Shown: in pieces, positions 1-59,747 of the stretch
Numbering within the stretch: the first letter of the stretch is position 1
Layout of the letters: every line of letters starts with the position of its first letter
Source of the DNA: Paraspadella gotoi
Taxonomy: Eukaryota; Animalia; Chaetognatha
NCBI GenBank assembly: GCA_051294375.1
Contig: JBJCIZ010000044.1
Location: forward strand, 1 to 59,747
Direction of reading: 5' to 3'
Length of the DNA: 59,747 nt
The notes under the pieces: model-generated
The model's database searches: none
What the model was told of the DNA's origin: nothing
Seen by the model: only the letters and a program-made list of their open reading frames with translations
Program-made: the position numbers and the translations under genes

Positions 1-388
1 GAGAGAGAGAGAGAGAGACATATAGAAATAAAGGACTAATACTGAGATGTAACAGTTTTGTATATTATAATAACAATAATCGACACACAGAAGAAATTCA
101 TTAAAGCTAATACCGAAATGGTGTACATATTAAGTACTCTAAGTCATAAAAGCCGTTTCATAAGGTTTATAACTGCTTTCTACCAAGCGGCTCTTCAAAT
201 TGAATACCGCATTCTCATTGGTGCATGTGGAAGCAGTCAACCGTTCAGGTACGATCTTGTGGTCTACTCTGTATAAAAGGGTGACAATTTTCGCTCTCGA
301 CATAAAAGAAGAAAAAAGAAGAACCGACGAGACCCGCATAAAAAAAACAAAAAAAAAAAAATTGGAGCAAGTGACTCAAATTATTCTA

Positions 389-620
389 ACGGCAACGGGA
401 GGAAGAGAGAAGATGGCGACAACGGCAACGGGAGGAAGACGATGGCGACATCGGGACGAAAGTAATAAGAAAGAGACTCCGATGGTCGGATCGAGAAGAT
501 GGCGACAACGGCAACGGGAGGAAGACGATGGCGACATCGGGACGAAAGTAATAAGAAGAGACTCCGATGGTCGGATCGAGAAGATGGCGACAACGGCAAC
601 GGGAGGAAGACGATGGCGAA
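389..620. repeat. Tandem repeat, ~85-86 bp unit, ~2.7 copies
   Basis: Unit gatggcgacaacggcaacgggaggaagacgatggcgacatcgggacgaaagtaataagaagagactccgatggtcggatcgagaa starts at ~411, 498 and 583; partial copy from 389. Confidence 0.9.
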
Positions 621-1079
621 AATGGCGGGGTCCAAATTTTTTTCCTCTACAATCCAAATAGCGACCATTAGTGTCATTTGCGCTCTGCAGCGTCGCCGTG
701 ATCAACTTAAATATAAAACTACCAAATTTTTGATTTTCTTAAAAGATCGTCAAACTGGGTAATTTCATTTTTTTATTCGTTAGGTTTAGCTAATTAAGAT
801 AGCATTTGAATAGCTGAGTTATTAACCTGGTAGCGTATAGAAGGCAATAATGGAAAGTAACGCCGATTTTGGATTTAAATTTAACATGTTTATTTCGCGT
901 TAGATATTGTAGATGGTATTATGACATTACAGTTCATATTTCTAGTCATACATCGCACTGTCGAGCAATAATCAATGGGTAACTTGTGTACTAATCCCGT
1001 GTCAGTTTTAAAATTTTTCTTTCGCTTTTTCGCTTCGTCGGTTTGGACGCTGATAAAGTGTACTAAAGTCTATGATAAC

Positions 1080-2071
1080 TTATGAAATAGTCGAGAGATA
1101 GTCAAAATATTCCTTTTTGCTGAAATCTCCGTTCTCGATGGCCACGTAATGTGCATCGGCTTTGGTATCCCAACACCAAAACAACTCGACAGCCTCATCG
1201 AATTTGATGTCTACGAGGCTTAGCGCCGTAAGGGATACTTCGGATGAAGTAAGAAGGTCTCCCGCGACGCCGCTATGCAGGTATTTTTTGGCAAAGGATT
1301 TTAAGTGTTCTTCGTTGAAGTAGAACTGTATCGGAGTTGATGAATCGGACAGAGAATTTGGTACGATGAACCAGGGGTTGGTGTAGTTATCCCTGAAGGT
1401 ATATAAATGTAATAATAATACTATTTGTGGTTTTCACTGATGGTCGTATTAGCTTCATTTACAAATATTAATAACGCGCATTGAAAATTTAATACTTTAA
1501 AAAATTATTACTAATAGTAATTAATCACCTGCGATTGCGTTTTCCGTTGTGGATAACATTGTCGTCCCAAGTCCAGTTCTGACGATTGGTGTTACTTCGC
1601 TTATATACCCGAAGGGTCGCCGCATCTCTCTTCTCTGGCTTTCTACCGATTGGAACTTGAAAGACGTCGACCGGCCACCTTGATGCAAGGATTCGGCGAA
1701 ACTCTTCTTCACCGGGAAGACGGACGTCATAGGTGTCATAGCATTCCGGCCACTCATTGAAACATGGGTCTGATTTCACCGAGCAGCGGTATCTAGTGTA
1801 GTAATGTTATTTAAATAAACGACTTAATAGAAACAAAAAGTATATTAAAAAAAAGTAACACCCTCTACTAATTTTCATCGTCTCACCTTTTCCTTTCGAT
1901 CTCGCTACTGAATGCCGACCGCTGCGCCCTGTATATCTTAAATTGCGACCGCTTTGGGCGGATCCATTTTTGGTAGCCGTCGATGGCAATTACTCGTGCA
2001 TCTAGTTGACTCGTCGTCCTCTCGATTTTCGCCCAAGCACAATAGTACAAACCTCTTTTCAATGTTTTCAT
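1080..2071 (-). CDS. Three-exon orphan protein, 253 aa (exons 2071-1887, 1792-1529, 1392-1080)
   Basis: Donors AG|GTGAGA (1886) and AG|GTGATT (1528), acceptors ctag (1793) and ttcag (1393); both introns phase 2 and join three stop-free frames (MKTLKRG...ERKR/YRCSVKSDPCF...RNRR/DNYTNPWF...YLSTIS*); 762 nt total; AATAAA downstream near 890. No recognisable domain. Confidence 0.75.
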
Positions 2072-2262
2072 TGTAGTTTCTTTAGACCTAAGATGACAAT
2101 TTAAAAATTAGTAATTAAAATTAACAAACTATGTTAAGGTCACCGAATCGTGCTTTATGCTTTAATCTTTGTCCACTCAACTTATAAGTAATGCATATAA
2201 TAATATATATTGGTTGTATCAATTTCGTATCGAAAGAGAAAACTTTCCAGGAAAAAAAAATC

Positions 2263-2612
2263 GGATCAGAGACAAGGGAAGATTTTACAAGTCGTCCTCT
2301 TGACCAATAAGAAAACGATGATACCCTAAGACGTTTTTAATTGGTAAATTGATTCGGTTACCAAATAAGGTAGGATCAGAGACAAGGGAAGATTTTACAA
2401 GTCGTCCTCTTGACCAATAAGAAAACGATGATACCCTAAGACGTTTTTAATTGGTAAATTGATTCGGTTACCAAATAAGGTAGGATCGGATGCAAGGGAA
2501 GATTTTACAAGTCGTCCTCTTGACCAATAAGAAAATGATGACACCCTAAGACGTTTTTAATTGGTAAATTGATTCGGTTACCAAACCAAATAAGGTAGGA
2601 TCGGATGCAAGG
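2263..2612. promoter_or_regulatory. 110-bp tandem repeat (3 copies + partial) with opposed CCAAT boxes in a divergent intergenic promoter
   Basis: Units start at 2263, 2373, 2483, partial 2598; each has gaCCAATaag and ttaATTGGta; further ATTGG ~2209 and CCAAT 2631; TATA-like cttataag 2181 and tttataa ~2664/2684 face the flanking genes. Confidence 0.7.
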
Positions 2613-2721
2613 ATATCAGAAAAAAAATAGCCAATTAGAGTCCTCTCATGAAGTCAAGGATCCTTTATAAGTCGAGATTTTTTTTTATAAATCACTTTCT
2701 TGCCTTTCGACACTGCTCATC

Positions 2722-3315
2722 ATGTTTACTTTTTTGAAGATCGCAATTTCATTCTCAATTCTCGGGACTGTTATCTCGAAATTTCCCGACATCGACGATC
2801 TGGACGAGGCATTTTCTGAATATGAAATGTCCGTCTATGATCAATCGATGCATCGACATCCAGAAGTCACAGTTTCAACTGATCGCGAGGCTTACCGACC
2901 GAAGATGATCGAACCGAAGGGTTTGGCGTCTGATGTTGATCAGCCGAGTGATTTGGTTGTCGCGGATCAGAAGGCCGATTCTCGGTCCGACGATCCCGCA
3001 AAGACCGTGAATTCGGATGTGGAACGGGAAATGAAAGCGGCACGAACGAGAATGGAAGTAATTGGCATGACGACGCATCAAGTGCTCGAAATTTTGGCAG
3101 CGGTGTTGGCGCCGACAGGGTTCGTGGCCTTCCTGATCGGGATAGGGGTAAGATGTTACCGCATGCGCCGCCAGGGGTTCTCGTTTTACGAGACCCTCCT
3201 TGTGGCGTTTTACCTCTTCGTCTCCCGCTTCTGTCCTGACCAAGCCACGTTTGGAGATCCTAGAGAGTTGGTTCGTCAACGTCCAGTCGTGGCGATCCCT
3301 CTCTCAGCGCCTTGA
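2722..3315 (+). CDS. Intronless 197-aa predicted membrane protein (signal peptide, acidic ectodomain, TM helix, basic stop-transfer, second hydrophobic segment)
   Basis: N-terminal MFTFLKIAISFSILGTVIS; TM ILAAVLAPTGFVAFLIGIGV followed by RCYRMRRQ; second hydrophobic stretch FSFYETLLVAFYLFV; GC-rich coding composition against AT-rich flanks. Confidence 0.8.
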   Translation: MFTFLKIAISFSILGTVISKFPDIDDLDEAFSEYEMSVYDQSMHRHPEVTVSTDREAYRPKMIEPKGLASDVDQPSDLVVADQKADSRSDDPAKTVNSDVEREMKAARTRMEVIGMTTHQVLEILAAVLAPTGFVAFLIGIGVRCYRMRRQGFSFYETLLVAFYLFVSRFCPDQATFGDPRELVRQRPVVAIPLSAP

Positions 3316-3336
3316 GGTCTCCAAAACTTAACTTAC

Positions 3337-3377
3337 CCCAAAGGCCCTTTTCAGGGCCGCCATTATTTAAAAGAATG
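3337..3377 (+). terminator. Replication-dependent histone mRNA 3' stem-loop with histone downstream element-like sequence
   Basis: CCCAAA-GGCCCT-TTTC-AGGGCC-GCCA (stem-loop 3343-3358) fits the metazoan consensus CCAAAGGYYYTTTTYARRRCCACCA except for the first 3' flank base; purine-rich AAAAGAATG at 3369-3377; 27 nt after the stop of ORF 2722-3315. Confidence 0.85.
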
Positions 3378-3574
3378 TCAGAAATAATAATATAAATGTT
3401 TATTGCTCTCACTGAAATGGCTATTACTTTATTTGAATACGGAAAGAAAAGTAAAATAAGGAAACTAAATTTTGAAAGAATGCCAAAAATAATATTATAA
3501 ACGTTTATTCTTTTTACGAAAATAGTTACTTATTTTATGCGAGTAAAGATAATATAAAACTAAATTTTGTCCAT

Positions 3575-4047
3575 TTATGGAGTTTTAGTACTGTTCTTGA
3601 CCAGTACTTCCAATGCACGAATTTGTTCTTCGAGTAGCTTCGTGTATTTGAAGACATCGACGACTTGGCCCCTGCAGGAAAGGAAACGATTTTATTAGGT
3701 ATTAGGAATATGTAAATATTCATTTCCATCATAACTTGCCTAATTTTTTGCTCGACCCTTCTTGCCCCTCTTCTTGTATTCTCACGATTAGTCAGAATAC
3801 CGACCTCGTACATTATGTTGTACTCTTTTATCCCAGGTTTTTCGGCGTTTCGATCATCTTTGCTAGAGGACAAAGAGAAATATGATTTATATTAGTTAAT
3901 AAGAGAAAATCTCAGTCAATTAATTTTAAATTTTAATCTGGGTAAATGAAAAACATACAGTTCTTTGATAAACTTTCGATAGTCTTGTTTTTGGACCAAT
4001 TCCGCCCTTGCCTGGAGCCATGGCATCTCCATAAAGTTGATATTCAT
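3575..4047 (-). CDS. Three-exon 102-aa basic/coiled-coil orphan (exons 4047-3959, 3862-3740, 3671-3575; second intron GC-AG)
   Basis: Donor CT|GTATGT (3958) to ctctag acceptor (3863) is in frame; AG|GCAAGT (3739) to cctttcctgcag (3672) gives ...VEQKIRGQVVDVFKYTKLLEEQIRALEVLVKNSTKTP*; AATAAA downstream near 3505. Confidence 0.6.
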
Positions 4048-4319
4048 TTTCTTCTTTTTTTTTCAACAGGACTGTTAAAGAGGTAAGGTAAGGTAAGTTA
4101 TTAAAATTTCATATTAACTAAACGGTTTTTGCCCGAGAAGGTTTTTTTTTTCTTTTTTTTTTCTTTCTTCTTTAAAAATATTTTTATTATGGGATTTTTT
4201 TCTTTTGTTTTTTTTGTAGAAAGAAAAATACACATAAATCGAAAAATTTAAAAAAAAAAACAGACGATGATGACAACTCAAAAAAGTAAAGAAAAAAATT
4301 GAGAATAAAGAGAAGGCGC

Positions 4320-4552
4320 CGCCGACCGTTGGGACGGCTTCCCGTTTCAAAACAGGACTCCCTCCCTTAAAAATTTCCAACAATCAGGAGCCAAGGTCTC
4401 GATTTCCCTTTCAAGAGAGGACCCCCTCCCTTAAAAATCTCCACCAATCGCGAGTCAAAGTCCTGATGCCACAACGAGAAATTTTTAACCAATCGGAGAT
4501 GAGGATAAATTTAATTGTCTGTTAAAGCACGTGGGCAGGTGCATATAAATCA
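4320..4552. promoter_or_regulatory. Second divergent promoter region with CCAAT boxes, duplicated block, E-box and TATA
   Basis: Imperfect duplication ccctcccttaaaaat(t/c)tcca(a/c)caatc at ~4359 and ~4424; CCAAT at 4444 and 4489; CACGTG at 4528; tataaat at ~4545; lies between the divergent genes at 4047(-) and 5095(+). Confidence 0.5.
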
Positions 4553-5094
4553 AAATTCACAAACTATTATTAAGTTTTAAATACTTTTGTTTTTTGGGCA
4601 ATTTGTCTCGTATCTTTATTTAGTTTGAGTTTTTCATAATTTGTGTATTAGGTCACAAAAAAAAAAGTGTCCACAATAGATGTAACCTGCAATCTCGTTA
4701 TGGGGGCTTTTAGTTATTTTATTTATTATTTTATTCAATATTATTTTTTTTTCGCCTCGTTTCCTTCTCTGTGACAATATTTAAGTGTTATTTTTCACTT
4801 TTTTTTATGTTTCAATGTTCCTCTCACTATTAATCATTTTTTTCACAATTTAGGTGTTGAAGTGTTTAAAGTTACCAAAAGGGTATCATTAATAAAAAAT
4901 TTTAACCCTTTTCGTGGGGCGCTGATAAATCTTTTTTTCTAGAGTCTGTTCAAGTTTTGAATCCTCATTCTCTCTAGTAAAACCGTTTTATTTTCTTCGT
5001 CTCTTTTATTTAATTTTTTTTTCAGCGCGTTTCTGTTGCGGTTTTATTTTAAATATTAACATTGATTAGAAAATTTTAGTTTTATTTTTATAAG

Positions 5095-7857
5095 ATGGCG
5101 GACGAATTAGGAAATTCCGACTCGGTCCAAGTGATAGAGATCGACGTGATATACAACACCGTCGCCCANNNNNNNNNNGGTCACAAAAAAAAATGTGTAA
5201 ATGTAAATGTGCAAAGACGCATAGGTGAGTTGGAGGAACAATTTGCTCTTTTTGCCGCCTCCACTTTCAACATCACCTTTACAGACGACGATAAAACTTC
5301 GTTACAAAATGCGCGATCGAAAATCGCTAATAAAATTGACGCGCATAACAAATATGTCGAAACCTACCGCGCGTTCGTCGCAGACCAAAATTTTTTAAAA
5401 AAATTGCGCGCGATTCTCGATAAAGACGACGAAACTTCGACGTCTTCGACCCTAGGAGAGGAGCCGCGCGAGTTAGGTTTTAACAATTTTGACTCTAATG
5501 ACATTCCGCACTACATTGACGACGGCAATGCTTGTACCGTTACAGACAACGCTACTTGTAACGGTACCAATAACAATGACATTGTAGACGCGTCCTCCTC
5601 TGACAGCAGAAAGGAGCCAATCACTGTTTTCGACGACGTCGATTACCGAGTAAACAACGACGATCTGGCGGTGTCGTCTTTCGCCGAAATCGAAACTAAT
5701 ACCTTGTATAACGTCGACCAACGTGAAAAAGAACCAAATCCGTTTTTCGACGTGTCACCAATATATCCAACGTCGCCAACATTCTGTGACATACTAATAT
5801 CTGGTGATTTGTACGGCAAAGACGAGGCTAAATTCGTTTCGCCGCCAGTCAAATCTCAAACGGAAAACGATGATGACGCTCCCGCTGATGATTTTGGGGA
5901 TGTTTTATACCCATCAGACATTTTGACGACATTCGTGGACAACCCGGTCCAGGTTATCTCCAAACCTCATAATTTTGTTCACGACATCGAAGCATCGACG
6001 TCGTTGAATACCTTCCGAGGCATCTCGGCCATCAACGATTGTCAAAATGCAGAAATGGGATCAACGCCCCAGATGACGTCATCTCCTATTGAGACAACAA
6101 ATGAGATACCTCCTATTCCTTCCACCCCAACCCCCAACCCTGACGTATCACCAACACGATTGGAAAAGGGAAAGGGGTTGGGTAAGTCATCGTTGCTCCC
6201 TATGACGCCCCCTCGTGGCAAGCCCAAATCCTTCGCGGCCCTAAATACCCCTCAACGGACCCCTAGAAATAAAAGACGTTTTGTGAAAATTCTTCCGGCG
6301 GTTCCCAAGTCGGAAGAAAACCCAACAAAAAAGGCCAAGAAATTGACATCAAAAGTTTTGCAAATTGCCGACCCTCTTCAAAACGAAGAGTCGGCTTTGT
6401 TGTTTTTAAATCAATGCAACGACGATGGCAATTTAGTAAGACAGAGTACGAGTCAAAACTCGAGCCTCGTCGACTTCATGGCAGACAACAATGACGGAGG
6501 TGATATTCTCCAAGATGCACTCGACATGGCTCACCTAACGGGTCAGTGAGTAAGTACTGTTATATTTCTGTTTATTTTTTTTTACTATTATGTCTTTATC
6601 GTAAAGAGAAAAAATGCAATAGTTGTCAAGTTTTTCTATTTATTTGGGTGGGTTGTTCTGTTTTAAACGAGTTTTAATGGGCTCAGGTTTAAAAAAATAT
6701 TACCTTGTTCTTTTTATATATACTTTTTTATAAATAGCTGTAATATATGTTATTAAACAATCAAATGAAAAGAATTTAGTTTATGTCGCCCCTAAAAGTC
6801 AAAAATGAATACAAATTTAAAAAAAGTTTAAACTTTTTCCTTTCTTCGTTCATATGCAAATGAGACCGAAATCGAGGCCAAACAAAAAGCTCTTGTTTAT
6901 TCTATAAGTTGAGACTGACTTTTCCCTTTCACAGAATCGCAACTTCAAGCGGATGACGATATCCCCGCCACCCCCAAAGACGTCTCCGCGGTTGTCCCCC
7001 GACCAACCATATCATTTAGATTAGCATCGACGGGGATGACTAAGAATGTCACCACTAAGTTATACAATACGTTTGCAAACTGGGTATCCATTTTTAACGT
7101 ATTTAATCGGTTAGGCGATTCCGCTCTACTTAAAAGGATATGCCTTTTATGTTTAAAAATTACATCGAGGGGAAAGGCCAATAATTTAAAAACTCATTTG
7201 GCAACAACTTGCAAAGTTGCGAGGTGTTTAATTCCACCATTGCCTAGCGAACAAGACGACCCCGATCTACTTTTAGATTATATTTGGGTGGCTTTTTGCA
7301 ATCTGAATGGTTGCCAGCGCATCGTCATCGTTGACGAGAGTGATATTCAGGACAATGCTCTGAAAAATCACTTCGTGAAAAATCACCCGAAGATAACCTT
7401 TGCCAAGCGCCACAAAAATGACATGACATGGTGCAAAGTCCGTGAAGCCGGCGTAAATCTCTATCTGTGTCCATTCTGTGATAAACAGATTCCAACTGTT
7501 ACAGAATGCAGGGCGGAAATGGTACTTCACTGTATGAAGAATCATAGCGACCAATATGTTGTTTGTGTGGTATGTTCGCGTCCGAAATTATTGGCCAATC
7601 TCCGGGGTCATTGTGTAAGACATCTTTGCAATGATGACTTGGTTGGGATGGGTAACACACGTTTGACTTGTGCATCGTGTGATTTTGTCCTTGACACCAT
7701 CGGAAAAATAGACACGCATATTCCTAAATGCAATCCAGTTCGTGGCCATCACACTAATTTAGGCTTTAAAACTTATTTTAAAGGATATTGCTCCGAAATA
7801 GCCAAGACTCAAATTTTCTGTCGCGGGGCTTCTCTACCACACTATGACTCACCATAG
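5095..7857 (+). CDS. ~789-aa putative transcription regulator: coiled coil, acidic disordered region, NLS, BED-like finger and three C2H2/C2HC-like fingers (exons 5095-6541, 6935-7857)
   Basis: Phase-1 donor G|GTCAGT (6542) and acceptor ctgac-tttccctttcacag (6934) join ORFs 5095-6549 and 7036-7857 in frame; W..F...CLLCLKITSRGKANNLKTHLATTC is BED-like; CPFC..H...NH, CVVC..HCVRH, CASC..HIPKC. A 10-N gap at 5169-5178 makes the N-terminus uncertain. Confidence 0.7.
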
Positions 7858-8624
7858 GTGGCTATTTCGGCTTTAAAAATAAATTAATTGTTTTAAAAAA
7901 TTTTTTCTATTGCCCCTCTAACGTTAAATTTGTCGTCGATCTTTCTTAGCTCATTGCAATTAAAGCCTACAGTGTGTACCAATTGGTGTATTATTTTACA
8001 ACATTAATTTAATGTTTATTACCATGGTGGTAACGTTAAGTTTTCTCGTTAATGTTTTTTTCTTTAATTTTATAGATTAAGGTTATTGTTTGTTATTAAA
8101 CAAATAAAGTAGTCTTCTCTAACAAAGTCATATTGTTTTGTTGAATTATAATTTTTTTTTTTTTTTTTTTGTGTTCGCTCATTAAAGTCTTTATTTTAAT
8201 CATCGCCCTGCTTTCAATAATTTCCAAAACGTTTGTTACATTTTTATTTCTGACTGTTATGTTTGTTTATTTGTTTTGTATGCATTTGTTCCCTTACCGT
8301 TTATTAGTATTAATGATTTAGATATAAAATAATCGAATTTAAATAAAATAGTCTGGTTTTCATAAATATTTTTTTTTAGCAACAAAGACAGGAAGAATTT
8401 TAAGAAAAAAAATGTAGACACCAGATTTAAATAATTGCAAGTGGCATCAATAAATAATATTTCTGTTTTAATGGTCAAATTTATAATATGACATACCAAA
8501 TTATTCGCATTTTTACTACATAAAATTTAATTTAGATTTTTTGATATTTCTTTTAGTTTTGGTTGATTTGGAAATTCTACTAAAACTTTAAAGTATTAAT
8601 TCATCGGGGGGCGCTGCAATAGAA

Positions 8625-11092
8625 ATGTCTGATTCTAAACTCCAATGCGTTTTGAACATTCGCGAGTGTGATACAACATATTTTAAAAAAGTCTATAAAA
8701 CCACTCTCGAATTAAAGGAAATCTATAAGGCACTCTGTACTAATAAATCGGCTTTGGTTGTTCTTCACACAAAAAAAGGCAGAGAAAGCGTTTGTAGTTG
8801 TGTTCACGTACTATTTAACTGCATTCAAATGAAAAAAAAATGCACTGTGTTAGCTGAACTGTTCGCGAAAGCTTGTTTAGTTTTTCCAAAATTTGGCGAA
8901 AATTCTGAGTTTGAAAACTACTTTAAAGAGAACTGTATTGCCTTTCCAGTGGAAATTTTCCTCGTCATGGCTGATTCCTTCTTAAATTGTGAAAATCTCG
9001 ATTATAGGTGGAATAGAAGCTACATGCAACACGAAAAAGTCATCCCCATGTTGCCATCTTTAGATTTGATTCACGCTGGTCTGAGCTCTCAGCAATTCCA
9101 TCGGGTCAACTCTCCTTCAAGCTGGAGCTCGTGTCTCTCTCCCATGACCACCTTTAAAACGATAAATTTCAGAGGTCTTAAGCGTTTAACGACCGATCTC
9201 GATGGTCCCAGCGACTCTTCGGAGCCAGAGAGCAAAAAGGCAAAACCTTCTGATTCTAGCTTGGCGAAGCTGGAAGAAATCGCTAATGGCGACAAATCGG
9301 CGTCCAAAAAAATGAGATCATATAGTGCCCTGAAAAGTCTAATCGAACAAAAGGGAATCAAAGACTTTCAACAACTGAAATCTTCTCTGAGTGAACAAGA
9401 GCTGCAGCTCGTGATGTGCACTTGCGAAAATTTTCGATTTGTTGCAGATGAGATTATATATAATCAGAATTTAAAGTACTACGAAACAAGGTTTGAGCTC
9501 ACTTATTTTGAAAAACTCAGTCAAAAGTATGAAGTAGCCCTTCAAACCGCTCTAAGGACTCAGAGACAAAAAATAACCAAATCGTGTCTATTTTTAAGAA
9601 AGTTCCTACTGGCCCAGGGATTTTCAATAAAAAATCTCCTTCTTTTCCTTAATCGATTTTTTGTTAGTCGTCAACTTAATCGAATTGGAGAAGAAAAACC
9701 AGAGGAAAAATGGCTCTCTTCCAATTCATTCCCAGAAGGTTCCCCGAATGGAAAGCGTAACTGTTTATACATAACAGGTTAGTTAACTTTTTTAGTAAGT
9801 TCCATAAGTTTTGCTAATTTTTTAAAAATTATATTAGCTATTCTTTTGTTTATTGATGAATTCGACTCTTCCCGCTTAGACTCTTCCTCTTCCTCTTCAG
9901 ATACACTCTCACTTTCTTCGTCCCTCTGCTCTTCTCACATTTTTCAAAGAAAAAAAAAATTTGATTTTGTAATAGCCAAAGCCGATGAAATTTAAATGCT
10001 AATGTATACAGCGTTAGAATAATCTATCATGACCATATATTATGGTATTAAAATATTTTTTTTGTCAAAAATGCTTTCTTCTGAGGGAACTCGCGCCTAA
10101 TTAAAAATATTATATTACTATATATAGAGCAAACATTTTTTTTTAAATCTTAAAATTTTTTGATGGATTCTGATAGAGCATAAAAAGTTAAACGAGAAAC
10201 ATAATTACTGCTTTTAAAAATTTTTACGTTTTCCAAGTGACAATATAAAAAAACTGATAAAATCATGGAAAGATGATGATGATGATGATTTTTTATGGTT
10301 TTTATTATTTTTGACACACTTATCATAAAAATATTTAAAAAAGAATTATACTTTGTGTAGACAACTTTTTATGAGCTATCTGAATCTGGTCTTAAAATTT
10401 AAAAATTTTTAAAAAAAATTTTTGGCCTTTCCTATTTATAAGTAAATATTAAAAAATTAATTACTAGGGTATAGAGCCATATTAGAAATTTTTTGTCCAT
10501 TGAAAGTATTCTTAAAAATGTCTAAATATTCGTTTGAGCATGTACTCGCTCTAAATTTTTGACTCACCCCATTGAGTGCGGCTACCCCTATTTGTAAAAA
10601 TCAAATTACTTAAAATTGCAGGAAAAAGTTCTACCGGCAAAAGTTTTTTTCTGGATATCATCTGTTCTCCGCTTAAGACTGCCAGCTTAGCGATGACATC
10701 ATCGTTTGCGTACTCACAACTGGCGGCTCAAGGGTGAGGAACCATTTTATATTTGATTGTCAAGGCTAGCAGAATTTTGTGAAAGTAGTGGTATTATCCT
10801 TTGTATCTACAGAGTGGAGGCGATCCGTCAGGACGAGCTGGCACTCAAAAAGACGCGTCTGGACGTAAGCAGTTTAAAACAACTGTTCGGAGGAGAGGCT
10901 CTTTTGGTTGACAAAAAACACTCCTCTTGTACCGAGGTCAAGCGTCTTCCTTTTGTTGCATCTTCTAACCAAACAGTCGCCGAACTCTGCCCCGACAACG
11001 AAATTGACAGAATCGCTTTGGAGTCGAGAACTTATCAGCTGTCCTTTAAAATTCCCTTAATAAATGAAAAACTTGTACACGACGTTGTCTGA
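8625..11092 (+). CDS. Parvovirus NS1/Rep-like protein with SF3 helicase, ~514 aa, three exons (8625-9777, 10622-10733, 10813-11092)
   Basis: Splicing G|GTTAGT...ttgcag|GA creates KRNCLYITGKSSTGKS (Walker A); GG|GTGAGG...ctacag|A leads into AIRQDE (Walker B), KQLFGGEALLVDKKH (B'), PFVASSN (motif C), ALESR (Arg finger); exon sum 1545 nt = 515 codons. Confidence 0.88.
10096..10469. mobile_element. MITE-like foldback insertion in NS1-like intron 1
   Basis: Imperfect ~100-bp inverted arms, e.g. gattctgatagagcataaaaagtt (~10166-10189) versus reverse complement of aactttttatgagctatctgaatc (~10363-10386). Confidence 0.55.
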
Positions 11093-11256
11093 AGGGCTCT
11101 CAAAATTTTCCTTTACATTTCATTTGGTTATTTTAATATGATACGATCATGGTAAAGTGAATTAGTCCATTTTGGTGAAGTTGTTATTTAAAGTAAAAGT
11201 AAAAGAGGAGCTAACGATCAAAATTCTAAGAGTTTTCAACCGGGAGTCAGATTCGG

Positions 11257-11400
11257 AAGAGAGAGAGAGGGAGAGCGACGGAGATATCGAGAGAGAGAGC
11301 GAGAGCAACGGATATCGAGAGAGAGAGGGAGAGCGACGGATATAGAGAGAGAGAGAGAGAGCGACGGAGATAGAACGGAGAAAAAGGAAGAAAGACGGAA
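11257..11400. repeat. GA-rich compound tandem repeat with gagagcgacggagatatc-like units
   Basis: Four imperfect (GA)n-GCGACGGA(GA)TAT units directly downstream of the NS1-like gene. Confidence 0.8.
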
Positions 11401-11419
11401 ATATCCGATGGAACTAAAT

Positions 11420-11821
11420 CACGTGACTCGGAAGCCAGGGACGCGGCGCGGCGGGCGCTGCGGGCACGGCGCTGGATGGTGGAACCAAAGACAGCTGTTG
11501 GGCGCTCGTCAGGTGCGTCGCCAGGCGCGTCAGGCGCGTCGTTGGGCGCGTCAGCTGCCTGGAAACCGAGGTCGCTTGATCAGGGAGGAACCAAGTAAGC
11601 TATAAAAGGAAAGGAGGAAAGGAAAGAGGGTCTTCCCAACTTTTCAATCCACGGAGACAAGCTGCGCTCTGTGGTGCATTTAATGGAATATTGTTGTAAC
11701 TCTGTACTATTTATCTTCAAATAAATATACACTATCTGACTCATTTACTTCAATTTTTCTGACGCTAAGTTATAGCTCAAGCTGTAAGGTGCTTGTAGCA
11801 GCCAAGGCCTAGCACGCTACA
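11420..11821 (+). repeat. LTR-like or promoter-like segment (probably a 5'-truncated solo LTR)
   Basis: GC-rich GGCGCGTC direct repeats, TATAAAA at 11601, AATAAA ~11720, ends ...gctaCA at 11821; no partner LTR or TSD found. Confidence 0.3.
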
Positions 11822-13156
11822 TCAACGTCTTCTCCAAGATCATTTTTGCTTCCGGGTGCAGCACTAAAAACCACCTCCTAAGCACTCCTCATGCAAATCT
11901 TGCCCCACCAGCGCAAGATCCGGACTTAAGGTGACGTAAAAGTTGTCAGAGACTCCCGGAAAAGACCAGACGCTAGCCAAAAGCAGAAGCCGAAGCTTCA
12001 TCGCTCTGGCGCCGCCGACGCCTCAACACAAGAAGCCCATCCTTCTTTTTCTGTCCCCTTCGATAGGCCGCCGCCGGTGAAACCGGACTGGAGTTCTGCC
12101 GAACAGGAGCAGAGTTTGTCTGCTGACCACGATGCGGAGCGCAACTATATTTACAGATGCCGGAACAACGTTCGGACCACCACTCGCAATCGCAAACTCG
12201 CAGGACGCCAGCGGCCAATATTGGGCGCCAGAATACCCGCGGCGACGACGCAAGCGCAGCAGAGAAAAGCCGGGGCTGAACGCCTCGCCGACCTCGGCAC
12301 CGGAACTTGCACCAAAAGACACCTGTTCACTGGTGGAGGCTTGTATCTTGAAGCTTTGAAAAATTTAAAAGTTTGTGCCGTTTTAAACCTTGGAGAAAAC
12401 TCGACAAGGACGGCCTCCCAAACCTGGAAAAAAGGAGGAAAACAAAGAACGAAGCGACAATACCGCGACGTCCGTATTGAAAACCCGTTATGCAAATGAG
12501 GCAAAAAATAATAAAAAAATATTTTTTCTTTTTTCCAACTTAAAAAATTTCCAAAAATCGCGGAATTTTCGAAAATAACAGCCCGAGATGACGTACGATA
12601 AAAACCGAAAACGCGAATAAAATCGCATAAACGATTACGACTGTACGCCAAAATCCCATTTTGACTTACTATAAAATTTGAAATCCGTACATAAAAAATT
12701 AGACAAATGAGAATAATTCGAAAATTTCATTTTTACCGTCAAAATCTGAACAAAAAATTTTGAGTAGGGGTTGCACTTACAAAAATCAATAATAAATAAA
12801 TAAATTAACCATTTTTAAAAACCCTACTTCCAACCACTTAAAATAATAAAATAAATTCTTAAAATAACACACTAACCAAAACAAAACATTTTCTGAAGAA
12901 ATCATTGTCTTAAACAATAAAAATAAATAATCAAAAAATTCAAATCTGAAAAATAATTTAATCAGAATTTCTGGTTTGGTGCAGTCCCTATAGGGGAAAA
13001 TCTTGGCCGAACGAAATCAAGCAAATCTGGGAAAACGAATTTTCGTTTTTCAGCCGAGGCCTCTGTAAAAGAATTCCGGTTATGCATAGCAATAAAATGA
13101 AAAATATAACACAAAGAGTAAGTTCTTTGAGGTGAGGTATTCGTATTTATTTTAAC

Positions 13157-16100
13157 TTTCCCCCATCTAAAGTCAAACGGATGATTTTAAAAATCTATCG
13201 CGCTGCTCGTACGAGTCGTTGCTAGGCACCCTTTTAATTAACGCCAGGCCTCCACATGCTTGTCAACTTGGTTTCGTCAACAAGAAGGACGAGTAGGCCG
13301 ACCTCTGGATCCGAAGTGGATAAGACGTCATCTGATGTTAAAGGATGATAATTCTCGGTGTCAAGGCCGAGACGATGGAATCGCTCATGATGCTTCGCCT
13401 CGGAGGACAGCATTGTAGCATTTTTCCCCCCGCAGTCGACGAAGGAGACAACTAACAAAGAGGCGAGATAGATTCTCTGGTACATCTCCGTCGATGTCGA
13501 CGACCGAATAAACATGAGAAAAAATTTCCATTTTGAAACCAAAATATTTTTTTACAATTAGCGAAAGAGACATTTCGCTGTCGATTGAGTATCGACGAGA
13601 GACTCGAGGGATGCTTCTTGCCGCAGATCACGCTGAAGGATAAAAAATCTCTAATTTGCGCTAACGAAATCAGCAATGACGATCCAGCATCCACGAGGCA
13701 ACGGAAAAGATGGGCGGAGAAAACGGGAGAGCATCGACGAGGACGGAGCCACCCGCAACAACTCGGCGATGAAACCCGGATGATCTCTGGTTACCATGGA
13801 GACCAGACGCTCGTTATTGGCCACGTCGACCCCGGCATCCAAAGAAAAATTCAGCCCGCATCATGGAACCAATTCCATATCACCATTTTCCCGTGAAAAA
13901 GAGAGAGAGGCCCAGATTCGCAACATCAGGACGTTTCTCTATTCGTCCACCAAGGATGATCCATGAATTTAGACAATTCGATATTTGAAAAACGAGAAAA
14001 ACGCGATTTTTTTTAACTCGAAATTACTTATTTTTGACGATGAGCGAAAATCGCCATGAAAAAATAACGAATTTAAAACATGAACTTATCTCAAAGGTGA
14101 GACAAATTAGGCGACAACGTGGATAAAAAATTTACTCAAAGACTAAACTTTGACGCGACGTAACATAACGACGCCACAGGCATCTCGGAGGCATCTCAGA
14201 AGAAGAACTGCTCCGGCGTCGTCTCTGTAGGCTCGGTCGCGATCCAAAGAAAACATCTCGATGGAAGTAAATCACATTGATCCAGTCACCTCGGCCCGTT
14301 TAAACGTATCGTCGACCAAATTCGCTTCACAGCGAAGCCACCCTGCATGTTGAAGACATGCTTCGCTGATGGCGCCGGAAAAAATCGGCGTCGAAAAGCT
14401 GCATCGATACGAAGTCAGGTTGACAGATGAATTTCCGCGGCGCTCGACGACCACTTGGCCGATTGGATCGTCGACGGTCCCGTCATCTTTGTAGAAAGGG
14501 AATCTTACTACCGCGGCCAAATTCGATTCTCGGCATCCACGAGATGAAATAAAAGAGAGAAATCTTTTCTTGCGCCGGTGATGCCTCTTCACCAAACGAG
14601 AGAACGTCAACGGCGAAGGACATCCTCCATATCCAGATGGAACGCATCGTCAACCGAAGAAATCTTCAATTTTTCACCTTTGGCCTAGGAAGTGTAGACT
14701 CAGAGCCGAGAATAAAAATATTTAACGAGACTAAGCTGCATTTTCAATCACTTTGTAAAACAGATATTTTAAAAACGCAATATCTCCCATAACCCAAATA
14801 ATACAAAGCTGAACACTGTCGTAGCTCAGACGACGATCGCGATTGGCGCCGCAGGGTAGAAACGCGCCTCTGCTCGACGGCTAAACAGCAAAGTCACGTA
14901 GCCTTTCACACGGCGCCGGTCCTGACTTGTCCGGCGCGGCGTCAGACTAGATTTTCCTGCTGCTCTTCGATGTCGAATTGCGTGAAGATACTTTTGAAAA
15001 TCCCGCGACCTCAACGGGGCTCAATCCGTCTAATGGAGAAGCGGATGATGATTTTTTCCACAAAAGCAGCGCTCCTTTATCGGGCAGATATCGACACAAT
15101 GACCGCTTCCCAAGCAGTTGAAGCAGCGGGCTTGAGAGATGCAAAGTTTTCGACGATCTGCGGGCCACAGTCGTTGAAACTTTTCGCAGCTATGCAAATA
15201 GTGGCGTCCCTTGCAAAGTGCGTGGACGCCGACTCTGAAGACGGCGTTCCCGTTGATGCAGGAACGGCTGCGGCGGCCACCGAAGCCTTCTTTTTCTTCG
15301 ATGATTTGTCCACCGTCGCGGCGTTGACCCTCGCCGCCATCTTTGCTTTGCTCGTCGCCGCTGGATCTTTCCCATTTTTCGCCGGCGGTCTGAAATCGAG
15401 AACTTCTTGGTTTATGGCTAGAAAAGACAAGAAATCAACAAAGGAGAGATCGTCGTTCCAATCATGATTCTGTCTAAAAATAACCACTTTTTTCGCCCAC
15501 TTATCTGAAAGGTGTGGCATCCGTTTGGAGAGCAGATCCGCCATGACGGCCGCACAGTCGAGGTCTGCAAGTCGGTCCGACTCCTTCGCGAGGTCGTACA
15601 CCTGCTGCAAAGTGATCAGAAGACCATGATGACCTGCTGAGTCCTTTCAATCGAGCTTCAGACCGCCGAGGATCTGTTCAATCATCTCGTCGGCCGTCGT
15701 CCGCTTCATTCCCCACTTTCTCTTGAGAACGCCGAGGGCGTCGCTAAGAGCCGCGGTAGCGTCGTATCGAGATAGAAATTGATCGATGGAACGCTTGGGA
15801 AGACCGTCGAACCAGTGAGGAAGCTCCTTCAACTTCATTGGATCCGTAGCGCCCTCCAACGCGCAGACGCTGACATTGAAATCGCGAAGTTGACGCTCAA
15901 AGTCTAGACGTGACGAAGTCTTGTCGACCTTGATCTTTGGGCGTTGCTGCTGAAGCATTTGGTAGGCAAGCGTTTGAGCTTGAATTTCCAAGAAGCCCAT
16001 AGCCATCGCAGCGGAGCGGACGAAGGCTGCCTCGAACGGCGCCACATCAGAGGATGACGCCGTTTGATGCCTTGAGGGGACAGAGACATCTCTTTCAATA

Positions 16101-18700
16101 GAAGCCGGCGTTTCGGCGATCATCACTGCAGCGGCAGGAACGCCGGCAGGCGGGGTAGGCGTGGAACCGGGGGGAGGATTCACTCCCCTCATTCTCGACA
16201 CCTCACGATGCAATCCTTCATTGAAGAGTTCCCTTATTGCGTCGCGCAAAAACTCCATTGAAACGAACTGCGGATTTGGCGAATCAGCGGCAGGTGGAAC
16301 GACATCGGCTTCCGTTCCAACGCCCGCTGCCCGCCGCCTCCTCGCATCCATGTTCCGGTTCCGGCGGATAACGCTCACGAATCATCGACGAATTGACGCC
16401 GACTTTGTTGAGACGTGATGGCTATTCATGGCAGTGAATCGTCAAATCATTCGACGGAGGTGGAGTGTGAAGACGGTTGACGAACTGTTGGAGAGAGGGC
16501 TCATGACGGGGGGAGGATGACTGAGCCACGACCCACTCGGCCGTATGTGATGTCGTTGAAGGCGTAAGACGTTGAAACAGGTCTCTCTCGACTTTGCCAA
16601 GAACTCGTATTACCGGCCTCTGCAAATCTTCACCTCTTCTCTCAATTCTTTCCATTCTCGTCCTACTTGCGCTTTTGGCGGTAGCGGCGGTACACACGTC
16701 GTACTCCGCCGATTCACGCAACTCTCTCAATCTATCCGGTGCTCCATGAAGAGTGGAAACTGAACAAATATCCAGCGCACTTCCATCGACACCGACGCGA
16801 GACGCTTCATCAATAATCGAGCTACCATTTGATTCTATCTGGTTGGGGACAAGATTAGATTTGATTGAAGACTCTGTCTCTCGTCGATCCAGATATAATG
16901 GCGACGTCGTCCCTGGAGATGCCGCGCGGCCTGCTGCGATGCTGAGCACCGCATCAGGCCCGGCTGACATCTCCTGGGCTAACGCTTCCACATCTTCGTC
17001 GTCAATAGTTGGATGAGTGAAGTTGGTATTTCTCTCTGTGCGCTGATCATCCGTCAACGCCGAAATGGCGTCAAACGGAAAAATGATGGACGTTGCTGAT
17101 TCGACGTCATCTTCTAGAGTCGGTGGAGGGGACGGTAAAGGTCGGGATGGACGCAGCGTAGTCGTCGTCGGGATGGTTTGCAGCTGAAGGGACGGTTGGG
17201 CGTCAAGTCCCGATTCCTTCTGCGTCGTCGTCATCCGTGCTGCAGCAGATACGGAGCGTCCTGTGGATGCTGTGCTTTCAACCAATGAAACACGTGTCGA
17301 CATTGAATTGGCCCACAAATCGAGCTGACGGCAATGCCCAAGGATGTTGCTGAGGCGATTGAGGAACTCCGACAAAGTTCCAACGCCTCGTCATTCCATC
17401 TACCTTTTGTAATCATGGAACGGATAATTTCACAAGTTGCCTTAAGAGTGAATCTATCCGCGTTGGCTTCCGGAATGTTTTCCTCCGTCGGGGCGGTTTT
17501 GGCGCGATCGTATGAAATTGCTTGAGCCTCGATCACCTGGTCGACGGTGAGGTTCCGTAGGAAGACGTCGCATTCCTGAAGGGTCTGACTCGTTGGGAAT
17601 AGAGTCATTTCCGCCGTGAAGAAGAGTTGTTGATATCTCGGATGGCTAAGTTTGGGAGAGGGTATCAGCCGGTCATCTTGAAGTTGTCGATGTCTCTCTC
17701 TTTCGCCGCACTAGTGCGAGCTTAATCTCGTCTTACAAACGAACGGCGAGGTCCACAAAAGACGCCGAAAGGGGAGTTCCTTGAAGGCTTTCGGCACTCG
17801 AGCTTCTCGACGTATTTTGATTGCTGGCGCGCTTATTCTTCCCGTTCCTATTCGTCGCGCGCGATGGCATAAAAAACGGCGTTGAAGTCGAAGGAAGGCT
17901 TCCGAAGTCGGTGGCAGCCAAACGCAAAGACGAAGAAATAAAACAAGTCGAAACCGGACTTCAATCTCACTGCCAGTTTCGAGAAGGAGCGGCGATGCAC
18001 AATCCGTCGACGTGTCCAAAATTACGCGGACGGCGTCGTCGCTAGTCGAGGATCCCTAATCGCAATGAAAGCAGTCCCGAAGGCGCCCGGATCCTTACGT
18101 CCGTCGAAGGCGTTGCAAGGCCTTCGATTGATGGAAACGTCGACTTTTCGACACCTAGAGACGACGCAGGTGGATCTTCTTCCCAAATCCCGCAAATCCG
18201 GAGGATTAGAGAGCCTTCGACGAAGCACTTGAGCAGGTGTTCCGCAAACGAAGACTTCTAATGTTTTGAACTAAGTTCGGAGAAGTGGCGTCTTTGAATT
18301 CTAACTGACTGGACTAATTCTGCGCATTGAAGACCAGATGGAATTGGGTATAAAATGGCGCAGAAAGAGAGACGATGGCGCCGGTCCAGACGCCCTGGAG
18401 ATGCTGACGACAAAGTCTCATAGTACGACGTCGGCTAAGGCCGAAATGATGACTGTCCACTAAGCCCAGGACTTGACGAAATGTCTATGTAAGTCTGATG
18501 TGGAAGTTGTGTAGATGAGTCTTGTTGCGTTGAGCTGTGTTGTGCTTGTCGTGAGTCTTGTTGCGTGAAGTTAGAAGTCTGGGCAAGGAATAACAAAACA
18601 TTTAGTACAAACTCAGCAAATATATATAAGTTTAAAGTGTCTTTCTTACTTGTTTCTGAAGCCAATAATAAACAAAAATAGAGATGCTTCTCTCATAGAA
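13157..18700 (-). mobile_element. Decayed BEL/Pao LTR retrotransposon, pol largely deleted or eroded
   Basis: BEL-type Gag with triple Cys-His boxes, a C-terminal PEVGLLVLLVDETKLTSMWRPGV motif typical of the BEL post-integrase domain, PPT-like GGGGGAAAG near 13157-13165, PBS-like TGGTCTTC near 18336. Outer boundaries approximate. Confidence 0.7.
15030..16378 (-). pseudogene. gag: BEL/Pao gag (disrupted)
   Basis: DFERQLRDFNVSV...KLKELPHWFDG...ALGVLKRKWG; LLSKRMPHLSDKW...SFVDFLSFL; CKGRHYLHSC...RCFNCLGSGHCVDICPIKERCFCGKNHHPLLH at ~15030-15220; interrupted by stops/frameshifts. Confidence 0.8.
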
Positions 18701-20841
18701 AAGTCCACCAAACCAGCGATCACACAAAAAATAAGTTTCCAAGATATCTAAAAGAGAGTTTAAATGCTCTGAAAAGAACTAAAAAACCCAGTGACAACTT
18801 TAAGATCTGAAGATACCACGTGGCCAGAATTCGATTAAAATCAATCGAAATCTATCGAAATCACGGGCACCAATCAGCTGTACACTGCCTTCGGAAATCT
18901 GTACTTAAGTATAAACAAAAGAGAGAGCCTAAAGATGTCGTGGCGATCGCTAGAACGGAGGCATTTTCGATGTCAGTAATAAAGAACAAAAGAGCAACGG
19001 GGAAAAGGTAGAGAAGCTGGATTTCCTCGTAATATAAAAGATAGTTATTTCGTAACAGTGCTTATAATAAAACTTATAAACTCGTACTTGTTATTTTACT
19101 ATATCAAAGAATTTCAAAAAAATTAATATATCCTCTAATAGTTAGGAAAGAGTATTACAAATACAAAAATTTACACAGGAAGGTGATTGCATAAATCATA
19201 TAATTAATAATATCTTTATTAAAGCAGAAAAAGCATTGAAACATACATAAATGGTGTTATGTGATGTTTTATACAGCTGCTACTGCTGCTACTGCTGCTA
19301 CTGCTACCGTCGTTGCTACTGCTGCTGCCGCCTGCATTACTGTAATTTCCAGCACTTTGATTACTGCTTTTATTACTTCCACTAACTGTTTCTTCTTCTG
19401 ATTCTTCTGATTCACTTCCAAAAGGATTTGAAGGAAGGGACATTGGGCAGTCATGACATGAACATCTAGCTATTTGATTATCAAACGCTTTTTCTTTACA
19501 TGAGTCCATAGTAACCTCTATATATAGAGCAACACGTTTTATTTCCTAAAAATATTTATTAAATATTTTTAATAAGCATCTTACAGAAAAATAATTTTTA
19601 AAATAAAATACTTTCTAGATACCATGATAAATATTTTCCATAACAGAAAACCGTATATAAATTGGAAAAAAAATTTTAAAATCTAATGAAATCTGTACAT
19701 TTTTCTATCCATATGCAAAAAGAAACAAAAAAAAGTTTGAGCAAACAATGTCGGATTCTGCTAATGATAATTAAGCGCTATCAGCTAATCAGAAGATAAA
19801 TCACAATAATTTTTAAAATAATTTTTCAACCTCACATCATTTTTTAGATTTGCATCATTATTTTAACCTGCATAATTTTTTAAGAGCTGCCGGCGCTGCC
19901 TTTTCTAAATCGTTTAAAAACGAGTTCAGGCCTCTCTCTCTCTCTCTTTCCTCCCTCTCTCCGTCTCTCCCCGTCTCTTCCGTGTGTCTCTCTCTCCGTC
20001 TCTCTCTCTCTCTCTCTGTGTCTCTCTCTGTACGATCTCTTGCGTGATCGTTCGTTTTTTTGAAAAAATTAATTATTTTTTCTTGCTAAAACTTTTTTCT
20101 CAAATAGGTCTCTCTTTCTCTCTCTTTTCTCTCTCTCTCTAATTGACTCATAGCGTCAATGAATGACTAGTAGCGCAGAGTATAATACAAAGAAATGATA
20201 AAGGACATCTTGTGTCCTCCTAATTTTTTGAAACACATGTAAAGCTATTCTATAAGATCAAAAAATCAAAATTTCTGGGCAATTTTCCCGTTCTATCAAT
20301 TTTATCATGCAATAAGATGTAAAAAAATCGGAAAAAATAATTAATTTAAAAATAAAATAAAAGTGGTTAGTATTATTAATTTATTAATTATTGGTAAAAT
20401 ATAGCTAAATCCAAGTATTCAAAACTGTTTTCAACTATAAAAATAAATAAATATAAAACTTTTTTTTTAATGTTTAAATATTATTAAGAAATTGTATTTT
20501 TTTAGAAAAATACGAAAAAATTTGAAAAATAGGAAAGATGGTTATTCAGATAGGAGATATATAACTGTTTTTATTTAAAAAAAGTTATTTTATCTATTAA
20601 TTTTTAATTAATGTATAAAGTTTAGCATTTTTTTAAACTACAAAAAATAAAGCAAAATAATAAACTAAAGCAATCAGAAAACTAATGAATTTTTGGATTT
20701 AGTCAAATGGTGTTTAAAAATAAATTGTAAGACATTGTCTTATTAAAAAAATCTTCCAAGGCAAGAGAGGTATTGTTTATGATACAAAAGGCATCAGCCA
20801 TTTCACCATCGGTACCTATCTTACATTGTTGCCTTTTGATA

Positions 20842-22092
20842 TTTTTTATCGAGCCTACCGGCGAAGCCGGTTAAGGCTCGATATTGATTCGGGTCAGCTT
20901 CTTTGTGACGTCATCGTCGTCGTCATCGTCGGCGTTACGCATTTTTATATAAAAACTACTACGCTTTTATAGTTTTGACTGTGACTTACTATTATTATAA
21001 ATTACAATGAAGTTTTATAAAAGTGTGCGATCATAGTAAGTTAAAAATTTAGATATGGCTTTTCATCTTGAAATAGCTCTGAAATTTTCATATTACATTT
21101 GGATTCAAGTATTTTTGTTTGAATTTCCACTTCATTATGATTTACTGCAATTAGATTATAGTACTCATTATAATATCCAAATTAGTATATAGAAATGCTT
21201 TATTCTAATTTACATATTGCAGTACATAAAATTGAAGATGAAATTCAAAAATTTTTTTTTAAATCTATAATAAAAATGGGAAATCAAAGGACCTTTTTAA
21301 TGAGAAGCTATATCTTAATTTTAAGACAAATAAAAATAATTTTTTTTACAAGCTATGATTGGAAAATATTGTAAAAATTTTCAATTGTAAACAATTGTAA
21401 CATTTTTTTCCTTTTTTTATTTCTTTAAATTATTTATAGATTTTTTTCCCTATTTTTGTCAGTTGCTGTTTTTTCTGAACACTAAAAAAACGAGTTCAGG
21501 TTCTGCAGTGACTGTTCAGCTGCCTTCCAGCGGCTGTCCAGCTTTGTCTCTCTTTCTGTCTCTCTCTCTCTCTCTGTACGATCTCTTGCGTGATCGTTTT
21601 TTGAAAAATTTTGATTATTTTTTTTTCTTTTTAAAAACTTTTATTATCGCCATTTATTCCGGGCTTTTTTCTCAATGCAAAATCCCAAATTTACATCCGA
21701 GATTTTTCGTGGATTTATTCTCTTTCTTTCTCTCTCTCTATCTTTCTCCCTCTTTCTCTTTCTCTCTCTCTTTCACTAATTTGTTTAATTTATGATGAAT
21801 GATTCATTGCGTCAATGAATGACTATCATCTTATCAATAAATGATTATCATCACATCAATGAATGACTATCATCGTATCAACCATTTGGTTGTTATCACA
21901 TCAATCATTTGGTTTTCATCACATCGATCATTTGGTTATCATTGCATCAATTATTGGTTATCATCGCATCAATATTTGGTTATCATCGCATCAATCATTT
22001 GGTTATCATTGCATCAATGCTTTGGTTATCATCGCATCAATATTTGGTTATCATTGAATGTAGGCTCGATCCTATTCTTTTAAGATTTTTTT
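20842..22092 (+). mobile_element. Non-autonomous Helentron-associated (HINE/DINE-1-like) element
   Basis: T-run then hairpin ATCGAGCCT-ACCGGCGAAGCCGGT-T-AAGGCTCGAT (20848-20882), a (CGT)n microsatellite, internal minisatellite, and a 3' sub-terminal inverted repeat TAGGCTCGAT (22061-22070) followed by a short TCTT-TT-AAGA hairpin and T-run. Confidence 0.65.
21820..22057. repeat. ~22-23 bp minisatellite (atcatcgcatcaatcatttggtt)
   Basis: About ten imperfect copies; degraded second array at ~32770-32990. Confidence 0.85.
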
Positions 22093-22417
22093 CTTCAATT
22101 TTAATAAGTTTGAGATAAGAGCAGAGGTTTATTTTTAATATTTATAAAATTTATTGTTTGTCAATGTTAAAAACTCTGTTTTATTAATTTTTAACAAAAT
22201 TTATACCGTTGTGATTGGTCAAAGATTTTTCCAGCCACAAAAAAAATAATTTTCACCATCAACAAAATTTTTCCCACACAAAAAAAAAAAAAAAACTTAT
22301 AGGGCTTGTAAAATTTCCCCACCCAAAAAAAAAAATACTCTTAAGTAAATATAACAAACAAAGAAAAAGAGAGAGAGAAGAAATAAAAACATTAAATATC
22401 GTAGTAATAATATCTAT

Positions 22418-22467
<50 letters not shown>

Positions 22468-23199
22468 CACTCGCAAACAACAACAACAACAACAACAACA
22501 CACAACAACACCCATACATCCTACCACAACCATAAATTCGAACGCGAAAAAATCTTGGAACCGAGAACCGAGGAAAATCGGGATATTTTTGGCGCTGAGG
22601 TCAAGTTTTTTAGCTCCGACCACATTACATAATAACTAAGCAATATCAAGCGATTTTTCTCACCTTCCTCTCGTCCTTCCTCCATTGGCTCTCGACATAC
22701 TCCAACCGCGACGTCCTTCGCTACGCCTCCCTCATTGGCCCACAAACTCAACACGTCACCACTCCTCCTTCGCTCCTTCTCCTCTCTCCTCCTCTTCCTC
22801 CTCCTCTACCCCTCCTCCTCACAAGACCACTAAAGGCTTCTAAAAGGTCAACAACGCAGTACTCGCCTATATTGGAATTACAGCCCCAGACTATCTACTA
22901 CTGGTAGCGACGAACGAGTATTTCCTTCGGAGGCTTAAAAAAACTTTATTCGTAACCAGCGCTGAACACCAAGTGGAGGACGGAATTTTTAGTGAAAGAA
23001 TTCGATACCAAATAAAATGAACGAGAGTTTATTTCAGTATAACATCGAAGGGAAATGCAATAATAATAATGAGCGCGAGAATAAATAACAATGACTTTTA
23101 TATGAACTACTTGTTTATCAAAGTAGGATGTAAACAAGAATGGAAGTTTTAAGGCCGAGAGAAATATTATTTACATTTTTGTAATTTACTAAATTCTTT

Positions 23200-24653
23200 C
23201 TCCCAATCTTCACTGCTTAAAATAAGCTTTACCCAAAAATATTAGTTAACTTACCATAAGCCCCACACCATTACCACTCTTTCTCCCTTCCTTAGATCGC
23301 TCTGGCCAATCTATCTTTTTTTTTATCAAAATAATATTCTTATGAAATATTGGTAAAATCATTTTAAATAAGAACTACTCTATTAAAAATTAGTATAATT
23401 AATAACAATAATGAAAAAATACTAAAATGTTTAATAAAATAAATTTTAGATCAGACGTATTTATGACCATTTTCCCTAAACCTTTATTCATTTTGTTTAA
23501 CATTTTTTGGTTCATTTTAGTCTGTATAACTAAGGATGTTCAGAATGTGGAACGAGTTGGTCAGTTAAATATAAATAAATAATTTGGTAATATTTCCATT
23601 CAATTGTTTCTTCTGCCTTTTTGATTGCCCATTCCCGATAACATAGTCCCTATTAATCACCAAAGTTTGCTCTCTGGTGTCTGCAGTAGGTTATGTCTTA
23701 AGCCCTGGTCCCGGCTACCAATATTGTGCATAAAAGAAAGCTGTCTTCATCAGCTTTCCTAATTTCCCCATCTCAGATCACTGTGTTGGCCAACCGTTGT
23801 GCTTTGTGCAATACTCTTAGTACAGCTGTCCCTATACATTCAGACTTTACAAAGTGCATACATCAAACCATCCAGCCCTTTCCCTTGTTGGCCGAATTTG
23901 TTCATTCAATGAAAAATTATTTTTTTATTATTATATTTATTATTAGATTTATTAAACATTTTTATAATCATATCCCTTGATAAGGATAGCTCAATCAGAA
24001 TTCAAAAGGATACAGTTAAGAGACTTTTTATCATTTGGTACCCTCACCAGTATCATATGAATAAAACAACGACAGAAGAAGACCGATAACAAAGTTTTAC
24101 CTTTTAATTATCAGTAGATGATTAAGCCCAAACAACACTGATCTTTAATAACCATTTTCATCTTACTTAACTTTATTATTGATATTTTAGTTTTCTTCAC
24201 TCTGTAATCTGTATTACTTTAAAAGTGTTTTGTTTCATGCTTTTGTTTTTTATTTCATTGTATCATCAACGGAATGGACCTATAAACGGACTTGGTTGGC
24301 CTAGTGATGTGATTGCTCGTCTCCTTCACGAATCATCCGAATGCCGACCAATCACAGACCTTACTTCAACCTTAGAATGACCAATGACGACAGAGGAACC
24401 GACGGAGGGATTGATGGTCAAAATTGTTAAGAGAACTCTAGGCATTCACCTCTACACCCAAACTCAAGAAAGAACTCTTCTTCAAATAATTATTGAACCG
24501 TTTAATATTGTCATCACCTTGTCTTAACCTTTGTCATCGTGTCATCGTTACCTATGTCATCACTCATCACCCTAATCATTGTCCGTCATTAATAAACTAT
24601 TCTCAACCAAATACTTTGCCACTTATTATTTACCTCGTTATTTGACTAAACAT
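23200..24653. repeat. Dispersed ~1.4-kb repeat with inverted copy at ~33140-34472
   Basis: e.g. 24280-24430 (aaacggacttggttggcctagtgatgtgattgctcg) is the reverse complement of 33320-33470. Confidence 0.85.
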
Positions 24654-24980
24654 NNNNNNNNNNNNNNNNNNNNNNNNNNNNNNNNNNNNNNNNNNNNNNN
24701 NNNNNNNNNNNNNNNNNNNNNNNNNNNNNNNNNNNNNNNNNNNNNNNNNNNNNNNNNNNNNNNNNNNNNNNNNNNNNNNNNNNNNNNNNNNNNNNNNNNN
24801 NNNNNNNNNNNNNNNNNNNNNNNNNNNNNNNNNNNNNNNNNNNNNNNNNNNNNNNNNNNNNNNNNNNNNNNNNNNNNNNNNNNNNNNNNNNNNNNNNNNN
24901 NNNNNNNNNNNNNNNNNNNNNNNNNNNNNNNNNNNNNNNNNNNNNNNNNNNNNNNNNNNNNNNNNNNNNNNNNNNNNNNN

Positions 24981-26282
24981 CGCTATCGCCGGCGCCGTAG
25001 TCGTCGCCATCGTCGTCGTCGCCATCGCCATCGCCGTCGCCATCGCATCCGAGTTCCGGTTGTTCGACCTAAAAGATGACTCTGTGCCTAACTGGATAAT
25101 GAAATTGAGAATGGTTTAAATATGTTATTGTGATAATTCTAAGCTGTGACCTTTTGCTTGATTTATTTAATACTGGGAATGAGTTTGACTAAGAGAATTT
25201 TTTTTTATCTTTTGTTTTTAAAGTGAACATTCGGCAAGGAACAAGGCAAAAAACGGGGGTAACTTAGTTTGTTTTCATACTGTTAACTTAAATAATTTTT
25301 TTATACTCAACAATACTTAATATAAATTGTACTGTAGATTCCATGGATGATGGTTGAACCAATGACTCGTCTTTCGTTCCTAGGAAATGAGTCCAGCAGG
25401 AGAAATACCTGAAGCTGAGAGATTTAATGAGTAAAAGCTCAGGACTTTAGGGAATCAAATATCAGGATCAATTAAAATATCAAATAATCAGAATTGATAA
25501 AGGAAAGAGACAACGGAAAACCAAGTTAGCCTGGGAGTTGGGAAGTAAAACAAAAGCGCAAAAGAGAAATGGTGCAAGAGGCAACGTCATATGTGAAATT
25601 TTTGCGCTAAAAAAAAGAGTCTCAGACAGAGTGGAGACTAATTTCAAGATAAGTTGTTGGTGGTTTCAGAGAAGGGGGCAAGTCATTAAGTCATTAAGAC
25701 ACAGCCATAACGAGAACATAGAAGACGCTTTGAAGGGTATGATTTGGAGTTTGATTTGGTAAGATTTTGGGTTTTTGTTTTGAGTTTTTGTTTCGAGAAT
25801 TTGGGTTTTGTTGCATTCATTGTATTTTGAAGCATCAAAAGGGGGAAGGCAATCCTCTGGTTTAAGTATTTGGAGTAATCCTTGTGATTCATGCTCACCT
25901 ATTTCTCTATTCCACCATCGGGTCTTGACTTGTTATTATTTTAACAAGAAGGTTTCTATGAATTTTGTAGATCCCACTTAAGGGTAGCAATTGATATTTT
26001 CCATTCAATATCTTTGGGTAAGGCTTTCAATTTCTTCCCAGGTATTCACAACAAATATAAGTTCATCCTTTGAACGTGATTTCTAACATGAAAGGGTCTT
26101 GTATCTTGTATCCCATTGCATCTATATCTGGACTTCATACGCGCCTACTAATTTGTCTATTAGAACCTTTTCTAAATTTCTCAACCCTGTTTTCTATGTT
26201 TGAAATAGATTGGGAAAACAAACGTCGGTCCAGGGGCCTTCCTCATAAAATTGAGAGTATTCATTCCTTCATATTGAATGGT
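24981..26282. repeat. Internally deleted copy of the composite repeat unit (other copies ~35870-39500 and ~49030-50555)
   Basis: Shared sequence such as ttcgttcctaggaaatgagtccagcaggagaaatacctgaag at ~25373, ~36461, ~49706. Confidence 0.9.
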
Positions 26283-31511
<5,229 letters not shown>

Positions 31512-31907
31512 ATGGTATCATTCTGAGAAAGGACAAAGAAACGGGGAGAGGGAGTGAGAGGGAGAGAAGATGCAAGAGAGAGAGGGGGAGAGAGAGAGCA
31601 AGAGAGAGAGAGGGAGAGAGAGGGAGCGAGAGAGAGAGAAGAGGAGGGCAATTTCAGCGGCGAGAGGGAGCTCAGTCAGATCTGGTTTTTTTTGTTTCCT
31701 AGCGATGCCTAGTCACGTGACTATGTGAAGTGTGCAGCAACAGCGAGGGAGAGAGATTTTGGCCTGCAGAGAGAGAGAGAGAGAGAGAAGAAGGAAAGAG
31801 AAAGAGAGACGAAATGTTCAAGAAGGGAGAGGGAGCGAAGCCTGATCACGTGACGACGAAGTCCAGAGAGAAAGAGAAGGGAGAGGTCAACGATCTTNNN
31901 NNNNNNN

Positions 31908-32178
31908 GTATTGACCTATTTTTAGAAAATTTTTGGAAAGATGAATCGTGAAGTGAAGAATGGTAAAACCCATTACAGACAACACAACGACGATTTGACT
32001 GACAATGCTTGGAGATATGACCGGGCGTCAAACAACGGAAACAAAGTCGGTGGTGTTTGGCAAATTGTTTTTTGTCATTGAAATGAAGAGTTCTGAACTG
32101 AAAACATTGAGTGACCGAGTGATCTTTTACACAAAAAAGACAGGTTACCGAGTTTTTAGATTGATGGGAAAAGAAAAT
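31908..32178 (-). pseudogene. BEL/Pao-type Gag triple zinc-knuckle fragment
   Basis: Open frame TCLFCVKDHSVTQCFQF...HHRLCFRCLTPGHISKHCQSNRRCVVCNGFYHSSLH; indel-bearing copy at ~37525-37760. Confidence 0.75.
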
Positions 32179-32332
32179 TTACTGTGTTTTCTCTGGAATT
32201 GGTCCTCTCATTATCAGCGCATATCTCCTTTGTGCGGATTTCCGATTAGATGACGGAAGAATGGGCACTGAAAACGATCCTTTATAGTTGGGGGCTGTAG
32301 TAGAGGGNNNNNNNNNNNNNNNNNNNNNNNNN

Positions 32333-33130
32333 AAGGATTATTGTAAAAATTTTCAATTGTAAACAATTGTAACATTTTTTCCTTTTTTATTTAACTTAAA
32401 AATTTATTTATAATTTTTTCCCTATTTTGTCAGTGCTTTTTTTCTGAACACTAAAAAACGAGTCAGTTCTGCAGTGACTTTAAGCTGCCTTCCAGCGGTG
32501 TCCAGCTTGTCTCTCTTCTGTCCTCTCTCTCTCTCTTACGATCTCTTTGCGTATCGTTTTAAAATTTTGATTATTTTTTTTCTTTTAAAAACTTTTATTA
32601 TCGCCATTTAATTCCGGCTTTTTCTCAATCAAAAAAATCCCCAAAATTACATCCGAGATTTTTCTGATTTATCTCTTCTTTCTCTCTCTCTATCCTTTCT
32701 CCTCTTTCTCTTCTCTCTCTCTTTCACTAATTGTTTAATTTATGAGAATGAGTCATTGCGTCAATGATGACTATCATTCTTAGTAATAAATGTTATCATC
32801 ACATCAATGAAGACTATCATCTATCAACCCATTGCTTGTAGTCACATCACATTGTTCATCACATCATCATTTGTTATCATTGCATCATTATTGGTATCAT
32901 CGCATCAATATTTGCGTTATCATCGCATCAATCATTTGGTATCATTGCAATCAATGCTTTGGTTATCATCCATCAATATTTGTTATCATTAATGAGGCTC
33001 GATCCTATTCTTTTAAATTTTTCTTCAATTTTAATAATTTGAGATAAGAGCAGAGTTATTTTAAATTATAAAATTTATTGTTTGTCAATGTTAAAAACTC
33101 TGTTTATTAATTTTTAACAAATAATTATAC
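32333..33130 (+). repeat. Second copy of the 3' part of the HINE-like element and its flank
   Basis: Colinear with ~21360-22211, including the minisatellite and aggctcgatcctattc at ~32995. Confidence 0.85.
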
Positions 33131-35869
33131 GTTGACGTTTATCAAATAACAGCGAAATAAATAAGTGCAAAGTATTGTTGAAATATTATAATGACGAACA
33201 ATATTAGGTGAAGTGATACAATAAACGAGACACGATGACAAATGTTAAGACAAAGTATGACAATATGAACGATCAAAATTATTTGGAAAAAATTCTTCTG
33301 ATTTGGTTAGAGTGAATCCTAGATTCTCTTAGCAATTTGACCATCAACCCTCCGTCGTCCTCCTTCGTCATTGGTCACTAAGCGGAAGTAAGGTCGTGAT
33401 TGGTCCATTCGGATGATTCTGAAGGAACGAGCAATCACATCACTTAGGCCCAACCAAGTCCGTTTATAGTCAATCCGTTGATGATACCATGAATAAAAAA
33501 CAAAACCATTGAAACAAAACACTTTTAAAAACAATTACAGAAGGAAGAAAACTAAAATATCAATAATAAATTAATTAAATCAAAATGGTTATTAAATCAG
33601 TGTTGTTTGGCTTAATCTCTACTATATTAAAAGTAAACTTGTTATCGTCTTTTCTGTCTTTTTATTCATATGAATACTTACTACCAAATGATAAAAAGTC
33701 GTAAAACTGTATCCTTTTGAATTCATGAAGCAACTTATCAAGATATGATTATAAAAAGTTAATAAATCTAATAATAAATATAAATAAAAAAAAAAATTTT
33801 TTCATTAATGAACATAATTCGGCCAACAAGGAAAGCTGGATGGTATTGATGTATGCCACTTTGTAAAGTCTTGAATGTATAGACAGCTTACTAAGAGTTA
33901 TTCACAAAGCACCAACGTGGCCAAACACAAGTGATCTGAGATGGGAAATAAGAAAGCGATGAAGACAGCTTTCTTATGCACAATATGGTAGCCGGGACAG
34001 GCTTAAGACATAACCTACTGCAGACCACCAGAGAGCAAAAAATTGGTGATTAATAGCGGACTATGTTACGGGAATGGGCATCAAGAAAGGCAAAGAAACA
34101 ATGAATGAAATATTTACCCAATTATTTATTTATATTTAAACTGACCAACTCGTTCCACATTCGCTGAACATCCTTGTTATACAGACTAAAATAACCAAAA
34201 AAATGTTAAACAAAATGAATAAAGGTTAGAAAAATGGTCATAAAATGTCTATCTAAAAATTTATTTTATTAAACATATTTAGTAGTTTCATTATTGTTAT
34301 TAAATTTACTAATTTAATAGAGTATTCTTATGTAAAATGATTTACCAATAATTCATAAGAATTTATTTTGATAAAAAAAAAAATTAGTTGGAGGGTTGGA
34401 GGAGAGTGTATCGGGAGCTTAGTGGTAAGAACTTAATTTTGTTAAAGCTTAGCTTTGAGGAGAGAGATTGGGCGTACTGGAAGAGGGTTACTTAGCTAAA
34501 GGTAGGTCAAACTATCTTCTCATCAGGGAAAAGAGGTAAGAAGGGTGAGAATATAATGTAATAGAGTAAGTAGCTAACAAAGGGAACAAGGTACATAAAA
34601 GGACAGAAGGGAGAGGAAGGTTGCGAGACCCGAAACCGAGAGGAGAAGTTTGAGCTAGTGAGTCCGATCTCCAAGACTCTATCCGTGACTCCGGGATGAA
34701 GAGGAGGGGACGACGAGGGGAGAGAGGCGTTGAGAGGGGAGAGAAGCCCGGGAGAGAGAGTTCTGGCGGTAGGTGACCTCGATCGTGTGCCCCTCTTGGT
34801 GCGGAGACGCCAACTCTGGTCTCTGATGTCACAGGTGGGCGTCGCACATCTGGTGTGGCGTCTGGAGTTTGTGGAGGTAGGGGCAGAGGCGGTACCGCCG
34901 CACGGTCAGGGATTTGTGGGTAGAATGCTGATGTCTTTGGGGGGCTGGAGGGAATGTGTCTTAGGTTCTAGAGGTCCGACGCTTGTCATTGTAGGTTGGG
35001 ACGGTGGCCTGGTCAGAGAGGGCGGAACCGAAGTCCCTTGAGTCTCGTGGAGGACGGGCGTAATCGCTGGTCGGTAATCGGTAACAAAAGGTGGAAGGCG
35101 GAGATTCGATTTTTTGCCTTGAGTCTTCAAGGGCGGATTGACTTTTTGGGAGGGAGTGGAGGTACAAATAGTTCTCGAGGAGAAAACCACGCCTACTGTA
35201 AATCATTCATTTCATTTAATTTTTGTCTTTTTTTTCAAAAATAAAATAAGTCACCAATGGTCTCAAAGAAAGATAATTGTGTTATAAACAATAAAAGTCA
35301 ACCCAATTCTTTTTACATATTTAACAAAGAAAAATGAGAGAGAAAAGATGGTTGAAACTATATAGACCAAACTGTAAAACTAAAAAATTAAATGAACTAC
35401 GAGATGATGAGGTACACACAATCTAAATATGAACTAGAAACGTCAATGTAATATGAAATTGTTTTTTTTTAAAATTCTAAATTCGAAACTAATGGAAAAA
35501 CGAAAAAAAATGTGTACCTAGCAATAAATCATACTGTTGAAAACTAAGAAATAAAAATGCACTACAAATGATAAACTCAGGATAAAATTATAAACTAGAG
35601 ACGGTTTCAAAGAAAGTTTAAAAAACATTTCAAAAGTCAAAAAGTAGAAATTTAAAATCCGATAACTAATAATTTATTTTCTGTAATTTAGACAGTAAAA
35701 TAGAGAAGGGCAATCTATGAAAAAATACCCATTTCAAAGCTGCAGCTGTTAACATAACCAAAGAAAAAAAAATGTAAAAACAAAAGGGGGGTGGTAAGGT
35801 TACACAGAAATGAAAGGGGGAAGCCAGTGAAAGGAGAGCGCCAATCAGATGCATGAGAAACTTGTCCCT

Positions 35870-38800
35870 CGAGTCGGCTGCAGATAACCGCTATGAGAAA
35901 AGATGTTGACGTTGATCGCGAGAACGTAAGAAAGGCGAGGATTTTGCCTGAGAGTCGCGAAGAGGTGAAGTCGAGAGGTAATTTTTTTTGTTTATTTTCA
36001 TTGATTCCGGGAGTCTATGAAGGGAGAGAGAGAAGGGAAGCGTGGATGAGGGGGAGAGGAGAGTAATGAGAGAAGGCGCCATCGCTCATCGCCGGCCGCC
36101 GTAGTCGTCGCCATTCGTCTCGTCCCATCGCCATCGCCGTCGCCCATCGCATCCGAGTTCCGGATTGTTCGACAAAAGATTGACTCGTGCCTAATCTGGA
36201 TATGAAATTGAAATGGTTTAAATAGTATTGTTGATAATTCTAAGCTGTGACCTTTTGCTTGATTATTTAATACTGGAATGATTTGCACTAAGAAATTTTT
36301 TTTATCTTTTTTTAAAGTGAACATTCTGCAAGAAAAGCCAAAAAACGGGGTACTTAGTTTGTTTTCATACCTGTTAACTTAAATATTTTTTATACTCACA
36401 ATACTTAATATAAATTGTACTGTACGATTCCATGATGATGGTGAACAAAGACTTCGTCTTTTCGTTCCTAGGAAATGAGTCCAGCAGGAGAAATACCTGA
36501 AGCGAAAGAGATTTAATGAGTAAAAGCTCAGACTTTAGGGAATCAAATATCAGGATCAATTAAAATATCAAATAAAGCAAATGATAAAGAAAGAGACAAC
36601 GGAAAACCAAGTTAGCCTGGATTGGGAAGTAAAACAAAAGCCGCAAAAGAGAAATGTGCAGAGCAACGTCATATTGAAATTTTTTGCGCTAAAAAAAAGA
36701 GTCATCAGACACAGTGGAGACTAATTTCAACATAAGTTGTTGGTGTTCAGAAGAAGGGGCAAGTCATTAAGTCATTAAGACACAAGGCATAACGAAAATA
36801 GAAGACGCTTTGAAGGTATGATTGGATTTGATTGGTAAGATTTGGTTTTGTTGAGTTTTTGTTTCGAGAATTTGTTTTGTTGCATTCATTGTATTTTGAA
36901 CCATCAAAGGGGAAGGCAATCTCTGGTAAGTATTTGATAAATCCTTGTGATCATGCCTCACCTAATTTCTCTATTCCCCATCCGGGTCTTGACTTGTATT
37001 ATTTAACAGAAGGTTCTATGAATTTGTAGATCCCCACTTAAGGTACAATTATATTTTCCATTCAATATCTTTGGTAAGCTTTTCAATTCTTCCCATATCA
37101 CAACAAAATAGGTTCATCTTTAAACGTGATTTCTAACATGAAGGGTTCCTGATAACCCTTCCTCACTCATCCTTGTAAGCCATGACAATGGTTTAGATCG
37201 AGTCTTAATTAAATTCTAAGCTATTACCTGCTCTTGCCATTCCCTGCCAACATATGTGTATTTTGTGTTGCCCAAATTTATTTCTAAACAATGTCACGAT
37301 CATATGAGGTTAAAGTTGATGTTCGTCAGCTGCTGTTGAAAATTCATATGTTCTGCTGTGTTGAAGTTTCATCGTTGGCGTTAAAGATTGTTGGGGTAAG
37401 TGCCTGTTGATTCCGGAGTTGATGTAGTTAGAGTTGTTCTTCTCGTAAATGTGACATTATAGAATTTAAGATGAGTACTCAGAGATTAAAAAAAATTTTT
37501 TAAGGCAGAGGTTTGTAACCATTCGTATTGACCTATTTAGAAAAATTTTGAAAGTAGAATCGTAAGTGAAGAATGGTTAAAACCCATACAGACAACACAA
37601 CGACGATTTACTGACAATGCTCTGAATATACCGGGCGTCAAACAACGAAACAAAAGTCGTGTGTCTTGCAAATTGTTTTTTGTCATTAAATAGAAGAGTT
37701 CTGAATGAAAAAAATTAGTACCGATGACTTTACACAAAAAAAACAGTTACCGAGTTTTTAATGATGGGAAAAGAAAATTACTGTGTTTCTCTGGAATTGT
37801 CCTCTCATTATCAGCCATATCTCCTTGTGCGGATTTCCGATTAGATGACGGTCAAAATGGCACTGGAAAAGATCCTTCTATAGTTGTGCTGTAGTAGAGG
37901 AGAAAACAGGAGAAAATTTCTTCTTATATTTTGGGGCAACCAAGGGCGGGCGGCGATTCATGAGATAATTCTGCTTGCTTTTCTGTTGTGCCTTTCACTC
38001 GATTTTAGGTCACTCAGTTCCCTTTTCTTTATTGCTTTATGTTTGCATGAATCTTTTCATTGCTCATATGCTTGTTTATTCCTGTGATCTGTGCGTGAAA
38101 TTTTTTTATTCCTTCATTTCTATTTGCCGTAACCTTTTCCTTGTTTTCTATTTATTGCTCTCCAGCATTTATGTTCGTGCAAAATGCTTGTCTTTTTCAC
38201 TAATTCCTTGTTTCTTTGTGTCGAGTTTCACTGAATTTAAATTTTATCATTTAGGTTTTCATTTCTGCTAGTTTTCTTAGTTTCTTTTATCTCTTTCTTT
38301 ATGGTCATATGAGTTCTTGTTCTTTTTTGCCTAGGTTCGTTCTCTTCTCTCTGTTCATAGACTTGATACTGGAATTTTGCTGATATTTTTTCGTTTCTGG
38401 TTTTTTCATCTCCTGAATAGTTCCTCCCTTTTAGTTTCTTTTACTCTTTAGTTATGTCATAAATCTTTTGTTTGTCTAGTCTCAGACAGTCCGTCTCCCT
38501 CTTTTGTCATACAAAGATCGAGTTGCACACTTTGGCTTGTATTTCCCATTTGATCTCTACTTCTGTGACTCATACACGCCCTTCACTATCCTCTTTTGTC
38601 TTCATTAGAACCTTTCTCAAGTTTCTCAACCACGCTGTCTTTCCTGTTTTAATATTAGATGATTAAACTAAGTCTGGTTCCAGGAGCTTCCTCATACAAA
38701 TGTTAGTAGTCTCATTCATCCTCTATTATTTGATATGGTTATCCTATTCTTCGAAAAAGGACAAAAAACAAGAAGAAACGGGAAGAGGGAGGTGAGAGGC

Positions 38801-39500
38801 GTGAGAGAGACAAGAAGAAGAGGAAAGAGAGAAGAAAGAGCAGAGATGAGAAGAGGGAGAAGAGAACTGGAGCGAGAGAGAGAGAGAGGAGGCGCCAATT
38901 TCTACGCGAGAGGAAGAGCTCAGTCGAGATCTGGTTTTGTTCTTTTCCTACCCCTGCCTAGTCACTGACTATGTGAAGTGTGCAGCAACAGCGTAGGGAG
39001 AGAGATTTGGCCTGCCAGAGAGTAAGAGAGAGAGAGAGCGAAGAAGAAAGAGAAAGTAGAGACGAAATGTTCAACAAGGATGAGGGGACGTAAGCACTGA
39101 TCAACGTGACACGAAGTCCAGAGAGAAAGAGAAGGAGAGGGTTAACCTGATCTTTTTTTTGGGTTGAAAGTCCAAAATAGGAGAGAGTATTGATAGATAG
39201 GGAGATGATGAGTGGATTGCTGAGAGCGAGAAAGATGGGGGGGCACACTAATGCGGCGAGAGGGAGCTCAGTCAGATCTGGTTTTTTATGCCTCCACGTC
39301 ACTACGTATGAAAGTCGTTGCGCAACAGGAGGAGAGAAATTTTGGTCCTGGGAGAGTAGAAGAGATGAGACTGATCGCAAGGAAAGATTGAAAGAGAGAT
39401 GAAACGTTCAAGAAGGTAGAAGGCGCGAGCCTGATCACGTGACGACGAATCCAGAGAGAAAGACGAGCGCGTCAACGATCTGTTTTTTTTTCTGTTTCGA
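35870..39500 (-). mobile_element. Longest copy of composite repeat carrying a degraded K/E-rich plus BEL-type zinc-knuckle Gag-like ORF on the minus strand
   Basis: Contains 37147-38540 segment missing from the other copies, the knuckle region 37525-37760, the empty Gypsy site near 38735 and GA-rich tcacgtgac repeats 38750-39480 matching 31517-31897. Confidence 0.55.
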
Positions 39501-39999
39501 CTTTTCAGAAGTTTCATGTCTCTGAGAGCGGGTAGTAAGAGACGGCAAGAGGAGAGATGGACGGAATTCTTTAGGGTTTGGGTGATCCTGTTCAGTATTT
39601 TTGCCAGACGGTGCTCAAACCTTGTTGCAGCTTCTTTCTCGATTGTATATGGGATATGGTTATGAGAGAAAGATGAGGCGCTCATCTAAAGCGAGTAGAC
39701 AGATAGAGAGCCCTATAGAAGATGCGATTGAAGAAAAAGCGCTAGAAAGAGATGTCTGAGATCGAGCATCGGTGCACGGTTCAAGGAGGGAGGGGTTAGT
39801 CGAAAGAATGCCGCGATCCGAAAACCATCGGTGCGAGAATAGGGGGCGGGAATCAGTGCGGCAGGAAGGAATTCGAAAGTGTGTTGAAAGCTATAGTAAA
39901 GAGGGAGTGCCCAATGAAAAAACTTAAACGAAAAAAAATGAAATAGTGCAGTAAAAATAGTGTATTCAATACAAAATCGAAATGGTTAGTTGAATTTCT

Positions 40000-42900
40000 G
40001 TGAATCAAGAAAAGTCAAACTTGCTGAGTTAAAATAGACAGAAAATCCGACCAATAAGAAGCGGGTATCAGTGATTCTCTGAAATTGAATTGAAACAGAG
40101 AGTGCAGAAGTAGCTAAGATGAAAAACGCTGGTGTGATTAGAAGGATAATAAGGTTGAAGGACTAGAGAGGCATATAATACATATTATGATTTACTATTA
40201 ACGTTCCCGATTTATTTGTTGCTGAATAGGGAAAATGATTACAAATTTTATTATCGTTACAACAGATAAACAACAACTAACACTTCTCCGGGATTAGCTA
40301 ATATGTACACACTGTAATAGTGTGGTTATGATCTTACTGTTTGGTGTTGAGGTGGGAAGGGGGAAAAAAAGGAGGAAAGAGAGGATGGCGAAGAATAAAG
40401 AAAGAAAAAAGAGCGATGGCGCTTTTGTCTTTTCCTTTGGCGTTCACTTTGAGAGGCGGATTTTTTTCTTTTTTTTTTTTTGCGATGGAGAGAAAAAGTT
40501 TTTTTTGTGAAATATTAGTTAAAAGTTAGTTTTTTTTGCGCGAGGAAAATAATAAAAAAATTAGGATGAAAAAAAATTAAGATTAGGAAAGATGGAAGAA
40601 AAAAAAATTAGGGAGAGTTGGGAGAGTTTGCCGGTTAGCCAGTTAGTCGGTAGAGCAGGGAAACTTAATCCTGGGGAAGGTTAAACCTTGGGGAGAGACC
40701 TGATTGGGCGTCACTGGGAAGATGGGTATCTAGCTAAAGGTAGGTACTATCTAGTCTCTCATCAGGGAAAAGAGGTAGGAAGGGTAAGGAATATATTGGT
40801 AATGGGTAAATAGCTACAACAAAGGGAACAAGGGTACATAAATAGGAGTGAAGGGAGAGGGAAAGTTTTCAGACCCCGAGACCGAGAGGAGAAGTTGAGA
40901 GAGTCTGTCCGATCTCCAAGACTCTATCCATGACTCCAGGGATGAAGAGGAGGGGACGACGAGGGGAGGAGGAGGCGTTGAGAGGGGGAAGAGAAGGCCC
41001 GGGGGAGAGAGAGGTTCTGGCGGTAAGGTGAGCCTCTATCTTGGATCTCCATTGACAGGATCAAGCCAGCAACAACAGAACCGGATGTCCAACCAACACC
41101 TCCAGCAGCCCCAAGAAGAGGACGACCACCAGCAGCAACAGGCAAGTCATTTCCTAGGGGGGAAGGTCAGACAAATAATAGAACAAGAGTTGGCTCAGAG
41201 GCCGACTCCACTCATTCCCAACATTTTAACCCTCAGTGGCCCAACATAAGACGTCAACAAGAACCTCCACAGCACCACAACACCACCACGACAACAATCC
41301 ACTCAACAACCAACACGACTCCAACCTCAGAGACAAGCACGTGCAGACATACCATCGTCTGGTTCTGGAAGGACTAGATATATATTGTATTAGATGTTTA
41401 AGATCTATCAGTCATTCGCGATGATCCGTGATGTAGATATCGGTTATCAGACAAGTATCACCAAATCAAGTCTACCAGTTGGTCCACTAGTTACAGATAA
41501 TCACAACTGGACCAACAAGCAAAGTAATCATACACAGCTGGTTAATTATTCACCATATATAACCAAAGTTGCCTAACACAAGCAATCCATCATAACAACT
41601 TTGACCAAACAAATCATTTTTCCTATCTTCCCTACTTCCTTTTTGGTAAAATTATTTTCCCAAACATCTTTTTTTTTTTTTTTTTGAAGAGATATATGTA
41701 AATATTTATTGTAGAAGACAGAGCCCTTTTTAGTGAGGAGATCCCCCAATTAGTTTCTTAACACTTATTGTTTGCCCAAAATAATAGCCCCCAAGGGAAA
41801 ACAAATATGTAAAGTACTTGTGTCCTTAACTAGTAGTACAAGTCACCTACAACTGTTAAATAGGGTCAGTTCGAACCCATAAAGGCACAGGAAACATATG
41901 AGGGGTGGAGAGAGACGACTATACCACCGAGTCTCAGTCACTCGTAAAACCCTTACACTCCACTCTTTCTCCGAGCCGGATCTAATGTCCAGCAAGGACT
42001 TTGCCTAGCTTTGGAAAAGTGACCTTTTGATTGACCGGACACAGTAATATGGGCCCAAGGCGAGCACGTAAGTCAAGTTAGTCGCGGCGATGAATAGTAA
42101 AGATGATCAGGAGAGAGCTCGCTTCACTTCTTTCTACTTCTCTTACATCGTCACAATTCTTCACCTTCTTCTCACTTTATTATTACTATTTTCGTCTTCT
42201 CCAGTACTATCCTTATAAATCGAAAAATTTCAAAATAGGCTTTCTTAATTTTGATTGCAGATTTGAATTCCTCGTCAAAAGTTGATAAAAGAACATATAA
42301 GTCATTTTTGAAAATTCTTTCATTAAGTGGGTTAAAAATTTAAAAAAACTATATTAATATATAAAAAGTAAATTTTCAGCTTAAAAATATAGCTTTTTTT
42401 AATTTTGACCCACTTAATGAAGGAATTTTTCTAAAAGAGTTATATTTCTTTTTATCAACTTTTTATGACGAATCCAACATCTGTAATAAAAATCTTAGAA
42501 AAAAACTAGTTTGAAATTTTAACATTATTGGATTAGTACTAGTATAAAATATGGCCTACTGCGTAAATTGTAAAAATTTATTATAAATTTTTATCTACAT
42601 AAATGTTTATTAGTATAATGTTGTTCGTTCCTCACTTTTAGAATTTTAATCAAAGTTAAATTTTAGGAATTTACTACGCCTTACTTGATACCCTCTGTAT
42701 AGCTACTTCCTATTACCATTACTATTACTATCCATTACTATTACTATTACCTTACTTACCTCTTTTCCTGATGAGAGACTAGTTAGAACCTACCTTAGCT
42801 AGATACCCATCTTCCCAGTGACGCCCAATCAGGCCTCTCCCCAAGGGTTAACCTTCCCCAGGATTACGTTTCCTGCTCGACCGACTAAGCAACTAACCGG

Positions 42901-45690
42901 CTGGAGCNNNNNNNNNNNNNNNNNNNNNNNNNCCCGTGAATCAGAAAAGTCGACACTGCTGAGTTAAAATAGAACAGAAATCCGAAATAAGAAGGGGATC
43001 AGTGATCTCTGAAAATTGAATTTGAAAGATGAATAGCTAAGATGAAAACGCTGGGTGTAATAGAGGGATATAAGGTGAAGGACTAGAGAGGATATATACA
43101 TTAGATATCATTAACGTCCGGATTATTTTGCTGAAAGGGAAAATGATTACGATTTTATTATGTAACAGTACAACACTAAATGTCCCGGATTAGCTAAAGT
43201 AAAGAATAGTGGGTTAGTGATCTTACTGCTTTGTTTGTGAGGTGGGCGATGGGTCTTTTGTCTTTTCTTTGGCGTTCACTTTGAGAGGCGGATTTTTTTC
43301 TTTTTTTTTTTTGCGATAGAGAGAGAAAAGTTTTTTTTGTGAAATATTAGTTAAAAGTTAGTTTTTTTTGCGCGAGGAAAATAATAAAAAAATTAGGATG
43401 AAAAAAATTAAGATTAGGAAAGATGGAAGAAAAAAAAATTAGGGAGAGTTGGGAGAGTTTGCCGGTTAGCAGTTAGTCGGTAGAGCAGGGAAACTTAATC
43501 CTGGGGAGGTTAAACCTTGGGAGAGACTCTGATTGGGCGTCACTGGGAAGATGGGTATCTAGCTAAAGGTAGGTACTATCTAGTCTCTCATCAGGGAAAA
43601 GAGGTAGGAAGGGTAAGGAATATATTGGTAATGGGTAAATAGCTACAACAAAGGGAACAAGGGTACATAAATAGGAGTGAAGGGAGAGGGAAAAGTTTTC
43701 AGACCCCGAGACCCGAGAGGAGAAGTTGAGAGAGTCCTGTCCATCTGCCAAGACTCTATCCATGACTCCGAGGGATGAAGAGGAGGGGACGACGAGGGAG
43801 GAGGAGGCGTTGAGAGGGGAGAGAAGGCCCGGGGGAGAGAGGGCTGGCGGTAAGGTGAGCCTCTATCTTGGATCTCCATTGACAGGATCAAGGCCAGCAA
43901 CAACAGAACCGGATGTCCAACCAAAACACCTCCAGCAGCCCCAAGAAGAGGACGACCCACCAGCAGCACAGGCAAGTCATTTCCTAGGGGGGAAGGTCAG
44001 ACAAATAATAGAACAAGAGTTGGCTCAGAGGCCGACTCCACTCATTCCAACATTTTAACCCTCAGTGGCCCAACATAAGACGTCAACAAGAACCTCCACA
44101 GCACCACAACACCACCACGACAACAATCCACTCAACAACCAACACGACTCCAACCTCAGAGACAAGCACGTGCAAGACAATACCATCGTCTGGGTTCTGA
44201 AGGACTAGATATATATTGTATTAGATGTTTAAGATCTATCAGTCATTCGCGTGATCCGTGATTGTTAGATAATCGGTTATCAGCACTACACCAAATCATT
44301 ACCAGTTGGTCACTGTTACGATTAATCACAACTTGCCTAAAGCAAGTAATCATCAACAGCTGGTTATTTTCACCATATTAACCAAAGCTTGCCTAACAGC
44401 AAGCAATCATCATAATACACTTTGACCAAACAAATCATTTTTCCTATCTCCTACTTCCTTTTTGTAAAATTTTTCCCAAAAATCTTTTTTTTTTTTTTTG
44501 GGAAGAGATATATGTAAATATCTTATTGTAAGAAGACAACCCTTTTTAGTGGGTCCCCCCAATTGTTTTCTCTAGACCTTATTGTTTGCCCAAATATCTC
44601 CCCAAGGAGAAACAATATTGTAAAGTACTTTGTTCCTTAACTAGTAGTACAAGTCACTCAACTGTAAATAGGGTCAGTTCGAACCCTAAGGTCCGAACTT
44701 GAGGGGGGGATGAGGCGACTTACCACCGGTCTCTCTCTCTAAACCCTTCCTCTCTCCTCTTTCTCCGAGCCGGTCTATTCCACACGGCACTTTGCCCTAG
44801 CTTTGGCAATGACCTTTTGATTGACCGGACACAGTAATAGGGCCGAGGCGACCGTAAGGTCAAGTTGGTCCGGGCGATGATAAAAGTGGAATCAGGAGAG
44901 AGCTCGCTTCACTTCTTTTCTACTTCTCTTACATCGTCACAATTCTTCACCTTCTTCTCACTTTTATTATTACTATTTTCGTCTTCTCCAGTACTATCCT
45001 TATAAAATCGAAAAATTTCAAAATAGGCTTTCTTAATTTTTGATTGCAGATTTGAATTCCTCGTCAAAAGTTGATAAAAGAACATATAAGTCATTTTTGA
45101 AAATTCTTTCATTAAGTGGGTTAAAAATTTAAAAAAACTATATTTAATATATAAAAAATAAATTTTCAGCTTAAAATATAGCTTTTTTCTAATTTTTGAC
45201 CCACTTAATGAAGGAATTTTTCTAAAAGAGTTATATTTCTTTTAATCAACTTTTATGACGAATCCAAATCTGTAATAAAATCTTAGAAAAAAACTGTTTT
45301 GAAATTTTAACATTTATTGGATTAGTACTAGTATAAAATATGGCCTACTGCGTAAATTGTAAAATTTATTATAAATTTTTTTATTACATAAATGTTTATT
45401 AGTATAATGTTGTTCGTTCCTCACTTTTAGAATTTTAATCAAAGTTAAATTTTAGGAATTTTACTACGCCTTACTTGATACCCTCTGTATAGCTACTTTC
45501 CTATTACCATTACTATTACCATTACTATTACCCTACTTACCTCTTTTTACCTGATGAGAGACTAGTTAGAACCTACCTTTAGCTAGATACCCCATCTTCC
45601 CAGTGACGCCCAATCAGGCCTCTCCCCAAGGATTAACCTTCCCCAGGATTAGTTTCCTGCTCGACCGACTAAGCAACTAACCGGCTGGAG
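40000..45690. repeat. ~2.8-kb tandem duplication (40000-42907 / 42933-45690) separated by an N-gap
   Basis: Colinear copies differing mostly by small indels; may be an assembly duplication. Confidence 0.85.
42203..42540. mobile_element. Palindromic MITE (second copy ~44990-45329)
   Basis: Arms agtact...cattaagtgggttaaaaatt and aattttgacccacttaatg...agtact are imperfect reverse complements around a short spacer. Confidence 0.65.
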
Positions 45691-48600
45691 CCGAGACAAA
45701 ATTAGGTCGGCTCCACATCCCTGCTCTCTTTACAATCCCATTTCTTTCTATTTCACAGTTTTGAATCAATTTTTCCATTTTCATACTTTCAATATTTTAA
45801 CACACCATTTCGGATTTTATTAATTCACTATTTCAACTCTCTATTTCAATCTTCATACACTTACTATTTTAACTCACCATTTCGACTTTTCTTTTATTCA
45901 CGAATTCAACAAACCATTTTGATTTTCATTGAATCACTATTTTTACTCACCATTTCAATTTTTATTATTTTATTATTTATTATCAATTTCGATATTTCCT
46001 CCTAAAAACTACCATCTCTCTCTCTTTACTAAGCCTTTCATCTTTCACAATTTCTTTGCTGCCGCACTGATTCCCCCCCTCTCTCTCACCGATGGATCAC
46101 GCATTCCTTTACTAACCCTCCCCTCCTTGACCCGTGAGCCGATCCTCGATCCTCGATCCTCGATCTCAGCATCTTTTCTCGCTCCTTTTTCTTCAATCGC
46201 TGTTCTTCCCGGCCTCCTCTCTCTCCTTCTCTCTACGCCTCTAGTTCCTCATCTTTTCCTTACTCGAGAAAGCAGCTGCACCGATGTTTCCAGGCTTTGA
46301 CCAAAGACGGTCGAGGGTGTAAAACCACCCTCCCGCTACCTTTGACCTCTAAACACCATCCCCCTCACTCGATGCTAACCCCCTCTCTCTTTCATTTTGA
46401 CTTCCAAAAATTATAAAATTAAACCGTTCAAAAACAACCGACGTTATAAACGAGCTGAGATTAAGAGAGAGAGAATAATGACCCTAAAAATGATTCTACA
46501 TGCAATTTCTGCACGGGATTGCCAGGTGAGCAGACAGAATGTCAGAAATTTGATGTTTTGATCTAATTGATTTACTGACAAGATTTTTGGGTGGGACTGA
46601 TTGACCGACAAAGTGGATTATATAGTTGGATTCTGCAATAAGCAGATTCATCTAAAAATCCAATTTTTGAGATCAATATTTTACTAACATTTGGTGTCAT
46701 TCCCAAGCAGAAAAGGCAAGCATTTATGGATGGATGACATTTATTTGGATCTTCACAACCCTCTTTAATGCCAAATAAAATTTTAGATCTGTTCAGCTGG
46801 TTAGTAATTAAAAAAATGAAAAAAATTCGGCCTATCCAAAAAAAAAGAAAAGACGATATTAACAAAAAATATATAAACTGATTGTTACAATTTTGTTATT
46901 AAAATTAATAATAAACTTTTTGATTTGCCCATCAATAAAACTCTTTGTATTAGAAAGATCAATACTGCAGTACAAAGTTGTTGTTCTATTGATTTTTTAT
47001 ACAAATATAGAACCTAATTCTAAACTCGATCCCAAACCTTTTTTCATAATTGTTTTATTATTTTGGATAGAGAATTACGGAGATAATGTAAATCTTAAGT
47101 TACGTCTAAATTGGCCCATGGGTTTAGAAGAAATCGACCAAAAACAACCAAAATTTCTCTCCCTTTTTTCAACATTTTTGCCTTTTAAGATTTTCGCCGA
47201 TTCTTAATTTAAGAAACTTAAAATATTTTTAAGGCTTTATTTTCTGTTCTATTTATATATATTTATACTTCTGATGATTTAAAATAAATCATAATTTTTT
47301 AATTTTTTCATCATGTTTCTAATGGCAAGCAAAGACTGAATCAATATGTACAAACAGAAACAGGATATCTCAGTAGAAATTATAGTCCACAAAACTACAA
47401 TAAATTTATATTTTATTCTTTCTCTGTCCTAACTCTGTTTAGCATTATTATTCAATCTACCAACATCACCATTCCATCTTATATTTAAATTGTCATCGTT
47501 ATATTTTAATTTAAGGCCTGGGATCATTCAAACAAGAATTGCATAAAGCTTTGTACAATCTATTATTATGTCAAAGAAAGTGTATTCCCTTCACGTTTCA
47601 AAAAAAAAACTCTATATTGATTAAGGTTCAGCTTCAAGAGGCAAACTAAAAATCGGGCAATTTTTTTTATTCAGTAAACCTTAAAAATTTCATCCAACAC
47701 GTAAAGTCATTTTTAAACGCAAATTTTTTAATTTTTTTTTCAATAACAGCACCTACCTCAGTGTAATACTAAACAACTAAAAACCAAGTCATTCCAATTA
47801 TGTTATAGAATCAATTAATGATGAAAACATAAACTGTTATGTAGAGAGAGAGCAGAACGCTTATATAAGGATGTCTATTATCATTTTATTACAAAAAAAG
47901 AATGATTAAAAATTGTTTAAAATTGTAAAATTCAAAGACATTCGTCCCCTGGCATCTGAAGTTAGGGTCCACTTTTGATAACAACCCTCAATGGTGCCAT
48001 AGACTGCCACAGATTCCCACAGACGGACCAGCCTCATTCTCTGCTTTTAACATTAATTTCTGTTCCCCAGGTTCAAAAACTGGTTCAAAACAAGACTGAG
48101 AAAAAGATAAATAAAACACTTTGCAGCATTCCTCCTTGTTACTGCTGCTTTCCCCAGCCACAGCCATTTGTTAATAAAAAAAAATTGTGACAAAATTTGG
48201 AAAACTTTAAAGATTGGTAAAGCAATCTGTAACACGAACTCAACTAAGAAAGAAAGAAAGAGAGAGAAAGATGGGGGCCGTCGCCGTTCACGCTTCAATT
48301 GTCGCCGACCAAGAGCGGCCGGCCCCGCCCCCCCCCCGATGAGGAGGAAGGGAGAGGAAAATCCTCCTTAAAGCTAAACTCCGGTGACAGGAAAGATGGA
48401 AAGGAGGAAACAAAGGAAGAGAGGGTATATAAGGCACGGCGGAAAGAGAAGGAGGACACAAGCCACCAGAAGTGAAAATAAAAATAGGACTTCTGTCCAA
48501 AACTCAAAAACATAAGAATAAAGTTTATTGCATCCTGATATTAACTGTCAAAACTTTTGTAAACTTTCTGTTGTCAAAGAAATAAAACCAAATAACCTCA

Positions 48601-49029
48601 CACGAATTTTTCTTCTAAACAACTACAAAAATCGAGATCGAATTCTCTAAGCTAGCGAGTTGTTTGTAGCGTTACATGCTACAAAATTGGCGACCTTGCC
48701 AGGATTGTGGCGAACGCAACTCGCACTCTGGCTCCTGAGGAGACCAGCCTTCTCTGCGCTTCCATCATTAATTCCATCCTCGTTCTTGTGGAGATTTTTC
48801 TGGCGGGTCTGCNNNNNNNNNNNNNNNNNNNNNNNNNNNNNNNNNNNNNNNNNNNNNNNNNNNNNNNNNNNNNNNNNNNNNNNNNNNNNNNNNNNNNNNN
48901 NNNNNNNNNNNNCCTGAACCGGCTTCGCCGGTCATGGCTTGATAAAAAATTTGTAAAAACAAAGAAACACAGAAAAGAAAGAGGGGGAAGCAGGGAAAGA
49001 GAGAGCGCAAGAGGTACATGAGAAGACGT

Positions 49030-50555
49030 TGGTCCCTTGGAGGTCGCTCCAGATCACGGTGAAGAGAAAAATGATGACGTTGACCGGGAAAACGTAAGAA
49101 AGACGGAGATTTCGCCGGAGAGTCGCCGAGAGAGGTTGAAGTCGGGAGAGGTAATTTTTGTTTTGTTTTTATTTTCATGATTCGGGTGTCCGTATGAAGG
49201 GGAGAGAGAGAGGGAGAGCGTGGGATGGAGGGGGGGAGGAGAGTAATGAGAGAGAGGCGCCATCGCTATCGCTATCGCCAGCGCCGTATTCGTCGCCATC
49301 GTCGTCGTCGCCATCGTCATCGTCATTGTCGTCGCCATCGTCGTCGCCGTTACGTCTCGGTTCGTAAGACCTAAAGGCAGTCTCTGTACCTAACTGGAGA
49401 GTAAAATTGAGAATTGTTTAAATATGTTATTGTGACATTTCTAAATGTCGATCCTTATTTAACTTCTTTTTTTTTAACACTGAAAGTGAGTTTGACTAAA
49501 TCATTGTATTGGGGTTTATTAAAATAATTTTTTTTGCTTTTTTTTTAAAGTGAACATTCGTCAAGGAACAAGGCAAAAAACGGGGGTAACTAAGTTTGTT
49601 TTCATACATTAAATCATACAACTTGATTTTTTTTAATACTCAACAATACTTCATATAAAGTGTACTGTAGATTCTATGGATGATGGTTGAACCAATGACT
49701 CGTCTTTCGTTCCTAGGAAATGAGTCCAGCAGGAGAAAATACCTGAAGCTAAGAGATTTAATTAGTAAAAGTTCAGGACTTTAGGGAATCATATATCAAA
49801 ATCAATTAAAATATCAAATAATCAGAATTAATAAAGGAAAGGGACAACGGAAAATCAAGTTAGCCTGGGAGTCGGAAAGTGAAGCAGAGACGCAAAATAT
49901 TAATTTTTTTGCGTATAAAAAGTTAGATCTCAGACACAGTAGAGATTTAGGACAAGTGGTGGTTTCAGTAAAGGGAGCAAGTTTTAATGACACAGCCATA
50001 ACGAGACTTAGAAGACGCTTTTAAGGGTATGATTTGGAGTTTGATTTGGTAAGATTTTGGGTTTTTTTTTTGAGTTGTCGAGCTTTGAGTTTTTGTTTTG
50101 AGATTTGGGTTTTGTTGGCATTCATCATATTTTGAAGCATCAAAAGGGGAAAGGCAATCCTCTGGTTTAGTATTTGGAGTAATCATTGTGATTCATGCTC
50201 ACCTATTTCTTTCATTCCACGTTGGTTAATTTGTTATTTCAACACGAAGGTTTCTATGAATTTTGTAGATCCCACTTAAGGGTAGCAATTGATATTTTCC
50301 ATTAAATATCTTTGGGTAAGGCTTTAAATTTCTTCCCAGGTTTTCACAACAAATGTAGTTCATTCTTTTAATGTGGTTTCTGACATGAAAGGGTCTTGTA
50401 TCTTGTATCCCATTGATCTATTCTGGACTCATACGCGCCTACTATTTTGTCTATTAGAACCTTTTCTATTTCTCAACCCTGTTTTCTATGTTTGAAATAG
50501 ATTGGGAAACAACGTCGTGCCAGGGAGCTTCTCTATTGAAGAACAATATGAATGG
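49030..50555. repeat. Third, internally deleted copy of the composite repeat unit
   Basis: Colinear with 35870-37147 then jumps to the 38540-38735 equivalent, with the same junction as 26095-26105. Confidence 0.85.
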
Positions 50556-50997
50556 TGAAAACGCTGTCGGATCAGCGACACGACACGGAGAAAAGATTTC
50601 GCCTCAACGCTCATTGGCGGATCAAGCGAAAACTAACGAATCAGAGATCGACAAAAAATAGCACAGACTAAAAGAGTTTACATTTTATGAAAATTGAAAA
50701 CGTTTTTTGATGATTGCTTGTGAAATACTTAATGTCAATTACGATCATTGTATTATTAGATTCTACAAATTGTACCTTTATTCGATATGTATTTTCACAA
50801 TGTTTATTGCATTTATCAATTCATAAACATTCTATTTGTATGCTTTAAAATAGCAAACGGATCCGGTGTAGGGTGAAAATACCAAGTGCTTTCGATCAGG
50901 TCCGATCGCGAATAAATAAACATTGTATTTTTGTCAATTGTCGCTGGTATTATATTTCGATAATAAACTTTACGTCTACATAAAAAGTGCCCTTTAA

Positions 50998-51011
50998 TGG
51001 TGAGCCCGACG
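50998..51011 (+). promoter_or_regulatory. Primer-binding site, tRNA-Trp-like
   Basis: TGGTGAGCCCGACG differs at one base from the canonical tRNA-Trp PBS TGGTGACCCCGACG; same sequence at 26735. Confidence 0.75.
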
Positions 51012-51831
51012 AAGAATAATTATTTTTCTACCTTCTGATTCCAGGTTTTTTTAAAACCGTGAACGGAGGTCTGTCTAAAAGATCGTCTAAGGGAGCATCT
51101 CTCTTCTTTCTTCCGCCATGGCCTCGCTTCAACGCCTTCGACGTCGGCCGTGTCCGTCAACTCCCGGATTTCTGGACAAACGACGCCGACCTTTGGTTTT
51201 CCGCGCAGCAGTCCCAACTGCCGTCAAGAACTCTCGGCTTCCCTTACGAAGTACCACCACGTCGTCACGGCTTGAACGAGGAGGTGCACGGAAGATACGG
51301 AGTTTTTTCTCGACGACCCGGAGGCAAAGCCACGTCCCTACGAAGCCCTCAAGCACGCCTGCTCGAGGCTTACAAGCCAACGAAAGCGGAAAGGGCGGAG
51401 AAATTATTTCCTCAACAAATCTCGGCGGCAAACATCCCCGTGATTTTCCACGAGTATTTCGGCTCTCGCTGAAGGTCTGGATTCGACGACTTACTGCGGG
51501 CACTGACGCTGAAGCCCTCCCCGAAAGTCGCAGTCGTCGTCACGCAGACCCCCGGCGGTGCCGGGGAACTCGCCAAGGCGGCGGCGATTTATTTCGACGC
51601 AGATGGCCATCCATTGGTCAATGAAGTTGCAGATTCTCGTCGAAGCACCGGCGCGGCCCCACCGTTGCCCGGCGTCAGAGGTCTGACGGCGGAGGAATGC
51701 CCGGACTGTTGCGCGGCCTCCGCGGCCGGTATGGATATGTGTTGGTACCACCGCAAGTTTGGAGAAGGGGCGCGACGCTGCAAACCGCCGTGCACACACA
51801 AGACCGGCGACAAAAAGAAGAAGAACCGGCC

Positions 51832-51838
51832 GGGAAAC
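51832..51838 (+). promoter_or_regulatory. -1 ribosomal frameshift slippery heptamer G GGA AAC
   Basis: In the gag frame (CCG GGA AAC, ...RPGNA) with pol in the -1 frame starting GGG AAA CGC; downstream structure obscured by an N-gap. Confidence 0.7.
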
Positions 51839-54800
51839 GCCCAAGCCGNNNNNNNNNNAGCATGTCGGTCGGCGATTCCTCCCTGCTCTTGGTCCGGGAT
51901 CANNNNNNNNNNCTCGAGTTCCTCGTCGACACGGGTGCTGAAGTTAGCCTTCTACCGGCCTCCGCCTGGGACAAAGCCAACCGGGCGGCGTCGACGCCTT
52001 TACGTGCGGCAAATGGTTCATCCATCCCTGCCTATGGGACGAGAACCATGACTCTCCGCCTCTCGACGACGAATTTGGTCGGCCGTTTTGTCGTTGCGGA
52101 AGTGACGCGGCCGATTTTGGGCGCCGATTTTCTACGACGCCATGGTCTCCTGGTCGATGTGGGACACAAAAGACTAGTCGATGCTACGACGTTCGAGACG
52201 GTCCGCTGCAGCGTCAACAATGTCGCTTACGAGCGAATCGGTCGCCCGGAGGTGAACAACGTTTTCATCAAGCTCCTCGATGAATGCCCGGAGCTTACGA
52301 CGCCTACCTTCTCATCCACCGCGCCTGGACACGGCGTGGTCCACCATATCCCGACTCAAGGTCACCCTGTTTTTGCAAGGGCGCGGCGTCTGTCTCCGGA
52401 GAAGCTGACGGCGGCGAAGGCTGAGTTCGCCGAATTGGAGCGGCTCGGCATCGTCCGCCCGTCATCGAGTCCATGGGCGTCGCCTCTTCACGTCGTGCCC
52501 AAAGGTGATGGCGGTTTCCGCGCCTGCGGCGATTACCGCCGCCTAAACGCCGTGACGGCGGACGACCGTTATCCAGTGAAACATCTTCACGACTTCTCCG
52601 CCGACTTGGCGGGCATGACGGTCTTTAGCAAGATTGACCTTCTCAAAGGGTATCATCAGATACCGGTGGCGCCGGAAGACATCCCAAAGACCGCGATCAT
52701 CACTCCTTTTGGGTCCTATGAGTACTTGCGGATGCCTTTCGGCCTGAAGAATGGTGCTCAAGCGTTTCAGCGCCTGATGGACTCAGTCTGCCGGGGCCTC
52801 CCCGGCGTTTTCGTCTACTTGGACGACATCCTGGTTGCTTCGAAAGACGCTTGTCAACACGAAGAACATCTTCGCCGCCTCTTCGAGCGTCTTGTGCAGC
52901 ATGGTCTCGTCGTCAAGAAGGAGAAGTGCCTCTTTGGCGTTTCCTCATTGGATTTTTTGGGCCATAAGATCGACGCAGAAGGGGTGGAGCCGCTGCCTGC
53001 GAAGGTGGCGGCTATCCGCGCTTTTCCGCGCCCCGCGTCCAATCAAGGCCTCCAAGGTTCCTCGGAATGCTCAATTTTTTTTCATCGTTTTATTCCTTCT
53101 GCGGCCGACAAGATGGCGCCTCTTTACGCGGCGCTCCGAGGCCGCCCCCAACCGAAGACTGTGGATTGGACACCAGAGAGGATCGGCGCTTTTGAGCCGC
53201 CAAGGAAGCCCTCGCCGCAGCCACAATGCTCATACACCCGGTGACGGGCGCGCCGACCGCTCTCACAGTCGATGCTTCTGACATCGCCATCGGCGGCGTT
53301 CTGGAACAAAGCGTGGCGGTCATTGGCGTCTCTCTGCCTTTTTCTCCAAACCGTTGCATGAACGGCAACAACGCTATCCTCCTTACGACCGGGAGCTCTT
53401 GGCGGCGCACTTGGCCGTCCGCCATTTCCGGTATTTTCTCGAAGGTCGCCCGTTCAGCGTCTATTCACGGATCACGTGAGTTTGGTTCCATCCATCGCGA
53501 AGAAAACCGACAGCAAGTCTGCCCGACAGGCGAATCAACTCGCCGCCATCTCTGAATATACGACGGACTTCCGCCACATCTCGGGCAAGTCAAACGTCGT
53601 CGCCGACGCGCTTTCCCGCGTCGTCATTCCAGAGGATGTCGCGGTGGTGGTCGGCTCTGGCCGACTCGATTTCGCCGCCATCGCCAACGACCAGAAGACA
53701 GATCCGGATGTACAGCGCCTCCTTCGCGCTGAGAGGACAGCGTTAGTCCTGAAAGAAGCTTCTCTCGACGGCATCGCAGTCATCTGCGATGTCGCGACCG
53801 GCGTCGCCCGTCGGTGGTACCTCGCCAATGGCGCCGGGACGTTTTTGACGCCATCCACAACTTATCTCATCCGGGAATCAAACGTCGAAATCATCGTCTC
53901 TAAAAGATTTGTCTGGCCCGGCGTCACAAAAGACGTCACCGTTGGGCACGTGCTCTGCGCCAACAATGTAGAGTCCGTCAGTGACGCCATCCCGCCTCCA
54001 CGCGCTGCCGACGTCCGGACTGTTCACGACGACCTCGCCCGCGCCAGACATCAGAAGATTCCAACGATGTTCACGATGATCTCCGTCGAGCGTCACGTGC
54101 CTGCGCCCAATGTCAAAGGTCAAGAGTCCGCGTCCACGCCTCGGCGCCGCTCGAGAGTTTCGCCCCGCCGGCAAGAAGATTCCAACATGTTCACGTGGAT
54201 CTTGTCGGGCCGCTGCCCGTATCTCGCGGCGCCTCTTATCTCCTCACCGTGGTGGACCGTTTCACCCGCTGGCCAGAGGCGTTGCCCTTGTCTGATATCA
54301 GGGCGACGACGGTAGTGCAAGCCTTCTCCATCGGGTGGGTCGCGCGTTTCGGCGTCCCACTTCACATAACGTCGGATCGCGGAGCTCAGTTCGTTTTCTG
54401 AGCTGTGGCGCCAACTGGCAGCGTCTCTCGGCGCCAACGTGCATCATACGACATCTTATCACCCTCAGGCCAACGGAATGGTGGAGAGGTTCCACCGGGA
54501 TCAAAGCGTCGCTGCGCGCCAAGCTGTCTGGCGCGATTGGGTTGACAAGCTCCCTTGGGTCTTCTGGGCCTCCGCTCGTCCACAAGGCCGACCTTAAAGC
54601 ATCCTCGGCAGAGTTGGTCTACGGAGAAGATCTGGCGCTCGGCCGGAATTCATCCGGACGGCACACTGCCGCCCGATCCTGATGCGCTGCTGCAAGCCCT
54701 GCGGCGCGAAATGGACGCCCTTCGACCGGTCGACGGCACACGCCACGCAGATCATCCCAAAGACTTCCGGACGGCCTTCAAATTGCCGTTTTGTGTTGGT

Positions 54801-55199
54801 CCGCCGCGACGCTCACCGTGGCCCTCTAGCCCAGGTCTACGACGGCCCGTTCGAGGTCGTCTCCCGCGGTGCCAAATTTTTCCGCCTCGACTTTGCCGAC
54901 GCCTCGATGAAGTCTCGGTCGACCGCCTCAAGCCGTTTGTCGAAGACGCGAGCGGCGCTCCGACCATCCCCGCGGCGCCTCCCAGGCGTGGCCGGCCACC
55001 CACTCGCTCTCTCCCAGCCGCAGACGGCGACGCCACTCAGCCGCAGTTGACGAAGAAGCCACGCAGCCCGCTGTCGCCGAGCCGAGATCCCGCGTCGTCT
55101 TCAACAAGCACGAGGCGACGAGGGTCCGTCGCCCCCCTTTACGCTATTTCCGATCAATCCTCCATCTCCTACCGAGACGTCGTCTTGGGGGGGCAGTGA
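51832..55199 (+). pseudogene. pol: Gypsy pol (PR-RT-RH-IN); PR/RT intact to ~53040, frameshifted thereafter
   Basis: [10 protein letters not shown] (protease), [46 protein letters not shown] (RT), LTVDASD (RNase H), DLVGPLP, ITSDRG (integrase). Confidence 0.9.
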
Positions 55200-55686
55200 A
55201 GACGCTGTCGGATCAGCGACACGGACAAATATCTCGCCTCAACGCGCATTGGCAGAGCCGGCGAAAACCGACGAATCAGAGAGCTTAACGAAAAGCACAA
55301 ACTAAAAGATTTACAGCCTCTGAAGATTAGAAACGTTTTTTAGTGTTTATTTGTAGAATATTCAATGTACAATGACGATCATTACAGTTTTGTAAACTAC
55401 TCGATTGTACCTTTCGTTCGACATGTATTTTAACATTGTTTATTGTATCGAACTAATTGTTAAAACGTATTTTTGTATCCATAAACAAACAAACGGATCA
55501 AGTGCACTGGTAAATTTACGCGTGCTTTCGATCAGGTCCGATCGCAAAATATTTAAGCGTTGTAATTGTTATTATCGTCGCTCGTAATTATCAAATGATA
55601 ATAAACTTTACTTATGCCAAAAGTGCCCCTTTAATATAATTATATATATAATAATTATATGGTTTCTTACTTTATTATTGCCAACG

Positions 55687-55840
55687 ATACCGGGACAATG
55701 TTAACCAGGCATCGTAATAATTTGACGCGGGACAATGTTAACCAACATCACTTTTAAATACAGAATGTAATTATCGTGTAACCAGCTTAACTATGATACC
55801 GGGACAATGTTTACCAGGTATCATCTTACAGGACAATGTC
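55687..55840. repeat. Short direct repeats cgggacaatgttaacca (4 imperfect copies)
   Basis: Copies near 55692, 55728, 55800, 55830. Confidence 0.7.
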
Positions 55841-56544
55841 TATCTATATGATAATTATCGTACGAATATAATTAAGTAAGGTTAATCTAAGGAAATATAT
55901 AGGTTAATAAGTTGATTACTTTATGATATTAAGTTAAGTACCTTTTGCTTATATTAATATAAGTTTTTATCAATTCCTTAAATGTAACTCCGTTAAAAAA
56001 AACATTTTATCACCAAAGATATTACCCTCGTCCTACACTATATAATATTATAATTATAATAAATATTGAGCGCAATGTCTTAACTAGCTTACCACCAAAT
56101 AATAAGCAAAAGCGTTGAAAACATTAAAGGCGTCAAATCGAAAATATTTCATAAAAAACGAAGAGACGAGAGACGAGCAAATAACGAATGGCAAAATTTA
56201 TCCAAAAAAATGGTCACGCAAAGATTGGTTAAAATAACTCATCTTTTCTGGGGAAAAACGGTCAGATATTCGCGCTGCGGTGCTTTTGCAGTTCTTACTG
56301 CCACCAACGGCGGCTCTGCTATCTTTTGGGCTGTACAGATTTTGCTGCCAATGGGGCAATCTTCACTGGAAAGGCCGAAATATGATCACGTTGTGAAAGG
56401 AAAGGTTTTTGAGATAATTGATGGATATTTATATATATATATTTTCAACAGTTTTATTCCTTTTACAAATTAAAAAAAAAAACATATCGGTTGTACCAAT
56501 TTCATAACTGTTATGAAATTTGTACAACCAATATAAAAAGTATC

Positions 56545-56895
56545 CATTCATTTAATAAATAAGCTATCTTGCCCCTGACTTTGGACTGGCTTTGGTGGTT
56601 TAAGGCCTCTATCACTCTTACAAGATAATGATATAGCAGGTCCCTGCAAGCTTTCAATCAAGACTCTCTCACAGTCTTATTTATTCACTCCTAGAGTACC
56701 TGGCTTCCCCATCAATGAAGTGGTATAATATTTCAAAGAATGTTTCAATTGTATGAAAAGACCACTCCCTTAAGTATTAAATCGGGGAATACTATATTGT
56801 ACTCCGCCTAGCATCAAAATACAAGGAGCTGAATTTTATGTTATTGTTTATTTTATGTCAAGAGACAACAAGATAGCTTATTTATTGAATGAATG
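56545..56895. mobile_element. MITE-like element with 27-bp terminal inverted repeats
   Basis: cattcatttaataaataagctatcttg (56545-56571) versus reverse complement of caagatagcttatttattgaatgaatg (56869-56895), one mismatch. Confidence 0.6.
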
Positions 56896-59747
56896 AATGT
56901 ACCAATTTTTAGTCGTATCTGCTTAATCTATAATCCACTTTGTCGGTCATCGGTCCGCCCCCTCAATCTTGTCGGGCACTCACTTAAATCATATCAAAAC
57001 ATCGAATTATGTCCGTTCGTCCATCCCAGCTTAGCAAAAAACACCAATTACTCGTGATTTGATGGATTTTCCACTCCGACCATTCCATCAAAACTTCATA
57101 TCCAGCTCAATAGAGTTCCCCAGCCTCAAAAAACCCCATACAAAGTTACAAGTTCTCACTCGCCGGTTTTCCAATTATCTTCTGTTAAATTAACAAATTC
57201 ATTTTAAAAAGCCTGCTTTAGCAAAAAATGTTGTTGCTATAAACCGCATGATCGAGCGTCAAAAGTAAACAGAGTATTGATGCGCAAAAAAAAATACAGC
57301 GCAAATGATAATATGATTTTTTAAAAGAAAGCAGGTTTAATATGCTTATATTAGCATACAGGATTGTTACCATATCTAGTTAAAAAATACCAGATAGCGT
57401 TCTTCTCGCCTATTTTTGTGGTGTTGTAGTAACTAATTTAATAAAAAAATATCTTGTTATTATGGGGCGTGGCCATTCAACGCGAGAGTAAAGTTTTTTC
57501 AGCCTATATGTGTTTTTTTATAGTTCAATTTGTTAATGCAAATTAATCTATTAAATGTGAACAAATAAAGTTAGATTTTTATCTATATTTAAGTTTTTTA
57601 TTATCTTTATGTTTTTCAAAGCAATGGCCAATGAAGTTTTGGGCAAGCTTACGTCATATCCTCAGAAGAATTCAAAATTATACGGCTAAATTTTTACGTC
57701 CTCACTGATTAAGAAAAAAAATTTACTTTGTATACGGAAATTACTAGAAAATGCCACAACATTTTTTTTCCTAACCTTTTTCTAGATAAAGAGGCTAAAT
57801 TAAAAGCTGAAGATACATATTAATTCCTCAAGATTTTTAAACAAAATTTAGTTTTTACTTGATAAAAAGAACGAAACTTAACATCTCCATCATTCTAAAA
57901 GTTTTTTCTTTTAAAAGATAATCAATTAAAAAATAATTGAAAATTAAATAAGATAATAAATTTAATTCTACCTAATGAGGTAATCAATATAATAATTAAA
58001 AAAATTTGGAAAATAATTAAAATCATGGTAATTTAAGTTTAAATTGAAAATATTAATACTTGTACATGCTGTGTTCTTTTTAATTAAGCTAGCTAGGAGA
58101 GATGTAGGTTTCTTAACAAAGAGGCAGACGAATGGACGGGTTGGGGTAAGTAGAGAAGAGACAGAGTTAAGGGCAAGCAAAAATCAAGGTCACACCGCTC
58201 ACTGAAGGCAACTTAGTTCGTCTCTTCCACGAATTCCGGGCAATCCCCTGCATAAAGAATACTTGTGGATACGTAGGAAGGGGAGTCTGTCACCTTTGCA
58301 TAAAGAAGCAATTTAATCGCGATGACTGCACGCCTTACTGTCAGTGATGATAGAGGGCTTCTCGACAGGTGCGGCAGCGGGCATCAATGGACAATTTGAG
58401 TAGTATTTAAGCCTATTATCTTCCCAAATGATATCTCCCTGATCTCAAACTGGCATCAATCACTCGATATCACTCGCTCTGGCGCAGTTGCTACTCAACT
58501 TAGAATGGATTAGGACCTGTTCAATGTTTTAACATCCAAGATCTATTTGCATTTTCTAATTGTGCGCACCGGTTTGGGTCTTAAGATTTTCCCATGTCCA
58601 GGCGCTGAGAGTGCAACCAAATCAAATGCTTTTACCCTTGTTGGCTATTTTAAACAGTAATAAAACATTGTTGTTTGAAACTCCTTGTCGTCATTTTTAA
58701 AAATCAATCAGAAGTGAGGCAACTCAACTATTCAACAAATTGTGATAATTCATTTTCCAGACCCACACCATCTCGTCATCCTCATCAATTTTGGCTTTCA
58801 AATACTTTGTACTGCTCTTATTTCTGGTATTCTTTGTTGACAACCAGTTATGCTCTCTTCTCTCCTCTCTCTCTCTCTTGCAAAACCACAGATTAACATG
58901 TCTATGAGGATTTTACCAGTAACGCCGGAACGACTAGTATTGTTCTGCTTTTGCTATTTCTTATATTATATTTTGAAGAATATCAATTTAGTAATATATA
59001 TTGTAGTAGATAATAGAAATGGCGTGAGCGTTGAATCATGTACAGAGGTTCTATTTCTCAACATAAGAAGAGAACTGTATTAAAAAAATAGTCAACTTTG
59101 AAAAACTTAAGTCATAAGATTGAAAATATAATTTTAAATTTTTACACTAAACTGTATGAATCATTGGTATTTATTTGTCCTCACAGCTTTAGGTAAGTAC
59201 GTTTTCCCTTTCTTTTTAAATTTAAACCTTTTTTTTGGGTAAGAAACCAAGGTGAAAAAAAGGACTGAACCAATAAACGCGATCTATTTAAAATACTTAA
59301 ATCAGATACTTCCTAAGCGGCAAAAATACGAATTTAAATATAAACAACCCAAGAGTCTATCTTTTTTTTTTTTTTAACCATGTCCATTTTTTTAACCAAA
59401 AAATTGTTTGTTTGTAAAGCAATAAAAACGTTTTGTTTTCTCTAAGACATAATTCATTATTGTTATAATCTTACACTTAAATATATATTATATATTATTA
59501 TATATTATATCGTTATATATTTGTCATATATATATATACTGTCTGTACTTCCGCTACGTGCTCTGTATGTAGGCATAACAGCTCTTCAAATGTTAAGTTT
59601 AGTCTGTTTAATTGCCTTGGTCTAAAACTATACCTTTTTCTAAGAAAGGTTATTTTAATACTACTTCCGGTTATTTTTCCTTTACCTCCGGTTATTTTTT
59701 ACCTACTTCCGGTTACTACAGATGCCCTGTTTTTAAAAAATATACTT

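Follow-up and report, generated by a model that had tools for sequence, protein, structure and literature searches.

Five open frames in a 59,747-nucleotide stretch of DNA (the window) are best explained as a parvo-related DNA element, intact and of low copy number in the chromosome, that carries extra genes and no recognisable capsid, a reading to which a probability of about one half is given. Its main rival is the lone insertion of an NS1-like gene. New here is that the sole intronless gene of the five, coding for a predicted membrane protein, is followed by a putative histone-type 3' stem-loop, and that the first intron of the helicase gene g5 holds a host-type foldback repeat. The published endogenous parvo-like sequences compared are NS1 fragments or NS1-plus-capsid units. 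If the preferred reading is true, an intact spliced five-gene unit would point to a lineage, so far unsampled, that stands between parvoviruses and rolling-circle transposons, or to the wholesale domestication of one. Whatever the nature of the element, g2 allows a direct test of whether a gene that codes for no histone uses the SLBP/U7 pathway in a virus-like setting. If g5 is a lone insertion, what remains is a domesticated NS1 gene and, besides it, a single stem-loop gene that is not a histone gene.

The gene set and its NS1-type helicase

All five gene models give open frames once their GT-AG introns (in one case GC-AG) are removed, and they code for 253, 197, 102, 789, and 514 aa, their splicing being modelled on splice sites in the sequence, not on RNA. 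They are arranged in a compact, head-to-head layout with tandem repeats in the spacers, and AATAAA signals follow three of the five. The original prediction of five tightly packed open-frame genes with consensus splice sites is borne out. The five open frames are far beyond chance, as the region contains four ORFs of at least 190 aa, whereas 200 local shuffles gave 0.01 on average and never more than 1. Under simulated neutral decay, only 5 of 500 runs at 2% divergence and none of 500 at 5% stayed free of a new stop. Since neutral decay would spoil the frames quickly, the cassette must be of recent origin or be maintained by selection. Elsewhere the window contains retroelement remains (RVT_1 at 51955-53241). 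A MIR529 match at 22351-22466 was rejected, as it sits on a TC microsatellite.

The helicase gene g5 (8625..11092, plus strand; exons 8625-9777, 10622-10733, and 10813-11092) codes for 514 aa with a C-terminal NS1/Rep-type SF3 helicase region. Its third exon matches Pfam Parvo_NS1 (PF01057) with 25.5 bits against a cut-off of 20 (E 7.7e-6), the only family match among the 12 pieces scanned. The parvo similarity is limited to 67 residues. Of 12 weak PDB matches, nine (E 0.65-1.9) are AAV Rep or a parvoviral NS1, two of them bearing no more than the titles 'DNA replication protein' and 'Non-structural protein 1'. The P-loop GxxxxGKS is split by intron 1, with the P-loop in exon 2. The NS1-like character originally proposed is upheld for exon 3 alone, where Parvo_NS1 exceeds its cut-off. 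The protein has no H-x-H; a C-V-H at residues 59-61 stands where a HUH motif might lie. Searches of the N-terminal part for a HUH nuclease gave no Pfam, PDB, or HMMER match, and two single-sequence AlphaFold models had pLDDT values of 34 and 32, too low for use. Among 1.84 billion proteins, the N-terminal 385 aa found no relative at E 0.001. Further searches with exon 1 yielded none among 2724 candidates, none in PDB, none among 86 metagenome contigs, and no usable match in the Atlas. Likewise, no relative of exon 3 was found among 180 candidates, 11 viral contigs, or 397 metagenome entries.

The first intron of g5 encloses a 295-bp foldback (10130..10424, strandless) with arms 68% complementary. 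It has relatives in a foldback repeat that occurs at 42224-42520 and 45012-45329, with 69-75% identity along 83-113 bp (E-values from 1e-8 to 7e-6). Both this foldback and the stem-loop after g2 had been missed in the original prediction.

The leftmost gene, g1 (1080..2071, minus strand; exons 2071-1887, 1792-1529, and 1392-1080), codes for an orphan of 253 aa, and its AATAAA lies 186 nt past the stop. The g1 exons tested have no Pfam, NCBIfam, or viral-contig relative, and a homologue search with exon 3 returned none from five candidates. Run X9, which is RNA only by guess, holds one 166-nt contig of depth 2 within this exon, which was not counted as expression. Between the divergent g1 and g2 lies a 110-bp tandem repeat of 2.9 copies (2263..2585, strandless) with CCAAT on both strands. 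Because of this repeat, CCAAT density in the g1/g2 spacer reaches 12.3 per kb, compared with 1.9 per kb in the g3/g4 spacer and 2.0 in the background. CCAAT-rich promoters, earlier claimed for both divergent pairs, thus hold for the former spacer but not for the latter. The gene g3 (3575..4047, minus strand; exons 4047-3959, 3862-3740, and 3671-3575) codes for an orphan of 102 aa, and its second donor is GC.

The fourth gene, g4 (5095..7857, plus strand; exons 5095-6541 and 6935-7857), codes for 789 aa and is likely a transcription regulator. It crosses a 10-N assembly gap at 5169-5178, which makes its start uncertain. Its N-terminal part is acidic and S/T/P-rich, followed by a basic patch and by five C-terminal Cys/His finger patterns, all within exon 2. 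These patterns favour the zinc-finger regulator of the original prediction, but Pfam zf-BED and zf-Di19 match below cut-off only, alongside weak C2H2 look-alikes. Homologues of exon 2 were found neither among 685 candidates (longer proteins only) nor among 13 viral contigs.

In Pfam and NCBIfam family searches, none of the neighbours g1-g4 of g5 matched a host family above cut-off. Family searches of the element ORFs and exons also gave no recognisable match to a capsid, PolB, integrase, or transposase, in agreement with the earlier description of an NS1-type gene accompanied by four genes and by none of these. Protein-primed PolB of the bidnavirus kind matched none of the element ORFs, and outside g4 and g5 no ORF is long enough for it. 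Capsid families matched no exon tested, g1 and g3 being searched exon by exon. Penton and Cah virion genes of the adomavirus kind, which often need structure prediction to be recognised, gave no sequence match. NCBIfam had no match for the element exons tested, PHROGs gave three weak matches of unknown function, and an exact look-up found none of six. Every protein query was a single exon and the contig scans detect close relatives only. As the collections searched are thin for spliced eukaryotic genes, the orphan status of the neighbours is a weaker argument against the lone-insertion rival.

The histone-type stem-loop of g2

The gene g2 (2722-3315, plus strand) is the only one of the five without an intron. 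It codes for an orphan of 197 aa with a predicted signal peptide and one transmembrane segment, and hydrophobic stretches at the N-terminus and at about residues 120-146 support the membrane protein claimed originally. None of nine candidates proved to be a homologue, and the exon matched no Pfam family. Downstream lies the putative histone-type 3' stem-loop (Rfam RF00032; 3338..3382, plus strand), whose 16-nt core (3343-3358) begins 27 nt past the g2 stop; for histone genes, a distance of 23-31 nt is reportedly typical (PMC10730174; bioRxiv 10.64898/2026.10.14.759114). It scores 28.7 bits (E 8.7e-5), below the family gathering cut-off of 34 bits, and is the sole Histone3 match in the window. 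The predicted fold has a 6-bp stem and a 4-nt loop, and a purine-rich stretch starts 10 nt past the stem.

Several of these features are shared with replication-dependent histone genes (RF00032; PMC10730174; bioRxiv 10.64898/2026.10.14.759114), namely the intronless gene, a CCAAT/TATA-like upstream region, the 16-nt stem-loop with G-C at stem position 2 and U at loop position 3, and the downstream purines. In contrast to these genes, g2 codes for a predicted membrane protein and no histone, and its Rfam score is under the cut-off. The SLBP/U7 pathway has been described as unique to histone mRNAs (PMC10730174). At the stem-loop site, two other contigs per run match and diverge to both sides. 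The stem-loop 22-mer had no match in viral contigs. Since AATAAA is likewise absent within 400 nt past the stop of g5, its absence after g2 is only weak support for the stem-loop.

Comparison with known systems

Helitrons carry cargo. They and the Replitrons are HUH-type eukaryotic elements without a capsid (PMC10288648), and in the locus no capsid was recognised either. However, the Y2 Rep of Helitrons is joined to a helicase of SF1B (PIF1) type, whereas the only helicase match of g5 is the SF3 Parvo_NS1 and its HUH part is putative; Replitrons have no helicase, whereas g5 has an SF3 region (PMC10288648).

Endogenous parvovirus-related sequences of invertebrates, among them NS1 loci of flatworms (PMC13055364), have in common with the locus an NS1-like gene that is chromosomal and carries Parvo_NS1 at its C-terminal end (PMC5013282, PMC13055364, PMC6880638). 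The densovirus loci of tapeworms are also reported to show no recognisable N-terminal domain in NS1, and some lie near histone clusters (PMC6880638). Unlike the present locus, they combine NS1 and VP, carry ITRs, and often form concatemers (PMC6880638). Here, VP and ITRs were not detected, four extra genes are present, the helicase gene has introns, and the histone-type 3' end belongs to a cargo gene and not to a neighbouring histone cluster. Compared with Parvoviridae, the locus shares the NS1 SF3 helicase but departs from the two-cassette genome of about 5 kb, having five genes over 10 kb if it is one unit, and shows no terminal inverted repeats or hairpins at the claimed ends. The acorn worm repeats, Hydra DENSOV_HM, and planarian PIVE/PEVE are similarly NS1-domain elements in invertebrate genomes and have been proposed to be transposon-like (PMC3198968). 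With its two ORFs, which include a VP1 domain, its terminal hairpin, and its more than 50 copies, the acorn-worm repeat (PMC3198968) differs from the present locus, which looks low-copy (over 1-4120) and has five genes and no VP1 match.

Larger SF3-helicase DNA viruses with accessory genes are also comparable, namely bidnaviruses, large Cah-bearing parvoviruses, and adomaviruses, one clam adomavirus having a zinc-finger regulator (PMC11071296). These viruses are all defined with virion proteins (and PolB in bidnaviruses; PMC11071296), whereas none were detected here.

Ends, copy number, and rival explanations

Near the left end lies an 85-bp tandem array of 2.5 copies, 99% alike (407..619, strandless), each unit being able to fold as an imperfect hairpin. 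The DNA fold of the unit has z of -3.7 to -4.8 on the plus strand, with weakly defined structures. The unit is covered 2 to 7 times as deeply as neighbouring contigs, and its apparent copy number differs between samples. The array is a candidate origin or enhancer, and its repeated GATGGCG is presumably a YY1-like motif. An 82-aa Arg-rich ORF at 413-661, built from the array, was rejected as a gene because the unit is no multiple of three and its copy number is apparently variable. The right-hand repeat is a GA-rich 28-bp satellite (11258..11368, strandless), similar to GA arrays at other places in the window. GA runs are all that the two ends have in common, and the earlier view of the tandem repeats as termini is not confirmed. 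No inverted repeats or long hairpins occur at 389 and 11400, where only short AT-rich pairs and stems of at most 9 bp are found, and the sample contigs show no depth step at 389. The claimed ends are thus unsupported, and the element may have its real boundaries at other positions. Termini, a target-site duplication, an empty site, and a second full copy were all looked for without success, so that the joint travel of the five genes, as proposed originally, is only putative.

For three DNA samples, taken from two studies, contigs were compared over 1-4120, which covers the left flank and g1-g3. Unique parts have depths of 44-52 (X1), 166-235 (X4), and 7-13 (X5), and unrelated contigs 208.8 (X4) and 11 (X5); contig depth is not copy number, and the comparison contigs are one or two per run. 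Depth is flat from 33 onward. X5, from the other study, runs through 61-436, so that the left flank is common to both studies; it differs at 9 positions in about 2.8 kb (about 0.3%), and its missing cover over 3451-4120 was not counted as absence. At least half of the region's words are present in five of the nine runs listed, which all belong to one organism, with no RNA run among those that carry it; the small shares found in X8 and X9 were left out of account. Among the 26 of 95 contig pieces listed, relatives of at least 85% identity were absent for g1 and limited to one 89-nt piece of depth 5.9 for g2. The sample contigs compared with 1-4120, which does not include both ends together, have no end-to-end joints. 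Flat depth near that of unrelated contigs, together with the shared left flank, points to a chromosomal locus of low copy number more than to a free virus and tells against the captured extrachromosomal element envisaged originally. Many dispersed copies, as in the parvovirus-like repeats of acorn worm, PIVE, and DENSOV, left no sign over 1-4120, where the partial g3 relative was the one further copy seen beside the short g2 piece.

It is very unlikely that host DNA was mis-joined at GA microsatellites to a free virus or episome, whether circular or linear. The GA runs at 1-18 and 11258-11368 and the gapped scaffold would suit such a join, but the depths in X4 and X5, the difference between studies, the confinement to runs of one organism, and the host-type foldback within an intron speak against it. 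Improbable too, to a lesser degree, is the reading of the region as part of an integrated DNA virus of larger size, or of a giant mobile element, that extends leftward out of the window, where capsid or polymerase genes would lie. It would fit the lack of a left boundary, with depth flat from 33 and an X1 contig extending 166 nt beyond that position. Moreover, zinc-finger regulators can occur in adomaviruses (circular genomes of 9-20 kb with an SF3 helicase), and some parvoviruses are larger than 5 kb (PMC11071296). However, nothing in the window is like capsid or polymerase genes, and the adomavirus replicase classes named in PMC11071296 are LT, E1, and CressRep, not NS1.

The strongest competitor, though still somewhat unlikely, takes g5 as a lone captured, possibly domesticated NS1-like gene with gained introns, and g1-g4 as fast-evolving lineage-specific host genes beside it by chance. 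Low-copy depth, a locus common to two studies, ordinary spliceosomal introns, the AATAAA signals, the foldback in the g5 intron, and the missing element ends all agree with it, as does the wide occurrence of endogenous NS1 sequences in invertebrates described in PMC5013282 and PMC13055364. Against it stand four adjoining genes with no family above cut-off and no detected relative, crowded into 11 kb amid repeat debris and separated by tandem-repeat spacers.

If the locus is instead an intact parvo-related element, g5 would act as a ring-forming ATPase/helicase initiator that binds a tandem array such as 407-619 and starts copying of the element by host polymerases. The product of g4 would serve as the element's own transcription activator. 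The g2 message may end at the stem-loop via the host SLBP/U7 pathway, which would tie g2 to S phase, the period in which an element of this kind has to be copied. More doubtful is the proposal of a new class of capsid-less, intron-bearing animal 'SF3 transposons' of about 11 kb, replicated by a parvovirus-type helicase, with a zinc-finger activator of their own, and using the host pathway for histone mRNA 3' ends to time a membrane protein to S phase.

A relative of g3 exon 1 and intron 1 with 87% identity occurs in two of four runs and hints at a small family. Over codons 7-29, it has four synonymous and five non-synonymous codon changes, its first start codon is altered, and changed positions number 12 of 96 in the intron versus 9 of 74 in the exon, with no clear constraint. 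In one sample, g3 appears to be broken in exon 2, at about 3850-3855, in a way that suggests an insertion.

Gene content of the locus

The window is eukaryotic, interrupted by eight N runs, and carries at 1080-11092 five gene models (g1-g5), each open through its predicted introns: g1 (minus strand, 253 aa, an orphan), g2 (plus, 197 aa, without intron), g3 (minus, 102 aa, an orphan), g4 (plus, 789 aa) and g5 (plus, 514 aa). The predicted introns, placed by reading frame and splice signals, are seven of the GT-AG and one of the GC-AG type. The five open frames with splice sites described in the original prediction are borne out, with four ORFs of at least 190 aa against a mean of 0.01 expected in 200 local shuffles; both the genes and their unusual character are genuine. 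Two overlapping minus-strand frames (84 and 93 aa) are open across g1 exon 2 at 1521-1806, where the single synonymous difference from X5, a sequencing sample of another study, agrees with the modelled frame. The bases directly after a 10-N gap at 5169-5178 resemble the stretch at 4651-4670; the gap may conceal a small duplication or mis-join, and the model may be wrong about the 5' end of g4.

Exon 3 of g5 is a Pfam Parvo_NS1 match of 67 residues (E 7.7e-6, above the cut-off), and 9 of its 12 weak PDB matches are AAV Rep or NS1. The P-loop, GxxxxGKS, is interrupted by intron 1. Neither 1.84 billion cluster representatives nor further homologue, PDB and metagenome-contig searches yielded a relative of the N-terminal 385 aa of g5, which contain C-V-H rather than H-x-H; any nicking domain there is therefore putative. 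In g4 the N-terminal part is acidic and five Cys/His finger patterns occur, its family support being sub-threshold; g2 looks like a signal-peptide, single-pass membrane protein. As originally claimed, the searches turned up neither a capsid nor a PolB, integrase or transposase; for the orphans they went exon by exon, and a divergent capsid could have escaped them. The only AATAAA near the g5 end lies at 11057-11092, inside the last exon and 33 nt ahead of where the stop codon ends. An AATAAA within the last coding exon is a trait of compact viral genes.

The histone-type stem-loop after g2

The sole Rfam Histone3 stem-loop of the window is found at 3338-3382 (28.7 bits, below the cut-off of 34; E 8.7e-5), 27 nt past the stop codon of g2, the only intronless gene of the five, and a purine-rich stretch lies 3' of it. 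Its distance and diagnostic bases agree with those reported for animal histone genes (bioRxiv 10.64898/2026.10.14.759114); further background on histone genes is given by PMC10730174 and PMC13525598. In each of samples X1, X4 and X5, the pieces listed include two other contigs that agree with the window over some 35 nt at the stem-loop and depart from it to either side. On visual reading, the loose end of one encodes IRGERA, probably the end of histone H3, and that of the other KKK-stop, probably the end of H1 or H2A; the hairpin thus seems to be a histone signal native to the host.

Boundaries and nature of the locus

The tandem repeats proposed as ends (389 and 11400) fared unevenly. The left 85-bp array (407..619) is genuine, its plus-strand folding exceeding that of shuffles (z -3.7 to -4.8), whereas the right array (11258..11368) is a GA satellite resembling others within the window. 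GA runs are all that both ends have in common, and neither a long inverted repeat nor a long stem was found there. The original prediction is borne out in part: it stands for its genes, the NS1-type match and the lack of a recognisable capsid, PolB, integrase and transposase, but not for its ends, and the five-gene unit and its mobility are putative; its CCAAT-rich promoters hold for the g1/g2 spacer but not for the g3/g4 spacer. At 2071-2346, the g1/g2 spacer carries part of a high-copy repeat, where many short contigs stack to depths of up to 1042 (X1) and 3381 (X4), with weak look-alikes at ~56500. The g3/g4 spacer holds two 60-bp direct repeats, 83% alike, at 4339-4462. The GC-rich stretch at 11400-11760, with TATAAAAGG at ~11602 and AATAAA at ~11720, is possibly a solo LTR; TATAAAAGG is also present at 272.

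The surroundings are decayed transposable-element debris, as predicted: broken retroelements (RVT_1) and short repeats are found in the remainder of the window. Two related, decayed LTR-retrotransposon copies lie at 26449-31426, broken by a 198-nt poly(A) run, and at 50722-55550, where RVT_1 was confirmed by Pfam. Frameshifted minus-strand ORFs at 14800-17710, which presumably resemble Bel/Pao gag, gave no Pfam match, and no pol was seen.

An integrated parvo-related element is the most likely reading, with a probability of about one half. In such an element, initiation would fall to g5 as helicase and activation to g4, and g2 would encode a membrane protein from an mRNA produced in S phase in the manner of histone mRNAs. 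A lone NS1-like gene amid host orphan genes is less probable. That the locus is a fragment of a larger element extending left of the window is improbable, and a free virus mis-joined to host DNA is more doubtful still. An integrated parvo-related element would be closest in working to endogenous densovirus and parvovirus-related loci (PMC6880638, PMC5013282, PMC13055364, PMC10433990) and to parvovirus-like repeats (PMC3198968). Neither terminal repeats at the claimed ends nor the genome layout of Parvoviridae was found. The PolB of bidnaviruses and the virion genes of adomaviruses (PMC11071296) were not detected in the exon-by-exon search, and the locus is neither a Helitron nor a Replitron (PMC10288648). 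A literature search, with most subscription papers and Repbase reports outside it, brought up no account of an NS1 unit that is spliced, lacks a capsid and carries such cargo, nor of a viral gene other than a histone gene that ends in a histone stem-loop; relevant material may be contained in the contig maps of PMC11071296.

Frame integrity and other samples

When neutral decay was simulated, all five frames escaped new stops in 5 of 500 runs for a divergence of 2% and in 0 of 500 for 5%. A foldback of 295 bp lies in intron 1 of g5 and is 69-75% identical to a foldback repeat that occurs at 42 and 45 kb; if it was inserted in the intron long ago, the frames would have been maintained by selection. 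Alternatively, it could be a divergent subfamily member or have come with the element.

Nine runs of one organism (three studies) match 5200-11100 in part, five of them at half or more of the words. Four runs were compared over 1-4120 by contigs only, with results from 26 of 95 pieces and 19 of 36 loose ends listed. Depth is even across the unique parts, 33-436 to the left of the proposed start among them, at 44-52 (X1), 166-235 (X4) and 7-13 (X5); unrelated contigs touching the interval have 208.8 (X4) and 11 (X5), and each of the two stem-loop contigs ~36, 209 and 22 (X1, X4, X5; arithmetic on one bin). Contig depth does not measure copy number, and the source sample may be X1 or X4, so these values are a hint that the locus is not amplified. 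X5 shares the left flank with the window and differs from it at nine positions and two single-base indels in ~2.8 kb; its three coding differences (two synonymous, one non-synonymous) are too few to show selection. A relative of g3, with 29 differences in 234 nt, is among the pieces listed for X1 and X4 and displays no clear constraint, and one loose end in X4 points to a break in g3 exon 2 that resembles an insertion. At 2762-2850, a 216-nt X4 contig (depth 5.9), ~87% like the g2 start, represents a rare relative, another organism or noise.

Follow-up and report, generated by a model that had tools for sequence, protein, structure and literature searches.

A histone-type stem-loop behind an orphan, predicted membrane-protein gene in a cluster with a parvovirus NS1-like gene

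Introduction

To our knowledge, the histone hairpin is reserved for histone mRNAs in animals. The locus analysed here raises the question of whether it can also finish the mRNA of an unrelated protein. In a 59,747-nt stretch of DNA (hereafter, the window), a hairpin of this type lies behind an orphan reading frame (hereafter, gene B) that is predicted to encode a membrane protein, in a cluster that also holds a gene resembling parvovirus NS1. A first-pass annotation of the same DNA had proposed that histone mRNA processing was co-opted at this site. From the sequence and its comparison with other loci, we put the probability that gene B gives rise to a non-histone mRNA finished by SLBP and U7 at roughly 0.55.

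Results

Gene B is predicted to encode a single-pass membrane protein

2722 to 3315, plus strand: gene B, an orphan open reading frame (ORF) without evident intron, 197 aa, starting with ATG

The reading frame of gene B remained stop-free in none of 20,000 base-shuffled versions. Residues 1-19 of the protein are hydrophobic (mean hydropathy 1.78) and predicted to be a signal peptide, and residues ~121-143, with hydropathy up to 2.28 and followed by basic residues, are predicted to form a transmembrane helix. The predicted ectodomain between them is acidic and of low structure. This hydropathy profile fits a single-pass membrane protein. A resemblance to single-pass membrane proteins in an Atlas search reached only 0.86, below 0.9, and is taken as a lead. 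No homologue was found among 399 candidates, and none in the viral contigs; the AlphaFold model of the protein (pLDDT 52) was too poor for a fold search.

Gene B had been described as the only intronless gene of its cluster. Introns are indeed predicted in the other four genes, but the description needs a qualification, as a donor-like splice site at 3148 lies within the gene B ORF and its use could remove part of the frame. We think that this donor is unused, because the candidate intron that would start there is atypically GC-rich (56% GC, versus 23-34% in the seven predicted introns of the neighbouring genes). The hairpin thus sits on the sole gene without evident intron, which matches the expectation from histone-type processing; three of the other four genes have AATAAA within 190 nt of the stop.

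The stem-loop behind gene B resembles histone 3′ ends in sequence and position

3343 to 3358, plus strand: histone-type stem-loop core, 16 nt, with a 6-bp stem and a 4-nt loop

The core has G-C at pair 2 and U at loop positions 1 and 3. The stem begins 27 nt past the stop codon of gene B, the distance given in the first-pass annotation; the string quoted there begins 21 nt past the stop. The distance falls inside the range of 23-31 nt that passages of a survey give as typical of model species, the median over 2,281 metazoan species being 30 nt (bioRxiv 2026.10.14.759114).

A scan with the Rfam Histone3 model (RF00032), which had been suggested as a check, matched 3338-3382 at 28.7 bits (E 1e-4, 14 kb searched). 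The match is under the gathering score of 34 bits, so that an Rfam scan at default or gathering settings missed the hairpin. According to passages of a recent preprint, five human H4 genes likewise fall under this cut-off (bioRxiv 2026.06.11.731563). Conserved flanks of this type are A-rich on the 5′ side and ACC-type on the 3′ side. The 5′ flank agrees with the Rfam consensus, and the sole departure is the base directly after the stem, which is G where the consensus has A. A run of 19 nt that includes the entire core is identical to the wild-type SLBP competitor RNA given in passages of PMC1635294, where this RNA displaces human SLBP.

The hairpin is isolated in the window. A relaxed stem-loop pattern found 1 site in 59.7 kb when both strands were searched, and no further Histone3 match was obtained, either in 1-14000 (E≤10) or in 14001-59747 (E≤1). 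The segment 3316-3400 does not fold more stably than shuffled sequences (z -0.16), and the centroid structure keeps the 6-bp stem alone.

A second-order model predicts 0.0017 occurrences of the paired core in a window, or 7.5e-6 when its flanks are included. Positions 15-60 nt behind an ORF of at least 100 aa make up 1.1%, so that core and position together are expected ~2e-5 times per window (the product of the two figures). Across ~250,000 windows, the combination of core and position would arise ~5 times by chance, or ~0.02 times when flanks are included under a flank definition that was chosen after this site was seen. A chance origin of the hairpin is unlikely.

A downstream purine-rich stretch coincides with a predicted poly(A) site of a convergent gene

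3369 to 3377, plus strand: purine-rich candidate histone downstream element, 10 nt past the stem
3366 to 3569: tandem duplication of ~105 nt with 73-75% identity, between the stops of genes B and C
3575 to 4047, minus strand: gene C, an orphan convergent with gene B, with three predicted exons and an open frame of ~102 aa

The purine-rich element reported by the first-pass annotation is present, and its spacing of 10 nt from the hairpin falls inside the 8-13 nt reported between stem and downstream element in passages of bioRxiv 2026.06.11.731563. The report had left out a 6-nt A/T spacer, however, and an explanation from the opposite strand also exists. Read on the minus strand, 3369-3377 supplies the CA and the U-rich run of a distal poly(A) site that is predicted for gene C; a minus-strand AATAAA at 3399-3404, followed 21 nt on by this CA and U-rich run, makes a textbook poly(A) site for gene C. 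The candidate downstream element may therefore serve gene C, gene B or both. Both copies of the ~105-nt repeat contain the purine-rich word, each together with an AATAAA on the minus strand (3399 and 3504), and gene C has AATAAA 65, 141 and 170 nt past its stop. The second intron of gene C (3672-3739, minus strand) is of the GC-AG type, and the frame is open across it. An Rfam search of the window gave no match to U7 snRNA.

The absence of a poly(A) signal behind gene B had been cited in favour of histone-type processing. No plus-strand AATAAA or ATTAAA occurs for 784 nt past the stop, but this is weak evidence. Absence over 150 nt is common by chance, AATAAA being lacking from 593 of 938 AT-rich stretches of that length; it is lacking from 110 of 824 stretches of 785 nt. 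Weak variants of the poly(A) hexamer are found at +73, +75 and +134 from the gene B stop.

The putative promoter region is CCAAT-rich partly through a triplication

1080 to 2071, minus strand: gene A, an orphan with three predicted exons and an open frame of ~253 aa; AATAAA 185 nt past the stop
2253 to 2721, plus strand: putative divergent promoter region of genes A and B

The region between genes A and B contains a 110-nt triplication with CCAAT boxes (2253-2582), GATCC at 2659 and TATA-like boxes at 2666 and 2686. It was noted earlier as CCAAT-rich, and 8 boxes in 656 nt are consistent with this; the count is inflated, however, as 6 of them stem from the triplication. When the triplication is collapsed, 4 CCAAT boxes are left in ~436 nt (0.9 expected, p=0.014), and CCAAT richness is weak evidence for a histone-type gene. 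The GATCC upstream of the TATA box at 2666 is what we take to be a histone-promoter motif, and a full-text literature search did not find it in that role. The second putative divergent promoter of the cluster (4339-4466) has a CCAAT-bearing tandem duplication too, of 2 x 64 nt.

No histone sequence was detected

The statement that no histone ORF is present was borne out, with 0 Pfam histone matches in 25 local frames (Pfam covered 40 frames of the window in all). Eight histone motifs gave no match with ≤2 mismatches in the six frames of the whole window, in a scan that is blind to a heavily decayed pseudogene. An adjacent histone pseudogene, which the first-pass annotation had named as a possible source of the stem-loop, was looked for and none was found; a remnant of this kind beside the hairpin was rejected, there being no match to histones in the local frames run against Pfam or in the motif scan.

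Gene B belongs to a compact cluster with an NS1-like gene

5095 to 7857, plus strand: gene D, with an acidic first exon (10-N gap) and a Cys/His-rich, zinc-finger-like second exon
8625 to 11092, plus strand: gene E, a parvovirus NS1-like SF3 helicase gene with three predicted exons and an open frame of ~514 aa

Five tightly packed genes, gene B among them, extend from ~1080 to 11092 (~10 kb). The frames of genes A, C and E are open over their predicted splice sites, which are canonical apart from the GC-AG intron of gene C. The frame of gene D crosses its intron with just 1 of the 4 donor positions examined; its zinc-finger likeness is weak (0.88-0.90), and AATAAA follows 20 nt past its stop.

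The last exon of gene E matched Pfam Parvo_NS1 at 26.3 bits (cut-off 20, E 4.4e-6), with weak matches to AAV Rep (E 0.4), and the first AATAAA lies 627 nt past the stop. No relatives of this exon were found among longer proteins or in the viral contigs; exon 1 had none among 1.84 billion representatives and none in the metagenome contigs. The gene represents a very divergent lineage, in a cluster of orphans where no capsid gene is evident. Its intron 1 carries an insert (10130-10424), a MITE-like imperfect palindrome of 295 nt (68%) with a partial match at 42388-42468. About 90 nt past the NS1 stop, a stretch at ~11180-11820 looks by eye like an inserted LTR, having GA repeats as well as a TATA box and AATAAA, and no second copy of it was found in the window.

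Two genes and 5.3 kb separate gene B from the NS1-like gene. That both belong to one capsid-less, parvovirus-derived element of ~10 kb is plausible and the weakest link in our reading, as the membership of gene B is drawn from packing alone. No exon scanned gave a Pfam capsid match, and orphan gene A may be a divergent capsid gene. Neither terminal repeats nor terminal hairpins were found at the cluster edges, and no second copy of the cluster turned up when the window was compared with itself. These three absences favour another explanation, that gene B is a host gene, or a gene of other mobile DNA, which merely adjoins NS1; viral co-option would then be mistaken even with a functional histone-type end, as this explanation is independent of how the hairpin functions. 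We consider it somewhat unlikely. Within ~10 kb, the five orphan genes lie close together and share promoter and 3′ regions, and their surroundings contain repeats and retroelement remains: the repeats to the left of the cluster are found again in other parts of the window, and the remaining window includes reverse-transcriptase remains. None of the 11 other ORFs scanned in the window turned out to be a conserved host gene, which also argues against a host origin.

Similar stem-loops follow non-histone ORFs in unrelated contigs

A metagenome scan that covered the form of the hairpin with G at the first 3′ flank base gave 4 matches, none of them adjoining a histone gene, and this G-flank variant was seen in no true histone gene. 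In 3 of the 4 matches, which represent two independent loci, the hairpin is located 37-50 nt past non-histone ORFs.

The first locus is found in contigs L015 and L017, which are near-identical copies. All 4 stem-loops of L015 are 37-50 nt past non-histone ORFs and score 27.9-35.4 bits, two of them over the cut-off; three were found by the Rfam scan and not by the search pattern. On the minus strand of L015, three paralogous small ORFs and a 252-aa ORF are each followed by a stem-loop and then by a common downstream motif. This locus may represent an element or virus, so far undescribed, in which every gene ends in a histone-type stem-loop. The family of the long ORF has 11 metagenome members, has no Pfam match and is unrelated to gene B; it was not found in the viral contigs, and its AlphaFold model (pLDDT 49) was too poor for a fold search.

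The second locus, L016, has a stem-loop 39 nt past an F-box ORF (Pfam), two variant hairpins 68 and 92 nt past a second F-box ORF and one further hairpin without any ORF of at least 60 aa within 361 nt. The F-box ORFs are in tandem (736-1830), and two of the hairpins have A-U for the outer G-C pair. In contig L018 (85-165, minus strand), the histone stem-loop occurs in tandem copies with no ORF nearby.

These four contigs and the window have nothing in common beyond the hairpin. When 8 hairpins were aligned, all 48 stem cells paired and 2 of the 6 pairs changed on both sides; the covariation score was reached by 29 of 500 shuffles, in a hairpin set that had been selected by pattern and model.

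The hairpin core also occurs in phage-like contigs

The stem-loop patterns gave 1, 13, 8 and 1 matches in 2.9 million viral contigs, the first recurring among the 13. From their ORF context, we take these matches to lie inside or antisense to ORFs or to be intergenic hairpins of phage-like contigs, some of them perhaps due to chance; none resembled a case from an animal virus. Six of the 13 phage-like matches sit ≤20 nt past a stop, so a hairpin behind a stop codon is not unique to histone processing. Seven phage-like matches were rescanned, of which four scored 22-25 bits and three were not listed at E≤1. The exact core of the gene B hairpin recurs in contigs L003, L005, L006, L007, L009, L011, L012 and L014, mostly in intergenic positions. 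Judged from their ORF context, such copies are probably intrinsic terminators, and they are a source of false Histone3 matches at 22-25 bits. Two phage-like contigs carry other structured RNAs, with Twister-P1-like and hammerhead type II matches in L014 (3020-3071 and 5430-5493) and a tmRNA in L004 (564-919).

Discussion

How the hairpin may be used

The proposal that histone mRNA processing was co-opted here fares unevenly. The hairpin agrees with a working histone-type 3′ end in its sequence, its position and its isolation, and the same design is seen in unrelated contigs, whereas the arguments from the purine-rich element, the CCAAT boxes and the missing AATAAA are weaker than was claimed.

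An inert relic is unlikely, though it is the strongest of the accounts in which the hairpin is not a working 3′ end. The hairpin, perhaps together with the TATA region, would then derive from a host histone gene, for example through insertion near a histone cluster, and gene B would be silent or polyadenylated. In favour of such a history, passages of PMC6880638 place tapeworm densovirus loci close to histone clusters in some cases, and passages of PMC3169594 propose that the nematode transposon Tm1-HH acquired its hairpin by capture from histone sequence. At the locus itself, the first 3′ flank base is off consensus, and the insert in the NS1 intron suggests some age. Drift, however, would be expected to erode both the stem and its spacing, and all six pairs are intact at an on-target distance from a non-histone stop. 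The frames of the neighbouring genes are still open, a histone coding remnant is absent, and 59.7 kb hold no second hairpin.

We give still less credence to the hairpin being an internal SLBP site and not a 3′ end, whether it affects the translation or stability of a polyadenylated mRNA, acts there as a decoy for SLBP, or separates the B and C transcripts. The predicted poly(A) site of gene C can fully explain the candidate downstream element, weak poly(A) hexamers are available 73-134 nt past the stop, and the ORF-less tandem hairpins of L018 and the extra variant hairpins of L016 would suit such a role. Yet the purine-rich stretch keeps the 10-nt spacing expected from the reported 8-13 nt, a strong poly(A) signal is absent for 784 nt, and a longer gene B mRNA would run antisense over the 3′ end of gene C.

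Chance resemblance in the 3′ region of an orphan gene is very improbable, for although ~5 cases of core and position are expected per 250,000 windows and the core arises independently in phage-like contigs, the expectation falls to ~0.02 over all windows once flanks count, the seven phage-like matches rescanned reach 22-25 bits or are unlisted at E≤1 compared with 28.7 bits for gene B, and the hairpin falls behind the cluster's single gene without evident intron.

If gene B does end by SLBP/U7 processing, its transcription would start from the TATA/CCAAT promoter, with the TATA box at 2666, and the transcript would not be spliced. SLBP would bind the hairpin, U7 would pair with the purine-rich 3369-3377, and the host SLBP/U7 machinery would cut 4-5 nt past the hairpin (~3362-3363). 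The likely outcome would be a non-polyadenylated gene B mRNA, made and destroyed with S phase in replicating cells. The stretch 3369-3377 could be used by both strands, as the downstream element of gene B and as the U-rich poly(A) element of gene C, with cleavage of the gene C transcript predicted at 3376-3377. Because the stretch would be shared in this way, the convergent B and C RNAs would end ~13 nt apart without overlap. Parvovirus replication usually takes place in mitotically active cells, according to passages of PMC6880638, and this need would supply a motive for an S-phase mRNA, provided that the element includes gene B.

Contigs L015 and L016 suggest that histone-type ends may be a wider habit in mobile DNA or orphan gene families. 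Tentatively, then, the locus can be read as a capsid-less, spliced, parvovirus-derived element of ~10 kb that would use SLBP/U7 for the S-phase mRNA of a membrane protein, with a 9-nt stretch serving both strands, as one case of a wider and undescribed habit of animal mobile DNA or orphan gene families. We regard this full version as possible and not as probable.

Comparison with known systems

Gene B likely works like a replication-dependent histone 3′ end, as far as its sequence tells, while being neither a histone gene nor a canonical endogenous parvovirus. Like the 3′ ends of metazoan replication-dependent histone genes, it has the 16-nt core, the 5′ flank, the distance from the stop and a purine-rich word at 10 nt, and like these genes it has no evident intron and a TATA/CCAAT promoter, here a putative one. 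Unlike them, it is solitary, is predicted to encode a membrane protein and has G at the first 3′ flank position. Its downstream word doubles as a poly(A) element of the opposite strand, which also sets this putative processing site apart from histone 3′ ends.

The nearest published precedent, a partial one, is Tm1-HH/Cg-1 of Meloidogyne, a Mutator/Foldback transposon whose transcript carries the histone hairpin and shows no evident coding potential; passages of the same paper state that the motif had otherwise been found in histone genes only (PMC3169594). In both cases, the hairpin lies in a non-histone unit, which for Tm1-HH is a transcribed mobile element. Tm1-HH, however, is non-coding and has terminal inverted repeats, whereas gene B has an intact ORF of 197 aa, histone-like spacing and an NS1 gene nearby.

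With the Parvoviridae and the tapeworm endogenous densovirus EmuDNV, as described in passages of PMC6880638, the cluster shares an NS1-type SF3 helicase gene integrated in an animal-type genome. EmuDNV combines NS1 with inverted terminal repeats and an ORF for a putative capsid, and some of its copies lie near histone clusters (PMC6880638). The cluster differs in its four orphan genes, its lack of termini and of a capsid match, the absence of a histone gene from the window and its length of ~10 kb, compared with ~5 kb for a parvovirus genome. The passages on the tapeworm densovirus make no mention of a captured hairpin (PMC6880638).

Among the metagenome contigs, L015/L017 and L016 are like gene B in having non-histone ORFs followed by a histone-type stem-loop. 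They are unlike it in the distance of the hairpins from the stops (37-50 nt) and show no kinship in protein or DNA beyond the hairpin. Passages on the histone ends of C. elegans name no non-histone client (PMC1924863), and a full-text literature search, with most subscription papers outside it, returned no report of a viral or a protein-coding non-histone gene with a histone-type end.

Implications

If the reading of gene B as an SLBP/U7 client is true, SLBP and U7 would have a wider role, which would extend to a protein-coding client other than a histone gene; this would count above all if that client is carried on virus-derived DNA. A replicon that depends on the S phase of its host would have a simple means of timing a cargo gene, and a class of genes would escape poly(A)-selected RNA-seq.

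Follow-up and report, generated by a model that had tools for sequence, protein, structure and literature searches.

The window analysed here, that is, the whole stretch of 59,747 nt, is AT-rich eukaryotic DNA with satellites and tandem repeats. It also contains decayed retroelements of the Gypsy type, recognised by a reverse transcriptase (E 5.5e-30) and by integrase matches, and this content points to an invertebrate animal as the likely host. On its plus strand, between 8625 and 11092, we found a gene that on its sequence is an NS1/Rep-type superfamily 3 (SF3) helicase, with predicted ATPase and unwinding activity. It is distributed over three predicted exons of 1153, 112 and 280 nt, which add up to 1545 nt in a single frame (514 codons plus the stop). 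Exon 1 (8625-9777) encodes an N-terminal domain (ca. residues 1-135) without family assignment, a linker of low complexity that includes a basic, NLS-like stretch, a helical region and the first strand of Walker A; no Pfam match to this exon reached the cut-off. Intron 1 (9778-10621, 844 nt, phase 1) cuts the codon of the first Walker A glycine. Exon 2 (10622-10733) carries the remaining part of Walker A, including its lysine, and the segment preceding Walker B, and intron 2 (10734-10812, 79 nt, phase 2), which runs from GT to AG and has a pyrimidine tract, lies directly before Walker B. Walker B, B', motif C, the arginine finger and the stop are all found in exon 3 (10813-11092).

On the same strand, 770 nt upstream, there is a predicted two-exon gene of ca. 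790 codons (5095-7857; exons 5095-6545 and 6936-7857), whose donor at 6546 and acceptor at 6935 join in frame. Its product would have a coiled N-terminus, a long acidic and proline-rich linker and a Cys/His-rich C-terminus with only sub-threshold zinc-finger matches, and the gene contains a 10-nt N gap. A block of compact orphan ORFs on both strands (1080-4062), apparently spliced (1080-1806 and 3535-4062, both minus) and without any notable Pfam or PHROG match, includes a predicted membrane protein (2671-3315, plus). Also to the left of the helicase are near-perfect tandem repeats of 110 bp (2263-2585, 2.9 copies) and 85 bp (407-619, 2.5 copies) and a 64-bp pair (4339-4466), possibly origin or promoter repeats. 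On the other side, the minus strand of 12700-18400 holds frameshifted ORFs with no Pfam match, which we take, from a gag-type zinc-knuckle pattern, to be a likely decayed Bel/Pao retrotransposon. Two elements of the Gypsy type, both decayed and with LTR-like ends that are related (ca. 26450-31430 and ca. 50720-55550), match protease, reverse transcriptase, RNase H and integrase, and a 198-base poly-A run (27137-27334), possibly an assembly artefact, lies beside a Gypsy-type element. A search of Rfam gave no match.

The split helicase gene

The two GT-AG introns had been proposed, with these coordinates, in an earlier note on this DNA, and the proposal held when we checked their positions and ends, the frame, the GC content, the stops and the rank of the model among its competitors. 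The 384 open codons of exon 1 would arise by chance with a probability of ca. 4e-12 at the same composition. Both introns have stops in all three frames and neither has a length divisible by 3, so that retention of either shifts the frame. GC content is 0.38, 0.46 and 0.46 in the exons vs. 0.26 and 0.34 in the introns. At the donor of intron 1, 8 of 9 positions fit the U1 consensus, a level reached by 0.17% of the GT sites in the window; at the donor of intron 2 only 5 of 9 do, a level that 22% of the GT sites reach. Of 15 positions at each acceptor, 7 are pyrimidines in intron 1 and 11 in intron 2.

In all, 4,471 GT-AG models with either one or two introns were built, and we scored them with helicase profiles. 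The claimed model came first under all four profiles, with 43.9 vs. 42.0 bits under the parvovirus profile (3,702 models scored), 35.9 vs. 35.7 under the densovirus profile (3,721), 26.1 vs. 23.3 under the E1 profile (4,229) and 92.2 vs. 90.0 under a profile made only from the relatives P0002-P0004 described below (4,424). These margins over the runner-up are narrow, and the exact junction bases therefore rest on splice-site quality together with homology. The best one-intron model reached 27.5 bits, vs. the 43.9 of the claimed two-intron model. Contigs of run X1, which we guess to be RNA and which had 9% of words in common, cover 10 of 30 bins, all of them repeats, and none spans the junctions 9777/10622 or 10733/10813, which leaves them neutral on expression. 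We also considered whether a transposon break had been mistaken for intron 1; this was rejected, as the insert described below accounts for only 625 of the 844 nt and the stop after exon 1 lies outside it.

That the product is an SF3 helicase of the parvoviral NS1 type had likewise been suggested before, and the Pfam match, the profile alignment, the tree and the p-AU tests all agree with this. Exon 3 alone already exceeds the cut-off of PF01057 (Parvo_NS1; E 4.5e-6, 26.3 bits, cut-off 20). Helicase profiles were made from 18 vertebrate-parvovirus-type, 21 densovirus-type, 24 E1, 75 CRESS and 51 large T sequences, taken from viral contigs that were picked by motif patterns, with 8 parvovirus/E1 loci checked against Pfam and the remaining labels resting on motifs. 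The X-at-junction protein spans positions 6-133 of the 145-column vertebrate-parvovirus profile with 40.9 bits (27.7 for exon 3 alone), and Walker A, Walker B, B', motif C and the arginine finger all fall within ca. 130 residues of this continuous alignment. The Walker A lysine, the acidic pair of Walker B, the asparagine of motif C and the arginine finger are all present. The same protein scored 33.0 bits with the densovirus profile, 23.1 with E1 and 1.1 with CRESS, and the large T profile (51 sequences) matched no domain in it. Identity to the viral references is at most 26%. AAV Rep40/68 was among the best, non-significant, PDB matches to exon 3, and the family profile found its best PDB matches in entries of NS1 and Rep40 (E 5.5e-7 to 2.5e-6). 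The residues in front of Walker B are polar, which they are not in most parvoviruses; the relative P0002 has this trait as well.

Membership in other SF3 groups was rejected. Papillomavirus E1 has the SF3 core in common with the gene; however, its Pfam family (PF00519) matched below the cut-off, the E1 DNA-binding domain was not found and a joint clade was rejected (p-AU 0.013). The score with the CRESS profile and the lack of a large T domain exclude the CRESS Reps and polyomavirus large T.

Other parts of a parvovirus were sought as well. No profile of an HUH endonuclease matched the N-terminal region, for which two single-sequence fold models had a pLDDT of 35, too poor to read, and a viral fold search with a model of this quality gave nothing at E 0.001. 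By eye we could make out a candidate HUH motif in which a cysteine replaces the first histidine, followed by a tyrosine-bearing helix; the order of strands and helices in the N-terminal 110 residues, with that cysteine, may resemble that of a Rep nuclease. The 149 ORFs of 36 parvovirus and densovirus loci matched only exon 3 within the window; a capsid gene may have been deleted or be very divergent. The window has no second SF3 copy. Of 307 inverted pairs in 4200-13000, the 25 longest were all short and AT-rich, with no terminal hairpin or inverted terminal repeat among them.

Relatives in metagenome assemblies and phylogenetic position

A full HMMER scan with exon 3 over 1.84 billion representatives gave three matches, one of which (P0001) was a false match to CUB repeats and was discarded. 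The other two, P0002 and P0003, have 40 and 38% identity to exon 3, respectively. A search by profile, with 4 matches in 2,940 candidates, brought in P0004 as well as P0005, which is more distant. Identity in the helicase is 38-42% for P0002-P0004. The sources are ENA assemblies for P0002-P0004 and Logan for P0005, with none from NCBI or UniRef, and the longest contigs measure 1.4-3.5 kb. The three nearer relatives belong to clusters with 2, 9 and 10 members, found on 1, 15 and 3 short contigs, a pattern that suits a virus or a repeated element. Scans for further relatives, or for the DNA of these, found none in viral contigs, JGI metagenomes, prokaryote genomes or phages; one JGI metagenome locus was rejected because its match covered no more than 43 residues and lay within an unrelated ORF of bacterial or phage type. 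Word-seeded homologue searches gave 0 of 2,724 candidates for exon 1 and 0 of 180 for exon 3, no full-length relative was found at E 0.001 among the 1.84 billion representatives, and in the ESM Atlas exon 1 had no usable match and exon 3 matched short unnamed clusters only.

Few as they are, these relatives bear on each part of the gene. The last third of exon 1 (residues 269-354) matches P0004 at 26% identity (E 4e-5). Exon 2, with E 1.3e-4 to the relatives-only profile across the six frames of the window, has 49% identity to residues 23-57 of P0002, and the alignment goes on unbroken at intron 2 into exon 3, at 39%. With the X-at-junction protein, the relatives-only profile gave 103.4 bits over residues 268-507, spanning both junctions. 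This score, and the first rank of the claimed model under that profile (by 2.2 bits), are independent support for the three exons being one gene.

The ends of these proteins deserve attention. In P0002, homology begins exactly at the Walker A glycine and is preceded by 22 residues, 19 of which have pyrimidine-led codons vs. 45% elsewhere (p 9e-5, in a grouping made post hoc; 14 of 22 with a stricter residue set, p 0.014); with five prolines, this leader cannot form the expected strand. It suggests that a prokaryotic gene caller read through an intron acceptor. P0003 begins inside Walker A, and P0004 ends three residues after diverging inside motif B', a place where the 71%-identical P0003 continues. 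Judging from protein ends, introns of their own possibly break the relatives, and in P0002 one of these would sit at that very Walker A glycine; the ends might also stem from contig ends, frameshifts or decay. P0004 reads straight through Walker A at the site of intron 1, and P0002 and P0003 both read straight through the site of intron 2. The positions are thus not fixed, and introns may have been gained at this locus. There is good evidence that the window gene and P0002-P0004 form a small undescribed family; the evidence for introns as a trait of that family is suggestive.

The earlier note had called for a phylogeny with NS1, CRESS Rep and E1, and in it the gene sits within the parvovirus NS1 radiation. 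The tree (142 columns, 40 rows, LG+G4) omitted 5 of the 10 large T rows and 5 of the 12 rows each of E1 and CRESS, and its references contain no named hamaparvovirus or bidnavirus. The window gene and P0002-P0004 form a single clade (100/99), with P0005 outside it, and this clade is nested in the parvovirus-type group (99/95), separate from the densovirus and the main vertebrate groups. In a quick tree made earlier, in which the relatives were not included, the gene was on a long branch and SH-aLRT was only 80. Grouping with E1 was rejected by the p-AU test quoted above; a position as sister to the densoviruses or to the Parvovirinae was not (p-AU 0.20 and 0.35). The root region of the tree, where E1 was not recovered as one group, is unreliable.

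Host repeats within and beside the gene

Most of intron 1 is occupied by a palindromic MITE-like insert (9973-10590), a high-copy element of 618 bp with TAG...CTA ends and a 7-bp target duplication (TTTGTAA). Its self-complement score was 139 vs. a maximum of 57 in 200 shuffles. Among 25 x 25 pairs of boundaries searched, 5 passed the filter, and the one with the 7-bp duplication agrees with the ends of the run X1 contigs, which begin at 9973 and end at 10588-10592, with bin depths of 190-6,900. These contigs are confined to 9973-10598 and to the bins from 11048 onward, at depths mostly of hundreds to thousands, and they cover little of the 219 nt of intron 1 that lie beyond the insert. Removal of the insert leaves a 219-nt intron with its splice sites intact. 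The 844-nt size of intron 1 is thus mostly due to a later insertion, and the intron likely had 219 nt before it and is older than the insert. Related sequence occurs elsewhere in the window, in a duplicated palindromic repeat (42223-42672 and 45012-45461; 75% identity to the insert over 83 nt), with the similar AT-rich palindrome at 42388-42468 inside its first copy. The unique part of intron 1 includes a purine/pyrimidine-skewed stretch (9850-9940) that, on the minus strand (9779-9934), reads as a short acidic peptide with no family match.

A host repeat inside intron 1 means that the locus is chromosomal, other high-copy host repeats lie beside the gene, and its scaffold also carries reverse transcriptase and integrase of the Gypsy type, so that the gene is to be regarded as an endogenous element. 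A contaminating viral contig was rejected on the same ground, as host repeats lie inside the gene. Of the long-term nuclear residence with intron gain that the earlier note had put forward, the residence is supported by this repeat. The introns alone do not prove that it was long, since a densovirus in circulation has one in its NS unit and splices it as well.

A second high-copy host repeat (11048-11200) starts within or just past the last codons of exon 3, its start being known to a 90-nt bin; depth is ca. 4,000-4,800 in these bins and zero in the preceding one. Similarity to the relatives stops near 11071, and P0002 and P0003 run ca. 60-75 residues beyond the stop of the gene. Their C-terminal tail was sought in the six frames of the window and not found (best E 0.61). 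The repeat may have clipped the 3' end of the gene, removing a tail of 60-75 residues. An AATAAA at 11059, 30 nt before the stop, and the loose alignment of the last ten residues with a parvoviral helix argue against such clipping. The region 11074-11821 (plus), which starts with TGTA, resembles a solo LTR: it has GA repeats, a stretch rich in GC, and the motifs TATAAA (11601) and AATAAA (11720). No partner LTR was found for it in the window.

Origin of the introns and comparison with known systems

On balance, we consider it probable that the gene is an integrated copy from an undescribed NS1 lineage, of a virus or mobile element, that already carried introns. Host RNA polymerase II would transcribe it and the spliceosome would remove both introns. 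An unspliced transcript meets a stop one codon into intron 1, before the P-loop lysine, so that splicing would gate the production of the ATPase. AAV Rep and NS1 are ring-forming, ATP-driven DNA helicases that serve replication. Given the catalytic residues of Walker A, Walker B and motif C and the arginine finger, the product would be a helicase of this kind, replicating the element. After integration, a host MITE-like element would have entered intron 1, leaving the frame unbroken, and the second repeat possibly took the tail, in which case this copy may no longer act as a replicator. Among the three origins that had been suggested beforehand, an unknown intron-rich lineage is the one we favour, since three relatives show intron-like ends; for domestication there was no positive evidence. 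More tentatively, and as a possibility to which we give less than even weight, the lineage would be an undescribed family of parvovirus-related viruses, or of capsid-less invertebrate elements, with several introns in the ATPase core, a Walker A intron common to members of ca. 40% identity, and gain and loss of introns as in cellular genes.

Other explanations have to be weighed against this one. An old NS1 could have been fixed in the host, gained its introns there and been retained by the cell as an ATPase or an antiviral factor; the relatives would then be host genes of other animals, picked up in metagenomes. The three exons have indeed stayed free of stops and frameshifts although intron 1 took a 618-bp insertion, there is no capsid gene nearby, and there are precedents in the available texts: transcribed helicase-only densovirus elements of sea stars, proposed to be co-opted (PMC7737747), and intact, expressed Rep genes of degu and elephants (PMC9707805). 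However, the relatives come from ENA and Logan assemblies only, with no NCBI or UniRef source, they are only ca. 40% identical, no full-length one appeared at E 0.001 among the 1.84 billion representatives, the flanks are rich in retroelements instead of conserved genes, and the 3' end may be clipped, all of which makes domestication unlikely in our opinion. The gene could also be an ordinary endogenous fossil of an intron-less parvovirus, decaying, with both introns gained at the locus after integration. Each intron is missing from at least one relative, and divergent, long-branch sequences related to parvoviruses are common in invertebrate genomes according to the accessible parts of two surveys (PMC5013282, PMC6880638). 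Against this stand the apparent break of P0002 at the same glycine, the 219 nt outside the insert that are largely absent from the run X1 repeat contigs, and the consideration that two precise in-frame gains with no damage to the coding sequence would be improbable in the absence of selection; we regard such a fossil as quite unlikely.

The integrated, intron-bearing lineage overlaps, and is compatible, with another scenario, in which the helicase would be the replicase of a larger intron-containing DNA element (at least 11 kb) that includes the compact orphan genes to the left, and not of a small unit like a parvovirus. The segment 1-11092 is dense in ORFs with no family match, several apparently spliced, it has the 110-bp and 64-bp direct repeats, and SF3 replicases have been shuffled among groups of animal DNA viruses, as the available part of one study has it (PMC11071296). 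Still, the ORFs scanned there gave no match to polymerase B, integrase, packaging ATPase or capsid, no terminal repeat was found and no such linkage was seen in any relative, so that we hold this larger element to be fairly unlikely. In the accessible part of a paper on nematode Polintons, helicases are not mentioned (PMC10748475).

In small DNA viruses the helicase core stays in one frame, which is what screens for such viruses, and for endogenous elements, rely on. If the reading we prefer is true, a branch of NS1 with introns in Walker A and beside Walker B is a blind spot, of which ORF-based screens see only fragments, and it is also a compact system for asking whether introns were gained in the virus or after settling in the host, with the host insert in intron 1 supplying a relative date. 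If the gene is domesticated instead, it would be a rarity among cellular genes: an SF3 helicase with an ordinary exon-intron structure.

The gene is like the NS1/Rep proteins of the Parvoviridae (AAV Rep68/40, bocavirus-type NS1, densovirus NS1) in the order and spacing of the SF3 motifs and in its position in the tree. It differs from them in having no detectable HUH domain and no capsid, and in the two introns of its core, whereas the helicase cores of our references were contiguous in 39 of 39 cases, a count biased by their having been picked through contiguous motif patterns. Full-text literature, with most subscription journals outside its scope, gave no account of introns within a parvoviral helicase core in the text available. 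The nearest case is the Myzus persicae densovirus, in which, as far as the accessible text describes it, a canonical GU-AG intron in the NS unit has to be spliced out before a protein with both replication functions can be made (PMC11642819). There the intron is placed upstream of the helicase, with the nuclease on its other side, and fuses two viral frames; those of the window gene are both inside the ATPase core.

Divergent chromosomal NS1 genes of invertebrates are known from the parvovirus-like repeats of acorn worm, Hydra and planaria (the acorn worm element, DENSOV_HM and PIVE; PMC3198968) and from the tapeworm EmuDNV (PMC6880638). Going by the descriptions in the available texts, these elements differ from the window gene in consisting of one large ORF each, in many cases accompanied by capsid genes and terminal repeats. 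The word "intron" is absent from the accessible text of the first of these papers and from that of a survey of 463 parvovirus-related sequences across 118 animals (PMC5013282), while a figure legend in the tapeworm study labels some loci as "containing introns" (PMC6880638, in the part available). The supplements of these three papers, which lie beyond that text, may contain members of this branch or intron-bearing loci. Endogenous NS1-type sequences spliced by the host, as predicted here, are also found in the whitefly NS1-HTH (PMC12297876) and the guinea pig enRep-Myo9 (10.1101/572735); in their available descriptions, however, the intron joins viral to host sequence, whereas the three exons of the window gene all belong to one NS1 homology. 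What is new here is a variant of the endogenous parvovirus-type helicase genes, with a core split by two predicted introns and with three unnamed relatives.
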